Below the pieces are notes generated by a model. It was not told where the DNA came from. It did not search any database and worked only from the letters and a program-made list of their open reading frames with translations. Position numbers and translations under genes: made by a program. Below are positions 1-64,000 of a DNA stretch of 64,000 bases, piece by piece (positions within the stretch are counted from its first letter, which is position 1; the number at the start of each line of letters is the position of its first letter). This DNA is from Candidatus Omnitrophota bacterium (GTDB lineage Bacteria; Omnitrophota; Gorgyraeia; Zapsychrales; Fredricksoniimonadaceae). The stretch covers positions 4,479 through 68,478 of the forward strand of contig JAKFXC010000062.1 of the NCBI GenBank assembly GCA_021731625.1, written 5' to 3'.

Positions 1-501
1 TTAAAAGACATCTACAGCGCTGAGAAACAAATCACCAAGGCCTTGCCCAAGTTGGCAAAAGCCGCATCTTCAGATGATTTAAAAAAGGGGTTTCAGGAGC
101 ATTTGAAACAGACCGAAGGTCAAATCAATCGGCTGGAGAAAATATTCCGCCGTCTGGGCGAAAGCACTTCCGGTCCCAAATGCAAGGGGATGGAAGGTTT
201 ATTAGAAGAAGGCAGCGACTTCACTGAGGAACCTGCTTCTGCGGAAGTCCTGGATGCCGGAATGATTGTGGCCGCTCAGAAGGTCGAGCATTATGAGATC
301 GCCGCGTACGGCAGTCTCTGTACGTTTGCCAAATTGCTCGGTTACGATGAGGATTTGGACCTCTTAAAAGAAAGCATTGCTGAAGAGGAGGAGACCGACC
401 AAAAATTGACGGTATTGGCGGAATCCTACATCAACCAGGCCGCTGAGGAAAGTTCCATAATTGAGGAATCCGGTGCGGGGCGTGGCAAATCTAGGCGATA
501 A
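1..501 (+). CDS. Ferritin-like DUF892 (YciE/YciF-family) protein, 5' partial; reading frame is open from base 1
   Basis: The ORF frame continues to the window edge (LKDIYSAEKQITKALPKLAKAA...). The all-helical acidic sequence with EHYEIAAYGSL and QKLT motifs is typical of YciF/DUF892. Confidence 0.55.
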   Translation, partial: LKDIYSAEKQITKALPKLAKAASSDDLKKGFQEHLKQTEGQINRLEKIFRRLGESTSGPKCKGMEGLLEEGSDFTEEPASAEVLDAGMIVAAQKVEHYEIAAYGSLCTFAKLLGYDEDLDLLKESIAEEEETDQKLTVLAESYINQAAEESSIIEESGAGRGKSRR

Positions 502-531
502 GAACCGAACGTGTTAGCACTGTGGTGCATT

Positions 532-564
532 GAAAGCCCTTCATCTGGGATGAAGGGCTTTCGC
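532..564. terminator. Perfect 13-bp inverted repeat hairpin (gaaagcccttcatc / gatgaagggctttc) downstream of the first gene; no U-tract
   Basis: Seen directly in the sequence. Lacking a T-run, it may be a terminator-like or regulatory hairpin. Confidence 0.3.
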
Positions 565-631
565 ACATCTGCGAGGGGAGAATGATAATCCAAAATTTAT
601 TGACCATGCACGGACCTATTTTCTGCGGGGT

Positions 632-1102
632 TTGCTAGCCGTTATCCCGATCCTGCTGTGTGCGTTGTCGCTCAATTTGCTTTATGTTTTGATTGATAAA
701 AAGATCGTGGGGTTCTTGGATCGATTTATTGAGGTGCGTCAAATTCCTGGCCTGGGGATTGTTTTGCTGGCGATTTGCCTGTATTTGATCGGGCTGGTGG
801 CCAGCAATATCATCGGCCGCCAAGTTTTGCGGTTTCTTGAAAACATTACTCAGAAGATCCCTTTTTTAGGTTCCATTTACGGGATCGGTAAACAACTGAC
901 CCGGGGGTTTTCCGCCACCGGTAAAAAGCAAGCTTTTAAAAAAGCCCTGCTCATTAAATTGAGTGGTAATGATTTGTGGGTCCCGGCTTTTGTGATGAAT
1001 ACCCTCAAAAGCCGCAAAACCGCCGAGGATTTGTTTTTAGTCTATGTCCCGACGGTACCCACACCCACCGGAGGTTTTGTTTTTATTGTTAAAGCGTCCT
1101 AA
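632..1102 (+). CDS. DUF502 family membrane protein (TTG/CTG start)
   Basis: N-terminal TM helices plus the conserved QIPGLG...KIPFLGSIYG..KQLT motif of DUF502. The ORF opens after a TGA at 602; the first in-frame starts are non-ATG. Confidence 0.5.
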   Translation: MLAVIPILLCALSLNLLYVLIDKKIVGFLDRFIEVRQIPGLGIVLLAICLYLIGLVASNIIGRQVLRFLENITQKIPFLGSIYGIGKQLTRGFSATGKKQAFKKALLIKLSGNDLWVPAFVMNTLKSRKTAEDLFLVYVPTVPTPTGGFVFIVKAS

Positions 1103-1266
1103 ACCATGGATCCCGGTTGGTCGGTGGAAGAATGCGTGAAGCTGATTGTGTCCATGGGCATCGTGACCCCCAAACATATTGAAATTTAATAAGTTTTTAA
1201 CCCTCTATTCATTATCAAAATGAGAAGCTATAGCCAATCGTTCAAATCCACTAAAGAGGAGCCGCT

Positions 1267-1812
1267 ATGAGACCTACCCTAGAGTTGCCCAGACTGACCA
1301 TGCCGGTAAGTACCCGAGACCACATCAGAGGCAATATCAACGCGCCTGTCACTTTATTGGAGTATGGCGATTTTGAGTGTTTGCATTGCGCGGCGGCCCA
1401 CAAGATTTTGAGTTTAATCCGCATCGAAAGCCAGGATTGGGTGCGCTTCGTGTATCGCCATTTTCCATTGGCGACCGTGCACCCGCACGCCACAGCTTCG
1501 GCGGAAGCGGCGGAAGCGGCCGGCGGCCAGGGAAAATTTTGGGACATGCACGATTTTTTGTTTGAGAACCAGGAGAGCTTGGGAGACACCGAGTTGATCG
1601 ACGAGGCCCACACGTTGGGGCTGGATACAGATCAGTTCGCTCAAGACATGGAGGAACACGTGTATTTGCGGCGCGTGCAAGAAGATTTTCGCAGCGGCAT
1701 CCGCAGCGGGGTCAATGGGACGCCGGCATTTTTCATCAACGGCCACCGCCACAATGGCGGATATGACCTGGAATCGTTGTGGGAAGCGGTTGTTATTGCC
1801 AAGAAAGGATAA
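1267..1812 (+). CDS. DsbA-family thioredoxin-fold thiol:disulfide oxidoreductase
   Basis: YGDFECLHCAAAH CXXC motif and NGTPAFFING motif; the ~180-aa length is typical of the DsbA/Thioredoxin_4 fold. Confidence 0.75.
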   Translation: MRPTLELPRLTMPVSTRDHIRGNINAPVTLLEYGDFECLHCAAAHKILSLIRIESQDWVRFVYRHFPLATVHPHATASAEAAEAAGGQGKFWDMHDFLFENQESLGDTELIDEAHTLGLDTDQFAQDMEEHVYLRRVQEDFRSGIRSGVNGTPAFFINGHRHNGGYDLESLWEAVVIAKKG

Positions 1813-1907
1813 AAGGCCGGCCGCTCCCTGCGACCAACCGGGAGTGCCCGATATGAGGGCCGGCCGGCACGTTATCGAATATGCAATAGGATAAACAGGA
1901 GACAGCT

Positions 1908-2240
1908 ATGAATAAAATGCTCATGACAACGTTTTTAGTGACAGGTCTGGCCTTGCCGGCTTTAGCGGCGGACCAATATAACAAAAACCAAAACAAGGGG
2001 ATTGTCAGCCGAGGCGACATGAGCATGCCCTCGGACTTAAACGTCAGAGGAATGGTCATGATGTTGGACCAGGCGACCAATACCATCACGATCAGTGAAT
2101 ACAATTCCGGCATAGATCGCACCTTTACAGTTGCCAACCAAAGCGACTTAAGGGACATTAAAACCGGGGATAAAGTCAGTGTGACGCCTCAGGAGAACAA
2201 TGAAAATACGGCCAGCAAGATCAGAAAAGACGTATCGTAA
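1908..2240 (+). CDS. CusF-like periplasmic metal-binding protein (signal peptide, small OB-fold)
   Basis: Signal peptide LALPALAA. Core VRGMVMMLDQATNTITISE...TFTVANQSDLRDIKTGDKVSV matches the CusF pattern (G.V..ID...ITI.H......MTM.F.......L..GD.V). RBS aggaga upstream. Confidence 0.55.
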   Translation: MNKMLMTTFLVTGLALPALAADQYNKNQNKGIVSRGDMSMPSDLNVRGMVMMLDQATNTITISEYNSGIDRTFTVANQSDLRDIKTGDKVSVTPQENNENTASKIRKDVS

Positions 2241-2275
2241 TCTGATCAGGCAGCTACCGTTCTCATGAGCACCAA

Positions 2276-2314
2276 GGGTCCTTTGTAATGAATGATTACA
2301 AAGGACCTTTTTTT
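2276..2314 (+). terminator. Rho-independent terminator (13-bp stem gggtcctttgtaat/attacaaaggacc, 5-nt loop, T7 tract)
   Basis: Perfect inverted repeat followed by ttttttt, immediately after the cusF-like stop. Confidence 0.75.
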
Positions 2315-2380
2315 ACTGCCGTGCAAGGCCCCAGCCATCGCTACTCATACCCATTCAGCAATTGACAGCGGGTCAAATTA

Positions 2381-2395
2381 TGATACACTGTATCA
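2381..2395. promoter_or_regulatory. 15-bp perfect palindrome TGATACAcTGTATCA immediately upstream of the fur-family start; candidate Fur/Zur-type operator
   Basis: A 7-1-7 inverted repeat seen in the sequence. It overlaps a TTGACA (2363-2368) promoter-like region and sits just 5' of ATG 2398. Confidence 0.4.
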
Positions 2396-2397
2396 CT

Positions 2398-2835
2398 ATG
2401 GACACGCGTATCGATCAAGAACAGCAAAGGTACCAATCTTATCTTAGCAACGAAGGCCTGCGGTTCAGCCGGGGCCGCCAGACTGTCTTCCGCCAGGCCA
2501 TCCATGCCCACGGCCATTTTAGCGCCGAAGAAATCTCCAAGATCTGCACGCAGTTAAACCCAGCAGTGTCCCGGGCCACGGTGTACCGCACTTTGCATGA
2601 AATGCTGGAGGCCGGCATCATCCGCGGCACCGCGTTTGGGGACAAACACCAGAATTATGAACATCTCTATGATGAGAAAAAGCACCATCATGCCCAGTGT
2701 GTGCGCTGCCATTGCTTTATTGAATTTCCGGATTTAGACGAGGATCGGCGCTACCACCCTTTATTAGAGAAACAAGGATTTAAGATCCTTGGCCATGAAA
2801 TGCATTTTTACGGGATTTGCCGGAGGTGCCAATGA
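2398..2835 (+). CDS. Fur-family metalloregulator (Fur/Zur/Mur-like), 145 aa
   Basis: HFSAEEI...RATVYRTLHEMLEAGI DNA-binding helix, HHHAQCVRCHC..HEMHFYGICRRC metal sites. The ORF track starts at 2362, but the 2398 start gives the typical Fur length and leaves the palindrome upstream. Confidence 0.75.
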   Translation: MDTRIDQEQQRYQSYLSNEGLRFSRGRQTVFRQAIHAHGHFSAEEISKICTQLNPAVSRATVYRTLHEMLEAGIIRGTAFGDKHQNYEHLYDEKKHHHAQCVRCHCFIEFPDLDEDRRYHPLLEKQGFKILGHEMHFYGICRRCQ

Positions 2836-3683
2836 CCTACAAATGGGTGGTTTTGATTGTCTTTATAAATAGTTGGGCCGGCAGCGCCTATGGAGCGGCC
2901 GCAGACAAGGGCGCATTTCATTTGTTAAATCCTACTCCGCGGGAATTGATGAGGGAAATGTCCACTGACCGGCCGGACAAAACCGAAAGCCCCTATACAG
3001 TGGATGCCGGGCACTTCCAAATGGAAGCGAGTTTGATGGACTACACGTACGATCATAAGAATACCGAACGCAGCGATGAAAGGGTGGATAATTATAGTGT
3101 ATTCCCGCTCAACCTAAAGGCTGGTTTGACCAACAATGTCGACCTGCAAGTGGTGTTAAACCCTTATATCCGGGAACATAACCGGGGAGAAGGAGCAAAA
3201 GCGACTAAAACGGGCTTCGGTGATGTCCAGACCCGATTGAAGATCAATGTCTGGGGCAATGACGAAGGGCCCACCGCGTTTGCACTTATGCCTTTTGTGA
3301 AATTTCCCACCAATACCGACGATCTTGGCAATAAAGCTATGGAAGGAGGCCTGATTGTGCCTTTGGCCGTTTCTTTGCCAGCAGGATGGGGTCTTGGTTT
3401 GATGACGGAATTTGACTTTAACCGCAATGCGGACAAGGATTACTATACAGATTTTATTAATACCATCACGCTGGGGCATCAGATCGTCGGCAATCTGGAT
3501 GGTTATGTGGAATTTTTTGGCAGTTTTAATGATGAGCCGGAGTCCCCATGGGTGGGCACCGTCGATTTAGGGCTCACCTATGCGCTGACCGAAGACATTC
3601 AGTTAGATACCGGGGTCAACATAGGGGTCACCCGTTCCGCTGATGATTTTAACCCTTTTATCGGGTGTTCGATAAGATACTGA
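2832..3683 (+). CDS. Outer-membrane beta-barrel protein of the MetA-pathway/transporter-like family (PF13557-like), signal peptide
   Basis: ATGA overlap with the fur stop and a ggaggtg RBS. Signal peptide WAGSAYGAAA and alternating beta-strand pattern; the conserved TDRPD N-terminal motif is typical of this barrel family. Confidence 0.5.
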   Translation: MTYKWVVLIVFINSWAGSAYGAAADKGAFHLLNPTPRELMREMSTDRPDKTESPYTVDAGHFQMEASLMDYTYDHKNTERSDERVDNYSVFPLNLKAGLTNNVDLQVVLNPYIREHNRGEGAKATKTGFGDVQTRLKINVWGNDEGPTAFALMPFVKFPTNTDDLGNKAMEGGLIVPLAVSLPAGWGLGLMTEFDFNRNADKDYYTDFINTITLGHQIVGNLDGYVEFFGSFNDEPESPWVGTVDLGLTYALTEDIQLDTGVNIGVTRSADDFNPFIGCSIRY

Positions 3684-3693
3684 AAGGAAATGT

Positions 3694-4623
3694 ATGATTT
3701 TATTTTTAGTCTTTGTGTTGATGGCGGTGCCCGCCGGTGCTGCCGTGGCAGCGACGGAAGAGGTTAAACCCAAACGCGTGGTCACCACCTTTACGATTTT
3801 ACAGGATATGGCGCAAAATGTGGCCGGCACCGTGGCCATTGTCGAATCCGTCACCAAACCCGGGGCGGAAATCCATGAATATGAGCCCACTCCGCTGGAC
3901 GTGGTCAAAGCTCAATCCGCTGATTTGGTTTTGTGGAACGGCCTCGGCCTCGAGCGATGGTTTGAAAAATTTTTCAGCAAAATCAAAAAGGTCCCCAGCG
4001 CGTATTTATCGGAAGGGATCGAACCTATGAGCATTGTGGAGGGCCCATACACCGGAAAAGCCAACCCCCATTCCTGGATGTCCCCGGCCAACGCGGTCAT
4101 TTATGTGGAGAACATACGTCAGGCCTTCATTGCCATGGACCCGGCCAACGCCGAAACCTATAATACCAACGCTGCCCTCTATATCGCCAAAATCAAAGCC
4201 GTGGACGAGCCTGTAAGGAAGAAATTGGAGGAAATCCCCCAGGACCAACGCTGGTTAGTCAGCAGCGAAGGGGCTTTTTCGTACCTTATTCGAAATTATG
4301 CCATGAAAGAACTTTATTTGTGGCCAGTCAATGCCGACAGCGAGGGCACTCCCAAACAGGTGCGCAAAGTGGTGGACACCGTGCGCAAAAATAAAATTCC
4401 GGTTGTTTTTGCGGAGAGCACCGTGAGTGACAAACCCATGCGGCAAGTGGCCAAGGAAACCGGGGCCCGGTTTGGCGGAGTGCTTTACGTGGACTCGCTG
4501 ACCGATGAGAACGGGCCAGCCTCCACATATCTTAAGCTCCTGCAATTTAATGCTAACACCATTGTCGAGGGGTTTGCCGGTAAAACGCATAAGGATGAGG
4601 GAGTTTCCAATGGATCAAAATGA
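3694..4623 (+). CDS. Metal ABC transporter substrate-binding protein (TroA/SitA/MntC/ZnuA cluster 9 family)
   Basis: Signal peptide; conserved [15 protein letters not shown] and DSL motifs. It lacks the His-rich ZnuA loop, and the two downstream permeases suggest an Mn/Fe/Zn SitABCD-type system. Confidence 0.8.
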
Positions 4624-5497
4624 AGGACCATTGACTTTGGAGCTTAAAGACCTCACCGTGGTCTATAACAACGGGTATGTGGGGTTGAAAAATGTCAGTT
4701 TTGACTTAGGCCCGGGCACGGTGTGCGCCTTGGTGGGTGTCAACGGCAGTGGCAAGTCGACTCTCTTTAAAGCGATCATGGGTTTTTTAAAACCGGCCCG
4801 GGGCAGTGTCCGGCTCGCCGGGCACTCGGTGGGGGCTGCCCTTCATAAAAATTTGGTGGCCTATGTGCCGCAATCCGAGGACGTGGATTGGACTTTTCCA
4901 GTAAGTGTTTGGGATGTGGTGCTGATGGGGCGTTATGGGTACATGAATTTTTTAAGGATCCCTAGCCTGGAAGATCAGAGCATCGCATTAAAGAGCCTGG
5001 AACGGGTGAATATGCAGGATTATCGCGACCGTCAGATCGGCGAATTGTCCGGCGGGCAGAAAAAGCGGGTCTTCTTGGCCCGGGCCTTAGCCCAGGGCGG
5101 GGGGATCATGCTGTTGGATGAGCCCTTTACCGGTGTGGATGTGAAAACAGAGTCCGCTATCATTGGACTTTTGCAGGAATTGCGTCGGGACGGACACATC
5201 ATTTTAGTCTCTACTCACAACCTGGGTTCGGTGCCGGATTTTTGTGACCAAGTGGTGCTTATTAATCGCACGGTGTTGGCGTTTGGGCCGACGGCGGAAG
5301 TCTTCACTGAGGCGAACTTGGGACGGGCTTTCGGTGGTGCCTTGAGACATTTGAAGTTTGACCACACCGATGTGCCGGGGGCGCGCAATGAAGTGGTGGT
5401 CTTAAGCGATGATGAGCGTCCGCTGGTCTTGGGACAGGACGGCCAGCCCAGCCATTTGGAAGACACGGAAAAAGATAAGAAGGACAAGGAACCATGA
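4610..5497 (+). CDS. Metal ABC transporter ATP-binding protein (SitB/MntB/TroB-like)
   Basis: Walker [10 protein letters not shown], signature LSGGQKKR, Walker B MLLDEP. Start set at ATG 4610 ([15 protein letters not shown]), overlapping the SBP stop by 14 nt. Confidence 0.8.
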
Positions 5498-6357
5498 TCG
5501 AGAATTTGTTGGTCCCTTTCCAATACGAATATATGCAAAAGGCGATTTTTGTCAGCGCCCTGATCGGCGGGGTCTGCGCGTTTCTGTCCTGCTATATCAT
5601 ACTCAAAGGCTGGTCGCTGATGGGGGATGCTTTGTCCCATTCCATTGTGCCAGGTGTTTCCATCGCCTATATGTTGGGTATTCCTTTTGCCTTCGGGGCA
5701 TTCTTTGCTGGGCTGGGCGCGGCTGGCCTCATGGCGTATCTCAAATCCAATACCCGCATCCGTGAGGACGCGGTCATCGGCGTGGTGTTCACCACTTTTT
5801 TTGCTTTAGGGCTGCTGTTGATTTCTCTTTATCCCAGCAACATTAATCTGCGCACCATTGTATTTGGAAATATTTTGGGAATATCGGACCCCGACACCAT
5901 GCAGGTGGTGATCATCTCGGCGCTTAGCTTATTGATCATCGGCTGCAAGTGGAAAGACTTGCTGCTTTTTTGTTTTGATGCCAACCACGCCCGCAGCCTT
6001 GGCCTGAATGTGCGGGCCCTGCACCTTATGCTCCTGACTTTGCTGGCAATGACCGCCGTAGCAGCTTTGCAGACGGTGGGGGCCTGTTTGGTGGTGGCGA
6101 TGCTGGTGACGCCGGGCGCCACCGCATATTTGTTGACCGACCGTTTCAGTAAAATGCTTATGCTGGCCTGTCTCATGGGGGTCGGCAGTTCCTTAGTCGG
6201 CGCCTATGTGAGCTATTTTATCGACGGCTCCACCGGGGGCTGCATTGTGGTGCTGCAGACGATGATATTTTTACTCGCCCTGTTTTTTGCCCCTAAACAC
6301 GGCATCATGGCCCACCGGTCGCAACGGCAATCGGCGTCGGCTTTATCAGCGCCATGA
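5494..6357 (+). CDS. Metal ABC transporter permease (SitC/TroC-like)
   Basis: ABC-3 family permease, 8-9 TM helices, paralogous to the next gene; ATGA overlap with the ATPase. Confidence 0.8.
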
Positions 6358-7187
6358 ATTTCTTAGCCCCCTTTCAATATGATTTTATGGTTCAGGCCCT
6401 GGCCGTGGGGGCGTTAGTCGGTGCCGTGTGTGCGGTTTTTTCCTGCTTTCTGGTCCTGAAAGGCTGGTCGCTCATGGGGGACGCTGTCTCGCACGCCGTG
6501 CTGCCGGGCATTGTGATCGCTTATATGGTTGGGTTGCCTTTGGCTTTGGGTGCTTTTTTATCCGGCCTTTTTTGCGCCGTGGCCACTGGGTTTATCAAGG
6601 AAAATACCCGGGTCAAAGAGGACACGTCGATGGGGATCGTATTTACCGGATTATTTGCTTTGGGTCTAGTCTTATTTACCAAAGTAGAAACGGACATCCA
6701 TTTAAACCACATCCTGTTCGGCAGCCTGCTGGGAATTTCCAAGCGGGACATCATCCAAACTTCCCTGGTTGCCACCATCACTCTGACAGTGATTTTATTA
6801 CTGCGCAAAGATCTGCTGCTGTTTTGTTTTGACCCCAGCCAGGCCCGCAGCATTGGCCTTAATACCAAATTGCTGTATTATGTGCTATTGTCCTTATTGT
6901 CCGCCACCATCGTGGCGGCATTGCAAGCGGTCGGCATCATCCTGGTCATCGCCATGTTGATTACGCCGGGATGCATTGCGTACCTTTTAAGTGACCGCTT
7001 TAACCATATGCTGATCATTGCCTCCGTTAGTGCGGTTTTTTCCTGTCTGGTCGGGACCTACATCAGTTATTTTATCAACGGCTCGACGGCGGGGTGCATT
7101 GTGCTCGTGCAGGCCCTATTATTTACCCTGGCGGTGATCTTTGCCCCCAAACATGGTTTGCTGGCGCAAAGATCCCGTTTGGTATAG
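6354..7187 (+). CDS. Metal ABC transporter permease (SitD/TroD-like)
   Basis: Paralog of the preceding permease ([13 protein letters not shown] motif in both); ATGA overlap. Confidence 0.8.
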   Translation: MNFLAPFQYDFMVQALAVGALVGAVCAVFSCFLVLKGWSLMGDAVSHAVLPGIVIAYMVGLPLALGAFLSGLFCAVATGFIKENTRVKEDTSMGIVFTGLFALGLVLFTKVETDIHLNHILFGSLLGISKRDIIQTSLVATITLTVILLLRKDLLLFCFDPSQARSIGLNTKLLYYVLLSLLSATIVAALQAVGIILVIAMLITPGCIAYLLSDRFNHMLIIASVSAVFSCLVGTYISYFINGSTAGCIVLVQALLFTLAVIFAPKHGLLAQRSRLV

Positions 7188-7210
7188 AATAGAAGGGTTT
7201 TTTCATAGGC

Positions 7211-7236
7211 AAGCCCCTTCGGGGGGTTACTTTGTC
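7211..7236 (+). terminator. Short GC hairpin (aagcccc ttcg ggggtt) after the permease operon; weak terminator candidate
   Basis: Stem-loop with a UUCG-type tetraloop; the downstream T content is modest. Confidence 0.3.
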
Positions 7237-7256
7237 GTAGAATAAACGGAGGGAAT

Positions 7257-7817
7257 ATGGATGACGCGTTAAAAGAACGGGGGCGTAGTCTGGAGGAAAT
7301 GTTTTTTAAGCAGCGGGATGCCGAGTTAATTGCCCAACGCAAAAAACTGGCCGAAATGAGCCAGACCCGCGAATCTTTGGCCCAGATTTCCGGGATCAAA
7401 AATCCCCAAGTGTTGGACAAATTGATCGAATCAGGAATTACTGCCAGCACTTTGGCGTCGCTTTCGCTGTTGCCTCTGGTTGAGGTGGCCTGGGCGGATG
7501 GGCAATTGAGCGAACCAGAGAAAAAAGCCGTGCTGACTGCCGCTGCCAAAGGCGGGCTCACCCAGGGGTCTGTCAATTATCAGCTGCTGGAAAATTGGCT
7601 CAAAGAGCGTCCTGCGGCCAAGCTTTTGGATGCTTGGGTGCACTACATCCGCGGCCTGCGGGATGTTCTCAACCCTCAGGAACTACGCGGGGTCAAATCC
7701 GATTTGCTGTCTCGGGCCCGGGCCGTGGCCGAGGCCGCCGGCGGGTTTATGGGCGTTTCCAAGATATCGCCGGAGGAACAGGCGGTTTTTAAGAAAATGG
7801 AAGATGCCTTCGCCTAG
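7257..7817 (+). CDS. TerB-like (tellurite-resistance TerB / DjlA N-domain-like) protein
   Basis: The motif LVEVAWADGQLSEPEKKAVL is characteristic of TerB-family helical bundles. Confidence 0.45.
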   Translation: MDDALKERGRSLEEMFFKQRDAELIAQRKKLAEMSQTRESLAQISGIKNPQVLDKLIESGITASTLASLSLLPLVEVAWADGQLSEPEKKAVLTAAAKGGLTQGSVNYQLLENWLKERPAAKLLDAWVHYIRGLRDVLNPQELRGVKSDLLSRARAVAEAAGGFMGVSKISPEEQAVFKKMEDAFA

Positions 7818-7825
7818 AGCATACG

Positions 7826-8404
7826 ATGACCACTAGCAAACAGCTGTTTTTTGTGGCGTTTATATTCGTTTCCGCCATTGCCCTGGCCTGGGCTTTTCAA
7901 GTCGGCCCGGTCGAATTTGCCAACCGAACCAGTGCCGGTCCCACCCTGTTGGTTTTAAAGGGCGCCGGATTAAAGAAATTCCTGGGCATACAAGTCGTGA
8001 CCGTGGCATTTTATATGCCCGCACGATTGAGTAGTCAACTCGCGCTCACCGATATTCCCAAACGCCTGGAAGTGGTCTACCTTCAGAACATCCCGCAAGA
8101 GGAACTGCAAAGAGCCACCAGCAAAGGGATCCGTAAAAATATTTCCAAAGAAGAGTATCTGCGGCTGCAACCCAAGATCGAGGCCGTCAACAGCATGTAC
8201 CCCGACGTGCGCAAAGGCGACAAGATCACCGTGGTCTATACACCCCAAGACGGGCTCAAACTATCGGTGAATGAAGTCTATAAGGGGACGGTGCCGGGTG
8301 CGGACATTGCCCGGGCCTTTTTTGCCATTTGGGTGGGGGAGGCCCCGGTCGATGCGGCCATGAAAGCCATATTGCTGGGAGAAAAGAATGGGCCAAACCT
8401 TTAA
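7826..8404 (+). CDS. Chalcone-isomerase-like (Chalcone_3 family) protein with signal peptide/anchor
   Basis: N-terminal hydrophobic segment; LLVLKGAGLKKFLGIQVVTVAFYMP and the C-terminal AFFAIWVGEAPVD pattern match bacterial chalcone-isomerase-like proteins. Confidence 0.5.
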   Translation: MTTSKQLFFVAFIFVSAIALAWAFQVGPVEFANRTSAGPTLLVLKGAGLKKFLGIQVVTVAFYMPARLSSQLALTDIPKRLEVVYLQNIPQEELQRATSKGIRKNISKEEYLRLQPKIEAVNSMYPDVRKGDKITVVYTPQDGLKLSVNEVYKGTVPGADIARAFFAIWVGEAPVDAAMKAILLGEKNGPNL

Positions 8405-8547
8405 AGGCAAAGAAGCCGTCCTGGCAAGCTTGGCAATTGGCATGGCTGTTGACGTATTATTTGCCGATTTATTTCTTACGCCGGTTGCAGCGCAAGTCCG
8501 CTGCCCGCCGTGGTGTTAACTAACCGACCAATCAGGAGAGGAGGCGT

Positions 8548-8862
8548 ATGGTTCTTACCAATATTGACAATATCCCAGGCCGAACGATCAAAGCGCATTA
8601 CGGTCTTGTCAGTGGGAGCACGGTGCGGTCCAAAAATGCGTTTAAGGATTTTGGCACTGGCTTAAAAAGTATTTTTGGGGGAGAGCTCAAAAGTTATACC
8701 CAACTTATGGAGGAAACCCGGAAAGAGGCATTGGAGCGCATGACGGAACAAGCCAGGCAAATGGGTGCCAATGCTGTGGTGAATGTTCGTTTTGCCACCG
8801 CCGACGTGGCGCCGGGAGCGGCGGAGATCTATGTGTATGGCACGGCCGTGACGCTGGAATAG
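8548..8862 (+). CDS. YbjQ/UPF0145 family (heavy-metal-binding-like) protein
   Basis: The ~104-aa sequence with GANAVVNVRF...YGTAV is the canonical YbjQ (DUF74) signature. Confidence 0.75.
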   Translation: MVLTNIDNIPGRTIKAHYGLVSGSTVRSKNAFKDFGTGLKSIFGGELKSYTQLMEETRKEALERMTEQARQMGANAVVNVRFATADVAPGAAEIYVYGTAVTLE

Positions 8863-8883
8863 CCCAAAACTTACGGAGGATGT

Positions 8884-9321
8884 ATGGCAGATTTTATTAA
8901 TCTGATGCTGTTCCTGGTCGCTCTGGGGACAGGGTATTTTTTCGGTTCGCGTATCGAAAAGAAACATTATCAAGAAATAGAGGCGAGGGAACAGGCCCTG
9001 CATCATTTGCCTGCCGTGACCGGTAAGAATTTTTTGGGGGATCGCCCGGTGGCGGCAGCCAACCTGGTCTCGGCCAACGTGGTCATTTGCACCGATTATT
9101 TTAAATTGGTGACCACGGCCTTGCGGAATATTTTGGGAGGCCGGGTCATGGCCTGCGAATCTTTGGTGGACCGGGCCCGACGGGAAGCGATCTTGCGCCT
9201 CAAAGAGCGGTCCGGCGGGGCAGACATCATCATCAACTTACGGGTGGTGTCTTCCCGCATCGGTGAAGGATATTCCGTGGAGGCTTTGGCGTATGGGACA
9301 GCCGTCACCTACAGCAAATGA
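8884..9321 (+). CDS. YbjQ/DUF74-family protein with N-terminal TM anchor
   Basis: TM helix followed by a DUF74 core (GADIIINLRV...YGTAVTY); paralog of the preceding gene. Confidence 0.6.
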   Translation: MADFINLMLFLVALGTGYFFGSRIEKKHYQEIEAREQALHHLPAVTGKNFLGDRPVAAANLVSANVVICTDYFKLVTTALRNILGGRVMACESLVDRARREAILRLKERSGGADIIINLRVVSSRIGEGYSVEALAYGTAVTYSK

Positions 9322-10175
9322 AGTTTGAATCCCGTCCTTTAAGCGGCAATGTCAACGTCGCACCCTGCAATCCTTTAAAGGATTTTCTAGATTTGGGTTT
9401 AAGGATTTTCGGGTGCGTCATCCTGCTGTATGTTCTCTTGGGCTGGGCCGCGGAAATTTTGGCGGTCCGCATTCCGCCGGCTTTTGAAGACAAACTGGCC
9501 AGGGCCCTCACCTTTGAGTTTAATAAAATTCCTCCCACCGCCTTGGAAGCGTATGCCACGGGGCTGACCAACAAGCTGGCTTCGTTAACGGAAGATTTAA
9601 AGGGACGCAATTTTGTGGTCCATATCATGCCCGAGAAGGAAGCCAATGCCTTGGCATGGCCCGGCGGGAATATTGTCTTGACGTCTGGCCTTTTTGAGGC
9701 GGTGCACTCGGAGAATGACCTGGCCATGGTGTTGGGGCATGAACTCGGGCATTATGCCCATCGGGACCACCTGCGGGGCTTAGGCCGGGGATTGGTGCTT
9801 TTGGCCATTTCCGTGACGGTGTTTGGGGCAGACACCAGGTCGGGGAGCTTATTTGCCAATCTGGTCTCCGACAGCGAAATGCACAATTCGCGGGAACGCG
9901 AAGCGGCCGCGGACGCCTATGGCCTCCAGGTATTGTTTAAATCCTACGGCCATGTTGGCGGGGCAGATGCGTTCTTCAATTATGCCAAAACCAAAGAAGA
10001 AAAAATGCCGGCGTGGATTCATTTTTTGTCCACGCATCCTTCCTCGCAGAAGCGCTTGGCAGCATTAAAAACAATTGCGGCGAATAGGCATTGGCCCACG
10101 GCGCCGGTGCAACCATTCCCGCCAACCTTGTCCAAAAACATTGAAGACATTCGCAAGCCGCTCAAGAAGCGCTGA
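9318..10175 (+). CDS. M48 family zinc metalloprotease (HtpX/Ste24-like)
   Basis: HELGH zinc-binding motif (GHELGHYAHRDH) plus a downstream E (NSRERE) and membrane segments. Confidence 0.8.
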   Translation: MKFESRPLSGNVNVAPCNPLKDFLDLGLRIFGCVILLYVLLGWAAEILAVRIPPAFEDKLARALTFEFNKIPPTALEAYATGLTNKLASLTEDLKGRNFVVHIMPEKEANALAWPGGNIVLTSGLFEAVHSENDLAMVLGHELGHYAHRDHLRGLGRGLVLLAISVTVFGADTRSGSLFANLVSDSEMHNSREREAAADAYGLQVLFKSYGHVGGADAFFNYAKTKEEKMPAWIHFLSTHPSSQKRLAALKTIAANRHWPTAPVQPFPPTLSKNIEDIRKPLKKR

Positions 10176-10875
10176 CAATGTCAGCATTGCCTTTGACCAT
10201 TATCAAAACCCGTCGGAAAAACTCATCATCATTGCCCCGGGTTTCTATAATAGCAAAGCTGCATTATTGCTTAAGGATTTGGCGCAGGCACTTGCCCCGG
10301 AGTATGATTGTATTGCTTTTGATTTCCGCGGGCACGGGCAGAGTGGGGGGGTGTTCTCTTGGGGGGCTAAGGAATATATGGACATGCAGGCGGTTTTGCA
10401 ATATGCTGCAAAAAGTTATGGCGCCATTGGCGTGATCGGGTTTTCTCTCGGCGCGGGCACCAGTTTGATCACTGCCGCGCGTTCGCAGCTCATCAAATCA
10501 GTCATTGCGGTCAGTGCGCCGTCGGATTTCGGAAAAATCGACTACCGTTTTTGGGAACTGGATTTTGAAAACGACATCCGTTACAGTCTTTTGAGCGAGG
10601 GCCGCATCGGCAAAGGGGCTAGGCCAGGGCCGTTTTGGTTGCCCAAGGAGAAGCCCTTGACGGCAGCGGCGCAATTGCGGGTCCCGGTGCTGTATATTCA
10701 TGGCACTCGGGATTGGGTCGTCAAACCATGGCATTCGCAGGCCTTGCTAGCCCAAACCGTTTCTAAAAAACGTCTGCAGGTCATCCAGGATGGCCCGCAT
10801 GCCGAATACTTACTGCGCCGCCATCGGGAGCAGTTGATCCGTTCAAGCCGGGAATGGTTTAAGGAAACTCTGTAG
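10075..10875 (+). CDS. Alpha/beta hydrolase fold protein (start ambiguous; overlaps M48 3' end by 100 nt)
   Basis: GFSLGAG nucleophile elbow; the conserved core begins near 10180 (IAFDHYQNPSEKLIIIAPGF); the HG...DW motifs are also present. Confidence 0.6.
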   Translation: MRRIGIGPRRRCNHSRQPCPKTLKTFASRSRSADNVSIAFDHYQNPSEKLIIIAPGFYNSKAALLLKDLAQALAPEYDCIAFDFRGHGQSGGVFSWGAKEYMDMQAVLQYAAKSYGAIGVIGFSLGAGTSLITAARSQLIKSVIAVSAPSDFGKIDYRFWELDFENDIRYSLLSEGRIGKGARPGPFWLPKEKPLTAAAQLRVPVLYIHGTRDWVVKPWHSQALLAQTVSKKRLQVIQDGPHAEYLLRRHREQLIRSSREWFKETL

Positions 10876-10877
10876 CA

Positions 10878-11756
10878 ATGCATGACCATCATCATTCAGA
10901 AAACAAAGCGAATATTGCCATCGCCTTTGGTCTGAATTTGGCGTTTGCCGTCATTGAATTTGTCGGCGGGTATTTGACCAACAGTCTGGCCGTTTTTGCC
11001 AACGCCTTGCACGATTTGGGCGATTCTTTTTCCATAGGACTTTCCTGGTATTTTGCCAAACTCTCCGAGCAAACCCCCACCAAACAATTTTCGTACGGCT
11101 TTAAACGTTTTTCATTGCTGGCGGCCTTCATCAACGGCATCATTTTACTGGTCGGGTCCTTGCTCATCCTATCCAAGGCCTTTCCGCGCGTCCTGCATCC
11201 TGAGCCCTCTCACCCGGGAGGCATGCTGGTGTTTGCCGTGATCGGGATTGCGGTCAACGCCTTGGCCATGCTGCGCCTACACCACGGCAAGACCATGAAC
11301 GAGAAAATGCTGGCCTGGCATTTTATCGAGGACATTCTGGGCTGGGTGGCCGTGCTTATTGCCGGAATCATCATGCTTTTTATAGATATTCCGGTGCTGG
11401 ACCCTATCCTTTCGATTTTGATCACCTGTTACGTGCTATGGAACGTTTTTAAGAATTTTAGAAAAACCATCGTGCTGTTCATGCAGGGCGTGCCCGAAGA
11501 GCTTAAAGTCGAGACCATTAACCAGAAAATGCGCTCGGTGGCCATGGTCCAAAGCATCCATGACACCCACATCTGGTCTTTAGACGGAGAGCATCATATT
11601 TTGACCGCGCATATCGTGGTAGAGTCGGCCTTGTCCAAAGAACAAATTTTGGCGGTCAAATGCCAGCTTAAGAAGATTTTATCCGGGCTGGGCATCCCGC
11701 ATGCTACCCTGGAAATTGAGTTGAAGGGCGAGGAATGTGCGGCGTGCGGGCTTTAA
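10878..11756 (+). CDS. Cation diffusion facilitator (CzcD/ZitB-type) divalent metal exporter
   Basis: N-terminal His-rich MHDHHHSE, six TM helices with HDLGDS and the A-site D motifs, and a C-terminal cytoplasmic domain. Confidence 0.85.
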   Translation: MHDHHHSENKANIAIAFGLNLAFAVIEFVGGYLTNSLAVFANALHDLGDSFSIGLSWYFAKLSEQTPTKQFSYGFKRFSLLAAFINGIILLVGSLLILSKAFPRVLHPEPSHPGGMLVFAVIGIAVNALAMLRLHHGKTMNEKMLAWHFIEDILGWVAVLIAGIIMLFIDIPVLDPILSILITCYVLWNVFKNFRKTIVLFMQGVPEELKVETINQKMRSVAMVQSIHDTHIWSLDGEHHILTAHIVVESALSKEQILAVKCQLKKILSGLGIPHATLEIELKGEECAACGL

Positions 11757-11820
11757 TGTTATTTTCATATTTTTTTAATGTGACGAAGGCTAGACTAACA
11801 TAATTAACTGGAGGTGGAAG

Positions 11821-12099
11821 ATGGCTAAATTTTTACTGCTAGGCAAATACTCTCTCGAAGGCATCAAAGGCATCAAATCGGAACGCACCAATAAAGCCGT
11901 GGTGGCCATTCAAAAATCCGGCGGCCGGGTCGATGCCATGTATGCCTTGTTGGGCGGTTTTGATTTGGCCTTGGTGGTTGACTTTCCAAGCAATATTGAT
12001 GCCCTCAAAGCTTCGATTGTCATCACCAAATTGACCGACATCGGCTTCACCACCTGTCCGGCCATTCCCGTCGAAGAGTTTGACAAAGTGTTGGGATGA
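11821..12099 (+). CDS. GYD domain protein
   Basis: MAKFLLLGKYSLEGIKGI is the diagnostic GYD start; ~92 aa; strong ggaggtgg RBS. Confidence 0.6.
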   Translation: MAKFLLLGKYSLEGIKGIKSERTNKAVVAIQKSGGRVDAMYALLGGFDLALVVDFPSNIDALKASIVITKLTDIGFTTCPAIPVEEFDKVLG

Positions 12100-12224
12100 C
12101 CGACGCCTCTATGCGCAAGAAGTTTAAAATATTGCACATTGAGGACAACCTGGCGGAAGTCAATTTGGTCCATCAGGCATTTGACTTATTCTTACGTGTT
12201 TACCTTCGGAATAAGTCAATGTGA
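12096..12224 (+). pseudogene. Truncated response-regulator receiver fragment (42 codons: KILHIEDNLAEVNLVHQAF...)
   Basis: It begins at the ATGA overlap with the GYD stop. It matches the N-terminus of REC domains (ILxVEDNxxD/E) but stops after ~40 aa. Confidence 0.3.
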
Positions 12225-12239
12225 TGTTCCGGTTTTTTT
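12181..12239 (+). terminator. Hairpin (11-bp perfect arms ttgacttattc/gaataagtcaa, 17-nt loop) followed at distance by a T7 run; weak terminator/attenuator candidate
   Basis: Seen in the sequence. The long loop and 13-nt gap to the T-tract make it atypical. Confidence 0.25.
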
Positions 12240-12330
12240 CTCCCGCCCGACTTAATATTGATTTAATCCTCCTTTAATCCGCAATTTTGTAGACTAACCT
12301 CAACCATCAATCAATTGACAACCATCGGAG

Positions 12331-12756
12331 GTGCCTATGTCATCTACAACTGTCAGTAAAATCATTGTCACGCTTATGTTCGGGTTCATAGCCTGCTTGG
12401 CCCACGCCACGAACACCAATGTGGGGCCGGTGGAAGGCAGAATCAAGGCTGTCTATTCCGATTTTATCACCATTGCGGTGCCGGACAGTGGGGCAAAATC
12501 CACCGATGCCAATATTGACAAAGGAGGGGATTTAAACTTTCGGATCAATTCCTCAGCGACGCTGTACAAGAATTTTAGCACATTGACGGATCTTAAAGAA
12601 GGTGATAAAGTAAGCATCGTCTACAGCGAGGAAAGAAATGGCAACATGGCTTCTATGATTACCAAGCTCGATTCCGCAGATGTGACGGCCGCCGGAATTG
12701 ACGCACCCTCGACAACGACAACCACCACGGTCACGACCACCACTTATCCGGGATAA
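12331..12756 (+). CDS. CusF-like periplasmic protein, paralog of 1908..2240, with Thr-rich C-terminal tail
   Basis: Signal peptide; the LTDLKEGDKVSIVYSEERNGNMASMI segment aligns with LRDIKTGDKVSVTPQENNENTASKI of the first copy. Confidence 0.5.
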   Translation: MPMSSTTVSKIIVTLMFGFIACLAHATNTNVGPVEGRIKAVYSDFITIAVPDSGAKSTDANIDKGGDLNFRINSSATLYKNFSTLTDLKEGDKVSIVYSEERNGNMASMITKLDSADVTAAGIDAPSTTTTTTVTTTTYPG

Positions 12757-12760
12757 CCTA

Positions 12761-13048
12761 ATGGCCCAAGCCTTTACGGCTGATAATGTCCAAGAACGCC
12801 TGAAGCAGCTCGACGGCTGGAAGTTGCAAAAGGACGGCAAGACCATTTACCGGGAATTTGCGGTCAAGAATTTTGTGGCGGCAGTGGACCTGATCAACCG
12901 CATTGCGCCTATTGCGGAAGGTTTAGGCCACCATCCGGACCTTCATCTTACCGGATACCGCCACTTGCGTGTGGAGCTCACCACCCATTCCACCGGTGGC
13001 CTTTCAGAAAAGGATTTCCTGGCAGCTGCCAAAATCAATGATCTTTAA
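12761..13048 (+). CDS. Pterin-4-alpha-carbinolamine dehydratase (PCD/DCoH)
   Basis: Canonical EGLGHHPDL...(hsTGGLS) motif; ~95 aa from ATG 12761. The ORF-track start at 12698 is an upstream extension. Confidence 0.8.
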   Translation: MAQAFTADNVQERLKQLDGWKLQKDGKTIYREFAVKNFVAAVDLINRIAPIAEGLGHHPDLHLTGYRHLRVELTTHSTGGLSEKDFLAAAKINDL

Positions 13049-13511
13049 GAAGCGTCTTCTCATCATCGACGACGAGCCATTGATCCCGAATTTATTGAAG
13101 GAAATCATTGAGGCAGACCAGGACCTGGAAATTGCCGGGGTGGCCACCAGAAAAACGGAGTTCTTGGCAATGATTTGGAAGGAAGCTTTTGATGCCCTCC
13201 TCATAGATCTTTCCATTGAGGAACGGGAAGGCGGACTGAAGTTGCTTTCTGCGTTGCAGAAAGAAAAGATAGTCATCCCATCCATTGTGTTCTCAGCCCA
13301 TGACGAACAGGATTACGCCCTCAAATGTTTAAAATTTGGGGCCAAAGGTTACATCAGCAAAAATTCTTTGGTCCCAGACCTGATCAGGGGAGTCAAAGAG
13401 GTATTAAACGGCAATTTGTTTGTGTCCGGTGAAAGCGGCAAGTACATCCTGGACCAGTATAAGCAGCACCACGCCAAAATCTATTACAATCCTCCGCCAT
13501 CGTCTTTTTAA
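13038..13511 (+). CDS. Single-domain response regulator (CheY-like receiver)
   Basis: LLIIDDEPL acidic pocket, phospho-acceptor LIDLS, and T/K (SIVFSAH...KGYISK) motifs. Start ATG 13038 overlaps the PCD stop. Confidence 0.75.
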   Translation: MIFKKRLLIIDDEPLIPNLLKEIIEADQDLEIAGVATRKTEFLAMIWKEAFDALLIDLSIEEREGGLKLLSALQKEKIVIPSIVFSAHDEQDYALKCLKFGAKGYISKNSLVPDLIRGVKEVLNGNLFVSGESGKYILDQYKQHHAKIYYNPPPSSF

Positions 13512-13541
13512 TTTAATTTTCACATTCTTTTAATCGCCACC

Positions 13542-15416
13542 GTGTTAAAAAATCACATGCCTGTACCACCTCCACAAGCGTCTAAACAGCTGGGAGCCAA
13601 GGTCTTGAAGCAGGGGGTGTTTTTTAAAGTGTGGGCCCCCAGATGCAAGCAGGTGGACGTGCTTATCGAACGGCAGCGGCTCTCGCCATTTCGCCTGCGG
13701 TCCCACGCCAATGGTTTTCACAGCGGGTTGTTCCCCGGCTTGGAAGCTGGCGCGTTGTACAAATTCCGTCTGAACCATAAGCATTCTTATCCCGATCCGG
13801 TTTCCCGTTACCAACCTGAAGGGCCGCACGGGCCCTCGATGGTCATTGACCCTACGAGCTATCGTTGGAAAGATCAATCCTGGCAAAGAAAGGGCATCCG
13901 CCTCCAGGGGCAGGTGTTTTATGAGGTCCACGTTGGGGCATTTACCGCTGAAGGGACTTTTGCGGCCATGGTCGACCAACTGGCCGCACTTAAAAAACTG
14001 GGCATCACCGCCATTGAGTTGATGCCGCTGGCCGAGTTTCCCGGGCGGTGGAACTGGGGATATGACGGGGTCAATTTATTTGCCCCTGCCCATGTGTATG
14101 GGGCCCCGGATGATCTGCGCCGGTTGGTGGATGCCGCCCACCGGCAGGGGATGGCGATGGTCCTGGACGTGGTGTACAACCATTTTGGTCCCGACGGAAA
14201 TTATTTAAAATTTTTTAGCCCCGATTATTTTACCAGGCGTTACAAGACCGACTGGGGGGAGGCGATCAATTTTGACGGCAAGAATGCCGCCCAGGTCAGA
14301 CAATTTTTTTTACAGAATGCCGCGTATTGGATCAAGGAGTTTCATTTTGACGGGCTGCGCCTGGATGCCACCCAGAATATTTATGACCAGGGCAAACCGC
14401 ATATCCTGGCGGAAATCACTAAAACCGTCCGGGCCGCGGCCTCCCCGAAGAAAGTTTTGCTGATTGGGGAAAACGAACCTCAGGAAGTCCGTTTGCTTAA
14501 ATCTCCCGCTCAAGGCGGTTATGGTTTGGATTCGCTATGGAATGATGATTTTCACCACACGGCGTATGTGCGCATGACCGGCCGTCGGGAAGCCTATTAC
14601 ACCGACTATCTGGGGCACGCGCAAGAATTCATTTCCATGGTCAAGCGGGGATTTATGTACCAGGGCCAATTTTATTCCTGGCAAAACCAACCCCGGGGAA
14701 CATATGTGGACGACCAAATCCCGGCCAGCGCTTTTACGGTCTATTTGGAAAATCATGACCAAGTGGCCAATAGTTTATACGGCCTGCGGATGGCTCATCA
14801 AACGGATATTGCGCTGTACCGCGCGCTGACCGCTTTGTTCCTTTTGGGCCCTCAGACGCCGCTGATTTTTATGGGCCAAGAATTTGCGGCCTCGACGCCG
14901 TTTTTATTTTTCACCGACCATGACAAAGAGCTGGGTCCCCTGGTGTTTAAAGGCCGCAAAGAATTCTTGTGCCAGTTTCCCAGCATTGCGGCCGCCGTGC
15001 ATAAGGTCCAGGACCCTCAGGACGCCAAGGCTTTCACGGCCTGCAAATTGAAATTCGAAGAACGCCGCACCCACAAAGAAATTTATGCTTTGCATGCCGA
15101 TTTATTAAAAATCCGTCGGGAAGACGATGTCATCAAGCGTCAAGATCATCAAGCCATCGAGGGCGCGGTCTTTACCCAGGATGCGTTTGTGCTGCGGTAT
15201 AAACATAAGGAGGCGCATCGCTTGCTGGTGGTGAATTTCGGCGACGATGTGCATTTTGTCCCTGTCTGTGAATCTTTATTGGCCCCGTTGCCGCACAGGC
15301 CCTGGGCGTTTCTTTGGTCCAGCGAAGACCCCAAGTACGGGGGCCGCGGCAAAATTCAAGCCCTGACACAGAAAGGGTGGTCTATTCCGGGCCGCTGCGC
15401 CCAATTGTATGGTTGA
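13542..15416 (+). CDS. treZ: Malto-oligosyltrehalose trehalohydrolase (GH13)
   Basis: GVFFKVWAP N-domain; GH13 regions GFHFDGLRLDA, GENEP and NHDQV; ~620 aa; adjacent to treY/treX. Confidence 0.85.
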   Translation: MLKNHMPVPPPQASKQLGAKVLKQGVFFKVWAPRCKQVDVLIERQRLSPFRLRSHANGFHSGLFPGLEAGALYKFRLNHKHSYPDPVSRYQPEGPHGPSMVIDPTSYRWKDQSWQRKGIRLQGQVFYEVHVGAFTAEGTFAAMVDQLAALKKLGITAIELMPLAEFPGRWNWGYDGVNLFAPAHVYGAPDDLRRLVDAAHRQGMAMVLDVVYNHFGPDGNYLKFFSPDYFTRRYKTDWGEAINFDGKNAAQVRQFFLQNAAYWIKEFHFDGLRLDATQNIYDQGKPHILAEITKTVRAAASPKKVLLIGENEPQEVRLLKSPAQGGYGLDSLWNDDFHHTAYVRMTGRREAYYTDYLGHAQEFISMVKRGFMYQGQFYSWQNQPRGTYVDDQIPASAFTVYLENHDQVANSLYGLRMAHQTDIALYRALTALFLLGPQTPLIFMGQEFAASTPFLFFTDHDKELGPLVFKGRKEFLCQFPSIAAAVHKVQDPQDAKAFTACKLKFEERRTHKEIYALHADLLKIRREDDVIKRQDHQAIEGAVFTQDAFVLRYKHKEAHRLLVVNFGDDVHFVPVCESLLAPLPHRPWAFLWSSEDPKYGGRGKIQALTQKGWSIPGRCAQLYG

Positions 15417-17394
15417 ACCCATCTTAAATATTCCCATCAATCCGGATGATTCCATAGAACGCTTAAGCTCCAGAGAGTGGTTAGTCACTAATGGTCTGGG
15501 CGGATACGCGTCGGGGACCATAATGGGACTCAACACCCGCCGGTATCATGGGCTGTTTGTCCCCAATTTGTCCGCCCCTTTGGGCCGCACCATGATGCTG
15601 CCGTTTCTGGCCGAAGACGTCCTTTTTGATCAGCAAAAAGTCGCCCTGGGCGCCATCGAATACAAGGATGGCCATATGGACAGCAAGGGCAAACAATTCC
15701 TGCGGGAGTTTCGCCTCGAGTGGCTCACACCTACCTGGATCTACGACTTTAACGGCCACATTTTGGAAAAAAGAATTTTTATGCCGTTTGCCAAAAATAC
15801 GGTTTATGCGTCCTACCGGTTAAGCGGGGGGAGAGGGCCTGTACGTTTGCAGTTGAGGCCGTATTGTTCCTGCCGTGTCCATGATGGATCCTTGGGTTAT
15901 CCTCCGGATTGGCCGTTCACCGTCAAGATTGAGAAAGAGCGCTATGAGATTTCAGCCTTCGAGGGGGCGCCAGCCTTACGGTTGTCGATCGATCCGTTCA
16001 AAGGATTTTTTGTGGCGGAAGGCGATTGGTTAAAAAATGTTTTTTACCGTCTAGAATTGCAGAGAGGCCTGGACTGCGTCGAGAATATTCATAGCCCCGG
16101 ATTTTTTTCTTTTGAGCTGGAGGACAATGCCGAGATGTTTTTTATGGCCAGCAACGAAGGTTGGGATTCTCTGGTCCGAGACCCGGCGGACATTTTTGAT
16201 GAGGAACTGAAACGGCGTAAAAATACCGTGGCCCAGGCCCAAGGCGTTGTTCATCACCACGTCACCAGCCAACTGGCCCTGGCTGCCGACCAATTCATTG
16301 CTTTGCCCCGCACCCGGGATGAAAAAAATGCCCGCACGGTCATGGCCGGTTACCATTGGTTTACCGACTGGGGTAGGGACACTATGATCAGTTTGGAAGG
16401 ATTGACATTGTGCACCGGCCGTAAGGCCGAGGCCCGGAAAATTTTGGAGACGTTTTCGCACTATGTGCGCAACGGGCTGTTACCCAACCATTTTCCCGAG
16501 GGGGAGACGCATCCTATTTATAACACGGCCGACGCCACTTTTTGGTTTTTTCACGCCATTGACCGCTATGTCCATTACACCCATGATCGGGGCATGGTGG
16601 AGCAGCTGTATCCCATTTTAGAATCTATCATTGATTGGCATGTGCAGGGGACCGATTTCGGGATATATATGGACCCTGCCGACGGTTTGATCCACGCCGG
16701 GACCGAAGGCCAGCAATTGACTTGGATGGATGCCAAAGTGGATGATTGGGTGGTCACTCCCCGCCGGGGAAAGCCGGTAGAAATTCAGGGTCTGTGGTTT
16801 AATGCCTTGCGGTTGATGGAAATGTGGAGCCAGTGGTTAGGCAAACCTTCGGATAAATACGCCCAGCTGGCCGAAAGAACGTTTGAGTCCTTTCATCGGA
16901 TTTTTTGGTACAAGGAGGGGGGTTATCTTTATGACGTGGTCAACGACCACCATGGCAATGATCACTCCCTGCGGCCGAACCAGATATTTGCGTTGTCATT
17001 GCATTTTCCGTTGCTGCACAAAGACCGTTGGAAAAATGTGGTGGATATCGTTGAAGAAAAATTGCTTACGCCCTTTGGGCTTCGGACCCTGGATGCGGGC
17101 CACAAAGATTACCATGCCCGTTATGAAGGTAACCGTTACCAGAGGGACGGCGCCTATCACCAGGGACTGGTCTGGGCCTGGTTGATCGGCCCTTTTCTGG
17201 ATGCCTGGGAAAAGGTCTACCATGACCCCAACAAGGCGCGGGAATTCTTCAAGGCCTTTGAAACACATTTGAAAGAAGCCGGCATTGGCACCGTTAGTGA
17301 AATCTTTGATGGGGATTGGCCTTATCTTCCCCGGGGATGCATGGCCCAGGCCTGGAGTGTGGCTGAGGTGCTGCGTTCCTTCTTGCGCCTTTAA
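15409..17394 (+). CDS. Glycogen debranching enzyme, amylo-alpha-1,6-glucosidase type (GDE N-domain + GDE_C six-hairpin)
   Basis: N-terminal TNGLGGYASGT...RRYHGLF (GDE_N_bis-like) and catalytic GYHWFTDWGRDTMISLEGL. Confidence 0.75.
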   Translation: MVEPILNIPINPDDSIERLSSREWLVTNGLGGYASGTIMGLNTRRYHGLFVPNLSAPLGRTMMLPFLAEDVLFDQQKVALGAIEYKDGHMDSKGKQFLREFRLEWLTPTWIYDFNGHILEKRIFMPFAKNTVYASYRLSGGRGPVRLQLRPYCSCRVHDGSLGYPPDWPFTVKIEKERYEISAFEGAPALRLSIDPFKGFFVAEGDWLKNVFYRLELQRGLDCVENIHSPGFFSFELEDNAEMFFMASNEGWDSLVRDPADIFDEELKRRKNTVAQAQGVVHHHVTSQLALAADQFIALPRTRDEKNARTVMAGYHWFTDWGRDTMISLEGLTLCTGRKAEARKILETFSHYVRNGLLPNHFPEGETHPIYNTADATFWFFHAIDRYVHYTHDRGMVEQLYPILESIIDWHVQGTDFGIYMDPADGLIHAGTEGQQLTWMDAKVDDWVVTPRRGKPVEIQGLWFNALRLMEMWSQWLGKPSDKYAQLAERTFESFHRIFWYKEGGYLYDVVNDHHGNDHSLRPNQIFALSLHFPLLHKDRWKNVVDIVEEKLLTPFGLRTLDAGHKDYHARYEGNRYQRDGAYHQGLVWAWLIGPFLDAWEKVYHDPNKAREFFKAFETHLKEAGIGTVSEIFDGDWPYLPRGCMAQAWSVAEVLRSFLRL

Positions 17395-17477
17395 TTTTTT
17401 CTTAATGCTGCATTCATTTCGGTTCACATAGAATAAAGGTCCAAGCATTTAAAATTAGTTAATTTAGGAGATGAATT

Positions 17478-17735
17478 ATGGCCGTTTTTAAGTCTATGGA
17501 CGGATCGCCTAAGGCCTTTCGCATCCTGCGTTTTTGTTATGTGGTTTTATCTTTGATTGCCGGATTGGACAAATTTTCTAATTCTTTGGTCAACTGGACC
17601 GCGTATTTGTCGCCGATCGTCAGCAGCAAGATGAATCCGTGTGCATTTATGAAGTTCGTGGGCGTCGTCGAAATCGCCTCCGGACTTTTGGCCATTGTCA
17701 ACCCCCGTAGTGCTGGTTATGTGATTGCCGCCTAG
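17478..17735 (+). CDS. DoxX-family membrane protein, interrupted by in-frame TAG at 17733-17735 (frame stays open to 17861)
   Basis: Two TM helices before the TAG. After it the frame continues LWGIILNLLTIPGYYD...LALANLARDHQHV without another stop for 41 codons, completing a typical ~127-aa DoxX. Confidence 0.5.
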   Translation: MAVFKSMDGSPKAFRILRFCYVVLSLIAGLDKFSNSLVNWTAYLSPIVSSKMNPCAFMKFVGVVEIASGLLAIVNPRSAGYVIAA

Positions 17736-17879
17736 CTTTGGGGGATCATCCTCAACCTTTTGACTATTCCCGGCTACTATGACGTCGCGGCGCGAGACTT
17801 TGCCTTGGCTCTGGGAGTGCTGGCCCTGGCCAATTTGGCCCGGGATCATCAACATGTTTAAATTGACTAAAGGGTCTAC

Positions 17880-19937
17880 ATGGTGCTATTGACGGGAACC
17901 CCGGAGCCCCTCGGCGCAACTTTCGCCAGCGAGGGGGTCAACTTTGCCATTTTTTCCAAATATGCCGCCGAAGTGAATCTCTTATTATTTGAACAGGCTG
18001 ACCAAGCTCCGGTGCAGACGATCAAACTCAACCGCAGCGGCGACATGTGGCATGCGTTTGTGCCGGGCTTGAAGGCGGGGCAGCTGTATGGCTATAAAAT
18101 CGACGGAGAATATAACCCCAGCCAGGGAAAAAGATTTAACCCCCACAAGCTGTTGCTGGATCCGTATGCCAAAGCCGTGACGGGAAAATTCAAGGACCAG
18201 GACCGGGTGATTTTTGCGTATGACGTGGCCGCGCCGGAAAAGGACCTGAAAATGGACCTTCGTGACACCGCTTTAGTCGCCCCGAAGGCCATTGTCATCG
18301 ACGACCAATTCGATTGGGGGGAGGACAGGCGCCCGCAGATTCCTGTGGAGGAACTGATCATTTACGAGACCCATGTCAAGGCCATGACTGCTCATCCTTC
18401 CTCATCGGTCGAAGCCGCCGGCACCTACTTGGGGTTCGTCGAAAAAATCCCTTACCTCAAAGAACTGGGCATTAATGCCGTGGAGTTTTTGCCCGTGCAT
18501 GAATTTTATATCCGCACAGAACTTTTGGATAAAGGGCTGACCGATTTTTGGGGGTATAACACCATCGGTTTTTTTGCCCCGGAGTTCTCCTACAGCACCC
18601 AGGCCAAACCCGGATGCCAGGTGCAGGAATTTAAAACTTTGGTGAAAGCGCTGCACGAGGCCGGCATCGAAGTCATCCTGGATGTGGTGTATAACCACAC
18701 CGGCGAGGGCAGTGAGCTAGGCCCGACGTTGTGTTTTAAGGGCATCGACAACCCCACCTATTATGCGTTGGTGCAGAACCCGCAAAACCCGCAGGAGCAG
18801 TACCGGTATTATTTAAACGACACCGGCACCGGCAATACCTTTAACGTCGAGCACCCACAAGTGTTGCGCCTGATCCTCGACTCCCTGAAATATTGGGCGA
18901 CCATCATGCGCGTCGATGGATTCCGTTTTGATCTGGCCCCCATTTTGGCCCGCACAAACGGCCTCTTCGACCCGCAGTCGCCCTTTTTTGAGGCAATTGC
19001 GAAAGACCCGGTTTTGAGTAAACTAAAAATGATCGCCGAGCCCTGGGATTTAACCACCTATCAGATGGGTCATTTTCCCGCGGGCTGGTTGGAGTGGAAC
19101 GGAAAATTCCGAGACACCAGCCGCTCGTTTATCAAAGGTGATGAGGGCCAGGCCCCGGAAATGGCCAAATGCCTGACCGGTTCTGCAGAAATTTTTCCGC
19201 CTCCCGATAAACGCAGCGTGAATTTTATCGCCTGCCATGACGGCTTTACCCTCCACGATGTGTTTGCTTATAACAGCAAACACAATGAAGCGAACCAGGA
19301 GGACAACCGCGATGGTTTAAACGATAACCATTCTTGGAATTGCGGGGTAGAGGGCGAGACCACAGACGCTGGCATCCTCCAGCTGCGTAAGCAAATGGTC
19401 AAAAATGGTTTGTGCGCGACTTTGTTTTCCTCCGGCACCCCTATGTTGCTTTATGGCGATGAGGTCTGGCGCACGCAGAAAGGAAATAACAATGCGTATT
19501 GCCAGGATAATGCCCGCACGTGGTTTCATTGGGAAGATTTAAAAAAACATGCCGATATTTTTAAGTTTTGCCAAAAGGCCATTGCGTTTAGAAAATCCTG
19601 TGGGCTGCTCAAGCCAGTGTCGGTGATATCCTGGTATAACCAGCGCCTGGCCCCACCACTCAACTGGCACAACCCGCGTTTAAAATTCCTGTGTTATGAA
19701 CTGGCCGACCCAGACATCGGCAAAGACGATTTCCTATTTATGGTCTGGAACATGAACCACCGCGGGACGTTAGTTGATCTGCCGCCGCATGAGAATTACC
19801 GGTGGTTCCGCCTGGTCGACACCGCGCAAAAAGCCGGCGAGGATTTTTTTCCGTCGGGGGAGGGGCGGCCATTGCGCCGGCTCCGCACCCATTGCCAGGC
19901 CCGCAGCGTGAGCATCTTCGTCGGAAGGAGGGCCTAG
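17880..19937 (+). CDS. glgX: Glycogen debranching enzyme GlgX/TreX (isoamylase, GH13_11)
   Basis: GATFASEGVNFAIFS CBM48 start; GH13 motifs DVVYNHT, GFRFDLA, EPWD, CHDGFTL; 685 aa. Confidence 0.85.
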   Translation: MVLLTGTPEPLGATFASEGVNFAIFSKYAAEVNLLLFEQADQAPVQTIKLNRSGDMWHAFVPGLKAGQLYGYKIDGEYNPSQGKRFNPHKLLLDPYAKAVTGKFKDQDRVIFAYDVAAPEKDLKMDLRDTALVAPKAIVIDDQFDWGEDRRPQIPVEELIIYETHVKAMTAHPSSSVEAAGTYLGFVEKIPYLKELGINAVEFLPVHEFYIRTELLDKGLTDFWGYNTIGFFAPEFSYSTQAKPGCQVQEFKTLVKALHEAGIEVILDVVYNHTGEGSELGPTLCFKGIDNPTYYALVQNPQNPQEQYRYYLNDTGTGNTFNVEHPQVLRLILDSLKYWATIMRVDGFRFDLAPILARTNGLFDPQSPFFEAIAKDPVLSKLKMIAEPWDLTTYQMGHFPAGWLEWNGKFRDTSRSFIKGDEGQAPEMAKCLTGSAEIFPPPDKRSVNFIACHDGFTLHDVFAYNSKHNEANQEDNRDGLNDNHSWNCGVEGETTDAGILQLRKQMVKNGLCATLFSSGTPMLLYGDEVWRTQKGNNNAYCQDNARTWFHWEDLKKHADIFKFCQKAIAFRKSCGLLKPVSVISWYNQRLAPPLNWHNPRLKFLCYELADPDIGKDDFLFMVWNMNHRGTLVDLPPHENYRWFRLVDTAQKAGEDFFPSGEGRPLRRLRTHCQARSVSIFVGRRA

Positions 19938-19938
19938 C

Positions 19939-22713
19939 ATGAAAGTCCCAGTGGCAACCTACCGCCTGCAGCTCCATCACCAATTCAACTTTGCGGACGC
20001 CCAAAACATTGTCGACTATATTTCCGTTCTGGGGATTTCCGACATTTATGCCTCGCCCATTTTTAAGGCGGTGGGCGACAGCATCCACGGGTATGACATT
20101 GTGGACCCCACGCAAATTAATCCGCAGCTGGGAGGCAAGGACGGCTTCGCGTCGCTCATGAGCAAAGTCAAAGACAAGGGCCTGGGATGGGTGCAAGACA
20201 TTGTGCCTAATCATATGGCCTTTGACAGCAGCAACCGGCTGCTCATGGACATTTTTGAAAGCGGGCCGCGCTCTAAGTTTTACCAATTTTTTGATGTCCA
20301 ATGGGACCATCCCTATGAACATTTGCGCGGCAAAATGCTGACCCCCATTTTAGGGGACATGTACGGCCTTTGCCTGGATAAAAATGAAATCAAAATCTTT
20401 TTTGATGAGAATGGATTTAGTGTGCGGGTGTCGGCCCAAGTGTTGCCGCTCAAAATTGATGGGTATGCGAAAATTTTGACTGCCAATCTGCCGTTGCTGG
20501 AGCAAAACATCCAGCGCCAGGATGAACACTTTATACAGTTCTTGGAAGTGATCGAAAGCCTGAAGAATATTTCCGAACTCATCCCTTACGATGAACGGTA
20601 TCATCGCATTTCTCTGGCCAAGACCCGGCTGTGGAAACTGTATATGGGTAATGCGACCATTAAGAATTATATCGATGGGATCATCACCTCTCTAAACGGC
20701 ACCCCCGGCGACCCGGCGTCGCTGAACCGTTTGGATGAATTGCTCTCCGAGCAAGTTTTTCGCTTGTCGTTCTGGAAGGTGGGCAATGAGGAATTGAATT
20801 ATCGGCGGTTTTTTACCATCAACAGTCTGCTCAGTTTGAAGATGGAACGCAAAGAAGTCTTTGATCTGACCCATGAGCTCATCATGCAGCTGGTCAAGGC
20901 CGGAGACTTTACCGGACTCCGGGTGGACCATGTGGATGGTTTGTATGATCCTCCAGCCTATTTAACCCGCATCCGGCAGCGGGAAGAGGACATTTACATT
21001 GTGATTGAAAAAATCTTGGATATCCACGAACATTTGCCCGCTTGCATGCCGGTGCAGGGGACCACGGGTTATGATTTTTTAAACGTGGTCAACGGGCTTT
21101 TTGTCGACACTCACACGGAAAAAATATTTGACCGCACGTATACGGCCTTCACCGGTCTGCGAACCCCTTACCGGGACTTAGTCAGCGAGAAGAAAAGATT
21201 TTTTATGGGCAAACACATGGCCGGAGACATCGACAACCTGGCCCATCTGCTCAAACACATTTTAAACCGCAATCGCTACGGCAAAGACATGACCATGTAT
21301 GCACTCCGTCGGGCAATTGTGGAAGTCATGGCCCAGTTTCCGGTGTACCGGGCCTATATGTGCGAAGGCCAAGGCATCGAGGAGGGCAGAGCCCACATCA
21401 AGGAAGCGGTGGCGCGGGCCCAAAATTTGAATCCCGGACTGTTGCACGAATTGGCTTACATGGGGAAGGTTTTGCTTTTGGATTTTCCCGCCGAGGTGGG
21501 GGTCGAGGAAAAGGAAGAATATTACCATTTTACTAAGAAGTTCCAGCAGTATTCCGGGCCCTTGATGGCCAAAGCCGCGGAGGACACCACATTTTACATT
21601 TACAACCGTTTTATTTCGCTGAATGAAGTTGGCGGAGATCCATCGGTGTTCGGGATTTCACCGGAGGATTTTCACGAGTTCATGCAGGAGCGCCAACGCC
21701 GCTGGCCCCTGGCGATCAATGCCACTTCCACCCACGACACCAAGCGCGGCGAAGACGCGCGGGCCCGTTTAAATGTGCTGACTGAAATGCCGGAGGCCTG
21801 GGAGCACATGGTCCGGATGTGGAGCAAAATCAACAAAAAAAAGAAGCGGTCCGTCGGCGCTCTAAAAGTGCCGGATAAAAATGAGGAGTATTTTATTTAC
21901 CAAGCTCTGGTCGGGGCCTATCCCTTCGACCAGCGGGAACATGCTGCATTTGCCGTGCGCCTGAAAGATTATATGATCAAGTCCCTGCGGGAAGCCAAGG
22001 TGCATACGGCGTGGATCAACCCCAACACTGCGTATGAGGAGGGCTGCCTGTATTTTATTGATGCCTTGCTTCGTCCAGGGGCGAACAATGCATTTTTAAA
22101 ATCATTTCTGGAGTTCCATCAAAAGGTGGCCTTACCGGGCGTGGGCAACTCCTTGGCCCAGGTGCTCCTTAAAATCACCTGTCCGGGCCTGCCGGATTTT
22201 TATCAAGGCAGCGAGCTATGGGATCTGTCCTTTGTGGATCCGGACAACCGCCGGCCGGTCGACTATGAGCGCCGGATGGAATTGCTGGACAAGATTAAGG
22301 GTCAGACCGGCAATGCCGATTTTCTAAGCGACCTTATAAAGAATAAGGAAGACGGCCGCCTGAAATTTTGGTTTACCTATAAAATGTTGCAGTTTCGGCA
22401 GGTGCACAAAGAGCTGTTCCTCAAAGGGGACTACATGCCGTTGGCTGCCAAGGGCACCGGCCAGAAACACATATTGGGCTTTGCCCGCAAATTGGGGCAA
22501 ACCTGGGTCGTGATCGCTGTTCCACGATTTAGCACCCAAATGACAGACGGCTGGCAGGACACTGCCTTGGTTTTGCCCGAGGGCGCGCCCTCGCAATGGG
22601 AACATGCCTTAACCGGGGCATGCAGTCATGCCGCGGGAGAAATTCAATTGGTACAACTTCTTCAGGAATTCCCGGTGGTGGTGTTGTCAGCTAAGGAGGC
22701 GCCAAAGATGTAA
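19939..22713 (+). CDS. treY: Malto-oligosyltrehalose synthase
   Basis: N-terminal ATYRLQL...ISDIYASPIF..GYD..DP is the TreY signature; 924 aa. Confidence 0.85.
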   Translation: MKVPVATYRLQLHHQFNFADAQNIVDYISVLGISDIYASPIFKAVGDSIHGYDIVDPTQINPQLGGKDGFASLMSKVKDKGLGWVQDIVPNHMAFDSSNRLLMDIFESGPRSKFYQFFDVQWDHPYEHLRGKMLTPILGDMYGLCLDKNEIKIFFDENGFSVRVSAQVLPLKIDGYAKILTANLPLLEQNIQRQDEHFIQFLEVIESLKNISELIPYDERYHRISLAKTRLWKLYMGNATIKNYIDGIITSLNGTPGDPASLNRLDELLSEQVFRLSFWKVGNEELNYRRFFTINSLLSLKMERKEVFDLTHELIMQLVKAGDFTGLRVDHVDGLYDPPAYLTRIRQREEDIYIVIEKILDIHEHLPACMPVQGTTGYDFLNVVNGLFVDTHTEKIFDRTYTAFTGLRTPYRDLVSEKKRFFMGKHMAGDIDNLAHLLKHILNRNRYGKDMTMYALRRAIVEVMAQFPVYRAYMCEGQGIEEGRAHIKEAVARAQNLNPGLLHELAYMGKVLLLDFPAEVGVEEKEEYYHFTKKFQQYSGPLMAKAAEDTTFYIYNRFISLNEVGGDPSVFGISPEDFHEFMQERQRRWPLAINATSTHDTKRGEDARARLNVLTEMPEAWEHMVRMWSKINKKKKRSVGALKVPDKNEEYFIYQALVGAYPFDQREHAAFAVRLKDYMIKSLREAKVHTAWINPNTAYEEGCLYFIDALLRPGANNAFLKSFLEFHQKVALPGVGNSLAQVLLKITCPGLPDFYQGSELWDLSFVDPDNRRPVDYERRMELLDKIKGQTGNADFLSDLIKNKEDGRLKFWFTYKMLQFRQVHKELFLKGDYMPLAAKGTGQKHILGFARKLGQTWVVIAVPRFSTQMTDGWQDTALVLPEGAPSQWEHALTGACSHAAGEIQLVQLLQEFPVVVLSAKEAPKM

Positions 22714-22796
22714 GCAGTTTAATTTTAACTTCATCTTGTTTTAATTTTCATTTTGGTACAGTAGGTCAGCATTTTCATCCCTAAAGGAGAAACGCC

Positions 22797-23168
22797 ATGG
22801 GTAGACATAAGAATCGTTTTAATAACAACCAACCCAATTCGATTCAGCCGCTTGATCATATAGGCCGTGAACCTTCTTATTTTGACATTCAACCCCGCGC
22901 GTATGCACTCCATGAGCAAAAAGGCGGCACTGAGCTGGAGAACTGCTGGAAGCGGAAAGGTAGCGTAAGGAGGCAAGGCATGCTGCTCGTTGAGCGCAAC
23001 CTTCTCAATACATGTGTCATCCTCGTGGCTGGATTTTGCCTCCTGCAGGGGTGCCGGGAGCAGAAGGCAACGTCGGACCCCAAGACCCAGTTTTCTAATT
23101 TTGTGAATGAAGGCAGTTCACATCAGGAAGAAGCGCCGGTGAATACTTGGGTGAACGTGGCATTTTAA
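22797..23168 (+). CDS. Hypothetical protein; C-terminal half could be an independent small lipoprotein (start 22980, lipobox LLQGC)
   Basis: RBS aaaggag before 22797 and aaggagg before the internal ATG 22980; no recognisable domain. Confidence 0.3.
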   Translation: MGRHKNRFNNNQPNSIQPLDHIGREPSYFDIQPRAYALHEQKGGTELENCWKRKGSVRRQGMLLVERNLLNTCVILVAGFCLLQGCREQKATSDPKTQFSNFVNEGSSHQEEAPVNTWVNVAF

Positions 23169-23200
23169 TATTTAAGGTCATCTAAACGACAATAACACCA

Positions 23201-23449
23201 ATGAAAGGAGCACGTATGATTAACCGAGAAGGCATCAACGATTATACCCAAGCCATTGATCAGGGTGAGAAAAAAGTCAAACAAGCGGTTCAAGAGGCCG
23301 AGAAAAAATTCCGCCAGACCCAGGAGCAATTGTCCCAGTGGGCTTCTAAAGTCGACCATCAAGTGCATGAAAATCCATGGCCGGCGCTGGCCGGGGTTGC
23401 GGTGGGATTTCTCATGTTGGGTTTGATCATGGGCAGATCACGCGAATGA
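23201..23449 (+). CDS. DUF883 (ElaB/YqjD-like) membrane-anchored stress protein
   Basis: Coiled-coil N-terminus and C-terminal NPWPALAGVAVGFLMLGLIMGRS, the DUF883 hallmark. Confidence 0.65.
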   Translation: MKGARMINREGINDYTQAIDQGEKKVKQAVQEAEKKFRQTQEQLSQWASKVDHQVHENPWPALAGVAVGFLMLGLIMGRSRE

Positions 23450-23889
23450 AAAAACAACTCCTGACCACGGCGTTTTTTTTGCTGAGCGCGTTCTCCAAAA
23501 TGCGGGCGCGCACCTCACTCAAGGACATCGCTGGTCTTCGAATGAAACTGTTGTACCTCAAACTGATCAAGACCAGCCGCATGCTCTTTATCAGTTTTTT
23601 AGGGGTGGGGCTATGCCTGCTTTTTTTGTGTGCCGGTTTGGTCCTGGCGCATGTGGTCTTCTTTGCTTATATGCCCTGGAGCAATGAGGCCAAAATATGG
23701 GTAGGGTTTGCCATGTCCGCCATCTACGTCGGTGCGGCCGCATGGATCTTTAGCTATGTCTTTGATCAACACAAGTGGATAGCCATGTTTCAGGCTAATG
23801 GGCTGTTGGATAATATCGCCGGAGACATGCCCTATCCGCAGAACCATAAGAATCATAAAAGAGAACCGGTAGATAGTTCTGCCCTATGA
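23446..23889 (+). CDS. YqjE-like (phage-holin-3_6 superfamily) inner-membrane protein
   Basis: ATGA overlap with the DUF883 gene, mirroring E. coli yqjD-yqjE synteny; two long hydrophobic helices. Confidence 0.5.
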   Translation: MKKQLLTTAFFLLSAFSKMRARTSLKDIAGLRMKLLYLKLIKTSRMLFISFLGVGLCLLFLCAGLVLAHVVFFAYMPWSNEAKIWVGFAMSAIYVGAAAWIFSYVFDQHKWIAMFQANGLLDNIAGDMPYPQNHKNHKREPVDSSAL

Positions 23890-26237
23890 TCGGCAGCATA
23901 GAGGGCCTTATTCGATCAACCCGGCGGAGGCTCAATCGCAGCTATTGGGCCATTCGGCTGTTGGGGCTTTCTAAACTCGACCAGCCGATTCAGGCCCCCG
24001 GCCTGATCATGGTGCAGATTGACGGACTTTCCTTGACGCAGGTGCAAAACGCCATGCGTCAAGGAAATGTCCCTTTCTTAAGCCGCTTGCTTTCCCGCGA
24101 ATCCTACGTTCTGCACACTTTTTTTTCCGGCATTCCTTCCAATACCCCTGCGGTGCAAGCGGAAATTTTTTACGGCGTTAAGACCTGCGTGCCGTCATTT
24201 TATTTTATGGACCGGAGGTTGTGTCGTCCGGTGAAAATGCAGGATGCCGCTTATGTTGAACAATTTGAACAGAAGCTAAAGGAAAAGAATGCCGGGCTGC
24301 TCTCCGGCGGGAGTTCCTATAGCAATATTTTCACCGGTGGGGCTTCCGAAGCCCATTTTTGCTGGGCCCAATTAGGGTTCGGCGGTGTGTTGCACGCGGC
24401 CAACCCTTTGGTATTTCCCTTTTTATTTCTTTTATATATTGATATTTTTGTCCGCACGTTTGTTTTGCTCATCGTGGAATTCTTGATCGCTTTTTATGAA
24501 TGCATCCGGGGCACCCTGAAGGGCCGCTTGTTTTTTGAAGAGCTGCGCTTTGTCATGCTGCGGGTTTTGGTATGCATATTTCTGAGGGAACTGATCGTGG
24601 CCGGGGTCTGCATTGACATCATGCGGGGTTTACCGGTCATTCATTGTAATTTTCTGGGCTACGATGAGCAGGCCCATTGCCGGGGCCCATCGTCGCGTTT
24701 TGCCCACTGGGCTTTGCAAGGCATTGATGCTGCCATCAAACGCATTGACCACACCATGAAACAATCGCCTTACCGTGAATATGACCTCTGGGTGTACGGG
24801 GACCATGGCCAGGAAACCACCACCCCGTATTTTATCCGCTACGGCCGCACCATCGAAGAGGCGGTGCAGGAACTCTTTGGCAAGAATCTGGATCCGGTGG
24901 TGCGTCGCCGCAATTTGCGGCAGCACAATGCCGACGGACGGGCCGATTTATTGGTCAGTCGAAAAGACAAACCATTGCCCCGGGGGGAGCAGCCAGAGAT
25001 TTTAGTCACCGCCATGGGGCCTTTGGGGCAAATTTACGTGAAGAAAAAACTCAGTCAGGCAGAATTGGAATTTTTTGGCAATGAATTGGCGACTAAGCTG
25101 CATATCCCGCTGGTGGTGATCCGCCAAGGCCAAAAGCTCTTGGCGTACACCCCGCACGGGTCTTATACCTTGCCGGACCAAACCGCCTTAGTGTTTGGCG
25201 AGGATCATCCTTTTCTTGAGGACATTCAGGTCGATTTTATGACTGCATGTTTCCATCCGGATGCCGGCGAGTTCATTATTGCGGGGTGGAGCAAAGGCGA
25301 GTCGCCGATCAGCTTTCCTTTAGAGTATGGGGCCCATGCCGCCATGAGTGTTGAGGAAACCCGGGCTTTTGCCCTCATGCCGGTTGATGCCCCTTTAAAA
25401 TCCCGGTCTAAAAAATATCTCCGACCCCTGGATTTGCGGGACACCGCCCTGCGGTACCTTAATAAGGAAGTGATCGGGCCGGCAGCGGCGCCGGAGGAAG
25501 TGCCTGGGGTGCTGCGCCTCATGAGCTACAATGTGCACGGGTGCAAGGGCATGGATGGTTATCTGTCCACGGAACGCATCGCGCGGGTCATTGCCCGGCA
25601 CCGTCCTGATGTCATTGCCCTGCAGGAACTCGACGTCGGACGGGCCCGGTCCCAAGGCATGGACCAGGTCCAAAAGGTGGCCAAGTATCTCGAGATGAAG
25701 TATCATTTTCATCCTGTTCTCTGCCAGGAAGCCGAGCAATACGGCAATGCCATTTTAAGCCGGTACCCTGTGACCTTGATCAAAGTCGCGACCCTGCCCG
25801 GGCTTCATGATCAAGAACCTCGAGGGGCCATGTGGGTCCAAATAGAGTTTCAAAACATTGGTGTTCATGTGATTAACACCCATTTGAGTATTTGGCCGAG
25901 GGAACGGATGCTGCAGGTGAAAGCCCTTTTAAGCGAACAGTGGATAGGTCAGCACGACCATCGCACTCCTTTGGTTTTATGCGGAGATTTTAATGCCATG
26001 CCCGGATCATCTTCCTATAAACGGATTTGCCAAAAATTAAAGGATAGCCAGACCCTGCTGAACGGACATCAACCCTTCCGCACTTGGTTTGGTCGATACC
26101 CGGTGTCCCAGATCGACCACGTCTTTGTGAACCCTCAATTGAAGGTCCACGCCGCGTCTGTTCCCCACACCAGCCTCGATAAGGTGGCCTCGGACCACCT
26201 ACCGCTCATCGTCGACCTTAAGATGTATGTAAATTAA
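23886..26237 (+). CDS. Fusion phosphoesterase: N-terminal alkaline-phosphatase-like (type I phosphodiesterase/nucleotide pyrophosphatase) domain, internal TM segments, C-terminal endonuclease/exonuclease/phosphatase (EEP) domain
   Basis: AlkP-core motifs VQIDGLS, SGIPSNTP and VYGDHGQ. EEP motifs LRLMSYNVHG, IALQELD, VINTHLS, CGDFNAMPGS, DHVF, SDHLPL. Hydrophobic stretch at residues ~190-250. Confidence 0.65.
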   Translation: MIGSIEGLIRSTRRRLNRSYWAIRLLGLSKLDQPIQAPGLIMVQIDGLSLTQVQNAMRQGNVPFLSRLLSRESYVLHTFFSGIPSNTPAVQAEIFYGVKTCVPSFYFMDRRLCRPVKMQDAAYVEQFEQKLKEKNAGLLSGGSSYSNIFTGGASEAHFCWAQLGFGGVLHAANPLVFPFLFLLYIDIFVRTFVLLIVEFLIAFYECIRGTLKGRLFFEELRFVMLRVLVCIFLRELIVAGVCIDIMRGLPVIHCNFLGYDEQAHCRGPSSRFAHWALQGIDAAIKRIDHTMKQSPYREYDLWVYGDHGQETTTPYFIRYGRTIEEAVQELFGKNLDPVVRRRNLRQHNADGRADLLVSRKDKPLPRGEQPEILVTAMGPLGQIYVKKKLSQAELEFFGNELATKLHIPLVVIRQGQKLLAYTPHGSYTLPDQTALVFGEDHPFLEDIQVDFMTACFHPDAGEFIIAGWSKGESPISFPLEYGAHAAMSVEETRAFALMPVDAPLKSRSKKYLRPLDLRDTALRYLNKEVIGPAAAPEEVPGVLRLMSYNVHGCKGMDGYLSTERIARVIARHRPDVIALQELDVGRARSQGMDQVQKVAKYLEMKYHFHPVLCQEAEQYGNAILSRYPVTLIKVATLPGLHDQEPRGAMWVQIEFQNIGVHVINTHLSIWPRERMLQVKALLSEQWIGQHDHRTPLVLCGDFNAMPGSSSYKRICQKLKDSQTLLNGHQPFRTWFGRYPVSQIDHVFVNPQLKVHAASVPHTSLDKVASDHLPLIVDLKMYVN

Positions 26238-26331
26238 TCTTGTTTTCATGTTCTCTTAATGGTGGGATTGGTAAATTAATCCGCGTTTAGGAACGCAATC
26301 ACAGAGAAAACCAGCTAAAAAGGAGACTCAC

Positions 26332-27096
26332 ATGTTTAAAGACTTTCGCTTACTGTTTGCGGTAGGAGTCATGGCTTTATCGTTTGCCGCGTCCGCACGG
26401 GCGGCAGATACGGATGGTCGTATTGAATCCTCGTTTAAGAATTCATACGTCTATAAAACTTATTTGAGAGACGATCAGATTGATATCCATGTCAAACACG
26501 GCGTGGTGACATTGACTGGCACGGTGGATCAAGAAAATCATCGGGGCTTGGCCCAAGAAACGGCGGCGGGTTTACCGGGAGTACAACGGGTGGAAAATAC
26601 CCTGGAAGTTCGTGGGGGGAAAGTACCGGAGCAATCGGACGCTTGGTTGGCTATGAAGGTCAAAGCCGCATTGGTGTTTCACCGCAGTGTTAGCGGTTTA
26701 AGGACCCAGGTGGAAACCAAAGACGGTATAGTAACTTTGAGAGGCGAAGCGGAAAGTCAAGCTGAAAAAGACCTGGCCGCCGAATATGCCAAGGATGTCG
26801 AGGGAGTGAAATCCGTCCGAAACGACATGGTCATCGCCAAGAACGACAATCCTGACCAGATAGACAAACAAACATTTAAGGAAAAAATTGATGATGCATC
26901 CATCACCGCGCAAGTCAAGACAGCCTTGTTGTCGCATCGCTCAACCAGCGCCATCGGGACTAAAGTCGAGACCCGTGACGGGGTTGTGACGGTCAGCGGC
27001 AATGCCAAAAACCAGGCTGAGAAAGACCTAGTGACCAAACTGGTGACCGACATCAAAGGTGTGGATAGAGTCGTTAATAATATGAACGTAAGCTAA
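26332..27096 (+). CDS. BON-domain protein with three BON repeats (OsmY-like), signal peptide
   Basis: Repeated ...V.HGVVTLTG.V....K..A...A..V.GV..V.N.L.V pattern three times. Confidence 0.8.
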   Translation: MFKDFRLLFAVGVMALSFAASARAADTDGRIESSFKNSYVYKTYLRDDQIDIHVKHGVVTLTGTVDQENHRGLAQETAAGLPGVQRVENTLEVRGGKVPEQSDAWLAMKVKAALVFHRSVSGLRTQVETKDGIVTLRGEAESQAEKDLAAEYAKDVEGVKSVRNDMVIAKNDNPDQIDKQTFKEKIDDASITAQVKTALLSHRSTSAIGTKVETRDGVVTVSGNAKNQAEKDLVTKLVTDIKGVDRVVNNMNVS

Positions 27097-27113
27097 TCAA
27101 ACGGAGAACATCA

Positions 27114-27251
27114 ATGCGGAACTTATTTGTTAAGTTAGTCGCCGTGGCCTTCATTGCCTCGATCGTTGGGTGCAATACGATGAAGGGGGCTGGCCAAGAT
27201 ATGGAACAAACCGGGAAAAACATCAAGGAAACCGTGGAGCATAACGATTAA
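27114..27251 (+). CDS. Entericidin A/B family small lipoprotein (45 aa)
   Basis: MRNLFVKLVAVAFIASIVGCNTMKGAGQDMEQTGKNIKE matches Ecn (lipobox VGC, NT.KG.G.D...G); RBS ggag. Not in the ORF track because it is under 60 aa. Confidence 0.6.
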   Translation: MRNLFVKLVAVAFIASIVGCNTMKGAGQDMEQTGKNIKETVEHND

Positions 27252-27269
27252 CCAATCAAGGAGGTACTT

Positions 27270-27437
27270 ATGTTAAGTTGGTCCATTAGCTTTTTATTGA
27301 TTGCCATCGTGGCAGCGTTTTTTGGGTTCGGCGGAATTGCGGGTACGGCCACCGAAATCGCCAAAGCATTGTTTGTAGTCTTTTTGGTCCTTTTCTTTAT
27401 TTCTTTGCTTTTAGGTCGACGCGTCCCATCGGTGTAA
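27270..27437 (+). CDS. UPF0391/DUF1328 small membrane protein (55 aa)
   Basis: [49 protein letters not shown] is the canonical family sequence; RBS aaggagg. Confidence 0.6.
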
Positions 27438-27522
27438 CGTCGCTCTCAAGATAACCGCCCGGATAGGTGAGGACATTCGCCGCGTTTAGCGGCGGTGCCT
27501 TGCCAAGGCGGAAGGGGGAACT

Positions 27523-27879
27523 ATGAAGAAACTTAAGACGCAGAAAAGGTTTGACATCGAGCAACACGTGCAGAGTTTTGAGTCGGTGTCCCGGTTCGTC
27601 AGTGAAGGGAATCCTCTCACGGGCGAGGCCATTGAAAAGGCCCGGCAGGACGTTTATCAGGACTTGAAATTGATCGAAGACACCAAAGAAGCCATAAAGA
27701 AAGAGCCAGCTCTGGCCGAGGCCCTCCCGTATGTGGCAGTGACCGCGTCTGAAGGAGTGATCGTCCTGAAAGGCACCGTGGAATCCGAAGTCGAGAAAAA
27801 GTCGGTGGGCGAACAAGCCACCGGAGTGGCTGGTTACGGAAAAGTCCATAACGATCTCCAGGTGTCCGAAGAAAAATGA
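27523..27879 (+). CDS. Small BON-domain protein
   Basis: VTASEGVIVLKGTVESEVEKKSVGEQATGVAGYGKVHNDLQV is a BON repeat. Confidence 0.55.
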   Translation: MKKLKTQKRFDIEQHVQSFESVSRFVSEGNPLTGEAIEKARQDVYQDLKLIEDTKEAIKKEPALAEALPYVAVTASEGVIVLKGTVESEVEKKSVGEQATGVAGYGKVHNDLQVSEEK

Positions 27880-30125
27880 TATGGAACCGGTGGTCTCTCA
27901 TGGGGTTTTTCTTGACCCGCATGGCAAAGGCCCAAGGATTTTTGGATCCCCGGGTGCTTTTTGGTCAGTTGCAACGTTTTGCCCGCCCCTCGGAGGTTTG
28001 GGTGCCGTCGGAACTCTTACGTTCCGGCATGACACTGCAAGCCCGGGGGGTGTTAAACAGCCAGGCCATCCAGCACAACCTCGATTGGATATGGCCGTTC
28101 TGGGTCTATCATCAGTTCAATCCCCACGATCCGGCATTTCTGCCGCGGGCTTTTAATCTTTCCCACATCAATTTGACGCATCGCAATTGGACGGCGCTGG
28201 GTGTTCCGGATTATGCGGATTATCCTTTAGTAGACCCGCGTGGATTAGTGACTCCTTTTTTTGACGGATGGTCTCTAGATGCCTGGATCATTGCGGAGAA
28301 CGGAGCATCGCTCATCCCAGCCCAAATGCCTTATGTCCATCAGCAATTGAATTTGGACGGGTTAAGGGTGCTCACCTCATCAACGTCTGAAGGCATGTAC
28401 TTGCGCTCCCAGGCGGAAGTCATTGTGGACCAATCCATTCCCAAATGCGTGGTGTGCTATCAAGCCCTCACGTCGAGCCAGGCCTGGCTGTTGGTGTGCG
28501 TGCGGCCGTTTAATACCGAGGGGGTGAGTTTTGTCCACGACCTGGACCGTTTAAGCGACGAGGAAGGATGGCTGGTCAATGGCGAACATAATGTCCGCCT
28601 GCGCCTGCCCCCGCAAAGTTACGCGTTTTCCAACTATCATGATGGAGACATTGCCCGGCCCGGCCCTTCGCCTCGGGAGCAGGTGGCCATTGCCACAGAC
28701 AAAATCCATTGCCCGGTGGGCATGGCCACGGCTGCCGCGCTTTATGCTTTGTCCCCGCATCAAAATTTTGAAGTGACGGTGGAAGTGCCATTGTCCAAGG
28801 CGCCGGTCAGGACCACCCTGTGGAAAGAGCATTTGCATAATTATTGCCGTATAGAAGTCCCTGATCAATCTTTTCAGTGTTTGTACGAAACAGCCTTGCG
28901 CACCTTGATTTTGCATTCGCCCGGCGATGTTTATCCAGGGCCATTCACCTATAAGCGTTTTTGGTTTCGCGACGCGGCTTTTATCCTGGATGCCATGCTG
29001 GCCACAGGACTCATGAAGAACATGGAAGCCATTGTGCATGCGTTTCCCAAACGGCAAACCCCTTTAGGGTATTTTAAATCGCAGGACGGCGAATGGGATT
29101 CGAATGGCCAGGCCTTGTGGATCATCCACCGCTACAGCACCATGGCCCCGGCGGTCATTGGTCCGGATTTGTTAAAAAGTGTCGCCGCCGGTGCCGCCTG
29201 GATCAGACGCAAGCGCTTGAGCGGTACTACCACCGGCGCGCATGCCGGCCTCATGCCGGCGGGTTTCAGTGCCGAACATTTGGGTCCAAGTGATTTTTAC
29301 TATTGGGATGATTTTTGGTCGGTGGCGGGTTTGCGTGCGGCAGCGGCCTTGATGGTTTCTCATCGAGAAGTTGCCGAGGGATTTGCCGCCGAGGCGACCG
29401 AACTCACCCGGGCCATTGAGCAAAGCCTGGAACATGTCCGTCAACGGCAGTGCCGAGGCATCCCGGCGTCCCCTTACCGGCGGATGGACGGTGGTGCGGT
29501 GGGGTCCTTGGCAGCCAGCTATCCGTTGCGGCTGCTGCCTCCCGATGATGAGCGGATGAAATGCACTGTGGACTTTCTGTTGGAAAAATATTTGTTCGAC
29601 GGCGTTTATTACCATGAAGTCAGCCATTCCGGTATTAACGCGTATTTGAGTTTGCACTTAGCCCAGGTGTTGTTGCGGGCCGGTGATCCGAGGTTTTTTG
29701 AGATTGTCCGCAAAGTCGCGGAATGGGCCAGCCCCACAGGGCAATGGCCCGAGGCGATCCACCCGCAAACCAAGGGTGGATGTATGGGCGACGGACAGCA
29801 TGTGTGGGCGGCCGCCGAATGGGTTTTGATGCTGCGCAATATGTTTGTGCGTGAGGAAAAAGACACTTTGATTTTATGTTCCGGCCTGCCAGCGGAATGG
29901 CTGGAGAAAGGACAGATCTTGTTTTTGGGACCCACCCGGACCTCATTCGGCAAAATATCTGTGACTGTGCATACTAAGGACCGGTTGCGGGTTGCATGGG
30001 CAGCCGAGTGGCACGCGGCCGCGCCGACCATTGAAGTGCATTTGCCGGGAGGACCCAAAGGCGTGGCTGAGCCGGGGATGTCGGCAATGGAATTCGGGAG
30101 TCGGACCGCAGGAGGAGTGCGATGA
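27876..30125 (+). CDS. Six-hairpin (alpha/alpha)6 glycoside hydrolase-like protein (GDE_C/GH15-related)
   Basis: The FTYKRFWFRDAAFILDAM motif (W.RD catalytic region of the GDE/GH15 clan) and a large helical C-domain; N-domain unknown. Confidence 0.5.
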   Translation: MIWNRWSLMGFFLTRMAKAQGFLDPRVLFGQLQRFARPSEVWVPSELLRSGMTLQARGVLNSQAIQHNLDWIWPFWVYHQFNPHDPAFLPRAFNLSHINLTHRNWTALGVPDYADYPLVDPRGLVTPFFDGWSLDAWIIAENGASLIPAQMPYVHQQLNLDGLRVLTSSTSEGMYLRSQAEVIVDQSIPKCVVCYQALTSSQAWLLVCVRPFNTEGVSFVHDLDRLSDEEGWLVNGEHNVRLRLPPQSYAFSNYHDGDIARPGPSPREQVAIATDKIHCPVGMATAAALYALSPHQNFEVTVEVPLSKAPVRTTLWKEHLHNYCRIEVPDQSFQCLYETALRTLILHSPGDVYPGPFTYKRFWFRDAAFILDAMLATGLMKNMEAIVHAFPKRQTPLGYFKSQDGEWDSNGQALWIIHRYSTMAPAVIGPDLLKSVAAGAAWIRRKRLSGTTTGAHAGLMPAGFSAEHLGPSDFYYWDDFWSVAGLRAAAALMVSHREVAEGFAAEATELTRAIEQSLEHVRQRQCRGIPASPYRRMDGGAVGSLAASYPLRLLPPDDERMKCTVDFLLEKYLFDGVYYHEVSHSGINAYLSLHLAQVLLRAGDPRFFEIVRKVAEWASPTGQWPEAIHPQTKGGCMGDGQHVWAAAEWVLMLRNMFVREEKDTLILCSGLPAEWLEKGQILFLGPTRTSFGKISVTVHTKDRLRVAWAAEWHAAAPTIEVHLPGGPKGVAEPGMSAMEFGSRTAGGVR

Positions 30126-31399
30126 ACATTTTGATGATGACCAACACGTATAAGCCGCTCTTGGGGGGTTTGGAAAAATCCGTGGAATATTTTAGCGAAG
30201 AATTTCGTCAAAGGGGGCACCGCGTGGTCATCGTTACTCCGGAATATGAGGGCGCCCCTGCTTCGGAAAAGGACATCATCCGCATTCCAGCGGTGCAAAG
30301 ATTCAACGGCTCGGATTTTTCTGTGCAACTTCCCATCCCCGGCGGACTGGCCGAAGCCCTGGGGAGTTTTAAGCCACACATCGTGCATTCGCATCATCCG
30401 TTCTTTATTGGCGACACGGCCCTGCGGGTGGCGGCCCGGTACAATGTCCCGCTGGTATTTACCCATCACAGTTTATATGAAGAGAACGTGCATTACCTGC
30501 CCGGCAACGAGCAAGCCCTGAAACAATTTGTCATTGCGCTTTCAACCGGTTATGCCAACCTCGCCGACCAAGTGTTTGCACCCAGCATAAGTGTGGCGAA
30601 ATTGATCAAAGAACGAGGGGTGGAGACTCCCATCGAGGTCATCCCCACCGGTTTGCGGGTCAATGAATTTTCCCGCGGAGCCGGCAGGGCGTTCCGTAAA
30701 AAGCAGGGTATCCCGGCGGACGCCTTTGTGGTGGGGCATTTGGGCCGTTTGGCCCCGGAGAAGAATATGGAATTCTTGACGCGGGCGGTGACGTTGTTTG
30801 TGCGTAAGCATCCCCAGGCGTATTTTTTGCTGCTCGGTAGCGGTCCGTCGGAAGCTGTCATCAAGGAGATCGCTGCCAAGGAGGGGGTCAGTGAGCGTTT
30901 GCGCATGGCAGGCACGGTGGAGGGGAAAGAAAAGACCGCGGCCTACCACGCCATGGATGTGTTTGCTTTTGCGTCTCAAAGTGAGACCCAGGGACTGGTC
31001 TTGACCGAAGCGTTCGCCGCCAAGGTGCCGATCGTGGCCGTGGATGCTTGCGGGGTCAGGGACGTGGTAGAAGACAAAATCAACGGCCGTCTGCTTGAGA
31101 AAGAGGATGCTGATGCTTTTGTTGCCGCCCTGGATTGGATCAAGGAACGTTCCGGCCCGGAACGGACCAAAATCCGGCAAGCTTGCCGCAAAACCGCCGG
31201 TCAGTTTCAAATGGACAAGATCGTCGAGAACGCTTTAGCAGCGTATACGTCTTTATCGGTGCGGCATGGTTTCATACGTCGGGCTGTTGGTGACAGCAAG
31301 TGGAGTAAAACCCGGCGTTTGATCCAAGCCGAATTTGGTTTGGTGAGAAATCTCACTAAGGCGGCCCGCCGCTTAGTGTCCGTTACCTTGCAAGGATAA
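30122..31399 (+). CDS. Glycosyltransferase family 4 (GT-B, Glycos_transf_1)
   Basis: N-terminal GGLEKSV..F and C-terminal E(x7)E region (FASQSETQGLVLTEAFAAKVPIVAVDACGVRDVV). Confidence 0.8.
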   Translation: MNILMMTNTYKPLLGGLEKSVEYFSEEFRQRGHRVVIVTPEYEGAPASEKDIIRIPAVQRFNGSDFSVQLPIPGGLAEALGSFKPHIVHSHHPFFIGDTALRVAARYNVPLVFTHHSLYEENVHYLPGNEQALKQFVIALSTGYANLADQVFAPSISVAKLIKERGVETPIEVIPTGLRVNEFSRGAGRAFRKKQGIPADAFVVGHLGRLAPEKNMEFLTRAVTLFVRKHPQAYFLLLGSGPSEAVIKEIAAKEGVSERLRMAGTVEGKEKTAAYHAMDVFAFASQSETQGLVLTEAFAAKVPIVAVDACGVRDVVEDKINGRLLEKEDADAFVAALDWIKERSGPERTKIRQACRKTAGQFQMDKIVENALAAYTSLSVRHGFIRRAVGDSKWSKTRRLIQAEFGLVRNLTKAARRLVSVTLQG

Positions 31400-31402
31400 C
31401 AT

Positions 31403-33046
31403 ATGAAAGCATCGGATCTTTTTGTGAAGTGTTTGGAAAATGAAGGGGTAAAATACATCTTTGGCATCCCGGGGGAAGAGACCGAAGACCTGCTGTTTTC
31501 TCTACAGGCATCGTCCATTAAATTCATTCCCACCCGCCACGAACAGGGCGCGGCTTTTATGGCAGATATGTGGGGACGTTTGAGCGGGAAGGCCGGTGTG
31601 TGCTTATCCACGTTAGGGCCCGGCGCAACCAATTTAGTCACCGGCGTGGCGGATGCGAATTTGGACAAGAGTCCGGTGGTGGCCATCTCCGCCCAGGCCG
31701 GATTGAATCGGTTGTACAAAGAGAGTCATCAATATGTCAACCTCGTCGAGCTGTTTCGTCCCATCACCAAATGGAACACCACCATTGCCAGCCCGGACGT
31801 GATTCCTGAAGTTGTGCGCAAAGCTTTTAAAGTGGCGGAAAGCGAAAAACCAGGGGCCACCCACATTGAATTTCCCGAGGACATCGCCGGGATGGAAACC
31901 ACCGGCAAACCCATCCGCGCTACTCGAGTTCGACGGCCTGACCCGGATCAACACGCCTTGAAGGAAGCGGTGGACTTTCTGAAGGCGGCCAAATATCCTT
32001 TGATCATCGCCGGCAACGGGGCCGTGCGCAAGCTTGCCTCCGAAGAGTTGAGCGCGTTTGTGCGGCGGTACAACATTCCAGTGGTGCACACGTTTATGGG
32101 CCAGGGGGCTGTGGCCGACAGTCAGCCGCAACTCCTTTTTACCATTGGCTTCGGATTCCGCGAGATTGTCATGGAAGCGGTGGACAAAGCGGATGTGGTG
32201 GTCACCGTCGGGTATGACATTGCGGAATATGCCCCTGATCAATGGAACCCTAAGAAGGACAAGAAAATCATCCATGTGGATTTCACTTCCGCGGAAGTGT
32301 ACGCCCATTACCAGCCCTGCGTCGAGATCGTGGCGGACATTCCAGCCACTTTAAGGGAACTCAACCAGGCCCTGGCAAAGGACGGCCACCGCTTTGATGG
32401 TCAATGGTATGCGCCGGTGCGCCAACGCATCATTGAGGACATTGCGGGATACGCGCCTCATGGGGAAACCTTCACGGTGCCAGGGGTCATTCATGTGCTC
32501 AATGAGCTCATGCACGGCGACGACCTTTTGATCAGCGACGTGGGCACCCATAAAATTTGGGTGGCCAGGAATTTTTCCGCCAAATGCCCCAACGGCTGCA
32601 TCATTTCCAACGGCTTGGCCAGCATGGGGATTGCTTTGCCCGGCGCTGTCGCGGCAGCGTTGTATGAGCCGCAGCGCCGGATTGTGGCGGTCATGGGCGA
32701 CGGAGGATTTATGATGAACGCCCAGGAATTGGAAACCGCCAAACGCCTAAAGGTTGCCTTTACCGCCATCATTTTCAACGACAATGACTACGGCTTGATC
32801 AGCTGGAAGCAGCAGATGAGCCGCGGCCGCAGCACCGGTACTCAGTTGACCAATCCCGATTTTCCTAAATTTGTGCAAAGCTTTGGCATCCAATCTTATC
32901 GACCCCGCACAGTTTCTGAAATGAAGACCCAGTTGACCAAGGCGCTGAGCGACCGGGAGCTGTGCGTTTTTGAAGTTCCCATCGACAACAGCGTCAATGC
33001 CGAGCTCATTCAAAAACTTAAAGCCATTGTCTCGAGGAAGAAATGA
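31403..33046 (+). CDS. Thiamine-pyrophosphate enzyme of the acetolactate synthase large-subunit family (catabolic AlsS-like)
   Basis: TPP_enzyme N, M and C domains with the GDGGF...NN TPP-binding motif; 547 aa and no small regulatory subunit nearby. Confidence 0.75.
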   Translation: MKASDLFVKCLENEGVKYIFGIPGEETEDLLFSLQASSIKFIPTRHEQGAAFMADMWGRLSGKAGVCLSTLGPGATNLVTGVADANLDKSPVVAISAQAGLNRLYKESHQYVNLVELFRPITKWNTTIASPDVIPEVVRKAFKVAESEKPGATHIEFPEDIAGMETTGKPIRATRVRRPDPDQHALKEAVDFLKAAKYPLIIAGNGAVRKLASEELSAFVRRYNIPVVHTFMGQGAVADSQPQLLFTIGFGFREIVMEAVDKADVVVTVGYDIAEYAPDQWNPKKDKKIIHVDFTSAEVYAHYQPCVEIVADIPATLRELNQALAKDGHRFDGQWYAPVRQRIIEDIAGYAPHGETFTVPGVIHVLNELMHGDDLLISDVGTHKIWVARNFSAKCPNGCIISNGLASMGIALPGAVAAALYEPQRRIVAVMGDGGFMMNAQELETAKRLKVAFTAIIFNDNDYGLISWKQQMSRGRSTGTQLTNPDFPKFVQSFGIQSYRPRTVSEMKTQLTKALSDRELCVFEVPIDNSVNAELIQKLKAIVSRKK

Positions 33047-34410
33047 AACTCACATCCATCAATCCTGCCACCGGGCAGATCATCCAATCCTACGACGAGC
33101 ACACCCAGGAGGGTCTTGAAAACATCGTGCACCAGGCCAAATCTGCCTTCCTGATTTGGCACCGCCTTCCGTTTAAGGAGCGGGCCGTGAAAATGAAGGC
33201 CATGGCCGCCGCCTTACAAAAGAACCGGGCCTTGCTGGCCCAACTCATGGCGAATGAGATGGGCAAACCCTTAAAACAGGGGGAGGGAGAAATTGACAAA
33301 TGCGCCTGGGTGTGTGAATTTTACGCCGACACTGCGGCGGCGTTTTTGGCCGATGAGCCCGTTGCCACCGACGCCCAAAAAAGTTATGTGCATTTTTCAC
33401 CCTTGGGCACGGTCCTGGCCGTGATGCCCTGGAATTATCCCTTTTGGCAGGTGTACCGTTGCGCGGCCCCGATTCTAATGGCAGGCAATGCCTTGGTCCT
33501 CAAACACGCGTCCAATGTTTCGGGCGTGGCCTTGGCCATCGAGAACCTCTTTAAATTGTGCGGCTTTCCCGACGGATTAATGCGCGCGGTGCTGGTCAAA
33601 AGTGAACGCGTGGAAAAACTCATCGAGCATCCGCTGGTGCATGCGGTGACGGTCACCGGCAGTGTGCAGGCCGGCAAAGCCGTGGCCGCGAAAGCCGGAG
33701 CCATGATCAAGAAGACGGTGCTGGAACTTGGCGGCAGCGACGCCTACATCGTGCTGCCTGATGCGGACCTCGAAGCGGCCGCCCAAACCTGTGCGGCCTC
33801 GCGACTCATTAATGCGGGGCAAAGCTGCGTGTCGGCCAAACGTTTCATTGTCCCGAATGCCATTTTAAGCAAATTTGAAGTCCTATTCGTCGAGCAAATG
33901 CGGCAGCAGGTCATGGGCCCGCCGACGAAAGAGGGGGTCACCTTAGGTCCGCTGGCCCGCCATGATTTAAGAGATCAGTTGCATCGCCAGGTGCAGGAAT
34001 CTTTTAAAGCGGGAGCGCGGCTGTTGCTCGGGGGATCTATCCCCGACGGCCCCGGGGCTTTTTATCCGCCCACCGTGCTCTCCGACGTCAAACCCGGGAT
34101 GCCGGCCTATCATGACGAATTCTTTGGTCCGGTGGCGTCGATCATTCCGGTCACGGATGACAAAGAAGCCATTCGGGTGGCCAATGACACGGTCTTCGGC
34201 CTGGGTGCTGCGGTATTCACCCGCGACGTGGAGCGCGCGGAACACATCGCCGCGCATGAACTGGAAGCGGGATGCTGTTTTGTGAACACCGCGGTCAAAT
34301 CTGACCCTCGCCTGCCCTTTGGCGGGATCAAGGAATCCGGGTATGGACGCGAGTTGTCCGGTTTCGGCATCCGTGAATTCATCAACATTAAGACCGTCTA
34401 TATTCAATAA
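33043..34410 (+). CDS. NAD(P)+-dependent aldehyde dehydrogenase (succinate-semialdehyde dehydrogenase-like)
   Basis: ALDH motifs PWNYPFWQ, GSVQAGK, ELGGSDA and the catalytic Cys region QSCVSAKR; 455 aa. Confidence 0.85.
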   Translation: MKLTSINPATGQIIQSYDEHTQEGLENIVHQAKSAFLIWHRLPFKERAVKMKAMAAALQKNRALLAQLMANEMGKPLKQGEGEIDKCAWVCEFYADTAAAFLADEPVATDAQKSYVHFSPLGTVLAVMPWNYPFWQVYRCAAPILMAGNALVLKHASNVSGVALAIENLFKLCGFPDGLMRAVLVKSERVEKLIEHPLVHAVTVTGSVQAGKAVAAKAGAMIKKTVLELGGSDAYIVLPDADLEAAAQTCAASRLINAGQSCVSAKRFIVPNAILSKFEVLFVEQMRQQVMGPPTKEGVTLGPLARHDLRDQLHRQVQESFKAGARLLLGGSIPDGPGAFYPPTVLSDVKPGMPAYHDEFFGPVASIIPVTDDKEAIRVANDTVFGLGAAVFTRDVERAEHIAAHELEAGCCFVNTAVKSDPRLPFGGIKESGYGRELSGFGIREFINIKTVYIQ

Positions 34411-34499
34411 CCTGCCGAGTTTAATATTCTATTAACCCAGCATTCATCTGCATTCCTCTATAATTTGATCAATGAGACACGCAAAAAAGAGAGGATGAT

Positions 34500-34685
34500 A
34501 TGAAAGTTTATGTTGTGGTGATGTTGATTATCGTCGGGATATGGACAACCATGAGCCATGCTCAGAATACCACTTCCCCAAGCGGGGCAGCGGGCGGCTC
34601 GGGCAGCCTCGCAAACACCAACACCGGTATGAACTGGTCAAGCAAGACCAACAGTCAAACCGGTCTCCCAATTCCGCGGTTATAG
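34500..34685 (+). CDS. Possible small secreted peptide (signal peptide + Gly/Ser/Thr-rich tail)
   Basis: ORF only, hydrophobic N-terminus, RBS gagagg; no homology evidence. Confidence 0.2.
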   Translation: MKVYVVVMLIIVGIWTTMSHAQNTTSPSGAAGGSGSLANTNTGMNWSSKTNSQTGLPIPRL

Positions 34686-34826
34686 AAAAACCGTTTATCA
34701 TAAAAATACGCTGGATTAAATTTCCATGGCATTCATGGAAAACCCAGCGTATAGTCTTTCAAGCGACGCTTTTATCGGAAGTCAGCAAGGGGTCCACATT
34801 CTATTTTACACTCAGCGCAATTTAAC

Positions 34827-36602
34827 TACGCCATTATCGGCAATTGCACCACCGCTGCCCTGGTTAACGACGATTGTTCCATTGACTGGCTGTGCCTGCC
34901 TTTTTTTGACTCCCCGTCGATTTTTGCCCGTCTCCTGGACCAAAAAATAGGCGGCCATTTCAAGATTTGGGCCAAGGACGTGGTCAGTGTCGAGCAGGCC
35001 TACATCACCCATACTCCCATCTTAAAAACCATTTTCACCACCAAAGACGGCATTTTTGAGGTCCGCGATTACATGCCCCGCTTTGAACTCGCCGAAGGGG
35101 AGGTGTATTGCCCGTCCGAAATCCACCGCATCATCCGTCTGGTCCAGGGGAATCCAAAAATGACCGTTGAGCTTCAACCGCGCCCCAACTATGCCTTAAG
35201 CGAGGCGCACTTTGTCCATTCGAGCGAATATTTAAAAATCACCTCGATGAGCGGAGAGTACAACAGTTTTTATCTGTACTCGAATTTGAATCTCCACGAT
35301 GTCCTGAGTAATAAGGAAATGGAAATCAAGGAGTCATCCTATTTTTTATTGTCCTACCATGAGAAACTGGAAACGATAAACCCCGAAAAGATCCTGGTCG
35401 AGTATGAACGCACCAAGAGCCATTGGATGTACTGGGTGTACCGCACCAAAATTCCGGAGAGATACCGGGAAATGCTCATCCGTTCGATCATCACCTTAAA
35501 ACTCTTGATGTTCCAACGCACCGGCGCGGTGATTGCGGCCCCGACCACGTCTTTGCCTGAAATTATCGGGAAGGACCGCAACTGGGATTACCGTTATTGC
35601 TGGATGCGCGATTCAGCCATGATCATTTATCTATACACGCATTTGGGTCACGCGCGTTCCGCGTCCCGGTACATTTCATTCATTTTAAACCGGATGCTGC
35701 TTAAACATGAGGACATCGCGGTGATGTACGGCATCAACGGCGAACGCCTGCTGGAGGAGAGGGTCCTGGAGCATCTTAGCGGTTACGCAAATTCCCGCCC
35801 GGTGCGCGTGGGCAATGACGCCTATAGGCAAAAACAGAACGATGTGTACGGCGAATTGATTGAAACCATCTATGCGTTTTTTATTGCCAACCCTAAGGAG
35901 GTCATAGGGGTCAATGAGGAAATCTGGACCCTGGTGCGTTCCCTCGTCAATCGCGTGCTGGCCACCTGGCGAGACCCTGACAGCGGCATTTGGGAGAGGC
36001 GGGGGCCCATGCGGCATTTTGTGCATTCCAAACTGATGAATTGGGTGGCCATGGACCGGGCCGCCAAAATCGCGCAATTCGTCGGGAAAACCCGGTATGT
36101 GCCGGGGTATCTAAAAGTGGCGGATGAAATCAAGGACGATATTTTAAAAAATGGATGGAACCAGGACCAGCAAAGTTTTATGATGTATTATGGAGGAGGG
36201 GAGCTGGATGCTTCCAGCCTTTTGATGTTGCACTACGGCTTTTTGGACCGCAAAGACCCCCGCATGGTCAGCACCGTGCAGACCTTGCACCGGGAATTGA
36301 CCAGGGAAGGATTTGTGTTGCGTTACAAAGCTGCGGATGAGTTTGGGGTTCCGGAAAACGCCTTCATTGTGTGCACTTTTTGGATGATCAATGCCCTCTA
36401 TTTAATTGGGCAAGAACAGCAGGCCAGAGTCATGCTAGAAAAAATGATTTCCTTCGCGAACAAATTCGGACTTTATTCCGAAGACATTGAGCCGGCCACC
36501 GGGCGTTTGACCGGAAATTTTCCCCAGGGGTATTCGCATCTGGCCTTCATCCAAACTATTTTTTTGCTGGAAACCCAATACGACTGGAGCGATGCGGCCT
36601 AA
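34827..36602 (+). CDS. Glycoside hydrolase family 15 (glucoamylase/trehalase-type); true start lies upstream of the annotated ATG 34980 and is non-canonical or disrupted
   Basis: The conserved GH15 N-terminus YAIIGNCTTAALVNDDCSIDWLCLPFFDSPSIFARLLD is encoded from 34827, in frame with the 34980 ORF. There is no ATG/GTG/TTG between the upstream stop (34752) and this motif. The catalytic region SLPEIIGKDRNWDYRYCWMRDSA is present. Confidence 0.7.
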   Translation, partial: YAIIGNCTTAALVNDDCSIDWLCLPFFDSPSIFARLLDQKIGGHFKIWAKDVVSVEQAYITHTPILKTIFTTKDGIFEVRDYMPRFELAEGEVYCPSEIHRIIRLVQGNPKMTVELQPRPNYALSEAHFVHSSEYLKITSMSGEYNSFYLYSNLNLHDVLSNKEMEIKESSYFLLSYHEKLETINPEKILVEYERTKSHWMYWVYRTKIPERYREMLIRSIITLKLLMFQRTGAVIAAPTTSLPEIIGKDRNWDYRYCWMRDSAMIIYLYTHLGHARSASRYISFILNRMLLKHEDIAVMYGINGERLLEERVLEHLSGYANSRPVRVGNDAYRQKQNDVYGELIETIYAFFIANPKEVIGVNEEIWTLVRSLVNRVLATWRDPDSGIWERRGPMRHFVHSKLMNWVAMDRAAKIAQFVGKTRYVPGYLKVADEIKDDILKNGWNQDQQSFMMYYGGGELDASSLLMLHYGFLDRKDPRMVSTVQTLHRELTREGFVLRYKAADEFGVPENAFIVCTFWMINALYLIGQEQQARVMLEKMISFANKFGLYSEDIEPATGRLTGNFPQGYSHLAFIQTIFLLETQYDWSDAA

Positions 36603-37273
36603 TGCGCACATTCATTTTGGTCGTGTCTTTGTTCTCTTTCCCGGTAACAGCCGTCGCGGCGCCGGCCTACGGCACCCGTATGCCCGAGAGCCGTCATGCG
36701 ACCGTGGGTTTGCAAGCCTACAATATTTTTTACAGCAAATTGGAAAAAGATTATGGCAAAATCAGCAGTTTGCAGCATTTTGGTCTGCTCACCCTGGGGA
36801 TATTTGACTGGTTGTGTTTGGATTTGAAGGGCGGGGCGGGCCATGTGCATTCTCGCAATGCCGCGGCCGGAGACATCAATTACACCCCGTTTTTAGGCGG
36901 CGGGTATGGGTTTAGGGTGCGGGTCCTGGAACACGAGCAAACCAAGGCCGTGATTGGATTTCAACATATCAGCATTCACCCCTATTCAAAGGTGATCGGC
37001 AACGGCAGAAATAAAGCCGTGCTGGACGATTGGCAATTTTCCGGCCTGGTTTCTTATGAACTTAAAGCATTGACCCCCTACATTGGAGGCCGGTGGTCCA
37101 GGGTGGACCACATCCACTGGATCAATGATCAACGCAAAAGAGAACAACCCGTCCGCACCGCCGGTTTGATCACCGGCTTCGACATTCCGCTGAACGCGAA
37201 AACCTGGCTGAACATCGAAGGCCAGTTCTTGGACGCCACTGCCGTCGCTGCCAGCATCAATTTTTCCTTCTGA
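36602..37273 (+). CDS. Outer-membrane beta-barrel protein (signal peptide, C-terminal aromatic F)
   Basis: Signal peptide FPVTAVAAPA, amphipathic strands, terminal INFSF typical of OMP C-termini. Confidence 0.5.
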   Translation: MRTFILVVSLFSFPVTAVAAPAYGTRMPESRHATVGLQAYNIFYSKLEKDYGKISSLQHFGLLTLGIFDWLCLDLKGGAGHVHSRNAAAGDINYTPFLGGGYGFRVRVLEHEQTKAVIGFQHISIHPYSKVIGNGRNKAVLDDWQFSGLVSYELKALTPYIGGRWSRVDHIHWINDQRKREQPVRTAGLITGFDIPLNAKTWLNIEGQFLDATAVAASINFSF

Positions 37274-37391
37274 CCAATCCCTCGACTTAAAAATTTTTAA
37301 TTTACGATTCATGTTCTCTTCATTTTTATTTTAGTACGATAACATCCATAGTTCGCAAACAACCCCGTCCTTACTAGGGAAAGGAGTAGTC

Positions 37392-37628
37392 ATGAGAAAG
37401 AATATCCACCAAAGGAAATGGCAGCAGGATCGATCGGCAGCGGAATTGTTCCCCACACAGCAGAAAGACGATGATGATATTTTCGCGTCCCGCTACGCCA
37501 ACAACGATCCTCTGGAGCCGCAGGATTTGCAATTGCCGTATTACAGCTATACAGATGAGGCAGACTTTTTAGAAGGCAAAGTCACCACCTATGTCAGCTT
37601 TCCCTGGGAGGACGATGAAGAGGAATAG
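37392..37628 (+). CDS. Small acidic hypothetical protein
   Basis: ORF with a strong downstream intrinsic terminator; highly acidic C-terminus (WEDDEEE). Confidence 0.35.
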   Translation: MRKNIHQRKWQQDRSAAELFPTQQKDDDDIFASRYANNDPLEPQDLQLPYYSYTDEADFLEGKVTTYVSFPWEDDEEE

Positions 37629-37653
37629 CCCCTTCCTGTGTGATCTTTCCTTC

Positions 37654-37683
37654 GGCCGGTCTGTCCAAGACCGGCCTTTTTTT
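37654..37683 (+). terminator. Rho-independent terminator (ggccggtc-tgtccaa-gaccggcc + T7)
   Basis: Perfect 8-bp GC stem and a 7-T tract. Confidence 0.75.
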
Positions 37684-37685
37684 GA

Positions 37686-37725
37686 CATGAAAATATTTTC
37701 ATGAAGAATTCATGTCCGGTTCATG
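37686..37725. promoter_or_regulatory. 18-bp perfect palindrome CATGAAAATATTTTCATG followed by three TTCATG direct repeats at 11-bp phasing (37698, 37709, 37720); candidate response-regulator operator upstream of the RR/HK pair
   Basis: Seen in the sequence. The direct-repeat spacing equals one helical turn, as in OmpR/PhoB-family sites. Confidence 0.4.
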
Positions 37726-37891
37726 GCGGATGTGATAAATCTATTCAACTTCATGTGTAAGTGTCTTAGTCTTCACCGGTTGCGGCACAATCAACAGCGT
37801 TGGGGACGTCAAACGATAACCATTGACAATTTTTTGTTTCAGGACTAAAGTTTCCTATTAACGGAAATGTACCCCAAGCGGAGGAGAATAC

Positions 37892-38560
37892 ATGCGCATC
37901 TTAGTCATAGATGATGAAAAAAGGGTGACTGGCTTTATTGCCCGTGGTTTGAAAGAGCGCCATTATGTGGTGGATGTGGCCAACGACTCTCAGGAAGCCC
38001 AGGAAAAGGCCGAAATTAACCCATATGACCTGATTATTCTCGATATCCTTATGCCTGACAAGGACGGGATCTCTATTTGCAGAGAGTTGAGAAAGAACAA
38101 AATCGCCACCCCTATTTTGATGCTGACGGCCCGCAGCGGGGTCAGGGACAAGGTGCGGGGTTTGGACGTGGGGGCGGACGATTATTTGACCAAGCCGTTT
38201 GTCTTTGATGAGCTCTTGGCCAGAGTCAGGGCCTTGTTGCGCCGCGAAGTTAAAGAAAAACAGAATATGTTGCGAGTTGCCGACCTCGAACTCAACCAAT
38301 TGACGAGGGAAGTTAAACGCCAGGACAGGGCCATTACCTTGACCAGCAAAGAATACGCGTTGCTGGAATATTTTATGTTGAATGCCAATGAAGTCATCAC
38401 CCGCACCATGATTTCCGAGCATGTTTGGCAGGAGGATTTCGATAGTTTCACCAATGTCATTGACGTCTATGTCAAACATTTGCGGGACAAGATTGACCGG
38501 GGGTTTGGTAGTTCCTTGATCCAGACCATTCGAGGCACCGGTTATATCCTTAAAGAATGA
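37892..38560 (+). CDS. OmpR-family winged-helix response regulator (CusR/CopR-like)
   Basis: REC domain (DD...D53 ILD, T/K) plus Trans_reg_C; the C-terminal IQTIRGTGYIL resembles the heavy-metal RR subgroup. Confidence 0.85.
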   Translation: MRILVIDDEKRVTGFIARGLKERHYVVDVANDSQEAQEKAEINPYDLIILDILMPDKDGISICRELRKNKIATPILMLTARSGVRDKVRGLDVGADDYLTKPFVFDELLARVRALLRREVKEKQNMLRVADLELNQLTREVKRQDRAITLTSKEYALLEYFMLNANEVITRTMISEHVWQEDFDSFTNVIDVYVKHLRDKIDRGFGSSLIQTIRGTGYILKE

Positions 38561-40104
38561 AGGCATCCTTTTTATCCTCACCGCTCAAAAGTTTAGCAGC
38601 CGCCATTAAATTCAATTCTATCAAGTTCAAGTTCAGCGTGCTCTACACGGTTATCCTGGGCATCATCTTGGTGGTTTTTAGTGTGGTGTTGTATGCCATC
38701 CTCGCTTTTTACCTCTATCAAAATATTGACTTCAGCTTAAAGCTCAAGGCCCGGGAAGTCATGGCCGCAATTGAAAATTATGCTTCACTCGGCGACAAAC
38801 CCCAGGTCTTGGATGCGGCGGTCAAGAAAACGCTGCTTTATCCGGTGGAGAATTTTCCGGTGGGCATGTTTGAGCAGGGCAAGCTCAAGCGCCTGGAAAC
38901 CAAGTGGGAGGAACGGGCCGATGCCATGCGTTTAAGCGACACGGTTATCGCCTTCATTTCGCTGCAGCCGACCCGCGCCATCAAAAGTCGGAATTTTCCC
39001 GCCAAAATGGTCCCTCAATTCGTCACCCTGGCACAACTGTCGATGGGCAGCAAACAGCCGATGTTTTATAACCAGCGGTTTAGCGGGAATGCGTACCGGG
39101 TGATCGCGGTTCCCTATGCTCGGGAAGGCCAGCGAGTTTCGGTCTTAACCATAGGCACGTCTTTAAAACCGATTGAACGCGTGCTGGGCAGCTTTTTGCA
39201 AGCCACCGGTTTGGGGATCCCGCTGGTCTTGATCCTGACCAGTTTTGTGGGGCTATTTTTTGTCAAACGGCTGCTGGGCCCCATCGAGGAAATCGCCCGC
39301 ACCGCCAACCGCATCACCCACGAAGACCTGGACGCGCGCATCAAAACCGAACACTTAGATAGCGAAATTGAATATCTAGTGGGTTCGTTTAATGACATGA
39401 TCGGGCGGCTGGAACGTTCCTTCACCCACATCAATGAATTCAGCTCCCAGGTGGCGCATGAACTCAAAACGCCCTTGGCCATCATTAAAGGCGAGTCGGA
39501 GCTGGCACTGGGGCAGCCCCGCGACGTGGATGAGTACCGTTCCACCATCCGCATCAATATGGAGGAGGCCAGCCGCATGCGCAAGACCATTGAAGACCTC
39601 TTGCTGCTGGCCCGGCTAGACTACCATCCGGAGGGTTTTAATTTTCAGAGTTTTGACTTTGTGGAATTTTTCCGCGAGATTTGCGAGCAGACCGAAATCC
39701 TGGCCGCCGATAAGGGCCATCAGATCAAGGCCGTGTTGCCGGACAGCAAAATCCTCATCACTGCGGACAAACTGCATTTGCGGCGGATGTTTTTTAACAT
39801 CATCGACAATGCGCTAAAGTACACTTTGCCGCCGGGGGAGATTAAGCTGCAGGTGGCCTGCAAAAGAAAAAAAATCCTGGTTTTGATCTCTGACAACGGG
39901 GTGGGCATTCCCGCCCAGGACATTTCCAAAATTTTTGACAAATTTTACCATTCCGACCGCACCGGACAAAATGAGTTCCGCAGCAATGGTTTGGGCCTCA
40001 GCATTGTGCACTCCATTTTGAAAATCCACCATGGCCAGGTGAGGGTCACCAGCCGCATCAACCAGGGGACCACCTTTCACATCATGCTTCCCGCACAGCT
40101 TTGA
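38557..40104 (+). CDS. Sensor histidine kinase (heavy-metal sensor kinase architecture: 2 TM + periplasmic loop + HAMP + HisKA + HATPase_c)
   Basis: H-box SQVAHELKTPL, N/G boxes IIDNALKY, DNGVGI and GLGLSIV. Confidence 0.85.
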   Translation: MKASFLSSPLKSLAAAIKFNSIKFKFSVLYTVILGIILVVFSVVLYAILAFYLYQNIDFSLKLKAREVMAAIENYASLGDKPQVLDAAVKKTLLYPVENFPVGMFEQGKLKRLETKWEERADAMRLSDTVIAFISLQPTRAIKSRNFPAKMVPQFVTLAQLSMGSKQPMFYNQRFSGNAYRVIAVPYAREGQRVSVLTIGTSLKPIERVLGSFLQATGLGIPLVLILTSFVGLFFVKRLLGPIEEIARTANRITHEDLDARIKTEHLDSEIEYLVGSFNDMIGRLERSFTHINEFSSQVAHELKTPLAIIKGESELALGQPRDVDEYRSTIRINMEEASRMRKTIEDLLLLARLDYHPEGFNFQSFDFVEFFREICEQTEILAADKGHQIKAVLPDSKILITADKLHLRRMFFNIIDNALKYTLPPGEIKLQVACKRKKILVLISDNGVGIPAQDISKIFDKFYHSDRTGQNEFRSNGLGLSIVHSILKIHHGQVRVTSRINQGTTFHIMLPAQL

Positions 40105-40223
40105 TGTATTTATATTATTAAAATAAATTAATTTTAATTTCACGTTTTGTTCATACCTCCCTTGGTATCTTTAATACGCCAGCTGACGTGCATTTGACAT
40201 TGTCATAACTAAGGTAAAATATC

Positions 40224-40577
40224 ATGAAAAAAGTACTCATTGTGGAGGACGAACAGAGGATCACCGACATCTATTTGCGTTTACTGGTGCCGGCGGGCTA
40301 TATTGTCCGCTGCGCCAATAATGCGCAGGCTGCCACCAGCATCTTGGTCAGGGAAAACATTGACCTGGTCTTGCTGGACATTAAGATGCCGAAAATCAAC
40401 GGCCAAAAGATATTTGAAATCATCGAAGAGTATAACCCTGACATTAAAGTCATTGTCAGCAGTGTGTATCCGGTCGAGAAGCAGAAGGAGTTGCTGCCGC
40501 AGGCGGAGAATTATTTTGACAAATCCGAAGGTCCCATGAACCTTTTGGCCAAAGTCCAGCATGCTTTGGCAGGCTGA
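40224..40577 (+). CDS. Single-domain response regulator (receiver only)
   Basis: VLIVEDE, LLDIKMP and VIVSS motifs; 117 aa. Confidence 0.75.
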   Translation: MKKVLIVEDEQRITDIYLRLLVPAGYIVRCANNAQAATSILVRENIDLVLLDIKMPKINGQKIFEIIEEYNPDIKVIVSSVYPVEKQKELLPQAENYFDKSEGPMNLLAKVQHALAG

Positions 40578-43110
40578 AACGTCTCGTCTCATGTTTAAAA
40601 AAATCATTCTTACCCAATCCTCACGTGTGTTCCCCACCGTAGATCCTCGCCGGGTGTACGATGTTTTGCGCATCCTGGCGCTGGCCTGGCTCTATTATGT
40701 GGCAGCGATGTGGAGTCTTCAGTTTGCCTTTAAAGAAACCAATGCCTCGCCGGTGTGGTTGCCGTCGGGCATTGCCTTTACTGGCCTGCTGATTTTTGGT
40801 TTCCAGCTGTGGCCGGGCATTTGGCTGGGGGCGTTCCTGGCCAATCTGCATATTTCTTTAGCCAGCCACTTTTTGACAGTCCCCGCCGCTTCGTTTGTGC
40901 TGGCCTTTCTCATCGCCTGGGGCAACACCGCCGAAGCCGTGTTGGGGGTATTTTTACTCAACACGCTGATTGGACGCCGCCTGCCCCGCTTTCGCATCCC
41001 GCACATTCTTAAATTGGCCGGCGTGATTCTGGTCGCCGCTTTAGTCAGCGCCTCGGTGGGGGTGACGGCGGTTAGTTTATTCAAAAGTTTTCCGCCGGCG
41101 GAATATCAGACGATGTGGTACGTGTGGTGGATGGGCGATGTCTTAAGTATTTTGATTTTGACCCCGCTGTTTTTGGCGGCCCGCTATGCGCCGCTGAAAA
41201 TCCAGTCGGCCAAACGTTTTGTGGAGACATTGGCCATGCTGGTGGTCATTGCTTTGGTCAACAGCGTCATTTTTGGCACCAAGCCGGGGATCAATACGCC
41301 GTTTTTTCCAACCATCTATTTGAGTTTACCGATCATGGTGTGGTCCACCTATCGCTTCGGGTATTGGGGGACCATTGCCACGTCGTTTATCACTTTGGTT
41401 TGCGGATTGCAGGGGACCACCAATGGGCTGGGTCCCTTTGTCAGCGCTGATCCGGTGTTGTCGATGCTGCTGTTGCAGTCGTTTGTCGGCATCTTGACGT
41501 TGACAGGGCTGGTTTTGGCCGTGGCGTTGAATGAACGGGAGCGGGCGGAAGAGGAAGTGCGGCGGGGGAGTCTGAGGTTTCAGGGTCTAGTGGAAAACAG
41601 CCAGGATATGATTGTGCTCATGGACGACCAGGCCAGGGTAACTTACATCAGTCCGTCGGTGACTAAAATGCTGGGCTATTCGCTGGAGGAATTTCGTGAT
41701 TACATGGCCTATGTCCATCCCGGGGACAATGCGTATGTGCAGGGTCGGCTAGGCCAAGCTCTTGCCGCCACCGGAAACATCGTGGACGGCCAATGCCGCT
41801 TCCGTCACAAGAACGGGGATTGGCGGTGGATCGAAGGCACGGGCCACAATTTATTGCATGACCCGGCCATGCGCGCGGTGGTTTTCAATTACCGCGACAT
41901 CACGCACCGCAAGGAATGGGAAGAGGACCAGCAGCGCTCGAAATTATCTTTGCAGGAAAGTGAACAGCGGTTCCGATCCATGGCCGACACCGCTCCGGTC
42001 ATGATCTGGATGTCCGGGGCGGACATGATCTGCACGTTTTTTAACCAGGAATGGCTGGATTTCCGGGGCCAAAGCATGGAAGAAGAGTTGGGACACGGCT
42101 GGATCCAGGGCCTTTTCCCCGACGACATCAAGCGCTGCTGGACCCAGTATATGAAATCCTTCAAGGCCCATGAAAAATTCACCATGGACTACCGCCTGCG
42201 CCGGGCCGACGGGAACTACCGATGGATTCTAGCCACCGGCGTGCCGCGCTTTACGGCGGACGGTCATTTTTCCGGGTTCATCGGTTCCTGCATCGACATC
42301 ACCGAGCGCAAATTGGCCGAGGAAGTCTTAAAACGGGACAAAGAAAGCCTGGAGCAGCTCGTCGATGAACGTTCCCGGCAGTTGGTCCAGACCCAGCAGG
42401 AACTCAAACACGCAAGCCGTCTGGCGGACATCGGAACTTTGGCCGCCACCGTGGCCCATGAATTGCGCAACCCGCTGGGGGTCATCCACATGGCGGCCTA
42501 TAATTTGAAACGCAAGAACCAAAATTTCGAGAATGACAAACACCTCATCAACATCGAGAAAAAAGTCTGGGAGGGCAATCGCATCATTGACAATTTGCTC
42601 AGTTATTCGCGCATCAAAATCCCTTCCTATGAGCAGGTGCCGCTCAACAGCCTCATTGAGGAATGCATCGGCGTCACCCGCAGCAAATTCCACGACCATG
42701 ACATCATCATCAAAAAGGAGTACCAGGCCCCGGCGATCAACTTCATTGAGGCAGACCCGCACCAGATGAGGGAAGTGTTTGTTAATATTTTAAACAATGC
42801 CTGCCAGGCCTTCCCAAATAAAACCGGGCAGGTAGAAATCCTGGCCCGGGCTGAAGACTCAAATCAAGTGCGGGTGGTTTTTAAAGACAATGGGGCCGGC
42901 ATTGAGCAGGAAGACTTACAAAAAGTTTTTGAGCCGTTTTTTACCCGTAAGTCCAAGGGGACCGGACTTGGCTTGACGATTTGTAATGAGCTGGTGACCC
43001 TTCACCACGGCAAAATTGAAATTGCCAGCCGCACCGGGGAAGGCACCAGCGTTAACGTGATTTTGCCGATCAGCCGGAGGCATAGTGAACAAGAGGTTGC
43101 TCATCATTGA
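40561..43110 (+). CDS. Hybrid-type sensor histidine kinase with N-terminal MASE1 membrane domain, two PAS domains, HisKA and HATPase_c
   Basis: MASE1-like 7-TM N-terminus (LAWLYYVAAMWSLQFAF...), PAS repeats (DWRWIEG.., NYRWILAT..), H-box VAHELRNPL, G-boxes DNGAGI and GTGLGL. Confidence 0.8.
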   Translation: MLWQAETSRLMFKKIILTQSSRVFPTVDPRRVYDVLRILALAWLYYVAAMWSLQFAFKETNASPVWLPSGIAFTGLLIFGFQLWPGIWLGAFLANLHISLASHFLTVPAASFVLAFLIAWGNTAEAVLGVFLLNTLIGRRLPRFRIPHILKLAGVILVAALVSASVGVTAVSLFKSFPPAEYQTMWYVWWMGDVLSILILTPLFLAARYAPLKIQSAKRFVETLAMLVVIALVNSVIFGTKPGINTPFFPTIYLSLPIMVWSTYRFGYWGTIATSFITLVCGLQGTTNGLGPFVSADPVLSMLLLQSFVGILTLTGLVLAVALNERERAEEEVRRGSLRFQGLVENSQDMIVLMDDQARVTYISPSVTKMLGYSLEEFRDYMAYVHPGDNAYVQGRLGQALAATGNIVDGQCRFRHKNGDWRWIEGTGHNLLHDPAMRAVVFNYRDITHRKEWEEDQQRSKLSLQESEQRFRSMADTAPVMIWMSGADMICTFFNQEWLDFRGQSMEEELGHGWIQGLFPDDIKRCWTQYMKSFKAHEKFTMDYRLRRADGNYRWILATGVPRFTADGHFSGFIGSCIDITERKLAEEVLKRDKESLEQLVDERSRQLVQTQQELKHASRLADIGTLAATVAHELRNPLGVIHMAAYNLKRKNQNFENDKHLINIEKKVWEGNRIIDNLLSYSRIKIPSYEQVPLNSLIEECIGVTRSKFHDHDIIIKKEYQAPAINFIEADPHQMREVFVNILNNACQAFPNKTGQVEILARAEDSNQVRVVFKDNGAGIEQEDLQKVFEPFFTRKSKGTGLGLTICNELVTLHHGKIEIASRTGEGTSVNVILPISRRHSEQEVAHH

Positions 43111-43465
43111 CGATGACGAAGAGCTGTGTATGGAGCTTAAAGAGATTTTAGGCGACGAGGGGTACGAGGTGCACGTGGCCATGGACGGGTTTAAGGCCAC
43201 CGCTCTTATAGAACGTGACCAATATGCCGTGATCATTTTGGACCTTAAGCTGCCGAAAATGAACGGATATCAAGTATTGGAAACCGTCAAGCGCCGGGCC
43301 CCGAACCTTAAAGTCATTGTGTTGTCCGGACGCCCGATGGGAGAAACGGCCTTAAACAACACAGCCGATCCCGAGGTGGAAAAGTCGCTGCAATTCGCCG
43401 ATGCGGTCATGAATAAGCCGGTACTCATTCCGGTATTGGTGAAAGAGATTAAGAAATACGCCTAA
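43085..43465 (+). CDS. Single-domain response regulator (GTG start)
   Basis: LLIIDDDEEL, ILDLKLP and VIVLSG motifs; 126 aa. Confidence 0.75.
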   Translation: MNKRLLIIDDDEELCMELKEILGDEGYEVHVAMDGFKATALIERDQYAVIILDLKLPKMNGYQVLETVKRRAPNLKVIVLSGRPMGETALNNTADPEVEKSLQFADAVMNKPVLIPVLVKEIKKYA

Positions 43466-43490
43466 CGAACGCAAAAATAAGGAGAATCCT

Positions 43491-43919
43491 ATGTTCACCA
43501 AAGATTTTGCCGTCGACCATCCCAGGATCATGATTGTAGATGACAATGTGGAGTTTTTAGAGGAATTGGAAGAAATCCTCTCTCAAAGCGGATACGACAC
43601 CCAGACGCTGCCGGACAGCACCAAAGCGTTGGAGCTGGCCAATGAAACCAATCCAGACCTTATCCTGCTGGATTTGAAGATGAGCCCCAAAAGCGGCTTT
43701 CAATTGGCGGACCAATTGCGGCATTCGGAGAAAATGAAGGATGTCCCGATTGTGGCCATGACGGGGTTTTTTACCGAGCAAGAGCATGTGCTCATGATGA
43801 AACTTTGCGGCATCCGGAATTTTATCCTTAAACCTTTTATGCCGCTTAATTTGATCGCCAAAATTGAATTCGCGCTGGGCCGGCGTCCTTCGAATGAATT
43901 TGACGAAGACACCACGTGA
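43491..43919 (+). CDS. Single-domain response regulator
   Basis: IMIVDDN, LLDLKMS and IVAMTG motifs; 142 aa. Confidence 0.75.
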   Translation: MFTKDFAVDHPRIMIVDDNVEFLEELEEILSQSGYDTQTLPDSTKALELANETNPDLILLDLKMSPKSGFQLADQLRHSEKMKDVPIVAMTGFFTEQEHVLMMKLCGIRNFILKPFMPLNLIAKIEFALGRRPSNEFDEDTT

Positions 43920-44007
43920 AGTTTTTTTAATGGTATATTCATGCCCTCTTCACATGGGGTTTAGTAATCTACATCCAGTAGATTCACTTAAAACTAACGG
44001 GAGGGCC

Positions 44008-44304
44008 ATGATGCGATTTTTAATGATTTGTGTTTTACTTACCATGCCTGTGCTTTCCGCAACCGGCTGTGCGCACCGGGCCAGCACCACCCGGACAGAA
44101 ACAACCACCACCACAGACCGGGCCAGCAACATCGAGCCGGCGCAAGACACCACAATCCAGACCAAGACCCAGACCACCGAAACGAACACCACCGACACAC
44201 CTCACAGCGAGGGGGGTATTTTGGGCGGGACTTTCCATGTGGTGGGGGAAATTTTGGCGTTGCCGTTTAGGGTCATTGCCGGTGTTTTTGACGCCATTTT
44301 TTAA
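44008..44304 (+). CDS. Thr-rich lipoprotein
   Basis: Lipobox LSATGC after a signal peptide, then a TTTTTD/TQTTETNTTDT low-complexity region. The ORF-track start at 43864 is an upstream extension lacking signal logic. Confidence 0.5.
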   Translation: MMRFLMICVLLTMPVLSATGCAHRASTTRTETTTTTDRASNIEPAQDTTIQTKTQTTETNTTDTPHSEGGILGGTFHVVGEILALPFRVIAGVFDAIF

Positions 44305-44321
44305 GAAGGGGGGAGAGGGCC

Positions 44322-44855
44322 ATGAATCTTATTGCTTCGAGCATGATTTTCGGATTTCTGTTGTTATTTTTGGGCCGGAAATTGTTCTGGCTTATGGTGG
44401 GCCTCGCCGGCTTCTGGGTCGGTATGCACTATTCCGCCGTTTGGTGGCCGCAAAACACCCCAGCTATGCAAATGGGCCTAGCGTTGTTCTTCGGCATCAT
44501 GGGCGCGGTCCTGGCCATGGCCTTTGAATGGGCGGCGGTCATGTTGGCCGGGTTTGGGGCCGGCGGGTATTTGAGTTTATATTTTGTCGGGCCTATCCTG
44601 GATCCGTCCTATACGATGTGGATGTTTTTGGCCGCAGGGGTGATCGGCATGGTGGTGATGTATTTTGTTTTTGATAGGGCCTTGATCCTCATTTCCGCGG
44701 TCACCGGGGCGGCGCTGATTGTAACCCATTTAAGCCTGGCGCCGATATGGCAGAGCGTCGTGTTCATTGGCCTAGCGATCGGCGGGGCTGCGGTGCAGTA
44801 CTATAGTTTAGGGGAACGGGAAACGCATTTGGCAGAGCCGCACCCCCAGACCTAA
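44322..44855 (+). CDS. Polytopic membrane protein (6 predicted TM helices), unknown family
   Basis: Hydrophobicity pattern only. Confidence 0.45.
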   Translation: MNLIASSMIFGFLLLFLGRKLFWLMVGLAGFWVGMHYSAVWWPQNTPAMQMGLALFFGIMGAVLAMAFEWAAVMLAGFGAGGYLSLYFVGPILDPSYTMWMFLAAGVIGMVVMYFVFDRALILISAVTGAALIVTHLSLAPIWQSVVFIGLAIGGAAVQYYSLGERETHLAEPHPQT

Positions 44856-44884
44856 TATTTATTCTGGCCCAAACCCAGAATTTT

Positions 44885-45337
44885 TTGTACAATGGCGCTG
44901 TGAATGGCGCCATTGTCTTTTTTTTAACTGTGTCGATGTCCCTCTTAAGCAGCGGGCCCTTGCAGGCGGACCCCTATTCCGTCAAAAAATACAGTCCGAT
45001 TTCTTTAAAAATTGAATTGCCCAAAGACACCTATGCCGTGGGCGAGCGCATCGACGCTAAAATTGTGGTGAGCAGCACCCGCGGCGGGGGTTATCCCGCC
45101 ACATTCAATATCCGTCTCTACCATGGCAAAGACCTTTTCGATGAATACCGGACCAATTTTCCGCGGATTTTTATGGGCCGCACCGAATATGCCTTAAATG
45201 ATTTTGGCATCCCGCCGTTTAATGATTCTCCGGCGGCGGTGGGGGACTGGAACATCAGCATTTTGCAGCAAGACCTGGATGTGTCGAACGCGGCGTGGGC
45301 GACCATCCATGTGGTGATGCCGGAAAGGGAAGAGTAA
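44885..45337 (+). CDS. Hypothetical exported protein
   Basis: Hydrophobic N-terminus; no recognised domain. Confidence 0.35.
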   Translation: MYNGAVNGAIVFFLTVSMSLLSSGPLQADPYSVKKYSPISLKIELPKDTYAVGERIDAKIVVSSTRGGGYPATFNIRLYHGKDLFDEYRTNFPRIFMGRTEYALNDFGIPPFNDSPAAVGDWNISILQQDLDVSNAAWATIHVVMPEREE

Positions 45338-45855
45338 TGCCAGACCTGGACCTGGAAAAAATTTATCTGCTCTTTATCCAATATGGCATGAACGTGCTCG
45401 CTGCGGTGGTCATTTTTATCATTGGCCGCTGGGCAGCGCACCTTATCTCCAACTTTTTTGGGGCTGTATTGGAACGGACCAAGGTCAACTTGACCTTAGT
45501 CTCCTTTGCCAAGCACTTGGCTTTTTACGGGATCATGACCTTTGTGATCATTGCCGCGCTGAACAAGCTGGGGGTGGAAACCACGTCGTTCATAGCGGTT
45601 TTGGGGGCAGCTTCTTTGGCGGTGGGGCTGGCTCTGCAGGGCTCCTTGTCCAATTTTGCCTCGGGCGTGCTGCTTATCGTGTTTCACCCGTTTAGAGTGG
45701 GCGACCACATCGAGGCCGGCGGGGCGAACGGCCGGGTGGTGGAGATCCAGATTTTTAATACCCTGATGGTGACCGATGACTATAAACGCATCATTGTACC
45801 CAACTCCAAAATTACCGCAGATAAAATTGTCATTTTTCCTCCTGCAGCTGCTTAA
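45337..45855 (+). CDS. Small MscS-family mechanosensitive channel protein (TM3 + beta-domain only, 172 aa)
   Basis: The pore-helix motif AVLGAASLAVGLALQGSLSNFASGVLLIVFHPFRVGD..E is the MscS TM3/beta-domain signature. Confidence 0.7.
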   Translation: MPDLDLEKIYLLFIQYGMNVLAAVVIFIIGRWAAHLISNFFGAVLERTKVNLTLVSFAKHLAFYGIMTFVIIAALNKLGVETTSFIAVLGAASLAVGLALQGSLSNFASGVLLIVFHPFRVGDHIEAGGANGRVVEIQIFNTLMVTDDYKRIIVPNSKITADKIVIFPPAAA

Positions 45856-45860
45856 AAATT

Positions 45861-45890
45861 ACCTGCTGATACCTGCTGATACCTGCTGAT
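45861..45890. repeat. Perfect 3x tandem repeat of 10-bp unit ACCTGCTGAT in the promoter region of the first giant paralog
   Basis: Seen directly: acctgctgat acctgctgat acctgctgat. Confidence 0.9.
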
Positions 45891-45930
45891 AAAATTTGCA
45901 TATCCGATAAAATTATGGCACACTTTCTCT

Positions 45931-48710
45931 ATGTTAGATTATCTATATAAGAAGATGGTCAGCCTGGCGCTAGTCACCGCCTTTGTCGGCTCTTTCGTGT
46001 ATTTACCCCCATCTCAGGCCCACGCGGATGTCCTTTTAGGGCTGCCTGCCCCCGGTACTATGGTCAGCTTAAGCCCCGGCTATGCCACAGCTTTAATCAA
46101 AGGTTTAACCCTTCGTAAAGACAATCCTTTTTTGTTTGATTTCGTGGTGGACACCGGGGATAGCGGCCTCTCCGCTGAGGCTTAAAAATAGAAGGGGACC
46201 GTTTAGTCAAATATTTCTTTGCCTGTTTGACCATTCCTGAAAAAGATCTCTGGGTCAACTTAAGCCCCTATGAAAAAGATCGAATAGTCCCGGAAGCCTT
46301 AGGACAAACCGCTTTGGGCCGGGATCTACTCGCCCAAGACTATTTCCTCAAACAATTAACCGCTTCGCTGATTTATCCAGAGAAAGGCCTGGGCAAAACG
46401 TTTTGGGACCGCGTCTATGCCCAAGCCCAGCAAAAATTTGGGACTTCGCAGATTCCCGTCAATACTTTCAATAAAGTCTGGATCATGGCAGATAAAGCCA
46501 ACGTTTATGAGAGCGGTCAAACCGCCTTTGTGCTCGACGGTCATTTAAAGGTGATGCTCGAAGAGGACTACCTAGCGCTGCAGAAGAATGCCAAACCGAA
46601 ACAAAATGCCGGGACCTCTCAAATTGTCCGCGAAATCCCGGCTTCCATATCAACGGCTCATGCCCAGGAAAGCCGGGATTCCCTGCTGGCTAAAAGTATT
46701 CTGCAGGAAATCATCATCCCGGAGCTTGAGCGGGAAGTGAATACGGGTAAGAATTTTGCCACTTTGCGCCAAATTTATAATTCCCTTATCCTGGCCAGCT
46801 GGTACAAGAAGAATCTCAAGGAAGCATTACTCAATGAAGTTTACACCGATAAGAGCATGGTCAAAGGGGTGGATCTTTCTGACCCTTCTATAAAAGAAAA
46901 GATTTATGAGCAATATCTGAAAGCGTATAAGCAAGGCGTATTTAACTATATTAAGGAGGAACCCCGGGGTGACGGGCAAACTCTTCCTAAGAAGTATTTC
47001 TCCGGTGGATTTGGCGTTGCCCAGAATTTTCAGGCCACGTACCATTCTAATTCTCCTGGCAGTAGACCACTCTTAAATAGAGCCATGCAAAGCCTTTCAA
47101 AGACCTTAGCGGTGGTTGCCGTTGCGTTGGTGATGAATAGTCCGTTAGCTGTTTCGGCCGCTGGCTATGATGCGAAAACAGACACCATTATTGATTTTAG
47201 CGGGCGAGCGCACAAGGCTCCGACTTTGGATGAAATGATAGAGCGAGGTATGGATCCGAGGGATCCTCGGAGTTTCCTGCCCCCAGATTATTTTCGTGAT
47301 CTTTTTGGATTTGAAGAAATGATGCTGGCAGATCCTAAAATAAAGACGGAGGTCCTGAGAAGGATAGCGGAGGCGGTCAACCCGCGTGGGGCAATGTCCG
47401 CCGAAGAACTGGCGTATTTAACCAAATTTTCCAGCGAATTGTTGAGGAGACTGGCAGGATATGATCAGCCTCCTTCGCCGTGGTATACCGCACCAGGAGT
47501 AACTATTCCCAATGATGTCCAAGTCGACGCTCAAAAGGCAAAAAGAACGGCGGGTTTCAAAACAACCCAAGAGTGGGTGGATTATTTGGAAAACGAACTG
47601 CGCTTACCGCGGTTGATGGTTGAAGAATTGAGGGAGCTCAATGAAAAAGGCAAAGATGTTTTTGCTATCATCGATGCGTTGCCCCTGAAAGGATTCTCAC
47701 CACGGGTCGCCGATTTAGCCAGAGGGTTTCTCAAGGCGAGGTTTGCCAACGATCAAAAAACCCAGCTGCAGACGATCATGGACTTGATAAGAATACGAGA
47801 GGAAGCCCTAATTCTACGATCAGATGATCTGCTTCTGCTGGCTGTTTTTAAGGCGGGGTATTTTACCATACTCGAGACGAAGCGATTAGATCAAATAGCT
47901 GGTATTGCCGCAGAGGATGTAAGCCGCTATAACAGTGTGTTTTTTGGTCATTTGCTGGCCCAAATGATGGGGGACTCAGACCAAAAAGCGGAATTAAAGC
48001 AACGCATCAGGCAAATGTATGTGACAGCGTATGCCCGCGCATGGGCAGCCAAGCGAAACACCCTAAACGGACTATTTGCGGACAACGGTATTTACACCCG
48101 ACCCATGTTTAATTCCGCAGGCATGGACAACACCGAATTGCGGCGTATGAATGACATAGCCCAAGGCATTATCACGGCGGCGACGGCCTTAAGACTAGCC
48201 AATGGCAGTCAGGATCGCCTGGAGTCTTTAATCAGAGAATGGGACAAGGCTAAAGGCAATGTCTCATTTGCTTTCTCGAGAATTTTCCATGCCGTAGTCA
48301 TGGGACGACAAGCCGGTGATGTGCAGAATATAGATTTCCCAGGAATATTGGACACATTGAATGCTCTCCCGCCCAATAGAAGACCGGACCGTGACGATCT
48401 TCGAAGATGGGCCGAGCTTGTCCAAAAAAATAGAACTAAGCAAGAGAAGGCAATGGTGGCGCCGGACGAGGCCGATCAAGCCGTAATCACGGAGACCAGC
48501 GATGCCGTATCACCCGGCGGTATCGACTTAAAAACGGCCAACCTGGCCATGACGGTCACCAAAGACGGGAACGGCGGTGTGCAGGTGCTATTTGACCCGT
48601 TACTGCTGGAGGATCTCAGAACTCAAGGTATAAAATCTGCAAACCCCATCATTGTGGATATTAAGCTCATGAGTTCGGCGCAGATTCCCGCTCTCCTTTC
48701 TACACCATGA
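45931..48710 (+). CDS. Giant-protein family paralog 1 (~925 aa if the frameshift is repaired): signal peptide + shared N-domain + unique middle + shared C-terminal module; frameshifted at 46181-46189
   Basis: ORFs 45931..46185 and 46227..48710 are collinear with paralogs 2 and 3: ...DSGLSAEA | LKIEGDRLVKYFFACLTIPEKDLWVNLSPYEK versus LSGEALKQESLKLIKYFLAGLTVPQKDLWVNLSPYEK. One extra nucleotide in the ctt-aaaaa run would restore the frame. Confidence 0.6.
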
Positions 48711-51700
48711 GTCTACGACGCTATATTCTTATTTTGATAATCAGCACAAACTTGATGGCTCCATTGCCGGCACCGCAGGCCTCCGAACTGATTTTGCCGC
48801 AGCCGGGCAGTATGCTCACGCCTACAAAAGCATACAATTCGGTATCGGTCAAAGGCCTAACCATTGACCCTAAAAATCCACTGCGATTTAGTTTTATTGT
48901 TGAACCCGGGGATACGGGATTAAGCGGCCTGCAGCTTAAAGATGAATCCCTCAAGCTTATTAAATATTTTCTTTCGGCATTAACCATACCGGAAGACGAA
49001 ATGTGGGTCAACCTTTCGCCTTACGAAAAAAATCGCATCATTACCGATCAATTCGGATCAACTCAAATGGGCCGGGATTTATTGGCCCAAGACTACATCC
49101 TTAAACAGCTCAGCGCTTCTTTGATCTATCCGGAACATGCTTTAGGAAAGGCGTTTTGGCAAAAAGTATATTCTCAGGTTAAGGATCAATTTAGAACCAC
49201 GCAAATGCCGGTTAATATGTTCAACAAAATTTGGATCGTTCCGGACCAAGCGTCAATCTATGAGCATCAAAACAGCGCGTTTATTGTTAACTCGAGATTA
49301 AAAGTGTTAATGGAACAAGACTATCTGGCCACTCAAAAGAATGATCAGGTTATTTCAAAAGAGCCGCAGGATCGCGGGCTATCTCAAATCATACGCGATA
49401 ATATCGTGCCTGCGATCGAAAAAGAGGTCAACGAAGGGGCCCACTTTGCCAATTTACGGCAAATCTATCAAGCCATGATATTAGCGGTTTGGTATAAAAT
49501 TCGGCTCAAAGACAGCCTCTTGGGAAAGACGTATGTCAATTTGCATAAAGTCAAAGGTGTGGCACTGGCGAACACCAAAGACAATGACATGATTTATCAG
49601 AATTATCTTCGGGCTTTTAAAAAAGGAGTCTTTAACTACATCAAGGAAGAAGAGAATTTGGCAAATCACGAAATGGTTTCCAGAAAATATTTTTCCGGGG
49701 GATTTATGCCGGCTCAATTAGCCCCCATCGTAAAGCAAGGTTTAGTATTCAACCTGCCAGATAGGGCGATCCTAAGCCCAGAGGCTCAAACTGTCACCTG
49801 GGAAGCGGAGGCACTGACCTCGGACCAGGGGATGACTGGAGAATTGCAACAAAGTCTAAAAATGTCGGATCAAGATTTTCAAGTCCTGCTGGGTAGACTG
49901 GCCAAAGATAAGTACATCACCGCAAATTCGGAAGTGGATTTAGAGTTTAAAGGCCTGAAGCCGGCTTACGCCAGGCTTTATCCTGCTCACCATGACCGAA
50001 TTTCAAAGTTACTTTCCGACGGACGTTTAAAACGGCTGGAAAAAATGGAACAAGACCGCAGAGCTTCCATCAAGCAGGAGCTAGGTGATTGGACAGAGAA
50101 AGTCAATGCGGCGGTAAAGCGGAATCAGCAAACAGAAGCAACCAAAAGGGAGGCCTTGGTCCAAAAATGGACACCAACATTTAAAAGATACGGCATTTAT
50201 TATTTTTATTTATTTAAATATATGTCAGAACGTATATTCCACATGCCGTTTAGGTATGAGCTGGAAGATTTTCTCCAAGAATCTGTTGTTGCTTGCCATG
50301 GCGTTGCTGAATTGGGAAAGACAGATGACATTTCGTTTATCATAGCTGCCCAACGGCATTTTCTGCAGTTTTTCGCGGAAGAAGACAGGATACCCTACAA
50401 AACAAAAGTTGGCGTGGTTACAAAGTTGCGGGCTTTGATCGAAAATTATTCTGCCTCCAAGCTTCAAGTGGTGCCAAATAGGTACCTTGTGCCTGCGCTA
50501 CGAGCTGAGTTTCCTAAGCTCCAGCGGTATGTACGCCCCAATGACCCGTTGGAAGGGGAGGTTGAGGCGGGTCATTTCGGATTAATTCCCCTGGAGGAAA
50601 CGTCACGGGAACTATATTTGCAAGCGGCTCTACCTAGAGTCTTGGATCAAACGAAGAAAGCCAATCGTCTTGTCGCTCTGCAATTTGGCCTTGGTGATGA
50701 CATAGAAAAGAGCAATGCATGGATTGCCAAAGAGTTGGGGTATCAGTTCGAAAATAGTGTGCGCTCAAGGTCGTACGAAATCCGGGTGACATTAAGCAAG
50801 AATAAGGCCTTGCGGGACCTTACTGTTTATGATCATCAATGGGTACTGTTCAATGATACTCTAGATTTTTTGCGTTATCAAGAGCGCGCCGCACAGAGTT
50901 CCTCGCCCAAAAAAATTCCTCATGAGCCGGCATTGAATTTTGAAGACGAGCGGCGATTGATGGATTTGGTGCATTTGTGGTTTGCTGCAAGTCAGCTGCG
51001 ATTTCTGCGGGCACTGTATTTAGGAGACAATACCGATAGCTTCAACGAGGGGGTGCAACGAGAAGCTAAACGAAGGATCAATTTATTCCTCACGCTCGGT
51101 GTGTTGTCTGAATTTGGTTTGGGGGAGCAATTAATCCCCACCATTGTCCGCTTGAGCGCCGAAACCCCACTGCAGCGCATGTTTCGTCATGCGGGAGTAG
51201 AGCAATTGTTAAGAATTTCCAATGGGGACATTAATGCCGTGGTTGAATTCGTCATGCAAATGTTTCCCGAGGTATATAAGGAAGAGGATGTTCGGCGTTT
51301 AGCTCGAGGCTATTTTGATTTACCCAAGATTCCGCAAAGTCCCCATGTTGCTCCTCAACAAGTCCTTAGAATTGTTCATAACGTCATTAGTAAAATGGAA
51401 GGTGGCGAGAGTAGACGTAGATATTTGGTCAAAAGACGCTTAGTCCGTGATCTCTACTACCATTCGATCGTAAACAATACATCGCAAGCATTAGAGGGTC
51501 TTAATGCTGCTATCGGCGAAGCCGGCAGCGATCAAGAATGGCAAAATCTTTTAAAAGACACGTATGACTACTATCAACAAGCGACCGCGTTTTATCCACG
51601 CGGCTTTCAGGAGGAAACTGAGGTGGGTCAGGAGCCGATGCTGCCCGCGCAGAGATTTGGTATTTGGGAGGCAGTTTTGTCCCTATCCAATCCTCGTTTG

Positions 51701-53347
51701 GAAAGTGCGGTGCATATGAGTGAAGCCCGTATCGGCAAAACCATTATGGCGATTTTGTCCGTCTTTAATGTGCGCAAGCCGAATAGCAATGACTATGCGG
51801 TGCGGAAGGTCCTCTACACCACCACCAATAGCGCCAAATATGAGGTTTACAATGAGCTTGTGCGGCGTACGAATAAAGAGTTGGATTTGCATGTTATTGT
51901 GGTCGACCGTCAAAACGGCAATCGTGAGCAGCAAGTCGAAGAAGCCATTAAGTTAGCGGAAGATCCAACCAAAAACGTGGTGTTAATCGCCAATTATGAC
52001 GCCGTGAGATTATCACCGGAGGCATTTTCTAAATTTGCTCCTGACGCGCACATTGTTGACGAGGTGGAGTCGCTAAAAAGTGGTGATGCCAAGCGCACTC
52101 CTATCATTTTCGGTATTCCAGCGAAATATCGGGTTGCGGTCAGTGCCCGCGCCGTAGTCAATCGCTCAGAGGATGTCCATGAATTAATTTTGTGGACCCA
52201 GCACCGCGAATTCTTGCCTTGGGGAAGAAAGAAAGAAGACGCATTGCAGGAGCTTAAAGACATGTCCCAAGATCGAGTATTTGAGGTGTTAAGCAGGAAT
52301 CAGAGTCGATGGCGCCGTAGTACCGTTATGCCTGAGGTCAAAGAACCCGTATTTACCAATGAGCCTATTGAATATTCACTGGAGCAGCAACAAAGCATTC
52401 TGAAAATCAGCAGCGTGGATGAATTTGAGGATTGGCAATTAAACGAAGCGCGGGAAGACAAGGGAGACATGAACGATAGTGTTCTGACAAGGATTGATTT
52501 ACTGAGAAGAGCCAGTATTGAGCTGGGCTTGGTTCAAAAAGAAGCCTATTTCGGACAATATATGGACGCGTCCCCAAAAATTCAGCGCCTGGATGCCATC
52601 ATTGACAATGAATTCAAGAGTCAGGGAAAAGTATACGTCGAAGCAGATTTTCCCGAAGCCATTGACCGATTGGTGGCGCGTTATGCCCAAAAATACGGGC
52701 CGCGAGCAGCGGCAGGAATCCATGGTCAAACGCTCGTTAAGGACCGAGTTGATATTATTCGCCGGTTCCGCAGTGACCCGGAATTAAAAATATTGATAGG
52801 GACACCGCATACAACAGCTTCTTCCTTGAATTTGTCTCAGCTGCGAGGTAGTTCTTTCCACAATTCTTTGTTAGTGCGATTAGATTTGCCCGCTCGCAAT
52901 GTCGATGATGGCGATCGTTTGATCGATCCTTGGCAAGATAAGCAAGTCCGGGTGATCTCATTAATAGGCGTCTTTCGAAAGGATGATCTTGCCAAATACA
53001 AGCGATCCATTGATGAGCAGTTCTTCGACTTGCGGTCGGAGAAGCAACGGGTCTTCGAGCATGTTATTGATGGAAAACCCCTCGTTTCGGATGAGGAAAC
53101 GGAAGAAATTAAGGATATGGTTGAGGAGTTTATGGAGCCGTCGGAAATCGACGCTGCCATGATGGAAAAGGGTGGTATCGATTTAAATTCCAAATCCTTG
53201 AAGCTGCACATGAATGGTGATCAACCGGCTGCCTCGTTTAGGGGTACGTTCCTCCCTGCATTTGATGGTCTTTACCCGGTGCTTGTCGATATACAGCCAG
53301 CGAATACTGGTTCGAAATACCCCCCCGGATTATTTGAAAAGCATTAA
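48707..53347 (+). CDS. Giant-protein family paralog 2 (1546 aa, intact): signal peptide + shared N-domain + SNF2-like SF2 ATPase module + shared C-terminal module
   Basis: Shares the N-terminal ~330 aa with the other two paralogs. Internal SNF2 motifs: I SEARIGKTIMAI, II HIVDEVESLKS, III RVAVSARAVVNRSEDVHELILW..FLP; helicase-C-like GIHGQT..ILIGTPHTTASSLNLS and DKQVRVISLIG. Confidence 0.7.
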   Translation: MSLRRYILILIISTNLMAPLPAPQASELILPQPGSMLTPTKAYNSVSVKGLTIDPKNPLRFSFIVEPGDTGLSGLQLKDESLKLIKYFLSALTIPEDEMWVNLSPYEKNRIITDQFGSTQMGRDLLAQDYILKQLSASLIYPEHALGKAFWQKVYSQVKDQFRTTQMPVNMFNKIWIVPDQASIYEHQNSAFIVNSRLKVLMEQDYLATQKNDQVISKEPQDRGLSQIIRDNIVPAIEKEVNEGAHFANLRQIYQAMILAVWYKIRLKDSLLGKTYVNLHKVKGVALANTKDNDMIYQNYLRAFKKGVFNYIKEEENLANHEMVSRKYFSGGFMPAQLAPIVKQGLVFNLPDRAILSPEAQTVTWEAEALTSDQGMTGELQQSLKMSDQDFQVLLGRLAKDKYITANSEVDLEFKGLKPAYARLYPAHHDRISKLLSDGRLKRLEKMEQDRRASIKQELGDWTEKVNAAVKRNQQTEATKREALVQKWTPTFKRYGIYYFYLFKYMSERIFHMPFRYELEDFLQESVVACHGVAELGKTDDISFIIAAQRHFLQFFAEEDRIPYKTKVGVVTKLRALIENYSASKLQVVPNRYLVPALRAEFPKLQRYVRPNDPLEGEVEAGHFGLIPLEETSRELYLQAALPRVLDQTKKANRLVALQFGLGDDIEKSNAWIAKELGYQFENSVRSRSYEIRVTLSKNKALRDLTVYDHQWVLFNDTLDFLRYQERAAQSSSPKKIPHEPALNFEDERRLMDLVHLWFAASQLRFLRALYLGDNTDSFNEGVQREAKRRINLFLTLGVLSEFGLGEQLIPTIVRLSAETPLQRMFRHAGVEQLLRISNGDINAVVEFVMQMFPEVYKEEDVRRLARGYFDLPKIPQSPHVAPQQVLRIVHNVISKMEGGESRRRYLVKRRLVRDLYYHSIVNNTSQALEGLNAAIGEAGSDQEWQNLLKDTYDYYQQATAFYPRGFQEETEVGQEPMLPAQRFGIWEAVLSLSNPRLESAVHMSEARIGKTIMAILSVFNVRKPNSNDYAVRKVLYTTTNSAKYEVYNELVRRTNKELDLHVIVVDRQNGNREQQVEEAIKLAEDPTKNVVLIANYDAVRLSPEAFSKFAPDAHIVDEVESLKSGDAKRTPIIFGIPAKYRVAVSARAVVNRSEDVHELILWTQHREFLPWGRKKEDALQELKDMSQDRVFEVLSRNQSRWRRSTVMPEVKEPVFTNEPIEYSLEQQQSILKISSVDEFEDWQLNEAREDKGDMNDSVLTRIDLLRRASIELGLVQKEAYFGQYMDASPKIQRLDAIIDNEFKSQGKVYVEADFPEAIDRLVARYAQKYGPRAAAGIHGQTLVKDRVDIIRRFRSDPELKILIGTPHTTASSLNLSQLRGSSFHNSLLVRLDLPARNVDDGDRLIDPWQDKQVRVISLIGVFRKDDLAKYKRSIDEQFFDLRSEKQRVFEHVIDGKPLVSDEETEEIKDMVEEFMEPSEIDAAMMEKGGIDLNSKSLKLHMNGDQPAASFRGTFLPAFDGLYPVLVDIQPANTGSKYPPGLFEKH

Positions 53348-53386
53348 GAATATGTTATACTTTCATAGATTCACAGGGAAATCCTC

Positions 53387-56300
53387 ATGAACAAATCCAA
53401 AAAAACCGCATACCTTGCTTCCTTTATTATAGTTTCTTTCGTCACCAGTTTTTCGCAAACGCCGGTCTACGCCCAGGAACTGATCCTGCCGTTGCCCGGG
53501 ACCATGGTCACGGCCAGCCCTAAATTTGCGCCAGCCATTATACGCGGTATCCAGTTTAACGCCAAAAACCCCTTCCAATTTGATTTTATCATTGACCGCG
53601 GGGACGACAAGCTCTCCGGGGAGGCTTTGAAACAGGAGTCCTTGAAACTCATCAAGTATTTCCTGGCCGGCTTGACTGTGCCGCAAAAGGACTTGTGGGT
53701 CAACCTCTCGCCGTACGAAAAAGGCCGCATTGTGCCGGACGGCTTTGGCCAAACCGACATGGGCCGCGACCTGTTGGCGCAGGATTACCTTTTGAAACAA
53801 CTGACCGCGTCGCTGGTGTACCCAGAAAAAGAATTAGGCAAAAAGTTTTGGGAAAAAGTCTACGCTAGGGCCAAAGAGCAGTTCGGTTCGGCCCAAATAC
53901 CCGTTAATACCTTTAATAAGGTGTGGATCGTGCCGGACAAGGCCGTGGTGTTGGAGCGTAAAGGCGGCGTGTATGTGTCTCAAAGCCATTTGAAGGTGAT
54001 GCTGGAACAAGACTACCTGGCTTCTCAAAAAAACGTTAAGGTAGCTAGGTCCCAGAAGGGGATTACCACTGCTTCAGACAAGGCCGTGTCTTCCCAAACC
54101 ATCCGCGACATCATTCTCCCCGAGATCGAACAGGAAGTCAATGAAGGCGCCAATTTCGCCGCCTTGCGCCAGGTGTTCAATTCTCTAATTTTGGCCATCT
54201 GGTATAAAAAGAACCTCAAAGATGCGGTGCTCAATAGAGTTTATGCTAACTCCAACAAAATCAACGGCATTGATATTGAAGATAAAGACAGCAAGGAGAA
54301 AATTTACCAGCAGTACCTGCAGGCGTTTAAAAAAGGTGTGTATAGCTATATTAAGGAAGATGCTACGCCTGCGGGTCAGTCAGCCGCCAGGAAATATTTT
54401 TCCGGCGGCGTCAACGTGGAAAACTTGGTTGTGGAAACCGAAAAAGAAAACCAGGCCATGGCCCTCACCATCGCTGAACGGAGCCGCAATGGCGATCTGG
54501 CTCAAATTAGCTGGTTGACCCAGGAGGTTAAAAATCCTAGGTATAGACAAAATTACACACAGGCCCGGTATACCTTCTTAATGAGCACCAAAGGCTATCA
54601 GGAGAGCCTGGGTCGTAAATTTGCACTGCAACTGGATGCTAATCGTGGTGATGGTGTGCTCTCGTATCATCAGCAATTATTGCAAAAAGCATTTAGCCTC
54701 GACCTGAAGAAGCAGAAGGAATTCCTGGCTGCATATAAAGATTATTTTAAATATAACCGCTATGGGATGGAAAATTCATCGATCCCCCGGACCTCGAAAA
54801 ATTGGTGGGTACGGAGCCCGCATTCGGATACTACGAGGGTGAGCATTTCACTTCCTATGCGACCGATGAACTGCTGGCTGTGGATTATCTTAAGACTTTT
54901 GCCCCGGCAGATTTTGACCGCGAACTCAACTGGCTGCTCGTGGAAGTTCCCGCCTTAACGGACGAGCAGGATATGAGTTCCGAAAAGCTGCTGCAATATT
55001 TGGACGAGGCCATTAAGCGCTTGTTCTCCTTTGCAGACCTTAAGCTTCATACGGATGTCCGCTTTCAAGTAGAGCAAGACTTACGCACCTATTTTTATAA
55101 ACAGCTGCTAAATCGCAAAAGTACTTCCCAGCGTATAATCCGGTTGTCCAACACCACGTCGCGCGATGGCCAGCAATCTAACAAAGGCACAAACCTGACA
55201 GGTCTTGACCAGTGGAAACTATTGTCCTGGATTGTAAAATTTGGCAATGTATCCACGATTGAATCCTGGGGCGGGGCTGCAAATCAATCCGCGGTCTTAA
55301 AGACCAAGCGCATTTATCAAGTGCCCGGACAGGAAGAGCCGCTGAAAAATTGGGCCGAGGACCCTTTTTTTAATTTAAGAGAGCAGACAAAATTGTTGGA
55401 AGATAACCTCAAGGAAGCTTTTGGGGAAGACCTGGATCGGTTGGAGGATGATGACCGCGAAAGGATTTTCAATCGGTACAAGCGCGACTTTGACCGCAAA
55501 ATCTTATCCGAATTTGACCTTAATGCGATTCTGAAAAGATACAATCTCAGTGAACAGGTGAAGAATCGCGTCCGTAAAGTCTATGAGATTAAGCAGGAAA
55601 TGCTTTTACGCGGGACTTTTCTGGTTGCCCTGGATCAGTTTCCGGAACCGGTGGTGAAGGAATTTGTGGAGGTGGCATGGCGGAATGGAGTCGATGTTTT
55701 TCGTATTTTTGATGCCATGAACCGGATCAACGAAATCGATGGGCCGCTTAAATACGCCCGGGCCCTGGGAGCTAAAGTCCAGCCTGCCATTCATTACACC
55801 AAAGGTTTTCCTAGGGGGATTCCTAAATATGTGGAGCTAGCCAAGGAATTGGTCAGAATCAGCGGGCACGCCCTGGATAGTTTAGTGATCAAGGATGCCG
55901 CAGGCCAGTTGGAGCCGGAGGAAGCCTATAAACTGGTTAAAGCTTTGCGTCAGGCGGGCATCACTGTTCCGATTCAAATCCATACCCATGATACCAATGG
56001 TAATCGGCAATTGACGTTGTTGGAAGCTATCCGAGCCAACGGGGAAGATTATCCCATTATTGTGGATGTGTCCACCGGTGAGTTGGCCGCACCCTTGGCC
56101 CAGCCCAATGACCGCCATTTTTTAAACATTGTGCAGGGAACAAAGTGGGAGGGGACGCTCATTAAAGATGTGGATTTTGAGCAAATGGAGCAAGCGGAAT
56201 TTTTTATAAAAAGCGACATTAACCTTCACAGTCCCTCTGTGCCAATGACGACCGAAGATCGTTTACGCATCGTGAGAGCGAACATTCCCGGAGGTTTAAA

Positions 56301-57489
56301 AACGAATAATGACAATGATATCAACAATGCCTTACATATGTATGAAAAACTCATCCGTAAAGTTTTCGATATTATTTTTTGGGATCCGCGTGGGAACTTG
56401 ACCGCCAAGGGCCAGGCCTTTAGAGCTGCCTTAGTACGGCTTATGGAGGAAGAAATACCAAGGGTTCGTAAGGACATGGGCAATTTCTCATTGGTCACGC
56501 CCACCAGCGAGTGGGTGGTCAAGCAGTCGCTAAATAATGTTATAGGGTGGATTATTGCAGACCAAACGGTTTTGAACACCAGCAATCCGCAGCAGTGGCA
56601 GCTGTCCATCAAAGAAGATCTCCTCCGTAAAAACCGTAAGAGCCAATATCTGTACAGTGTTGGTTTGGCCGCTCATTTGCATGAAGATCTGCAAAATTAC
56701 CTGGTTGAGTGGACCCAGGACACGGAATTGCAGGATATGTATCCGGATATAAACACAGAGTTGCTGGCTTGGGCGTTTGATATCGAAGGCATTAATATTG
56801 AATTGGATGATCAAAATCGGTTGACTGATAGTCCGCTCGAAAAATTTCAAAATTTAAGAAAATTTTTTGAAAAAAGATTTGTGGATGTGCCTACCATCAA
56901 AGTTTTGCATAAAATGGAAAAATTACGGGAAGGCGGCGATGCGGACGCTCTAGAGAATCTGGAATCTCAAGAATTTTCTTGGGACCTGATCAATAGGATT
57001 TTAAAAAACGAAAAACCCATGAATATCATCAAAAGGCCGGAAGATTATGTCCAGAACTACCAACAGCTGCGGAATAAATATCCTCAGGTCAAGGGTTCAC
57101 CGGAAGATAAAATCTTGGCCAGAGTTTTTCCCAAGGAAGGTCAGTTTTCAAATTTAATTGAAACCAGGAGGATCTTAGAAGAGCAGATCGACCAAGCCCG
57201 CCAAAACTTGCCGGCAGATCATGAGAAGATTCGCAGTTTAGCTGCGGCTTATAAACGTGCCGGCGGTCGCAGCGGAGAGCGGCGTAGCGCAGCGAGTGCC
57301 GCCATGATCGGTGATGACAAAGACGGCGGCATCAATTTGAATCCGGATTTTTATGATCTGCAGATTAATCGCGAAGGTAAAAGAGCTATTGATTTTGCCA
57401 TGCAGGGACCTGCTTTAACTCCGCAGCAAGTCCAAGGCCTCACCCCTGTCATCCTCGGCGTCAAGATCTTGACGCATTTGGAAATTTAA
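53387..57489 (+). CDS. Giant-protein family paralog 3 (~1367 aa if the frameshift is repaired): signal peptide + shared N-domain + pyruvate-carboxylase-type carboxyltransferase TIM-barrel domain + shared C-terminal module; frameshifted in C5 tract 54784-54788
   Basis: ORFs 53387..54958 and 54802..57489. One extra C gives a continuous ...YGMENSSIPPDLEKLVGTEPAFGYYEGEHF. The internal region NGVDVFRIFDAMN...AIHYTKG...LVIKDAAGQLEPEEAYKLVKALRQAGITVPIQIHTHDTNGN...DVSTGELA aligns with the PC/OadA carboxyltransferase domain. Confidence 0.6.
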
Positions 57490-57514
57490 CCTGATTTGAT
57501 GCTATAATTCTAAA

Positions 57515-58063
57515 ATGGATTTCGAAGCGGTTTCCAAAATGGTCATGGATCAGTTTGGGAAACACCAGGTGCGGTGTGCCATTATCGGTGGTTTTGCCCT
57601 GCATGCGGCGGGGTTCCATCGGGCTACCGTCGATATTGATTTTCTTGTCCATGTTCAGGACATGCCGAAGGTTAAGGCCACTTTGGCAGCTTTAGGGTAC
57701 GACCTTAAGCATGAAAGCAAAGACGCCGCCAATTTTTGGGGTAAAATGGATACCTTGGGCAACATTGATTTCATCATTGCCCACCGCAAGTATGCTCTGG
57801 CCATGCTTGAGCGTTCTAAACCTTTTGAAATCGTCAAAGGCTGCACAGTCAATGTGATTGTCCCCGAGGATATCATTGGGTTAAAAGTCCAAGCGTTTAG
57901 CAATGATCCTGACCGCTACCGCCAAGATATAGCCGATATTTACTGGTTAATCAAGAATTACCGTGAACAATTGGATTTAAATTTACTCCGGGAATATTTC
58001 GGATTATTTAATTGTTCAGATAAGTTAGAGCAAATTTTAAAAGAGACGAACAATGCTCAGTGA
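57515..58063 (+). CDS. Minimal nucleotidyltransferase-fold protein (AbiEii/AbiGii toxin-like family)
   Basis: The IGGFALHAAGFHRATVDIDFLV motif is GG(x)...DxD of the NTase fold, as in AbiEii-type proteins. Confidence 0.55.
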   Translation: MDFEAVSKMVMDQFGKHQVRCAIIGGFALHAAGFHRATVDIDFLVHVQDMPKVKATLAALGYDLKHESKDAANFWGKMDTLGNIDFIIAHRKYALAMLERSKPFEIVKGCTVNVIVPEDIIGLKVQAFSNDPDRYRQDIADIYWLIKNYREQLDLNLLREYFGLFNCSDKLEQILKETNNAQ

Positions 58064-58247
58064 CGAAGAGAAAAGAGAGATGTTGGAAGACGCGCGCAGT
58101 CCATCGCGACGAAAAGAGTTTGCGCAGGCAAAGAAAAATCAACCGCTTTCCTGGGGGCAATATTTTGGTTTTCTAAAAGCAATAGGGAATCTTTTTCCGC
58201 AGAAAAAATCGCTTAAAAAAATCGAAGGCAATATGTTTAGACTCTAA
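58053..58247 (+). CDS. Small hypothetical protein overlapping the NTase gene 3' end by 11 nt
   Basis: ORF only; basic and charged; possible partner of the NTase. Confidence 0.25.
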   Translation: MLSDEEKREMLEDARSPSRRKEFAQAKKNQPLSWGQYFGFLKAIGNLFPQKKSLKKIEGNMFRL

Positions 58248-58519
58248 TGGATATGCGGACGCAAGGCTTTTTTGATTTGAGTCCTTGCCTCTTCGGATAG
58301 TTTTTGTTCTGTTGTTGATGAATTGCTATATGCCTGCACTATTTTTTGTAATCCCTTAATTTGTACCTCAAACCGCTGGCACAATCCACACACCAATGCA
58401 TGCAGCCGCATATCCATCCATTCTTTAAACGAAAGACGGCGGTCGAGGGACAGGGACATCAAACGCGTGGCCTCCTGGCAGGAGACCCCGGGAATTTTAT
58501 CTAGGAGTTTATCAATCAT
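58244..58519 (-). CDS. Anti-sigma factor, zf-HC2 (ChrR/RsrA-like) type
   Basis: The H-x3-C-x2-C motif (MRLHALVCGLCQRF) and an ATGA start/stop overlap with the upstream ECF sigma gene. The ORF track extends it to 58585. Confidence 0.6.
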   Translation of the reverse strand: MIDKLLDKIPGVSCQEATRLMSLSLDRRLSFKEWMDMRLHALVCGLCQRFEVQIKGLQKIVQAYSNSSTTEQKLSEEARTQIKKALRPHIH

Positions 58520-59031
58520 TGTTTGAACCAGTTCTGTTCCAGGCATTGCCGCAGCTGCAAGCGGGCCCGATAGAGCAGTACCCATAGATTAGTCGAAGAT
58601 ACCCCTAAAATCTTACAAATTTCCTCGCTTTGCATCGCTTCCAGTTTGCGCAGACGGAAGGCTTGCGCAGCTTTGTCCGGCAAACGCCCCATGCAGTCCT
58701 GGAACAGCTGCCAAAACTCCTTGTTTTCCAGCAAGGCGGCGGGGTTAAATTGCCAATTGCCGGGGGCTTTGGCCAAATGGCCATAATCGGCATTGTCAAA
58801 AAATTGCTCCACGTGCATGTCAGCTTCGACCAGTTGCGAGGCCGGCACTTCCCTATATGTAAGACGCAGATAATCTGCGATTTTATGTTTGAGGATGCCG
58901 ATCAACCAAGTTTGTTCGCTGGATTTACCTTGGAAATGGGCACGGTTCTGCAAAGCAGAAAGCAAGGTTTCCTGTACCAGGTTTTGGGCTTGGTCTGGCT
59001 GGGCGATCGATTTGAGGGCGTAGGCATACAA
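58516..59031 (-). CDS. ECF-subfamily RNA polymerase sigma-70 factor (TTG start)
   Basis: Region 2 (LVQETLLSALQNRAHFQGKSSEQTWLIGILKHKIADYLR) and region 4 HTH (SEEICKILGVSSTNLWVLLYRARLQLRQCL). Confidence 0.8.
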   Translation of the reverse strand: MYAYALKSIAQPDQAQNLVQETLLSALQNRAHFQGKSSEQTWLIGILKHKIADYLRLTYREVPASQLVEADMHVEQFFDNADYGHLAKAPGNWQFNPAALLENKEFWQLFQDCMGRLPDKAAQAFRLRKLEAMQSEEICKILGVSSTNLWVLLYRARLQLRQCLEQNWFKQ

Positions 59032-59199
59032 GCTCGCCGTATAAATCGACCCAATCCTCGGGATCTGAAGAAGATGCGGAAGACATCAGCCCTCATTCAA
59101 CCTGAGACGGACAAAAAAGGCAAGAATTTTGTAAGGATTTGCTGGTATAATCGACTAATACGCAAAGGCAAAGAAAATCAGGAAAGGCCGGTCCCATTG

Positions 59200-60738
59200 A
59201 TGAATGCCCCTGCAAACCATGATATTCTTAATTTCATAGGATTCTTTTTCGCCGGCTTGACAGTCAACCTTACCCCGTGCGTGTACCCCATGCTTGCGGT
59301 GACGGCGTCGCTATTTAAGCCAAAACCTGAATTGCGGGAAGACCTTCGGCATTCTTTTGCCAGGGCCCTGGCGTATTTTTTGGGCATTGTCTTTACCTAT
59401 TGCGCCCTGGGGTATTTTGCCGCTTCGACAGGTAAGTTATTCGGCAGCGCTCTGCAAAGCCAGTGGGTGCAGGGGGTTGTCGGCCTGTTCATGCTGGGTT
59501 TAGCCCTGTCTATGTTTGGCTTTTTCCACTTGCGTATTCCGGCTGGAATTCTAAGCCATCTGGGTAAATTCCGCAAAGCCGATTATCCGGGGCTGTTTGC
59601 CTCCGGGATGCTAGTCGGCGTTTTTGCGGCGCCGTGCATCGGCCCGCCGGTGCTGGCCCTGCTGGCGGCCGTGGCGGACAACGGCAATCCGCAATACGGG
59701 TTCACGGCGTTCTTGACATTTTCTTCCGGGTTGGGGTTGCCCTATTTGCTTTTGGGGACTTTTGAGAATTTGATTGTCAAATTGCCCAAAACTGGGACGT
59801 GGCTCATTTGGATGCAGCGTTTCTTTGGGGTGGTCTTGCTGGGTTTTTCTTTTTTCTATTTGTCGGTGGCGTTTGGCCCACATTCAATCAAGAAAAATAG
59901 GGACTCGATTTGGAAACCGTACAGCGTTGAAGCGGTGCAAGGGGCTTTGGCGGCGCATACGCCGGTCATCATCGACCTTTTTGCCGAATGGTGTTTGAGC
60001 TGTTATGAATTGGAAGACCAGGTGTTTGCCAAACCAGCGGTCAAGGCAGAGCTGGCCAAGGCCGTCACGTTGCGGGTGGACATGACGGACGTTAATACCC
60101 CGGAAAATCGGCAATTTGGCGAACAATATGAGATCATTGGCTTGCCGACGGTGATTTTTTTAGGGCCGGACGGCAAAGAGATTCGAGAGGCGCGGGTGGA
60201 GGGGGTCAGTTCTTTGAAGGATTTTTTGAAGTCGCTGGACATGCAGCAGAAAAGTTTTGGCGTAACCCCGGTAAAGGAGGGTCCGATGAGCGATGCCCAA
60301 TCCAACAGGGTCCGCATTTTTGATGCGGCGAGTCAAACATATAAGGTGGTGGACAAAGTCGTTAAATCCGACGAGGAGTGGAAGAAAATCTTGACCCCGG
60401 AGCAGTTGCGCGTGACCCGCGGCCACGGCACCGAGCGGGCTTTTTGCGCCCTGCCCACCAAGCACACCAAAGGCATTTACAAATGCGTGGGTTGCGGCAC
60501 CGATTTATTTTTGGTGGGTAATAAATTTGAGTCTGGCACCGGTTGGCCGAGCTTTTGGCAGCCGCTCGATGAGGCCAATGTGGGTACCCAAGTGGACAAG
60601 CAATTCGGCATGGTGCGCACGGAAGTGCATTGCGCACGGTGCAATGGGCATTTGGGGCATGTGTTTGATGACGGCCCACCGCCTACCGGAAAACGCTACT
60701 GCATCAATTCTGTGGCCTTGAAATTTGAGGAGGCATAA
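59200..60738 (+). CDS. Fusion protein: DsbD/CcdA-like transmembrane thiol-disulfide transporter + thioredoxin-like domain (WCLSC) + methionine-R-sulfoxide reductase MsrB
   Basis: CcdA-type TM region with LTPCVYPML and AAPCIGP cysteine motifs; Trx CXXC AEWCLSCYELED; MsrB RGHGTERAF...CVGCG...GWPSF...CARCNGHLGHVF. The ORF-track N-terminus (58630) overlaps the antisense sigma gene and is rejected. Confidence 0.75.
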   Translation: MNAPANHDILNFIGFFFAGLTVNLTPCVYPMLAVTASLFKPKPELREDLRHSFARALAYFLGIVFTYCALGYFAASTGKLFGSALQSQWVQGVVGLFMLGLALSMFGFFHLRIPAGILSHLGKFRKADYPGLFASGMLVGVFAAPCIGPPVLALLAAVADNGNPQYGFTAFLTFSSGLGLPYLLLGTFENLIVKLPKTGTWLIWMQRFFGVVLLGFSFFYLSVAFGPHSIKKNRDSIWKPYSVEAVQGALAAHTPVIIDLFAEWCLSCYELEDQVFAKPAVKAELAKAVTLRVDMTDVNTPENRQFGEQYEIIGLPTVIFLGPDGKEIREARVEGVSSLKDFLKSLDMQQKSFGVTPVKEGPMSDAQSNRVRIFDAASQTYKVVDKVVKSDEEWKKILTPEQLRVTRGHGTERAFCALPTKHTKGIYKCVGCGTDLFLVGNKFESGTGWPSFWQPLDEANVGTQVDKQFGMVRTEVHCARCNGHLGHVFDDGPPPTGKRYCINSVALKFEEA

Positions 60739-60800
60739 GGATAGCAGTTTGGCAGGAGAGCATTGCTGACTTTAACTACACATTTGCCGAGGATAAGACC

Positions 60801-61337
60801 ATGAGCGATGCCAATTATCAAAAAGCCACTTTTGCCGGGGGCTGCTTCTGGTGCATGCAGCCTTTTTTGGAAAAGCTTAAAGGGGTCAAAAAAGTCACGG
60901 TTGGCTATACCGGCGGCCAGACCGTCAATCCAACCTATGAGCAAGTGACCTCCGGCAACACCGGACATGCCGAAGCGGCAGAAGTTTTGTTTGACCCGCA
61001 GGAGATTTCCTACGCCAAATTGCTCGACGTGTTCTGGCGCAACATTGATCCCACCACCGAGAATCAGCAATTTGTGGACATCGGCACCCAGTACCGCAGT
61101 GCGGTGTATTATCACGATGCCCAGCAGAAGCGTCTGGCGGAAGAATCCAAGAAGCAGCTAGAGGCTTCAGGCAAGTTCGATAAGCCGATTGTCACTGAGA
61201 TTTCCGCCGCTTTGCCGTTTTATCCGGCCGAGAATTACCATCAGGACTATTACAAGAAAAGCCCGCTGCATTACAAAATGTACAGCACCGGCTCCGGCCG
61301 AGAGCAGTTCTTGCAGAAGGCATGGGGCAAGGACTGA
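60801..61337 (+). CDS. msrA: Peptide methionine-S-sulfoxide reductase
   Basis: Canonical GGCFWC active site, YHQDYY and the whole-length MsrA pattern. Confidence 0.9.
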   Translation: MSDANYQKATFAGGCFWCMQPFLEKLKGVKKVTVGYTGGQTVNPTYEQVTSGNTGHAEAAEVLFDPQEISYAKLLDVFWRNIDPTTENQQFVDIGTQYRSAVYYHDAQQKRLAEESKKQLEASGKFDKPIVTEISAALPFYPAENYHQDYYKKSPLHYKMYSTGSGREQFLQKAWGKD

Positions 61338-61348
61338 TGAGTGTCCCC

Positions 61349-61376
61349 TTGACATGTGGGTTGTTCATGATATAAT
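61349..61376 (+). promoter_or_regulatory. Consensus sigma-70-type promoter TTGACA-N16-TATAAT upstream of the MarR-fusion gene
   Basis: Exact hexamers with a 16-bp spacer, seen in the sequence. Confidence 0.5.
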
Positions 61377-61388
61377 TTATCAAGTTAA

Positions 61389-61407
61389 TAGTTAATCGAG
61401 TTAACTA
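61389..61407. promoter_or_regulatory. Palindrome TAGTTAA-tcgag-TTAACTA between the promoter and the start codon; candidate MarR operator
   Basis: 7-bp perfect inverted arms; the position is typical of MarR autoregulation. Confidence 0.4.
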
Positions 61408-61419
61408 GATAGAGGTCCC

Positions 61420-63129
61420 GTGGACATCCAGGATTTCAGCCGCCGCATGATCGAGCTCTTGCCCAAATGCATCCGCGGCTTTCAGGGCTACGAAAGCAAT
61501 TATCTCTCCCGAGGTCAGATCAGCTTGCCGCAGTTTTGGGCCTTGGAATACCTCTCCCGGCACGGCCACTGCCTGATGAGTGAATTGGCCGTTTTTTTGG
61601 GGATCTCCCGGCCGGCTGCCACCGGCCTCATCAACCGCCTGATCGCCCAAAAATTGGTGGACCGCCGCAGCGAACAGAAAGACCGCCGCACCGTGCGGGT
61701 CAGCATTTCCGCCAAGGGCAAAAAGATTGTTACCCACGTTTGGCAGCAAAAACGCCGCGGCATGGAAACCGTCTTTGCCAAAATTTCGGCTGCTGAGCGT
61801 AAACAGTATCTGGATATCTTAGAGAAGGTGGTCAATAATTTCAGCCCTAAAATACTGATCGGGGCGGTGGTGTTGGGGGCGGCTTTTGTGGGTGCGGATT
61901 GCGGCCAAGCACAGGAGGCCCCCCTAGCCAATTTGACCTTGCGGCAGGCTTACGAACTTGCACTCAAGCGCAGTGAAACCCTCGCCATACAAAAGCAGGT
62001 GATTGAAGAGGCGCATGGCCGGCTCAGCCAAACCATCAGCCGGTCTTTGCCGCAGGTGTCTTTTACCGACACGGAGAAATTTCAAGACCGCTTTTCCAGC
62101 TCATCCTCCTCAGAAAATAGTTCCCGGGTGTATGTGCCGACCCGGACGTTCACCTTTAGCCAACCTTTGTTTTCCGGTTTTCGAGAATTTGCCGCCATCG
62201 CTGCCAACAAAGCTGAGCGTAAACAGCGCGAACAGGAGTTGGAACGGGCTAAACAATTGCTGTTTACCGATGTTTCCGACGCCTTTTATTTGTCCATCGG
62301 CTATCAGCAGCAATTGGGCATTCTGCTCGAAGTCAATAAAGTCTTGCAGGGACGGTCCGACGAATTGAGCCAGCGGCTGTCCATTGGCCGGTCGCGCCCC
62401 AGCGAAGTGGCCAACACCGAATCCAAATTTTACCAAAACGAGGCGGACATTGAATCCTTGCGCGGCCAGCAGGATTCTTCTTTTGAACTGATGGAGTTCT
62501 TGGTCGGCCATAAAATTGAGTCCTTGGCAGAGACAAAGGTCCTGCCGGCGGGCCTTCCGACCCGGGAGGAATATTTGGCCAGGGTAGCCCAGAGGGCGGA
62601 TGTGCTGGCGGCAAAGCATGCCAGCGTGGCCGCAGAAAAAAACATCACGGTGCAAAGGGCAGGGTATTTTCCATCCGTCAATGTCACCGGCAATTCGTAC
62701 TTGAAGCGGGTGGGCCCGATAGGTGATTCGGATTGGGATGTGACCGTCAATATTTCGGTGCCCCTTTTTAATGCCAAAGAGACAGCCGGGGCCGTGACCA
62801 TTGCCAGGGCCCAGGCCGAGCAGGCTAAATTGCGCCTTAGCCAGGCCCAGCGTCAGGCCGATTTGGACATCAAAAATGCATACACTAATCTGTCGGCAGG
62901 CATGAAGCGGATGGAGGCATATCACAAAGCCGTTCAAGCCGCCGAGAAGAATTATGCGCTGCAGTCTGGTGATTACACCAAAAGTCTGGTCAACAACCTG
63001 GACGTGCTGCAGGCCTTGGAAGATCTGCAAAGCGTGCGCGGGGATTACATCTCGGTTAAAAATGAAACCCAACGGGCTTATTGGTCCCTCAAGGTAGCGG
63101 CAGGAGATATTTCCGATGACACTCTCTGA
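61420..63129 (+). CDS. MarR-family transcriptional regulator N-terminal domain fused in frame (no stop) to a TolC-like outer-membrane efflux protein
   Basis: Residues 1-145 form a MarR wHTH (MSELAVFLGISRPAATGLINRLIAQKLVDRRSEQKDRRTVRVSISAKGKKIV). A signal-peptide-like KILIGAVVLGAAFVGADCGQAQ segment follows, then OEP repeats (LTLRQAYELALKRSETL...), with no intervening stop codon. Confidence 0.6.
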   Translation: MDIQDFSRRMIELLPKCIRGFQGYESNYLSRGQISLPQFWALEYLSRHGHCLMSELAVFLGISRPAATGLINRLIAQKLVDRRSEQKDRRTVRVSISAKGKKIVTHVWQQKRRGMETVFAKISAAERKQYLDILEKVVNNFSPKILIGAVVLGAAFVGADCGQAQEAPLANLTLRQAYELALKRSETLAIQKQVIEEAHGRLSQTISRSLPQVSFTDTEKFQDRFSSSSSSENSSRVYVPTRTFTFSQPLFSGFREFAAIAANKAERKQREQELERAKQLLFTDVSDAFYLSIGYQQQLGILLEVNKVLQGRSDELSQRLSIGRSRPSEVANTESKFYQNEADIESLRGQQDSSFELMEFLVGHKIESLAETKVLPAGLPTREEYLARVAQRADVLAAKHASVAAEKNITVQRAGYFPSVNVTGNSYLKRVGPIGDSDWDVTVNISVPLFNAKETAGAVTIARAQAEQAKLRLSQAQRQADLDIKNAYTNLSAGMKRMEAYHKAVQAAEKNYALQSGDYTKSLVNNLDVLQALEDLQSVRGDYISVKNETQRAYWSLKVAAGDISDDTL

Positions 63130-64000
63130 TCTGTCGATTAACCGCCCGGTGTTTGCGTGGATGGTCATGGGGGCCTTGATCCTGTTTGGGGCCATGGGTT
63201 TTTCCCGCATGGGGGTCAGCCAATTGCCGGACGTGGAATTTCCGGTCATTTCCATCAGCGTCACCTGGTCGGGGGCGGCTCCGGAGGTCATGGAATCGGA
63301 AGTGGTGGATGTTATTGAACAGGCGGTGATGTCGGTTCAGGGGATCCGCGATGTTTCCTCGTCGGTGTCAAACGGGTCCGCTTCGATCACCATCGAGTTG
63401 CAGTTGGACCGCAAGATTGATTTTGCGGTCCAGGAAGTGCAAAGCAAAATCGCCCAGGCCCAGCGCCTGTTGCCCAAAGACATTGACCCGCCCATTGTCA
63501 CGAAGGCCAACCCCACCCAACAGCCCATCACTTGGCTGGCTTTGACCGGCGAGCGGCCGGCCCGTGAGCTCATGGCCTTCGTTCAAGACCATTTGAAAGA
63601 TAAATTTTCCACCGTGGCCGGCGTGGGGGACATTGCTTTGGGAGGGTTTGTGGCGCCGGCATTGCGGGTGTGGGTTGATGCGGACAAGCTGCTTGCCAAG
63701 GAATTGACCGTCGATGATGTGATCAATACCATCCAATCTGAACATTCGGAACTTCCAGCCGGGCGCATTGAAACCCAGCTGAAGGAACAAAATGTGCGGG
63801 CCATGGGAGAAGCCAAGACAGCCGAAGAATTCGGTAACATTGCCATTACCAAGCGCAACGGCCAGCCTGTGTACGCGCCCATTTACTTGAAAGACGTGGC
63901 CACCATTGAAGATGGCCTCGACGATGTGCGCCGTATTTCGCGCAGTGACGGCAAGTCCGCCGTCGGGTTGGGGATCCGCAAACAAGTCGGTTCCAATGAA
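63118..64000 (+). CDS. RND efflux transporter permease (AcrB/CzcA family), 3' partial; continues beyond the window
   Basis: The N-terminal LSDLSINRPVFAWMVMGALILFGAMGFSRMGVSQLPDVEFPVISISV is the universal RND start; the frame is open to the window edge. Confidence 0.8.

Follow-up and report, generated by a model that had tools for sequence, protein, structure and literature searches.

A far-diverged SNF2-family ATPase joined to a sigma-like region in a leader-bearing Omnitrophota carrier protein

A far-diverged SNF2-family ATPase spans residues ~975-1425 of a 1546-aa protein encoded on the forward strand of a Candidatus Omnitrophota contig. As judged from its sequence and modelled fold, this region is a true two-lobe SNF2-family ATPase of a distinct, fast-evolving clade. 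It makes up the C-terminal portion of a conserved module consisting of a primary-sigma-like region, a helical domain and the SNF2 ATPase, and the module of this gene (gene B) is the variable "cargo" within an Omnitrophota-specific carrier scaffold of leader, N-domain and GGIDLN motif. We suggest, with a probability of about 0.4, that the protein is an exported accessory motor directed at RNA polymerase and DNA and acting in the cytoplasm of another cell, the last step being one that we infer. If true, it would be an RNA polymerase-directed effector, working like a tethered RapA-type motor.

Table 1. Features of gene B and its neighbours. Positions are those of the window, the whole 64,000-nucleotide stretch of DNA that was analysed.
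Feature	Residues	Nucleotides	Strand	Sequence or basis
Carrier gene A, upstream paralogue		45880..48710	+	leader and N-domain, unannotated variable region, GGIDLK motif
Gene B, whole	1546 aa	48707..53347	+	ORF
Sec-type leader	1-26	48707..48784	+	MSLRRYILILIISTNLMAPLPAPQAS; positive n-region, short hydrophobic core
Omnitrophota carrier N-domain	~28-335	48788..49711	+	LPxPGxM ... WVNLSPYE ... YFSGG
Variable, charged linker	336-474	49712..50128	+	not conserved in family
Degenerate sigma70-like region	475-735	50129..50911	+	homology of relatives and profile A4
Conserved all-helical domain preceding ATPase	781-960	51047..51586	+	10/10 relatives; helices in model
SNF2 lobe 1	961-1170	51587..52216	+	LPAQR (Q-like), motifs I, Ia, II, III
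Motif I	1005-1012	51719-51742		SEARIGKT
Motif Ia	lobe 1			LYTTTNSAKYE
Motif II	1115-1125	52049-52081		HIVDEVESLKS
Motif III	1141-1152	52127-52162		YRVAVSARAVVN, core YRVAVSAR
SNF2-type helical insertion between lobes	1171-1300	52217..52606	+	helices H374-524 of model
SNF2 lobe 2	1301-1425	52607..52981	+	motifs IV, V, VI and GIHGQT..RFRS block
Motif IV	lobe 2			GKVYVEADF
GIHGQT...RFRS block	1337-1356 (lobe 2)
Motif V	1362-1377			ILIGTPHTTASSLNLS
Motif VI	1390-1410			VRLDLPARNVDDGDRLIDPWQ, ending DDGDRLIDPWQ
VRVISLIG	1414-1421	up to 52969
Carrier C-terminal motif	1480-1546	53144..53344	+	DAAM..GGIDLNSKSLKL...LYPVLVDIQP; shared with N-domain relatives
Carrier gene C/D, downstream paralogue		53387..57489	+	leader (..VYA/QE) and N-domain; GGINLN motif at end

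The ATPase and its catalytic motifs

The sequence-only reading had assigned this region to the SNF2/SF2 ATPases from a set of quoted motifs, all of which lie where it placed them in the ORF. The assignment is upheld by profile searches and by the fit of the motifs to a RecA-like fold. With the whole protein Pfam SNF2-rel_dom reaches 28.7 bits, and with the fragment 30.7 bits (gathering cut-off, 24.9 bits); Helicase_C scores 19.3 and 21.3 bits, slightly below its Pfam cut-off of 23.5. The best sequence-profile match is PHROG phrog_62 "DNA helicase", a phage/bacterial helicase family (E=3.3e-19). An exhaustive phmmer search of 1.84 billion proteins connects the ATPase region to canonical compact SNF2 helicases (E=1.7e-14), and the pairwise alignment with one compact SNF2 helicase, P0143, is colinear over 530 columns (E=2e-21). 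In HMMER alignments the motifs pair exactly with their equivalents in Sulfolobus SSO1653 (PDB 1z63), and they occupy the strands and helices where such motifs are expected in two RecA-like lobes. The insertion between the lobes, which includes SRWRRSTVMPEV and SPKIQRLDAII, aligns to the equivalent blocks of 1z63. The sub-cut-off Helicase_C score belongs to lobe 2, the fold of which is confirmed.

The nucleotide-binding and hydrolysis core is intact, with K1011/T1012, D1118/E1119 and R1404 all present. The GKT of Walker A and the DE of Walker B are invariant in 10/10 aligned relatives and, with the first arginine of motif VI, in 11 sequences of 30-50% identity, which suggests selection on catalysis. 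Two features are replaced family-wide (ten aligned relatives): motif III has SAR instead of TGTP, and motif VI lacks its second arginine. Such changes, a missing TGTP and one missing arginine finger, might leave ATP hydrolysis less well coupled to translocation. The protein keeps 83% of the near-invariant family positions (range among relatives, 69-96%), and its departures from the family consensus are mostly conservative, such as L to M, I to V and R to K. Its additional departures in motif VI are W1396A and IDPWQ where the family has GIGQ. The sequence GIHGQ in place of DG had also been read as a sign of degeneracy; this block is non-catalytic and is therefore uninformative on activity.

The sigma-like region and the carrier scaffold

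Gene B encodes, in order, the leader, N-domain, linker, sigma-like region, helical domain, SNF2 ATPase and C-terminal motif. The signal-peptide-like start noted earlier is borne out: its short core is the sole hydrophobic segment of the protein, and no transmembrane segment was found elsewhere in the 1546 residues. At 1546 aa the protein, earlier described as "giant", is better called large. The cleavage site of this leader is non-canonical, without a clean AxA. In the linker, pLDDT is ~30 over residues 368-420, the part that was modelled.

Profile A4, built for the middle region from an alignment that takes in the row of this protein, matches SigA/RpoD from sigma2.2 to sigma4.2 (E=1e-24). The sigma2-like segment lies at residues 498-533 and the sigma4-like segment at 652-696, and residues ~478-630 are homologous to the same region in P0121 and P0122. 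Three relatives (P0121, P0122 and P0127) have Sigma70_r4 above the Pfam cut-off, and SNF2-rel_dom is above its cut-off in these or their relatives. Taken alone, the sigma-like region of gene B is undetected by Pfam and by an r4 HMM built from the relatives. It is heavily decayed, and therefore it is doubtful that this copy binds RNA polymerase. The sigma-helical-SNF2 module is found in ~20 large proteins of Omnitrophota type, including proteins of 3,000-7,647 aa. It is confined to 19 clusters at E 1e-30 or better among 1.84 billion representatives and to 6 loci among 185,579 species genomes. Because of this sporadic distribution we regard the module as accessory, not housekeeping. Other large proteins with the module (P0126-P0131), from which the N-domain is absent, also start with signal-peptide-like leaders.

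The N-domain (~300 aa) is common to at least 3,980 Omnitrophota protein clusters, and 100 of the 120 best N-domain relatives have the C-terminal GGIDLN motif in their last 110 residues. A complete N-terminal leader is present in 107 relatives; in 104 of them it is Sec-like, as here, and in 89 it has an AxA-like site. The variable regions of the carriers contain glycolytic enzymes, kinases and regulators, most of the cargo being central-metabolism enzymes. This signal-peptide-bearing family with cytoplasm-type enzymes as cargo is very large and apparently undescribed. Its size, like the C-terminal motif and the sigma-like region, went unnoticed in the sequence-only reading. Three carrier genes stand in tandem at the locus, so that the paralogues expected by the sequence-only reading do exist, and the C-terminal motif also ends both neighbours. 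Gene A has a -1 frame change near 46179-46185. Since the ATG of gene B overlaps the stop of gene A (ATGA), the two are probably co-transcribed. Gene C/D consists of two ORFs split by a frame change near 54760-54960, and its variable region is a pyruvate carboxylase B/OadA-type carboxyltransferase region. No secretion genes were found adjoining this locus or another carrier gene.

A possible site of action

In the reading that we tentatively favour, the protein would be exported by Sec, and the N-domain and C-terminal motif would serve as sorting, secretion or translocation elements. The cargo would be active in the cytoplasm of a cell other than the producer, most plausibly a prokaryote that serves a predatory or epibiotic Omnitrophota cell as prey or host. 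In that cytoplasm the sigma-derived part may dock on the RNA polymerase core, at the beta' clamp helices and beta flap, and the SNF2 motor, by ATP-driven translocation on duplex DNA, may displace, stall or re-target the polymerase. That the ATPase is constantly paired with a region resembling bacterial primary sigma factors suggests RNA polymerase and DNA of bacterial type. Ultra-small, host-dependent or predatory traits are reported for Omnitrophota (PMC10066038; bioRxiv 10.1101/2023.11.21.568195), and RNA of the predator Ca. Velamenicoccus archaeovorus has been seen within dead prey cells (PMC13153191). Export, outer-membrane secretion and entry into another cell are all predicted steps here, and the central-metabolism cargo of most carriers is odd for effectors.

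It is unlikely, though worth weighing, that the motor acts in the producer's own cell, with the leader as an uncleaved membrane tether or as a signal for a periplasm-like compartment, internal or enlarged. In that case the carrier family would organise cytoplasm-type enzymes and transcription factors at the membrane, and the sigma-SNF2 protein would be a RapA-like recycling or remodelling factor for the organism's own RNA polymerase. Such a location would supply the ATP, DNA and polymerase that the cargo requires and suits the conserved catalytic motifs, the housekeeping-type glycolytic enzymes that dominate carrier cargo, the setting of carrier genes amid ordinary chromosomal genes with no secretion loci nearby, and the lack of a clean cleavage site in this leader. 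A 2026 preprint also argues that much Omnitrophota long-protein content is membrane-anchored (10.64898/2026.06.07.730766). However, the leader core (KD19 below 1.6) lacks the length of a membrane anchor and positive residues precede it, and therefore the whole body is predicted to be translocated out of the cytoplasm. The AxA-like sites of most relatives also argue against a tether, the module occurs much too sporadically to be a housekeeping transcription factor, and no sequence affinity to RapA was found.

Somewhat less probable still is a catalytically impaired pseudo-ATPase, exported as a binding or structural unit for extracellular DNA or a surface coat and having no motor function. A degenerate structural ATPase had been proposed earlier, and the replacements in motifs III and VI uphold that part of the proposal, as do the additional motif VI departures, the Helicase_C score and the absence of ATP outside the cytoplasm. 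But deep divergence has left the Walker A Lys/Thr, the Walker B Asp-Glu and one arginine finger unchanged, and without nucleotide binding and hydrolysis such invariance would be difficult to account for. Most departures of this protein are also conservative.

An effector remodelling eukaryotic or archaeal-histone host chromatin, the other option raised earlier, is very improbable. The best structural matches are eukaryotic remodellers, e.g. Ino80, ISWI and Rad54, and among Omnitrophota predators at least one preys on an archaeon (PMC13153191). Yet solved SNF2 structures are mostly eukaryotic remodellers, so this ranking mirrors the library. The link to eukaryotic chromatin is nothing more than the generic SNF2 fold. 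Domain searches found no histone- or nucleosome-binding domains (HSA, SANT, chromo, bromo). The reading is unsupported: the best profile is a phage/bacterial helicase family, and a homologue of bacterial sigma factors is the constant partner. Least likely is an anti-phage defence ATPase akin to ZorD, DpdE or BREX helicases, since the weak PADLOC matches (ZorD, E=2.6e-6; DpdE, E=3.8e-5) are generic SNF2 similarity weaker than PHROG or Pfam, an AbiEii-like nucleotidyltransferase gene lies 4 kb downstream but the flanks yielded no ZorA/B/C, Dpd or BREX partners, known defence ATPases are cytoplasmic and without Sec leaders, and the fixed partners of this ATPase are the sigma-like region and carrier domains.

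Comparison with known systems

MARTX toxins, polymorphic toxins and T9SS substrates with a C-terminal domain have conserved ends and variable middles, and they are analogies only. As in these, the terminal elements of the carriers flank variable enzymatic domains and there are many paralogues per genome; no sequence or fold relationship to them was found. The carrier differs in combining a Sec leader, a new ~300-aa N-domain and a ~60-aa C-terminal motif and, compared with MARTX and polymorphic toxins, in its cargo of mostly central-metabolism and signalling domains. Giant proteins of the same phylum ("Archaeovorins" and others), as presented in two papers (bioRxiv 10.1101/2023.11.21.568195, 10.64898/2026.06.07.730766), combine signal peptides or predicted extracellular regions with domains of cytoplasm type (aldolase, PPDK, PGM, receivers). 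Unlike them, the protein described here has 1546 aa and lacks transmembrane helices and SecA-like domains. In term searches, neither paper turned up SNF2 or sigma domains, and their passages on N-termini and signal peptides do not describe the N-domain/GGIDLN carrier.

A close relation is with the SNF2/Swi2 ATPases (PF00176 and PF00271), including SSO1653 (1z63), Ino80, ISWI, Rad54 and the phrog_62 compact helicases. The two RecA-like lobes, the SNF2-type helical insertions, the colinear motif blocks (Q-like, I, Ia, II, III, IV, V, VI) and intact GKT and DE are shared, whereas solved and canonical members are only 13-22% identical to this ATPase. Motif III of the family has SAR where these have TGTP, motif VI is G.RL.GIGQ (here DRLIDPWQ) as opposed to R..RIGQ, a conserved 180-aa helical domain and the sigma-like region stand upstream, and the module is embedded in a leader-bearing protein. 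With the primary (group 1) sigma factors RpoD/SigA, the middle of the family aligns from sigma2.2 through sigma4.2, including the ...IEAKA.RKL..PSR tail. In contrast to these factors, the region is fused into large multidomain proteins and, in gene B, has decayed beyond profile detection. In some family members several -35-contacting positions are replaced relative to what we take to be the E. coli sigma70 region 4.2 consensus.

RapA/HepA is the bacterial RNA polymerase-associated Swi2/Snf2 ATPase and is functionally coupled to the polymerase (PMC8501970, PMC8666675, PMC10334767). It is cytoplasmic, leaderless and widespread, unlike the gene B protein, and binds polymerase via its own N-terminal domains and not via a sigma homologue; polymerase binding by the gene B protein is putative. 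RapA/HepA is nevertheless the nearest precedent for how a sigma-tethered SNF2 domain may act.

The ATPase of gene B and its catalytic motifs

Gene B encodes a SNF2-fold ATPase with conserved catalytic core residues, and across the family this ATPase is fused to a homologue of primary sigma factors and to a helical domain within a leader-bearing scaffold. Its profile matches, the order of its motifs and its fold all place it in the SNF2 superfamily, and the signal is above chance. The Pfam profile SNF2-rel_dom (PF00176) matches the whole protein with 28.7 bits and its C-terminal fragment with 30.7 bits, which passes the gathering cut-off of 24.9. Helicase_C (PF00271) reaches 19.3 and 21.3 bits, respectively, slightly below its cut-off of 23.5, and the lobe-2 fold together with motifs IV-VI can be seen in the predicted model and the alignments. 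The PHROG family phrog_62 ("DNA helicase") matches aa 976-1377 (E=3.3e-19), and PADLOC gives weak matches of the ATPase to ZorD and DpdE, which are both SNF2 proteins. Top matches of a phmmer search against PDB sequences include Sulfolobus SSO1653 (1z63), Ino80 and zebrafish Rad54. All motifs quoted in the sequence-only reading lie where it had placed them within the single ORF of gene B, and the colinear PDB alignments pair each with a genuine SNF2 motif. With phmmer run exhaustively against 1.84 billion representatives, gene B is connected to canonical compact SNF2 helicases (E=1.7e-14). Pairwise, it aligns over 530 columns (E=2e-21) with P0143, a related protein that has DEMGLGKT, DEVQKIKN, SGT and DRIHRIGQ. 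The predicted model contains two RecA-like lobes with SNF2-specific helical insertions, and its nearest folds are SNF2 ATPases. In this model GKT lies at the start of helix 231-240 (model numbering); LYTTTN, VVLIANY, HIVDE and RVAVSA occupy successive strands of lobe 1, followed by a helical insertion of ~150 residues, and KVYVEA, ILIG, LLVRLDL and VRVISLIG are on strands of lobe 2. Thus, with profile searches above noise and motifs that map to a RecA-like fold, the proposed SNF2/SF2 assignment holds.

Degeneracy was judged on an alignment of gene B with ten relatives at 30-50% identity. The consensus of these sequences is LPAQR (Q-like), SEAR[ITV]GKT (I), LYTTTN.AKYE (Ia), PDAHIIDE[VI]ENL (II), YRI.ISAR (III), VRWRR..V.PE, GKVVVLVDF (IV), ILIGT..LGSSLNL (V) and RLSRPW.N.DDG.RL.GIGQ (VI). 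Walker A (G1010-K1011-T1012 in gene B) and Walker B (D1118-E1119-V-E) are invariant in 11/11 family sequences. The TGTP(xxN) of motif III is absent, with VSARAVVN in gene B and ISAR in the family. From the two-arginine form of motif VI, QAxxRxxRIGQ, the first arginine is kept as the invariant R1404, and the second is replaced throughout the clade, by Gly in the family (GIGQ) and by Asp/Pro in gene B (IDPWQ). The clade therefore departs from classical SNF2 proteins in two motif features, TGTP and the second motif VI arginine. The only extra deviation of gene B from its own family is in motif VI (W1396A; IDPWQ for GIGQ). Gene B keeps 86 of the 103 near-invariant family positions (83%), compared with 69-96% for the relatives by the same leave-one-out measure, and its departures are mostly conservative. 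GIHGQ, which had been taken as a sign of degeneracy because it stands in place of DG, belongs to the block separating motifs IV and V, which is non-catalytic, and hence does not argue for inactivity. We conclude from these comparisons that gene B represents a distinct, divergent SNF2 clade, the nucleotide-binding and hydrolysis core of which is probably under selection.

The sigma-like region and the distribution of the module

When the C-terminal 1146 aa were used in a word-index homology search, gene B alone was returned. The relatives surfaced in the exhaustive search, in which 19 clusters had E <=1e-30 among the 1.84 billion representatives. The block conserved among them (aa ~780-1500 of gene B) comprises an all-helical domain of 180 residues (LRFLFTLGVL.EFGS...SE.PLER.FR...) and, after it, the two SNF2 lobes; upstream of the block a sigma-70 homologue is evident in the relatives. 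Pfam Sigma70_r4 is above its cut-off of 24.1 in three of them (P0121, 37.2 bits; P0122, 27.9; P0127, 56.6) and sub-threshold in P0131 and P0132; SNF2-rel_dom is above cut-off in P0122, P0131 and P0132. A profile built from the middle region of five relatives and gene B matches the primary sigma factors SigA/RpoD in the PDB (E=1.2e-24), in one unbroken stretch that starts at region 2.2 and takes in all of region 4.2. Within gene B itself, a sigma2-like segment at aa ~478-580 (YYFYLFKYMSERIF...LEDFLQESVVACHGV) has detectable homology to P0121 and P0122, and aa 652-696 (...LVALQFGLGDD...IAKELGY...VRSRSYEI) align with region 4 by position. Searched alone, the gene B sigma region is undetected by Pfam. 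Because the region 4 HMM of the relatives also misses it (shuffles <=2.1 bits), we call this sigma4 degenerate, with positional homology only, and the sigma part of the gene B copy appears decayed. The sole Pfam match on the middle 600 aa of gene B, TipAS, is sub-threshold and was dismissed.

Region 4.2 of P0126, P0127 and P0122 retains the primary-sigma scaffold and a C-terminal tail (IEAKA.RKL..PSR). The positions that we take to correspond to the -35-element contacts of E. coli sigma70 (VTRERIRQI) are replaced in P0126 (VTGANIGVI), which suggests a possible core binding without promoter recognition.

Among 185,579 species-representative genomes the module was found in six loci: two labelled Omnitrophota, one from an uncultured bacterium, and three from bins with the labels Myxococcaceae or Elusimicrobia. 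In JGI metagenome contigs, scanned by pattern, there was no relative. P0125 is named Candidatus Omnitrophica. The closest relatives of gene B (P0121, P0122, P0123, P0133 and P0136) end in GGIDL, and are thus carriers like gene B, that is, members of the leader-bearing Omnitrophota family described below. The deeper relatives P0126 (7,647 aa), P0127, P0128, P0129 and P0131 are without the carrier N-domain, and signal-peptide-like leaders are present in them. Three of these (P0126, P0128 and P0129; 1,870-7,647 aa) share another leader-proximal domain (..LP..LG.V....V.ILDAHS...Q..I..I...L), with a weak Tiki/ChaN-type Pfam match in P0128, which may represent a second carrier type. The sigma-SNF2 module is therefore rare, accessory and fast-evolving, and is found consistently in leader-bearing proteins. 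In the literature searched, no sigma-SNF2 fusion is described.

The carrier scaffold and its surroundings

A search with the whole gene B protein matched at least 3,980 clusters (8,000 candidates scored) at 42-60% identity, and these matches cover only the first ~20-30% of the query. Those named by organism are from Candidatus Omnitrophica/Omnitrophota, and two more bear just the label "hydrothermal vent metagenome". The proteins are 850-2,700 aa long and have a Sec-type leader, an N-domain of ~300 aa and a C-terminal motif of ~60 aa in common. Among the 120 best matches the N-terminal leader is complete in 107; in 105 of these the n-region contains K/R, a strongly hydrophobic 8-mer is present in 104, and an AxA-like site in 89. 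The N-domain (aa 28-335 in gene B) begins with LPxPGxM and has invariant WVNLS and Y-S-G-G, and the C-terminal motif, D.AM..GGIDLN..L.LQIKRD..G.PLP....I.GF.PVI..I.PV.NLP.LLGL, occurs in 100 of the same 120. Gene B has all three elements, including the landmarks WVNLSPYE and YFSGG and a GGIDLN-type motif. Its leader has a positive n-region, a hydrophobic core and a non-canonical cleavage site; the leaders of both neighbours have AxA-like sites. Outside the leader, gene B has no hydrophobic segment, and if the leader is functional, the entire body of ~1,520 aa is translocated.

The cargo between the two conserved ends comprises very diverse Pfam domains. Judged by their accessions, with part of the names confirmed by the sources, we take them to include PGK, TPI, GAPDH, class I aldolase, PGI, PFK, hexokinase, PGM/PMM, PEPCK, PPDK and UDP-glucose pyrophosphorylase, together with Ser/Thr kinases, PP2C, receiver, HTH and cNMP-binding domains, methyltransferases and HEAT repeats. 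Gly-Gly pairs are found at both cargo boundaries in the carrier alignment, in the invariant YFSGG (aa 328-332 of gene B, nt 49688-49702) and in GGIDLN (aa 1489-1494, nt 53171-53188; Gly-Gly at least 90% conserved). They could serve as double-glycine sites at which processing sets the cargo free; domains of C39-type peptidases have been reported from Omnitrophota giant proteins. Our literature search for the N-domain/GGIDLN carrier gave nothing specific. In two preprints on Omnitrophota giant proteins, a term search found no SNF2 or sigma domains, and the N-terminal and signal-peptide passages do not describe the scaffold or the module; the preprints do report cytoplasm-type enzyme domains in proteins predicted to be extracellular or membrane-associated.

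Three carrier genes are in tandem on the forward strand (window 45880-57489), with a shared layout of leader, ~300-aa N-domain, cargo and GGI[DN]L (see table). Gene A has a -1 frame change at ~46179-46185, beside an A5 run, and gene C/D is read as two ORFs through a frame change at ~54760-54960; in the database copy of the contig, 53387-54958 is called as a separate 523-aa protein. Further overlapping same-strand ORFs in different frames are present at 44030-44855 and 44885-45855, the latter being a split MscS channel gene, so assembly indel errors are as likely here as pseudogenes. Outside the three carrier leaders, the sole strongly hydrophobic segment of 19-22 residues (KD 2.0) is in gene A, at aa 293-314 of the ORF 46227-48710, roughly where the N-domain ends; it may be a transmembrane or a buried helix.

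The GC content is 45-48% over 46-58 kb, the carrier block, versus 49-56% in the remaining window. The latter is ordinary chromosome, with a trehalose/glycogen cluster, GH15, GT4, a TPP enzyme, aldehyde dehydrogenase, MscS, two-component systems with histidine kinases, and the AbiEii-like and DsbD/Msr genes. The alpha-glucan genes suggest storage-glucan or trehalose metabolism, and the DsbD-thioredoxin-MsrB fusion with MsrA looks like an envelope methionine-sulfoxide repair unit. In the 569-aa ORF, either two genes have been merged by error or the fusion is genuine and unusual. No AbiEi-type partner is recognisable next to the nucleotidyltransferase, and no secretion-system genes were found beside the carriers of the window or beside another carrier gene examined. 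A promoter and terminator scan gave chance-level, uninformative results.

Coordinates of features in the window and of motifs in gene B
Feature	Position	Strand	Description
Alpha-glucan cluster	13542-22713, 34980-36602	+	alpha-amylase-family/CBM48, glycogen debranching enzyme (GDE_N/GDE_C), isoamylase-like, GH15 glucoamylase/trehalase-like
Gene A	45880..48710	+	leader ...SQAHA before D, N-domain, unannotated variable region, GGIDLK motif
Gene B	48707..53347	+	1546 aa; ATG overlaps stop codon of gene A; cargo sigma-like + SNF2
Gene B, motif I	aa 1005-1012		SEARIGKT
Gene B, motif II	aa 1115-1125		HIVDEVESLKS
Gene B, motif III	aa 1141-1152		YRVAVSARAVVN
Gene B, block	aa 1337-1356		GIHGQT...RFRS
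Gene B, motif V	aa 1362-1377		ILIGTPHTTASSLNLS
Gene B, motif VI	aa 1390-1410		VRLDLPARNVDDGDRLIDPWQ
Gene B, strand	aa 1414-1421		VRVISLIG
Gene C/D	53387..57489	+	leader ...VYA before QE, N-domain, pyruvate carboxylase B / OadA-type carboxyltransferase region, GGINLN motif
Nucleotidyltransferase	57515-58063	+	AbiEii/NTP_transf_5-like, 182 aa; directly after third carrier gene
DsbD-Msr genes	58630-61337	+	DsbD transmembrane domain-thioredoxin-MsrB fusion, 702 aa, then separate MsrA gene
Single ORF	61420-63129	+	569 aa; MarR-type HTH aa 34-92 and OEP/TolC-like repeats aa ~385-557

Possible function and relation to known systems

The cargo of gene B depends on ATP and duplex DNA, and also on the core of RNA polymerase should its sigma part be functional; its site of action must therefore be a cytoplasm. 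The leader, which is conserved in thousands of paralogues, predicts that the protein would be exported. Omnitrophota have been reported to be ultra-small and host-dependent or predatory (PMC10066038; bioRxiv 10.1101/2023.11.21.568195), and dead prey cells have been found to contain RNA of an Omnitrophota predator (PMC13153191). Since the module is also sporadic, an exported effector fits these points best. We hypothesize, with a probability of roughly 0.4, that gene B acts in a prey or host prokaryote as a polymerase-docking SNF2 motor, similar to a tethered RapA (PMC8501970, PMC8666675, PMC10334767). After export the protein would reach the cytoplasm of that cell, its sigma-derived part would dock on RNA polymerase, and the SNF2 motor would translocate on DNA and displace or stall the polymerase. 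Points that weaken this reading are the non-canonical cleavage site of the gene B leader, the decay of the sigma region in this copy, and the predominance of metabolic enzymes in carrier cargo, which is odd for effectors.

Alternatively, the cell that makes the protein might use it itself, at a membrane or in a compartment; we think this unlikely. Less likely again is an exported pseudo-ATPase or binding module. The sequence-only reading had considered a degenerate ATPase, and the loss of TGTP and of the second motif VI arginine is in line with that part of it, but the invariant Walker A Lys/Thr, Walker B Asp-Glu and R1404 argue against it. A chromatin effector, the other option of that reading, is very improbable. 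A role as a defence ATPase is the least probable of all, as there are only weak ATPase matches to ZorD and DpdE, and no partner genes of Zorya or Dpd are in the neighbourhood.

The effector hypothesis for gene B can be joined to the carrier family as a whole. We doubtfully propose an undescribed, phylum-wide Omnitrophota delivery architecture (Sec leader, novel ~300-aa N-domain and GGIDLN) that exports a "portable cytoplasm", including a sigma-SNF2 motor that hijacks or strips polymerase. The exported set would consist of glycolytic enzymes, kinases, regulators and, in gene B, the sigma-derived motor; it would be sent to prey or host cells, or else into a compartment outside the cytoplasm that contains ATP, and the boundary Gly-Gly pairs may serve for processing. 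If true, this would be the first secreted motor that hijacks or strips the RNA polymerase of a target cell. Should RNA polymerase still be bound by the sigma part, this would be a new coupling of a DNA translocase to the transcription machinery, and possibly a new class of inter-cellular effector. The scaffold is of wider importance, as in thousands of Omnitrophota proteins an export signal is paired with enzymes dependent on phosphorylated intermediates, ATP or DNA. Where the carriers act bears on whether these uncultured ultra-small bacteria are predators, parasites or cells of an unusual plan, and the conserved N-domain, the C-terminal motif and the defined cargo provide handles for testing this.

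The ATPase of gene B is not RapA, ZorD or DpdE. Membership in RapA/HepA was rejected, as no RapA-specific Pfam or NCBIfam family matches and RapA is absent from the PDB sequence matches and the listed fold matches. Compared with classical SNF2 proteins, the clade shares Walker A and B, whereas TGTP and the second motif VI arginine are missing. Relative to the literature searched, the sigma-SNF2 architecture is new, and so is the family of N-domain/GGIDLN carriers; the carrier system around the module may have the greater novelty. SNF2 motors as such are familiar; what is new in that literature is a clade in which the motor is permanently joined to a primary-sigma-like domain and sits in leader-bearing proteins.

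Follow-up and report, generated by a model that had tools for sequence, protein, structure and literature searches.

The third of three tandem paralogs in a 64-kb stretch of Candidatus Omnitrophota DNA (64,000 nt, hereafter the window) encodes a segment resembling the carboxyltransferase (CT) domains of pyruvate carboxylase (PC), oxaloacetate decarboxylase (OadA) and the transcarboxylase 5S subunit. The question raised by this locus is whether a complete CT domain is present, and what such a domain might do in a modular protein that begins with a signal peptide. The peptide quoted in the initial annotation (EMLLRGTF...STGELA) maps to 55597-56091 of the plus strand, within the ORF 54802..57489, and its proposed homology to PC/OadA/5S TIM barrels is well supported. 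Phmmer searches of PDB sequences with this ORF gave OadA (2nx9, E = 6.1e-33) and PycB (5ks8, 3.9e-30) as the stronger matches, with weaker ones to PC (about 1e-26) and 5S (6e-24), and the NCBIfam PycB domain model matched the CT module with E = 8e-57. Profile-profile comparison also recovered the similarity: hhalign of the CT family profile against a canonical profile gave a probability of 100 and E = 3.9e-55 over 349 columns, first strand included. Of the Pfam models proposed as a check, PYC_OADA passed its cut-off (33 bits vs 27) but HMGL-like did not (21.7 vs 29), and the NCBIfam scores are below the family cut-offs (PycB domain 193 vs 402; OadA 172 vs 756; PC 148 vs 965; 5S 130 vs 827). 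As in DRE-TIM metallolyases, strand 1 of the TIM barrel is followed by Arg-Asp and strand 7 by an H-x-H metal site. The segment forms the core of a CT module that is complete but divergent, comprises a DRE-TIM barrel and a PYC_OADA funnel, and belongs to the PC/OadA/transcarboxylase-5S clade.

It had been doubted whether the first barrel strands exist, and the RDAHQS motif had been reported as missing; neither point stands. The AF2 model of the 838-aa product in the deposited annotation (P0001, start ATG 54973) shows all eight strands, at P0001 residues 56-60, 93-99, 207-213, 242-246, 268-274, 304-308, 334-338 and 362-367; their pLDDT mostly exceeds 90, and the model predicts a complete barrel. 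A Foldseek search with this model matched 2nx9_A (E = 9e-19, target-normalised TM 0.75) over the entire 451-residue chain, and the 5S structures 1rqb/1rqh with TM 0.72-0.73; the alignment behind the model was rich in canonical CTs, so that sequence homology and fold match are not independent evidence. The RDAHQS equivalent is present as SRDGQQS, and is accompanied by ESWGG at 55261-55275, which aligns with ECWGGA. It lies outside the segment first reported because a helical insertion separates strands 2 and 3. This insertion does not occur in canonical CTs, is kept in family members and is modelled as four helices (P0001 residues 131-204, pLDDT 87-98). A second family-specific insertion, of about 31 aa, lies inside the funnel subdomain, and the C-terminal extension that follows the funnel is modelled with low to moderate confidence. 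The coordinates of these and other features are collected in Table 1.

Table 1. Paralogs, domains and motifs discussed in the text, in window coordinates.
Feature	Position	Strand	Remarks
Paralog 1	45955..48710	+	Frameshifted near 46183; N-domain and C-tail
Paralog 2	48707..53347	+	SNF2-type helicase cargo; N-domain and C-tail
Predicted Sec-type signal peptide of paralog 3 (MNKSKKTAYLASFIIVSFVTSFSQTPVYA/QE)	53387..53473	+	Sequence inspection
Conserved N-domain, about 315 aa (VNLSPYEK...GRDLLAQDYLLKQ...RKYFSGG)	53474..54421	+	Common to the three tandem paralogs
Frameshift zone	54757..54800		-1 shift (1-nt deletion type) joins upstream frame to CT frame
ORF of CT module and C-terminal tail	54802..57489	+	895 codons from TTG
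(beta/alpha)8 carboxyltransferase barrel, strands 1-8	55138..56073	+	AF2 model; Foldseek 2nx9, 1rqh
SRDGQQS, RDAHQS equivalent	55159..55179	+	Aligned to OadA V10-S21 and PycB; hhalign
Helical insertion between strands 2 and 3 (DPFFNLREQT...FNRY...DRKILS...)	55279..55587	+	Family-specific, about 60-100 aa
MLLRGTFLVAL	55600..55632	+	R270 (pyruvate-binding Arg) kept; F273 for canonical Asn; L277 for canonical Tyr
KDAAG	55891..55905	+	K364 (55891-55893), equivalent of the carbamylated metal-bridging Lys; A366 for Met of KDMAG
HTHD	55981..55992	+	H394/H396 (55981-55989), metal ligands; invariant in family
C-terminal 'funnel' subdomain, PYC_OADA-like	56074..56781	+	Pfam, hhalign, Foldseek
PGGLKTN	56287-56307	+	T501, equivalent of the proton-shuttle Thr
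LVTPT	56491-56505	+	In funnel subdomain
C-terminal extension of CT module (LQNYLxxW(S/T)QD...LYP...DEDxLLxxLFP)	56782..57201	+	Conserved in P0002-P0004, L002, L004
C-terminal tail GGINLNP...GLTPVILGVK	57325..57489	+	Common to paralogs 1 and 2 and the wider family
AbiEii-like nucleotidyltransferase ORF, downstream	57515..58063		PADLOC

The residues on the metal and substrate side of the active site are strongly conserved. In SRDGQQS, which is invariant in all 17 family representatives spanning it (19 in the set), D122 is the counterpart of OadA D17, a metal ligand, and R121 and Q125 occupy substrate-binding positions. The initial annotation was correct that the Lys of KDAAG and the H-x-H pair are retained, as K364 and H394/H396 align with K178 and H207/H209 of 2nx9. 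By our alignment, D122, K364, H394 and H396 correspond to D549, K718, H747 and H749 of Rhizobium etli PC, and R270, Q125 and T501 to its R621, Q552 and T882. Of 18 aligned representatives, 15 have Thr or Ser at the position of T501, and three tier-2 stand-alone homologs (P0250, P0252 and P0254) have Gly. Across the 19 representatives, which are about 25-45% identical, R121, D122, Q125, S126, E154, R270, R301, F303, K364, D365, H394, H396, P496, G498 and T566-P567 are kept wherever they are aligned. In these alignments the putative metal/enolate centre is retained whole, with the Asp and Gln of RDxxQS, the LLRG Arg, the PGGxxT Thr, H-x-H and the position of the carbamyl-Lys.

On the biotin side the pattern is different. 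Position 277 is Leu in all 18 family sequences, compared with Tyr in 48 of 48 close canonical homologs and in 87 of 101 diverse canonical representatives, none of which has Leu. Position 366 is Ala in 17 of the 18 family sequences vs Met in 109 of 117 canonical representatives, and the canonical residues N273, S426, E438, Q494 and D162 are likewise replaced in the CT-module family. We take the biotin side of the PC active site to include a gate Tyr (Tyr628 in R. etli) and the KDMAG Met (Met743 in the human enzyme). Four canonical homologs carry PF00682 and PF02436 only (P0011, P0059, P0079 and P0111), and three of these proteins without a biotin carrier domain (BCCP), P0011, P0059 and P0111, retain both Tyr and Met. 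As expected from the initial annotation, the CT-module protein has no Pfam match to Biotin_lipoyl, and the biotinylation motif [AVSEC]MK[ML] is absent from all seven family members checked. Tblastn searches of the window and of five related loci (L001-L005) found no BCCP, with L006 serving as positive control (E = 1e-12 to 1e-23), and there are no biotin genes among window ORFs of at least 150 aa. The description of the barrel as 'biotin-independent' agrees with this systematic replacement of residues conserved in the biotin enzymes sampled but goes too far as an inference, the BCCP-less 5S subunit being a precedent.

The CT domains of PC (R. etli, Staphylococcus aureus and human) have catalytic residues as in the module, but their turnover needs BCCP-biotin in the CT site (PMC5895798), whereas in the module the gate Tyr and the KDMAG Met are replaced. 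Oxamate-induced decarboxylation of oxaloacetate is not catalysed by an R. etli PC construct that carries CT without BCCP (PMC5895798), which argues that canonical CT chemistry needs biotin and contradicts the idea that an isolated canonical CT domain decarboxylates oxaloacetate without it. Biotin-free activity would require a remodelled pocket to provide a new proton or carboxyl acceptor. To our knowledge, no characterised enzyme of the CT clade works without biotin as carboxyl carrier. The DRE-TIM metallolyases HMG-CoA lyase and isopropylmalate/homocitrate synthase do share the barrel and the logic of a metal-stabilised enolate with the module, and need no biotin, so the scaffold can work without it. 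Unlike these enzymes, the module has the PYC_OADA funnel and falls clearly inside the CT clade; their similarity to it is only marginal (homocitrate synthase E = 8e-4 vs PycB 8e-57).

The best match in both sequence and fold is the CT of Vibrio cholerae OadA (2nx9), in which barrel and funnel are alike, the ligands D17/K178/H207/H209 are matched by D122/K364/H394/H396, and the LLRG Arg, PGGxxT and LVTPT are shared. Unlike OadA, the module lacks association and BCCP domains and has no OadB or OadG nearby; it carries the two insertions, with Leu for Tyr and KDAAG for KDMAG among other replacements, and it is part of a modular protein with a signal peptide ahead. In being a CT barrel without its own biotin domain it resembles the transcarboxylase 5S subunit of Propionibacterium shermanii (1rqb/1rqh), which works with the separate biotinylated 1.3S subunit. 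It differs from the sampled BCCP-less canonical CTs in that its family has replaced Tyr and Met, and no carrier gene is nearby.

The setting was initially described as highly atypical, and this is borne out: the module lies in a signal-peptide-bearing modular paralog. As predicted from its sequence, the protein is made up of three parts, a signal peptide with a conserved N-domain, the cargo (here the CT module) and a GGIDLN C-terminal tail. The signal peptide, recognised by eye, has a basic n-region, a hydrophobic core and a small-x-small site before a conserved LxLPxPG motif, and its layout is alike in paralogs 1 and 2, L002 and L004. The N-domains of the three paralogs are 46-58% identical, and that of ORF 53387..54958 is 52-56% identical to those of L002 and L004. 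More than 1,700 N-domain homologs were found, and the organism-named ones are nearly all from Candidatus Omnitrophica/Omnitrophota; one partial match is labelled Heimdallarchaeota. The N-domain has no match in Pfam, NCBIfam or PDB sequences, and its AF2 model is confident but matches no solved fold. Its homologs carry many different fused enzyme domains, which, by our reading of the Pfam accessions, include SNF2, CT, shikimate dehydrogenase, PGK, HAD, Macro, methyltransferases, GH26 and others; the cargo of paralog 1 has no PDB sequence match.

The C-tail (GGID(L/F)N...PVIxxIxP) is about 55-70 aa long, occurs in 41 of 120 family matches, many of the others being partial, and is modelled confidently in P0123. 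It was considered as a known sorting signal, and this was rejected (no NCBIfam match); in the literature found on the T9SS, Omnitrophota appears only within a reference, and a literature search for a 'GGIDL' tail gave unrelated papers only. The N-domain/C-tail modular proteins are an undescribed family, defined here. In L002 the whole arrangement is intact in a single ORF of 1,884 aa (signal peptide, N-domain, CT module and C-tail), with the alignment continuing through the C-tail, and the parts are ordered in the same way in L004 and P0245. The predicted signal peptide suggests that the CT-module protein would be active outside the producer cytoplasm, in the periplasm, at the surface or in a partner or prey cell.

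Placing the CT segment 'inside' the third giant paralog is right as to paralog membership, but in this assembly the gene is split, and the N-domain and CT parts lie in different frames (ORFs 53387..54958 and 54802..57489), called as two proteins in the deposited annotation (P0121, 523 aa, and P0001). The frameshift was located by three-frame translation, and homopolymer candidates for it are GGG (54764-54766), CCCCC (54784-54788) and AAAAA (54797-54801); no canonical X XXY YYZ heptamer for programmed -1 frameshifting was seen by eye in 54757-54800. Homology of the CT frame to P0002 and P0003 begins at 54844 and 54829, upstream of the annotated ATG. A conceptual 1-nt repair gives a product of about 1,368 aa and a single blastp HSP to intact L002, and also to L004, spanning the junction. 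One explanation is that the frameshift is real and the gene a recently inactivated pseudogene in this genome, with the CT module not made within an exported protein. The copy as assembled may in any case not yield the full-length product. A pseudogene is unlikely, but the idea carries some weight: the frameshift stands in the deposited assembly and in its two-protein annotation, paralog 1 has a second frameshift of the same 1-nt-deletion type, and the other long ORFs of the window are intact, which argues against a generally error-ridden consensus. On the other hand, no stop codon or other lesion interrupts the CT frame over its 2.7 kb, its catalytic motifs are all intact, and both frameshifts are at or adjoin short homopolymers, a typical site of consensus errors. 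It is very improbable that the two ORFs are naturally separate genes, with the CT a cytoplasmic enzyme starting at TTG 54802 or ATG 54973. Such an arrangement would agree with the 838-aa database annotation and with stand-alone homologs of about 870-960 aa without signal peptide in other organisms (P0249-P0254), but the homology to relatives starts before the ATG and, once the frame is repaired, takes in 75 residues of the other frame, and the final ~55 residues of the N-domain ORF, where it overlaps the CT frame, resemble out-of-frame sequence by eye. In addition, the CT ORF bears the C-tail that elsewhere always goes with an N-domain, and L002, L004 and P0245 are fused.

The CT module is rare, with about 18 clusters among 1.84 billion representatives. 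Its hosts are signal-peptide-bearing multi-enzyme proteins, the named ones all from Omnitrophota, together with a few stand-alone homologs. In P0244 it is joined to PEPCK_ATP (E = 2.6e-51), and in P0247 to a fragment of FBPase_glpX; it occurs also within giant proteins of 6,260 and 7,467 aa, and a PPi-PEPCK gene lies 2.4 kb from P0003. Within the window, the paralog cluster has a lower GC content (0.45-0.48 vs 0.50-0.55), there is no tRNA gene that could mark an integration site, and a glycogen-debranching gene has named matches from several phyla at 53-56% identity. An anti-phage defence cluster was considered and rejected, as PADLOC returned nothing for the CT module and N-domain; its only results were a weak similarity of the SNF2 cargo to ZorD/DpdE and a match of the downstream ORF to AbiEii. 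The layout is like that of polymorphic toxins in having a conserved trafficking module and enzymatic cargo that varies among homologs. No candidate for a cognate immunity gene was recognised beside the CT gene, the window contains no secretion genes, and the CT-module protein is not filed under polymorphic toxin or secreted effector systems.

Taken as exported cargo, the complete CT module is probably competent for oxaloacetate, pyruvate or a similar 2-oxo acid without a biotin carrier of its own, and this is the reading we prefer. The module would bind a 2-oxo acid resembling pyruvate or oxaloacetate together with a divalent metal, would stabilise the enolate, and would most likely work without tethered (carboxy)biotin, given that the biotin-enzyme residues are replaced, no BCCP was found and the family has two insertions. 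A metal-dependent decarboxylation of oxaloacetate would be the likeliest reaction, or a related one at the PEP-pyruvate-oxaloacetate node involving a C-C bond or enolisation. An ordinary biotin-dependent CT subunit, receiving carboxybiotin from a separately encoded BCCP as 5S does with 1.3S, is improbable. Canonical CTs without a fused BCCP do exist (P0011, P0059, P0079 and P0111), the Thr/Ser that shuttles protons to biotin is kept, canonical turnover needs biotin (PMC5895798), and, as the BCCP search covered the window and L001-L005, a carrier could be encoded elsewhere in the genome. Such a subunit would nevertheless have to tolerate the change of Tyr277 to Leu and of Met366 to Ala and the replacement of N273, S426, E438 and Q494, when BCCP-less canonical CTs retain Tyr and Met; the PycB and OadA models score it far under their cut-offs, neither the window nor the five related loci supply a BCCP, and the module is placed behind signal peptides in multi-enzyme proteins. 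Quite improbable, too, is a non-catalytic derivative (a pseudoenzyme) that binds a metabolite or provides structure or scaffolding in large surface proteins. The loss of canonical biotin-side residues, the large insertions and the presence of the module in giant multi-domain proteins would suit such a role, but all four ligands of the metal, and the Arg and Gln that bind substrate, do not vary among representatives of such low identity, as would be expected of an active site under selection and not of a scaffold.

Beyond competent exported cargo, a broader proposal is that the module represents an unrecognised biotin-independent CT branch, carried by an Omnitrophota export cassette for hundreds of enzymes and possibly rewiring a metabolic node of a partner or prey; we regard this as doubtful. 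Under this proposal the module would redeploy its metal/enolate centre in a remodelled pocket with a new helical lid, decarboxylating or otherwise converting oxaloacetate or pyruvate outside the producer cytoplasm. The cassette, running from signal peptide and N-domain to GGIDLN tail, would carry cytoplasm-type enzymes, possibly into partner or prey cells, where delivered CT cargo might rewire the PEP-pyruvate-oxaloacetate node. Omnitrophota are described, in the main texts of two preprints, as encoding giant or long multi-enzyme proteins that bear signal peptides or TM segments (bioRxiv 10.1101/2023.11.21.568195, 10.64898/2026.06.07.730766). As far as these texts describe them, they resemble the window protein in carrying cytoplasm-type metabolic domains in exported or membrane-anchored modular proteins, but those of the window are tandem paralogs of medium size (about 0.9-1.5 kaa). 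Neither the CT variant nor the N-domain/GGIDLN-tail cassette appears in the main texts of the two preprints.

The CT module is a candidate new oxaloacetate/pyruvate enzyme. As a conserved sub-clade in which the metal/enolate machinery is kept and biotin-side residues are replaced, its family offers a natural experiment on what the barrel does without biotin. CT modules behind predicted signal peptides, fused to PEPCK or FBPase pieces, are found in multi-enzyme proteins of ultra-small, probably host-dependent bacteria, a setting that bears on the question raised by the giant proteins of the Omnitrophota, at least as presented in the main texts cited above, of why cytoplasm-type metabolic domains are exported. 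The N-domain/C-tail cassette, with more than 1,700 homologs, no known fold and proteins of an expressible size (about 0.6-1.9 kaa), provides a tractable entry to that question.

The peptide on which the initial annotation based a carboxyltransferase (CT) barrel lies at 55597-56091 (+), within an ORF (see the table) deposited as an 838-aa product (P0001) that starts at ATG 54973. In phmmer searches of all PDB chains, the best match was the V. cholerae OadA (2nx9, E=6.1e-33), followed by the two-subunit PycB 5ks8 (3.9e-30), pyruvate carboxylases (PC; ~1e-26) and the transcarboxylase 5S subunit (6e-24). The NCBIfam PycB domain model matched with E=8e-57, and a profile of the four closest relatives, compared with a profile of 20 canonical, biotin-dependent CTs, gave an hhalign probability of 100 (E=3.9e-55, 349 columns). 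These scores confirm the proposed homology, which at the level of sequence is beyond chance resemblance. The Pfam comparison was divided: PYC_OADA scored 33 bits (cut-off 27), while the expected HMGL-like match was sub-threshold.

Coordinates of the CT gene, its paralogs and other features of the window
Feature	Coordinates	Strand	Content
Paralog 1	45955..48710	+	cargo without recognised identity
Paralog 2	48707..53347	+	SNF2-type helicase cargo (Pfam)
Paralog 3	53387..57489	+	CT module cargo
CT ORF (part of paralog 3)	54802..57489	+	895 codons, TTG start
MscS-like channel ORF	45295..45855		ends 100 nt upstream of paralog 1; C-terminal domain apparently absent
Nucleotidyltransferase	57515-58063		182 aa, AbiEii-like / DUF2204 (toxin-type); directly downstream of CT gene
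Redox proteins	58630-61337		DsbD transmembrane-thioredoxin-MsrB (SelR) fusion protein, then MsrA
MarR-OEP ORF	61420-63129		MarR-type HTH (residues 33-105) and outer-membrane efflux protein (OEP) domain
Glycogen/alpha-glucan enzymes	13542-22713 and 34980-36602		three alpha-amylase-family proteins, GDE-type debranching enzyme, GH15 glucoamylase

The RDAHQS motif, described as missing, is present further upstream as SRDGQQS (ORF residues 120-126; 55159-55179), and ESWGGA (55261-55278) aligns with the E(C/A)WGGA of canonical CTs, both by HMMER and hhalign. The upstream motifs had escaped notice because strand 2 and MLLRG (strand 3) are set ~100 residues apart by a family-specific insertion (55279-55587); another family insertion, of ~31 residues, comes after PGGLKTN. 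The CT-type barrel is complete, with its funnel: an AlphaFold2 model of P0001 (alignment of 52 sequences; pTM 0.74) contains all eight strands, including the first ones that had been in question, mostly with pLDDT >90. Most of the first insertion is modelled as a confident helical element, and the last 90 C-terminal residues are disordered. Foldseek matched the model to 2nx9_A (E=9e-19, target-normalised TM 0.75) and 1rqh (0.73) in the PDB. As its alignment is rich in canonical CTs, the model is consistent with the homology rather than an independent proof of it.

The carbamyl-lysine and H-x-H residues are retained, as the initial annotation held: K364, H394 and H396 align with the 2nx9 metal ligands K178 (carbamylated), H207 and H209, and D122 aligns with D17. 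Residues were audited in four close relatives against 48 canonical homologs, then in 19 representatives of the family (P0001 and relatives of its module) against six canonical ones. Invariant positions are R121, D122, Q125, S126, E154, G157 and G158 in the N-terminal part, where 17 of the 19 representatives cover the motifs, and L268, R270, R301, F303, K364, D365, H394, H396, G400, P496, G498 and T566-P567 in all covering sequences. At T501, 15 of the 18 representatives aligned there have Thr or Ser; the other three, stand-alone homologs, have Gly. The predicted metal/enolate centre is invariant across the family.

At other positions that never vary among the close canonical homologs, the family consistently carries different residues. 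The Tyr seven residues past the LLRG Arg is Leu in 18/18 family sequences, and in 17/18 an Ala takes the place of the KDMAG Met; most members have an aromatic residue in place of Asn273, Ser426 is Gly in 16/18, Gly413 is mostly Asn, Asp162 is mostly Gln, and no fixed residue stands at Glu438 or Gln494. In PC, this Tyr (R. etli Tyr628) and Met (human Met743) sit on the biotin side of the active site. In a more varied set of 132 canonical representatives, 87 of 101 motif matches have the Tyr and none has Leu, 109 of 117 have the Met, and both are still carried by P0011 and P0059, canonical proteins lacking a biotin carrier domain (BCCP).

The protein has no carrier domain of its own: Pfam found no Biotin_lipoyl domain in the CT ORF, and the motif [AVSEC]MK[ML] is absent from all seven family proteins checked. 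Searches by tblastn with nine BCCP domains found none in the 64-kb window or in five loci of relatives (L001-L005), while a canonical control locus, L006, was detected at E=1e-12 to 1e-23. Biotin carboxylase, BirA, OadB and OadG were likewise not found by Pfam scans of window ORFs of at least 150 aa. The replaced residues and missing carrier in protein and window favour the biotin independence that had been suggested, which is plausible but unproven. R. etli PC constructs without BCCP lose oxamate-induced oxaloacetate decarboxylation (PMC5895798), so biotin-free activity is not to be assumed from the canonical enzyme.

By homology the module belongs to the CT clade. It misses the NCBIfam cut-offs for PycB (193 vs 402 bits), OadA (172 vs 756), PC (148 vs 965) and 5S (130 vs 827), and fails the biotin-side residue and carrier tests for canonical enzymes; assignment to any of these four enzymes was therefore rejected, and the module is treated as a divergent, unnamed CT sub-clade. 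A canonical representative, P0255 (1,115 aa), has two complete CT domains in tandem, with KDMAG, HTHCT and PGGMYTN motifs duplicated.

The placement of the barrel in a modular protein with a predicted signal peptide is borne out, the module being the cargo of that protein. Paralogs 1-3, in tandem, have in common an N-terminal region of ~340-400 aa (46-58% identical) and a C-terminal GGID/NLN...PVI tail. Each starts with a basic/hydrophobic segment and small-x-small site just ahead of a conserved LxLPxPG motif, read by eye as a predicted Sec signal peptide. The family layout (hits P0122-P0240) is signal peptide, N-domain of ~315 aa (VNLSPYEK...RKYFSGG), variable enzyme cargo and a tail of ~55-70 aa, with the consensus GGID(L/F)N...PVIINIxP...LLGL. 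The N-domain has >1,700 homologs, nearly all named ones from Omnitrophica/Omnitrophota; of 120 N-domain family hits, 41 show the tail, and many of the others are partial. N-domain and tail both give confident models, yet no solved fold matches either, and these proteins are apparently a very large undescribed family. Going by Pfam accessions, the cargo presumably includes shikimate dehydrogenase, HAD, Macro, PGK, methyltransferases, GH26, ribosomal S9 and others. The paralog 2 cargo (SNF2-rel_dom and Helicase_C, with weak ZorD/DpdE similarity) lies behind a signal peptide, and it is unusual for an exported protein to carry an ATP-dependent DNA translocase.

Paralog 3 changes reading frame: its signal peptide and N-domain are read in the frame of 53387, its CT part in that of 54802, and the two parts overlap. 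In the CT frame, homology to the relatives P0003, P0002 and L004 starts at 54829, 54844 and 54775, in each case upstream of the annotated ATG. After a conceptual 1-nt repair (1,368-aa product), residues 391-1366 align with residues 891-1852 of L002 (41% identity) in one HSP across the junction at residue 466, as does L004 in a single HSP. In L002 the reading frame is unbroken: one 1,884-aa ORF runs from signal peptide and N-domain through ~600 additional residues to the CT module and C-tail. Together, these results indicate that the two ORFs are one gene, broken by a 1-nt-deletion-type shift within 54757-54800. The shift may be a sequencing error or else real inactivation; the interval contains GGG, CCCCC and AAAAA runs, paralog 1 likewise shows a 1-nt-deletion-type shift near 46183, at GCTT/AAAAA, and long ORFs in the rest of the window are uninterrupted. 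In paralog 1, the signal peptide and first ~75 residues (45955-46230) are out of frame with ORF 46227..48710.

The GC content of the paralog cluster (0.45-0.48) is lower than that of its surroundings (0.50-0.55). Small overlapping ORFs near the MscS-like ORF (44885-45855) are maybe fragments of disrupted genes. No partner antitoxin was identified for the downstream nucleotidyltransferase. The DsbD-thioredoxin-MsrB and MsrA proteins form an envelope methionine-sulfoxide repair unit, and the MarR-OEP ORF could be a genuine fusion or a missed stop/frameshift.

Searched with a profile, 1.84 billion representative proteins yielded only ~18 that match the whole 726-position module (P0002-P0004, P0241-P0254, P0297), below which scores fall to canonical CTs (<=194 bits, barrel core alone covered). 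One tier consists of long proteins (among them ones of 6,260 and 7,467 aa), mostly with hydrophobic, signal-peptide-like N-termini, and its named members are Candidatus Omnitrophica/Omnitrophota. The second (P0249-P0254; L063 8001-10643 and L064 832-3474) comprises stand-alone proteins of ~870-960 aa with no signal peptide and with the same Leu/Ala signature, and P0254 adjoins a cytochrome oxidase (cox) operon in marine metagenome contigs. Scanning one genome per species gave four full-length relatives, two labelled Omnitrophota (L003, L005) and two 'uncultured Planctomycetales' by an automated pipeline (L002, L004).

Fusion partners suggest a gluconeogenic or PEP-pyruvate-oxaloacetate theme. 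P0244 (Ca. Omnitrophica, MBI2166749.1; L065 8001-16007) is a single polypeptide with PEPCK_ATP at residues 997-1453 (E=2.6e-51) and the CT module at 1904-2603, P0247 (Omnitrophota) joins an FBPase_glpX fragment to the module, and a PPi-type PEPCK gene lies 2.4 kb from P0003 (L001 4092-7556). P0245 has the order N-domain, CT, response-regulator receiver, C-tail. The PEPCK/FBPase associations would fit an oxaloacetate- or pyruvate-like substrate. The module would bind a divalent metal together with a 2-oxo acid resembling pyruvate or oxaloacetate, whose enolate it would form; the simplest reaction without tethered carboxybiotin would be oxaloacetate decarboxylation, or a related lyase/enolisation step, with the remodelled pocket and helical insertion possibly taking biotin's place as proton or CO2 partner.

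Two papers on Omnitrophota giant proteins describe this puzzle too, with metabolic domains located in proteins that are exported or anchored in the membrane (bioRxiv 10.1101/2023.11.21.568195; 10.64898/2026.06.07.730766). The CT module is a rare, conserved CT sub-clade without the usual biotin-side residues, inside an undescribed modular export family, and it may act in the periplasm, at the cell surface, or in a partner or prey cell.

Follow-up and report, generated by a model that had tools for sequence, protein, structure and literature searches.

A one-base disruption splits one gene into two overlapping ORFs

The open reading frames (ORFs) at 53387..54958 (ORF A, 523 aa) and 54802..57489 (ORF B, 895 aa) are a single gene that is split by a -1-type frameshift, that is, by one missing base. 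Both are on the forward strand of the window, by which we mean the whole stretch of 64,000 nucleotides from a Candidatus Omnitrophota bacterium that was analyzed here. ORF B lies in the -1 frame relative to ORF A, and the overlap of the two in different frames, reported in a sequence-only reading of this DNA, is borne out. So is the CCCCC tract (C5) at 54784-54788, in which that reading had placed the break: the insertion of one C after position 54788 gives an ORF of 1367 aa that has no internal stop and reads ...GMENSSIPPDLEKLVGTEPAFGYYEGEHF... The gene is the third of three tandem paralogs, and a disruption of this kind, by one base in one gene, is nothing out of the ordinary. The data establish the direction of the shift, its approximate place, and the absence of features of a switch or of recoding. 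The coordinates of the individual features are listed in Table 1.

Table 1. Features of the three paralogs and of the region around the frame change in paralog 3
Feature	Position	Strand	Description and basis
Paralog 1	45955..48710	+	918 aa after addition of one base; cargo of unknown type; tail HMM E=1.1e-09
Paralog 2	48707..53347	+	Intact, 1546 aa; SNF2-related and Helicase_C cargo; divergent tail
Paralog 3, repaired	53387..57489	+	1367 aa after addition of one base; signal-peptide-like N terminus, N-domain, carboxyltransferase-like cargo, GGINL tail
ORF A as sequenced	53387..54958	+	N-domain, ~120 aa of cargo, then 57 out-of-frame residues; identical to P0124
ORF B frame	54757..57489	+	Open from 54757; first listed start TTG 54802; rest of cargo and C-terminal tail
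Conserved N-domain (LWVNLSPYEK... motif)	53474..54421	+	Omnitrophota-specific module; tblastn self-hit coordinates
Likeliest frame-change interval	54757..54805	+	Stop at 54754-56, codon-usage switch score, homolog conservation
Short runs in this interval	GGG 54764-66; A4 54771-74; C5 54784-88; A5 54797-801	+	Homopolymer listing
Cargo, carboxyltransferase-related (pyruvate carboxylase subunit B/oxaloacetate decarboxylase alpha)	55552..56547	+	P0132 match, Pfam
C-terminal GGINL tail module	57316..57480	+	Tail HMM; alignment of the three paralog tails

ORF A and ORF B are one gene because the repaired frame is uninterrupted, because homologs span the junction, and because the N-domain and the tail are found on the same ORF in 59 of 64 complete relatives. 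(i) The coding score stays high downstream of the break, over 895 codons (2.7 kb) that contain no stop. The gene carries one lesion only, and the several lesions or the lost coding signal that would mark a decayed pseudogene are not seen. (ii) P0001, a protein of 2291 aa from the metagenome-assembled genome (MAG) GCA_964364715.1, can be aligned without interruption to residues 410-1265 of the repaired protein; the alignment begins about 60 residues before the break and extends far past it. A search with the cargo only revealed the same continuity for P0122 (38% identity) and P0123 (34%), and both P0001 and P0122, which are 36-38% identical to the repaired protein, are single ORFs across the junction. 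(iii) The N-domain of paralog 3 is located in ORF A and its tail in ORF B (residues 854-908 of the ORF B frame; tail HMM, E=1.4e-10), so that the two reside on one polypeptide only after the one-base repair.

The gene calls of the source record itself, which were among the matches of the cargo-only search, treat the locus as two proteins, namely, P0124, which equals ORF A, and P0121, which equals ORF B from the ATG of MSSEKLL (~54973). As the sequence is written, the cargo frame would be lost after residue ~467, which separates the cargo and the tail from the export/N-domain part. In annotations, P0124 and P0121 are best merged or marked as a single disrupted gene, and the C5 tract should not enter records as a phase-variation site.

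Paralog 3 belongs to a large family of Omnitrophota proteins

The family has a common layout, consisting of a signal-peptide-like start, an N-domain of ~340 aa, a variable cargo, and a GGIDL tail of ~65 aa. The repaired paralog 3 conforms to it, with a hydrophobic, signal-like N terminus that is followed by an N-domain of ~340 aa containing the WVNLSPYE and NTFNKVWI motifs and showing 51-63% identity to hundreds of homologs. The N terminus resembles a Sec signal peptide in its KSKK sequence, its hydrophobic stretch of 15 residues, and the VYAQ-E that follows. Among 8000 candidates scored, more than 4690 were homologs of the repaired protein, and all those with a source name were labeled Candidatus Omnitrophota/Omnitrophica. 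These homologs share only the first ~340 residues (50-63% identity), which are followed by very different Pfam domains, including PGK, TIM, glucose-6-phosphate isomerase, enolase, methyltransferases, HATPase, and others. Genomes carry many members of this greatly expanded family, and tandem arrays occur.

The layout was surveyed in 81 loci, i.e., 80 related loci from Omnitrophota MAGs and L001, the locus of P0001. A tail HMM was built from 32 family tails, and every ORF in the 81 loci was scored with it. The loci contained 92 copies of the N-domain, 64 of which are in ORFs that close inside the locus, and the tail ends the same ORF in 59 of these 64 cases. The five tail-less relatives comprise L041, which is interrupted by a scaffold gap; L037, which ends near a contig end; L014 and L040, which contain an in-frame TAA and are possible nonsense-interrupted members; and L064, which has two frame breaks and is the only unambiguous multi-frameshift case. 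The latter is from an MFD MAG with contig_-style names, which suggest a long-read assembly. No clean frameshift was seen among the relatives in short-read-style contigs. Judged by the five tail-less relatives, natural frameshifts thus seem to be rare in this family.

Conserved ends that flank a variable middle are also typical of polymorphic toxins and of the C-terminal-domain substrates of the type IX secretion system (T9SS). The likeness, which extends to the signal-peptide-like start and the frequent tandem arrays, is one of layout only: the cargoes of the Omnitrophota family are housekeeping-type enzymes and not toxins, and the family lacks a sequence or fold match to a trafficking domain. 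In particular, the N-domain had no sequence match in Pfam, NCBIfam, or PDB and no fold match to a known trafficking domain. An export or delivery role of the family is a guess that draws on this layout only. In our literature searches, which took in Omnitrophota genome papers, neither the family nor frameshifts in its members were described, which is not proof that no description exists. This large, uncharacterized family is a more interesting lead than the frameshift itself: thousands of Omnitrophota proteins carry the N-domain and the GGIDL tail around unrelated, mostly cytoplasm-type enzymes. If the two end modules were an export or delivery device, this would bear on how ultra-small, probably host-dependent bacteria make contact with other cells.

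The missing base maps to a short interval with several candidate runs

The downstream frame is open from 54757, following a TAA at 54754-56, and the upstream frame is open to 54958. Since both frames are open over this 202-nt stretch, any +1-nt change within it fuses the two ORFs. A codon-usage switch-point scan gave a flat maximum over 54757..~54801 and a steady fall after ~54805, and conservation among the homologs is weak up to ...AAYKDY and clear again from ...HFTSYATDEL. The likeliest interval contains the four short runs given in Table 1. Plausible peptides result from a repair at C5 (...SSIPPDLEKLVG...), at A5 (...SSIPRTSKKLVG...), and at A4 (...GMEKFIDPPDLEK...). With identities of 34-38% and little conservation at the junction, the closest cargo relatives narrow the site but permit no choice among C5, A5, and A4. 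The assignment of the shift to C5 is consequently unproven, because stops and codon usage allow the whole of 54757..~54805, in which A5, A4, and GGG are also located; C5 is one candidate site among four short runs.

The proximity of a homopolymer carries little information by itself. The window contains 476 homopolymers of at least 5 nt, which corresponds to one per ~134 nt, and 100 of them are G/C runs of at least 5 nt. The chance of finding at least one such homopolymer is ~0.3 in the best interval of ~49 nt and ~0.8 in the permissive stretch of 202 nt. A homopolymer beside a frameshift is thus expected by chance, given runs of this length every ~134 nt.

A second paralog is disrupted, and the remainder of the window is largely intact

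The N-domain (51-57% identity) and the C-terminal tail of ~65 aa (GGIDL/GGINL) are common to the three tandem genes, whose middle parts are unrelated. In paralog 1, the frame of the N terminus, which starts at ATG 45955, differs from that of the long ORF at 46227..48710. Flanking stops confine the shift to 46179-46185 (GGCTTAA), and an alignment of the N-domains (SAEALKIEGDRLVKYF versus SGEALKQESLKLIKYF) places it at GAG GCT (T)TA AAA. The base is missing either from TT/TTT or from the third position of the Ala codon; the A5 run that adjoins the break cannot be the repair site, because an in-frame TAA would remain. Paralog 1 also has a single lesion, with an intact ORF of ~2.5 kb after the break. 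Paralogs 1 and 3 need the same +1-nt correction, and only one of the two sites is plausibly at a run of at least 5 nt. The statement that two of three paralogs are broken at homopolymers hence stands as far as the number of broken genes is concerned, but the break in paralog 1 is at TT/TTT and not at a long homopolymer.

In the other ~50 genes of the window, inspection of every suspicious overlap between ORFs on the same strand, and of Pfam coverage for nearly all of these genes, revealed no other clear frameshift despite the abundance of homopolymers. A systematic homopolymer error, one of two explanations offered earlier, is unsupported in that form, as the Pfam coverage of these ~50 genes is complete. 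The overlapping ORF pairs 2362/2817, 3694/4505, and 9318/10075, a trio at 12.3-13.5 kb, and the overlaps at 44.0-45.9 kb were considered as frameshifts and rejected, since in each case the genes are distinct and their Pfam domains complete.

There is no gross homopolymer problem in the window, yet the sequence is not flawless. Start-codon anomalies were observed in two genes only, encoding a GH15 protein and an ECF sigma factor. The GH15 gene (34755..36602) has a conserved in-frame N terminus but no ATG, GTG, or TTG before 34980. It was considered as a third one-base deletion and rejected: its N terminus is in frame and a canonical start is simply absent. No frameshift needs to be invoked, because the closest GH15 homologs begin 1-7 residues before the NY.IIGN motif. 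A non-canonical start at ATT 34806, which is preceded by AAGGGG, is possible, as is a lost start codon. In the ECF sigma gene (58516..59031, minus strand), the TTG start truncates region 2, and an ATG is present just upstream, one base out of frame. Three reconstructions of this gene as a possible third frameshift have Pfam scores (38.8-39.9 bits) close to that of the TTG start (37.0 bits). The MscS-like gene next to the array (45295..45855) is truncated, with no C-terminal domain, and a 10-nt tandem repeat in 3.2 copies comes after it.

Origin of the disruption

We tentatively favor an unprogrammed one-base loss that is a consensus error of the assembly, an account that in our judgment falls a little short of an even chance. 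The sequence would then lack one base somewhere in 54757..~54805, and the loss would most likely exist only in the assembled consensus, owing to low coverage, mixed strains, or long-read indel error. This account is favored by the single lesion per gene and the 2.5-2.7 kb of intact ORF after each break, by the identical +1-nt correction needed by paralogs 1 and 3, by the odd starts of the GH15 and ECF sigma genes, and by the distribution of frameshifts among the relatives, where short-read-style contigs showed no clean case and the one unambiguous multi-frameshift case (L064) is in a presumed long-read MAG. It is weakened by the clean record of the ~50 remaining genes: with uniform indels, the probability that both lesions fall into the family's ~20% of the coding DNA is only ~0.04. 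The truncated MscS-like neighbor suggests a real rearrangement at the locus, and neither contig scans nor exact-protein look-ups identified a near-identical second assembly. The main competitor, which we consider possible although somewhat doubtful, is that real and recent one-base deletions, in the organism or in its dominant strain, inactivated paralogs 3 and 1, and that the family turns over fast and its members are probably individually dispensable. The same clustering of both lesions in the three tandem genes (chance ~0.04) argues for it, as do the truncated MscS-like gene and the 3.2-copy repeat, which are consistent with a locus in flux, the strong expansion of the family into many copies and tandem arrays, and the possible nonsense-interrupted members L014 and L040. 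However, there is no decay beyond one lesion per gene over 2.5-2.7 kb, and clean frameshifts are essentially absent from the 64 complete relatives, save for a scaffold gap and one MFD MAG; at such a background rate, two independent -1-nt lesions in neighboring genes are unlikely. Frameshifted genes or pseudogenes and consensus indels in MAGs have in common with paralog 3 the one-base split, the two overlapping ORFs, and the otherwise intact product. Compared to an ordinary MAG frameshift, nothing is distinctive here except that two of three tandem family members are hit and the rest of the window is clean. The importance of the frameshift is mainly one of annotation, and no genetic switch is indicated.

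The readings that assign a function to the break are far less probable. According to the first of these, reversible changes in the length of C5 would act as an on/off switch for the full-length exported protein, in the manner of the contingency loci with poly-G/C tracts of Neisseria, Haemophilus, Campylobacter, and Helicobacter. What paralog 3 shares with such loci is a frameshift that adjoins or falls inside a homopolymer, here near a poly-C run, and membership in a multigene family whose products have an export signal; in addition, two of the three tandem members of this variable family with its signal-peptide-like start are out of frame. The phase-variation tracts in these genera are ~7-8 nt long or more. 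C5 is far shorter than the tracts known for frequent switching, the data do not single out C5 over A5, A4, and GGG as the site, the second break (at TT/TTT in paralog 1) is off any long run, and the relatives are nearly always in frame. Tracts are not enriched in the family either: the three genes have 11 G/C runs of at least 5 nt in 11.5 kb (0.96/kb), a lower density than that of the window (100 in 64 kb, 1.56/kb). Hence, neither a hypermutable tract of at least ~7-8 nt at the break nor an enrichment of tracts was found. The longest G/C tract in the three genes, C7 at 53320-26, is inside the last 9 codons of paralog 2 and cannot switch the protein off. Variable-gap exact-pattern scans of genome and metagenome contigs detected no second copy with another C count, and no second assembly of this DNA was retrieved when P0124, P0121, paralog 2, and the product of the downstream gene were looked up as exact proteins. 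We therefore regard slipped-strand phase variation, the other explanation offered by the sequence-only reading, as unsupported and improbable, primarily because of the short C5, the lack of G/C-run enrichment, and the position of the paralog 1 break. The description of the family as antigenically exposed is likewise not established: it relies just on a signal-peptide-like N terminus, and the cargo enzymes, such as an SNF2 helicase and a carboxyltransferase, normally work in the cytoplasm. A related speculation, which we judge to be slightly less likely still, is that the cell really has the breaks of paralogs 1 and 3 and makes use of them, such that reversible slippage or low-level recoding decides between a full, export-competent protein and an uncoupled cargo enzyme. 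If this were true, the family would be a switchable cargo-delivery repertoire (SNF2 helicases, carboxyltransferases, glycolytic enzymes, and others) of a host-dependent nanobacterium.

Programmed -1 ribosomal frameshifting or transcriptional slippage, by which a short N-domain product and the full-length protein would both be made, is very improbable. The repaired protein is exactly what would result if tRNA-Pro slipped by -1 on C_CCC, and the downstream ORF is fully intact; the -1 direction and a formally possible P-site slip on C_CCC are also what the locus has in common with the programmed sites of dnaX (A AAA AAG), IS elements, and phage tail-chaperone genes. Unlike these, it lacks both an X XXY YYZ heptamer and a pseudoknot or hairpin, and it is not conserved. 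The zero-frame context is AUC CCC CGG, in which C CCC CGG does not form such a heptamer and permits a single-tRNA slip only. The A-site codon CGG is common (16 per 1000), and a "hungry codon" -1 slip before CGG was rejected on the ground that only one other Arg codon is used more often. The 112 nt at 54789-54900 fold no better than shuffled sequences (z = +0.59), and no Rfam element was found in the region of 45.5-58.5 kb. The feature is conserved neither in P0001 and P0122 nor in the family generally, in which 59 of the 64 complete members are single ORFs, and the site in paralog 1 has no motif in common with that of paralog 3. As to the polymerase, a C5 tract is too short for efficient slippage. 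Least probable of all, and close to refuted, is the reading that the public gene calls embody with P0124 and P0121, namely, two separate genes, one for a protein with the N-domain only and one for a carboxyltransferase-like protein that is translated independently. The homology to P0001 already starts within ORF A, ~60 residues ahead of the break, and extends into ORF B; the tail is otherwise on the same polypeptide as the N-domain; and ORF B has no convincing start, since TTG 54802 is inside the overlap and the ATG at ~54973 has an AGGA just 1 nt upstream.

The cargo of paralog 3 is related to carboxyltransferases

The cargo that the break separates from the N-domain resembles a carboxyltransferase TIM barrel with a PYC_OADA domain. 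It aligns with the pyruvate carboxylase subunit B P0132 over 335 aa (33% identity, E=2e-42). In the repaired protein, the Pfam family PYC_OADA was detected with 31.6 bits (cutoff 27), and HMGL-like scored 20.2 bits, which is below its cutoff of 29. Unlike canonical carboxyltransferases, the domain is situated between the Omnitrophota N-domain and the tail. The biotinyl carrier domain PF00364 (Biotin_lipoyl), which all canonical matches carry, was not detected by Pfam in the 1367-aa protein. The domain retains the motifs IKDxAG and HxH. The first motif of carboxyltransferases is expected to be D-T-T-L-R-D-x-x-Q-S, and in paralog 3 it reads NTTSRDGQQS.

Integrity of family genes in other loci and of genes in the window

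The features considered here are listed in the table. Among the related loci from other Omnitrophota metagenome-assembled genomes (MAGs), family genes were found to be disrupted in L014, L040, and L064; the source of L064, an MFD MAG with contig_-style names, is probably a long-read assembly. An apparent break in a fourth locus, L041 (2803-2855), corresponds to an N10 scaffold gap.

Features considered with regard to gene integrity (L014, L040, and L064 numbered within their own loci, all others within the window)
Feature	Position	Strand	Remark
Glycogen/trehalose-type gene run	13542-22713	+	
GH15/trehalase-like gene	34755..36602	+	start region 34755-34980
MscS-like gene and tandem repeat	45295-45891		directly 5' of paralog 1
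ECF sigma gene	region 58516-59085	minus	adjoins putative anti-sigma gene 58244..58585
MarR-type HTH and TolC-like outer-membrane efflux protein (OEP)	61420-63129		one ORF, 569 aa
L014 family gene	881-4010		TAA after 532 aa; frame beyond stays open >500 aa
L040 family gene	1693-4525		TAA after 404 aa; frame beyond stays open >500 aa
L064 family gene	5949-10056		two frame breaks within a single gene

The glycogen/trehalose-type genes, used only as a gene-integrity control, encode three alpha-amylase-family proteins with TreZ-, isoamylase/GlgX-, and TreY-like sizes as well as a GDE_N/GDE_C debranching enzyme, and domain coverage was complete in all of them. The longest G/C homopolymer of the window, a C7 tract (53320-53326), is located in paralog 2, which is intact, inside its final 9 codons. 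The tail of this paralog is divergent and was not matched by the tail HMM; it can be aligned by eye to the family consensus.

Carboxyltransferase-like cargo of paralog 3

Canonical carboxyltransferase enzymes carry the first motif D-T-T-L-R-D-x-x-Q-S. The corresponding motif in paralog 3 is SNTTSRDGQQSN (window ~55140-55180; residues ~585-598 of the fused protein). In this cargo and in its homologue P0122, but not in the homologue P0001, the metal-binding Asp appears to be replaced by Asn, and the paralog 3 cargo may therefore be altered in catalysis. This cargo contains no biotin carrier domain.

Irregular gene starts, a possible fusion, and a truncated gene

In the GH15/trehalase-like gene, the conserved N terminus FNYAIIGNC... 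is in frame, and homologues start 1 to 7 residues ahead of this motif. The first GTG is preceded by 225 nt that lack any ATG, GTG, or TTG; the gene probably either starts at ATT 34806, which is preceded by AAGGGG at a distance of ~10 nt, or has lost its start codon. The sole canonical start of the ECF sigma gene is a TTG that cuts sigma region 2 short. The in-frame stretch upstream of it, CLPHLLQIPRIGSIYTAS, lacks a start codon, and an ATG (MSSASSSDPEDW...) on the 5' side is off frame by one base; the gene may contain a one-base insertion close to its 5' end. The Pfam scores of three reconstructions (38.8-39.9 bits) differed little from that of the TTG start (37.0 bits).

The MarR/OEP ORF comprises a MarR-type HTH (residues 34-92), the OEP (residues 385-557), and a signal-peptide-like stretch between them, with no visible frame break; the ORF represents an unusual fusion or else arose through the loss of a stop and a start. 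The MscS-like protein (186 aa) stops just past the beta-domain and lacks the C-terminal domain. Downstream of the gene, TACCTGCTGA is repeated in tandem (3.2 copies, 45860-45891), and the end of the gene together with this repeat may mark the boundary of a rearrangement or insertion.
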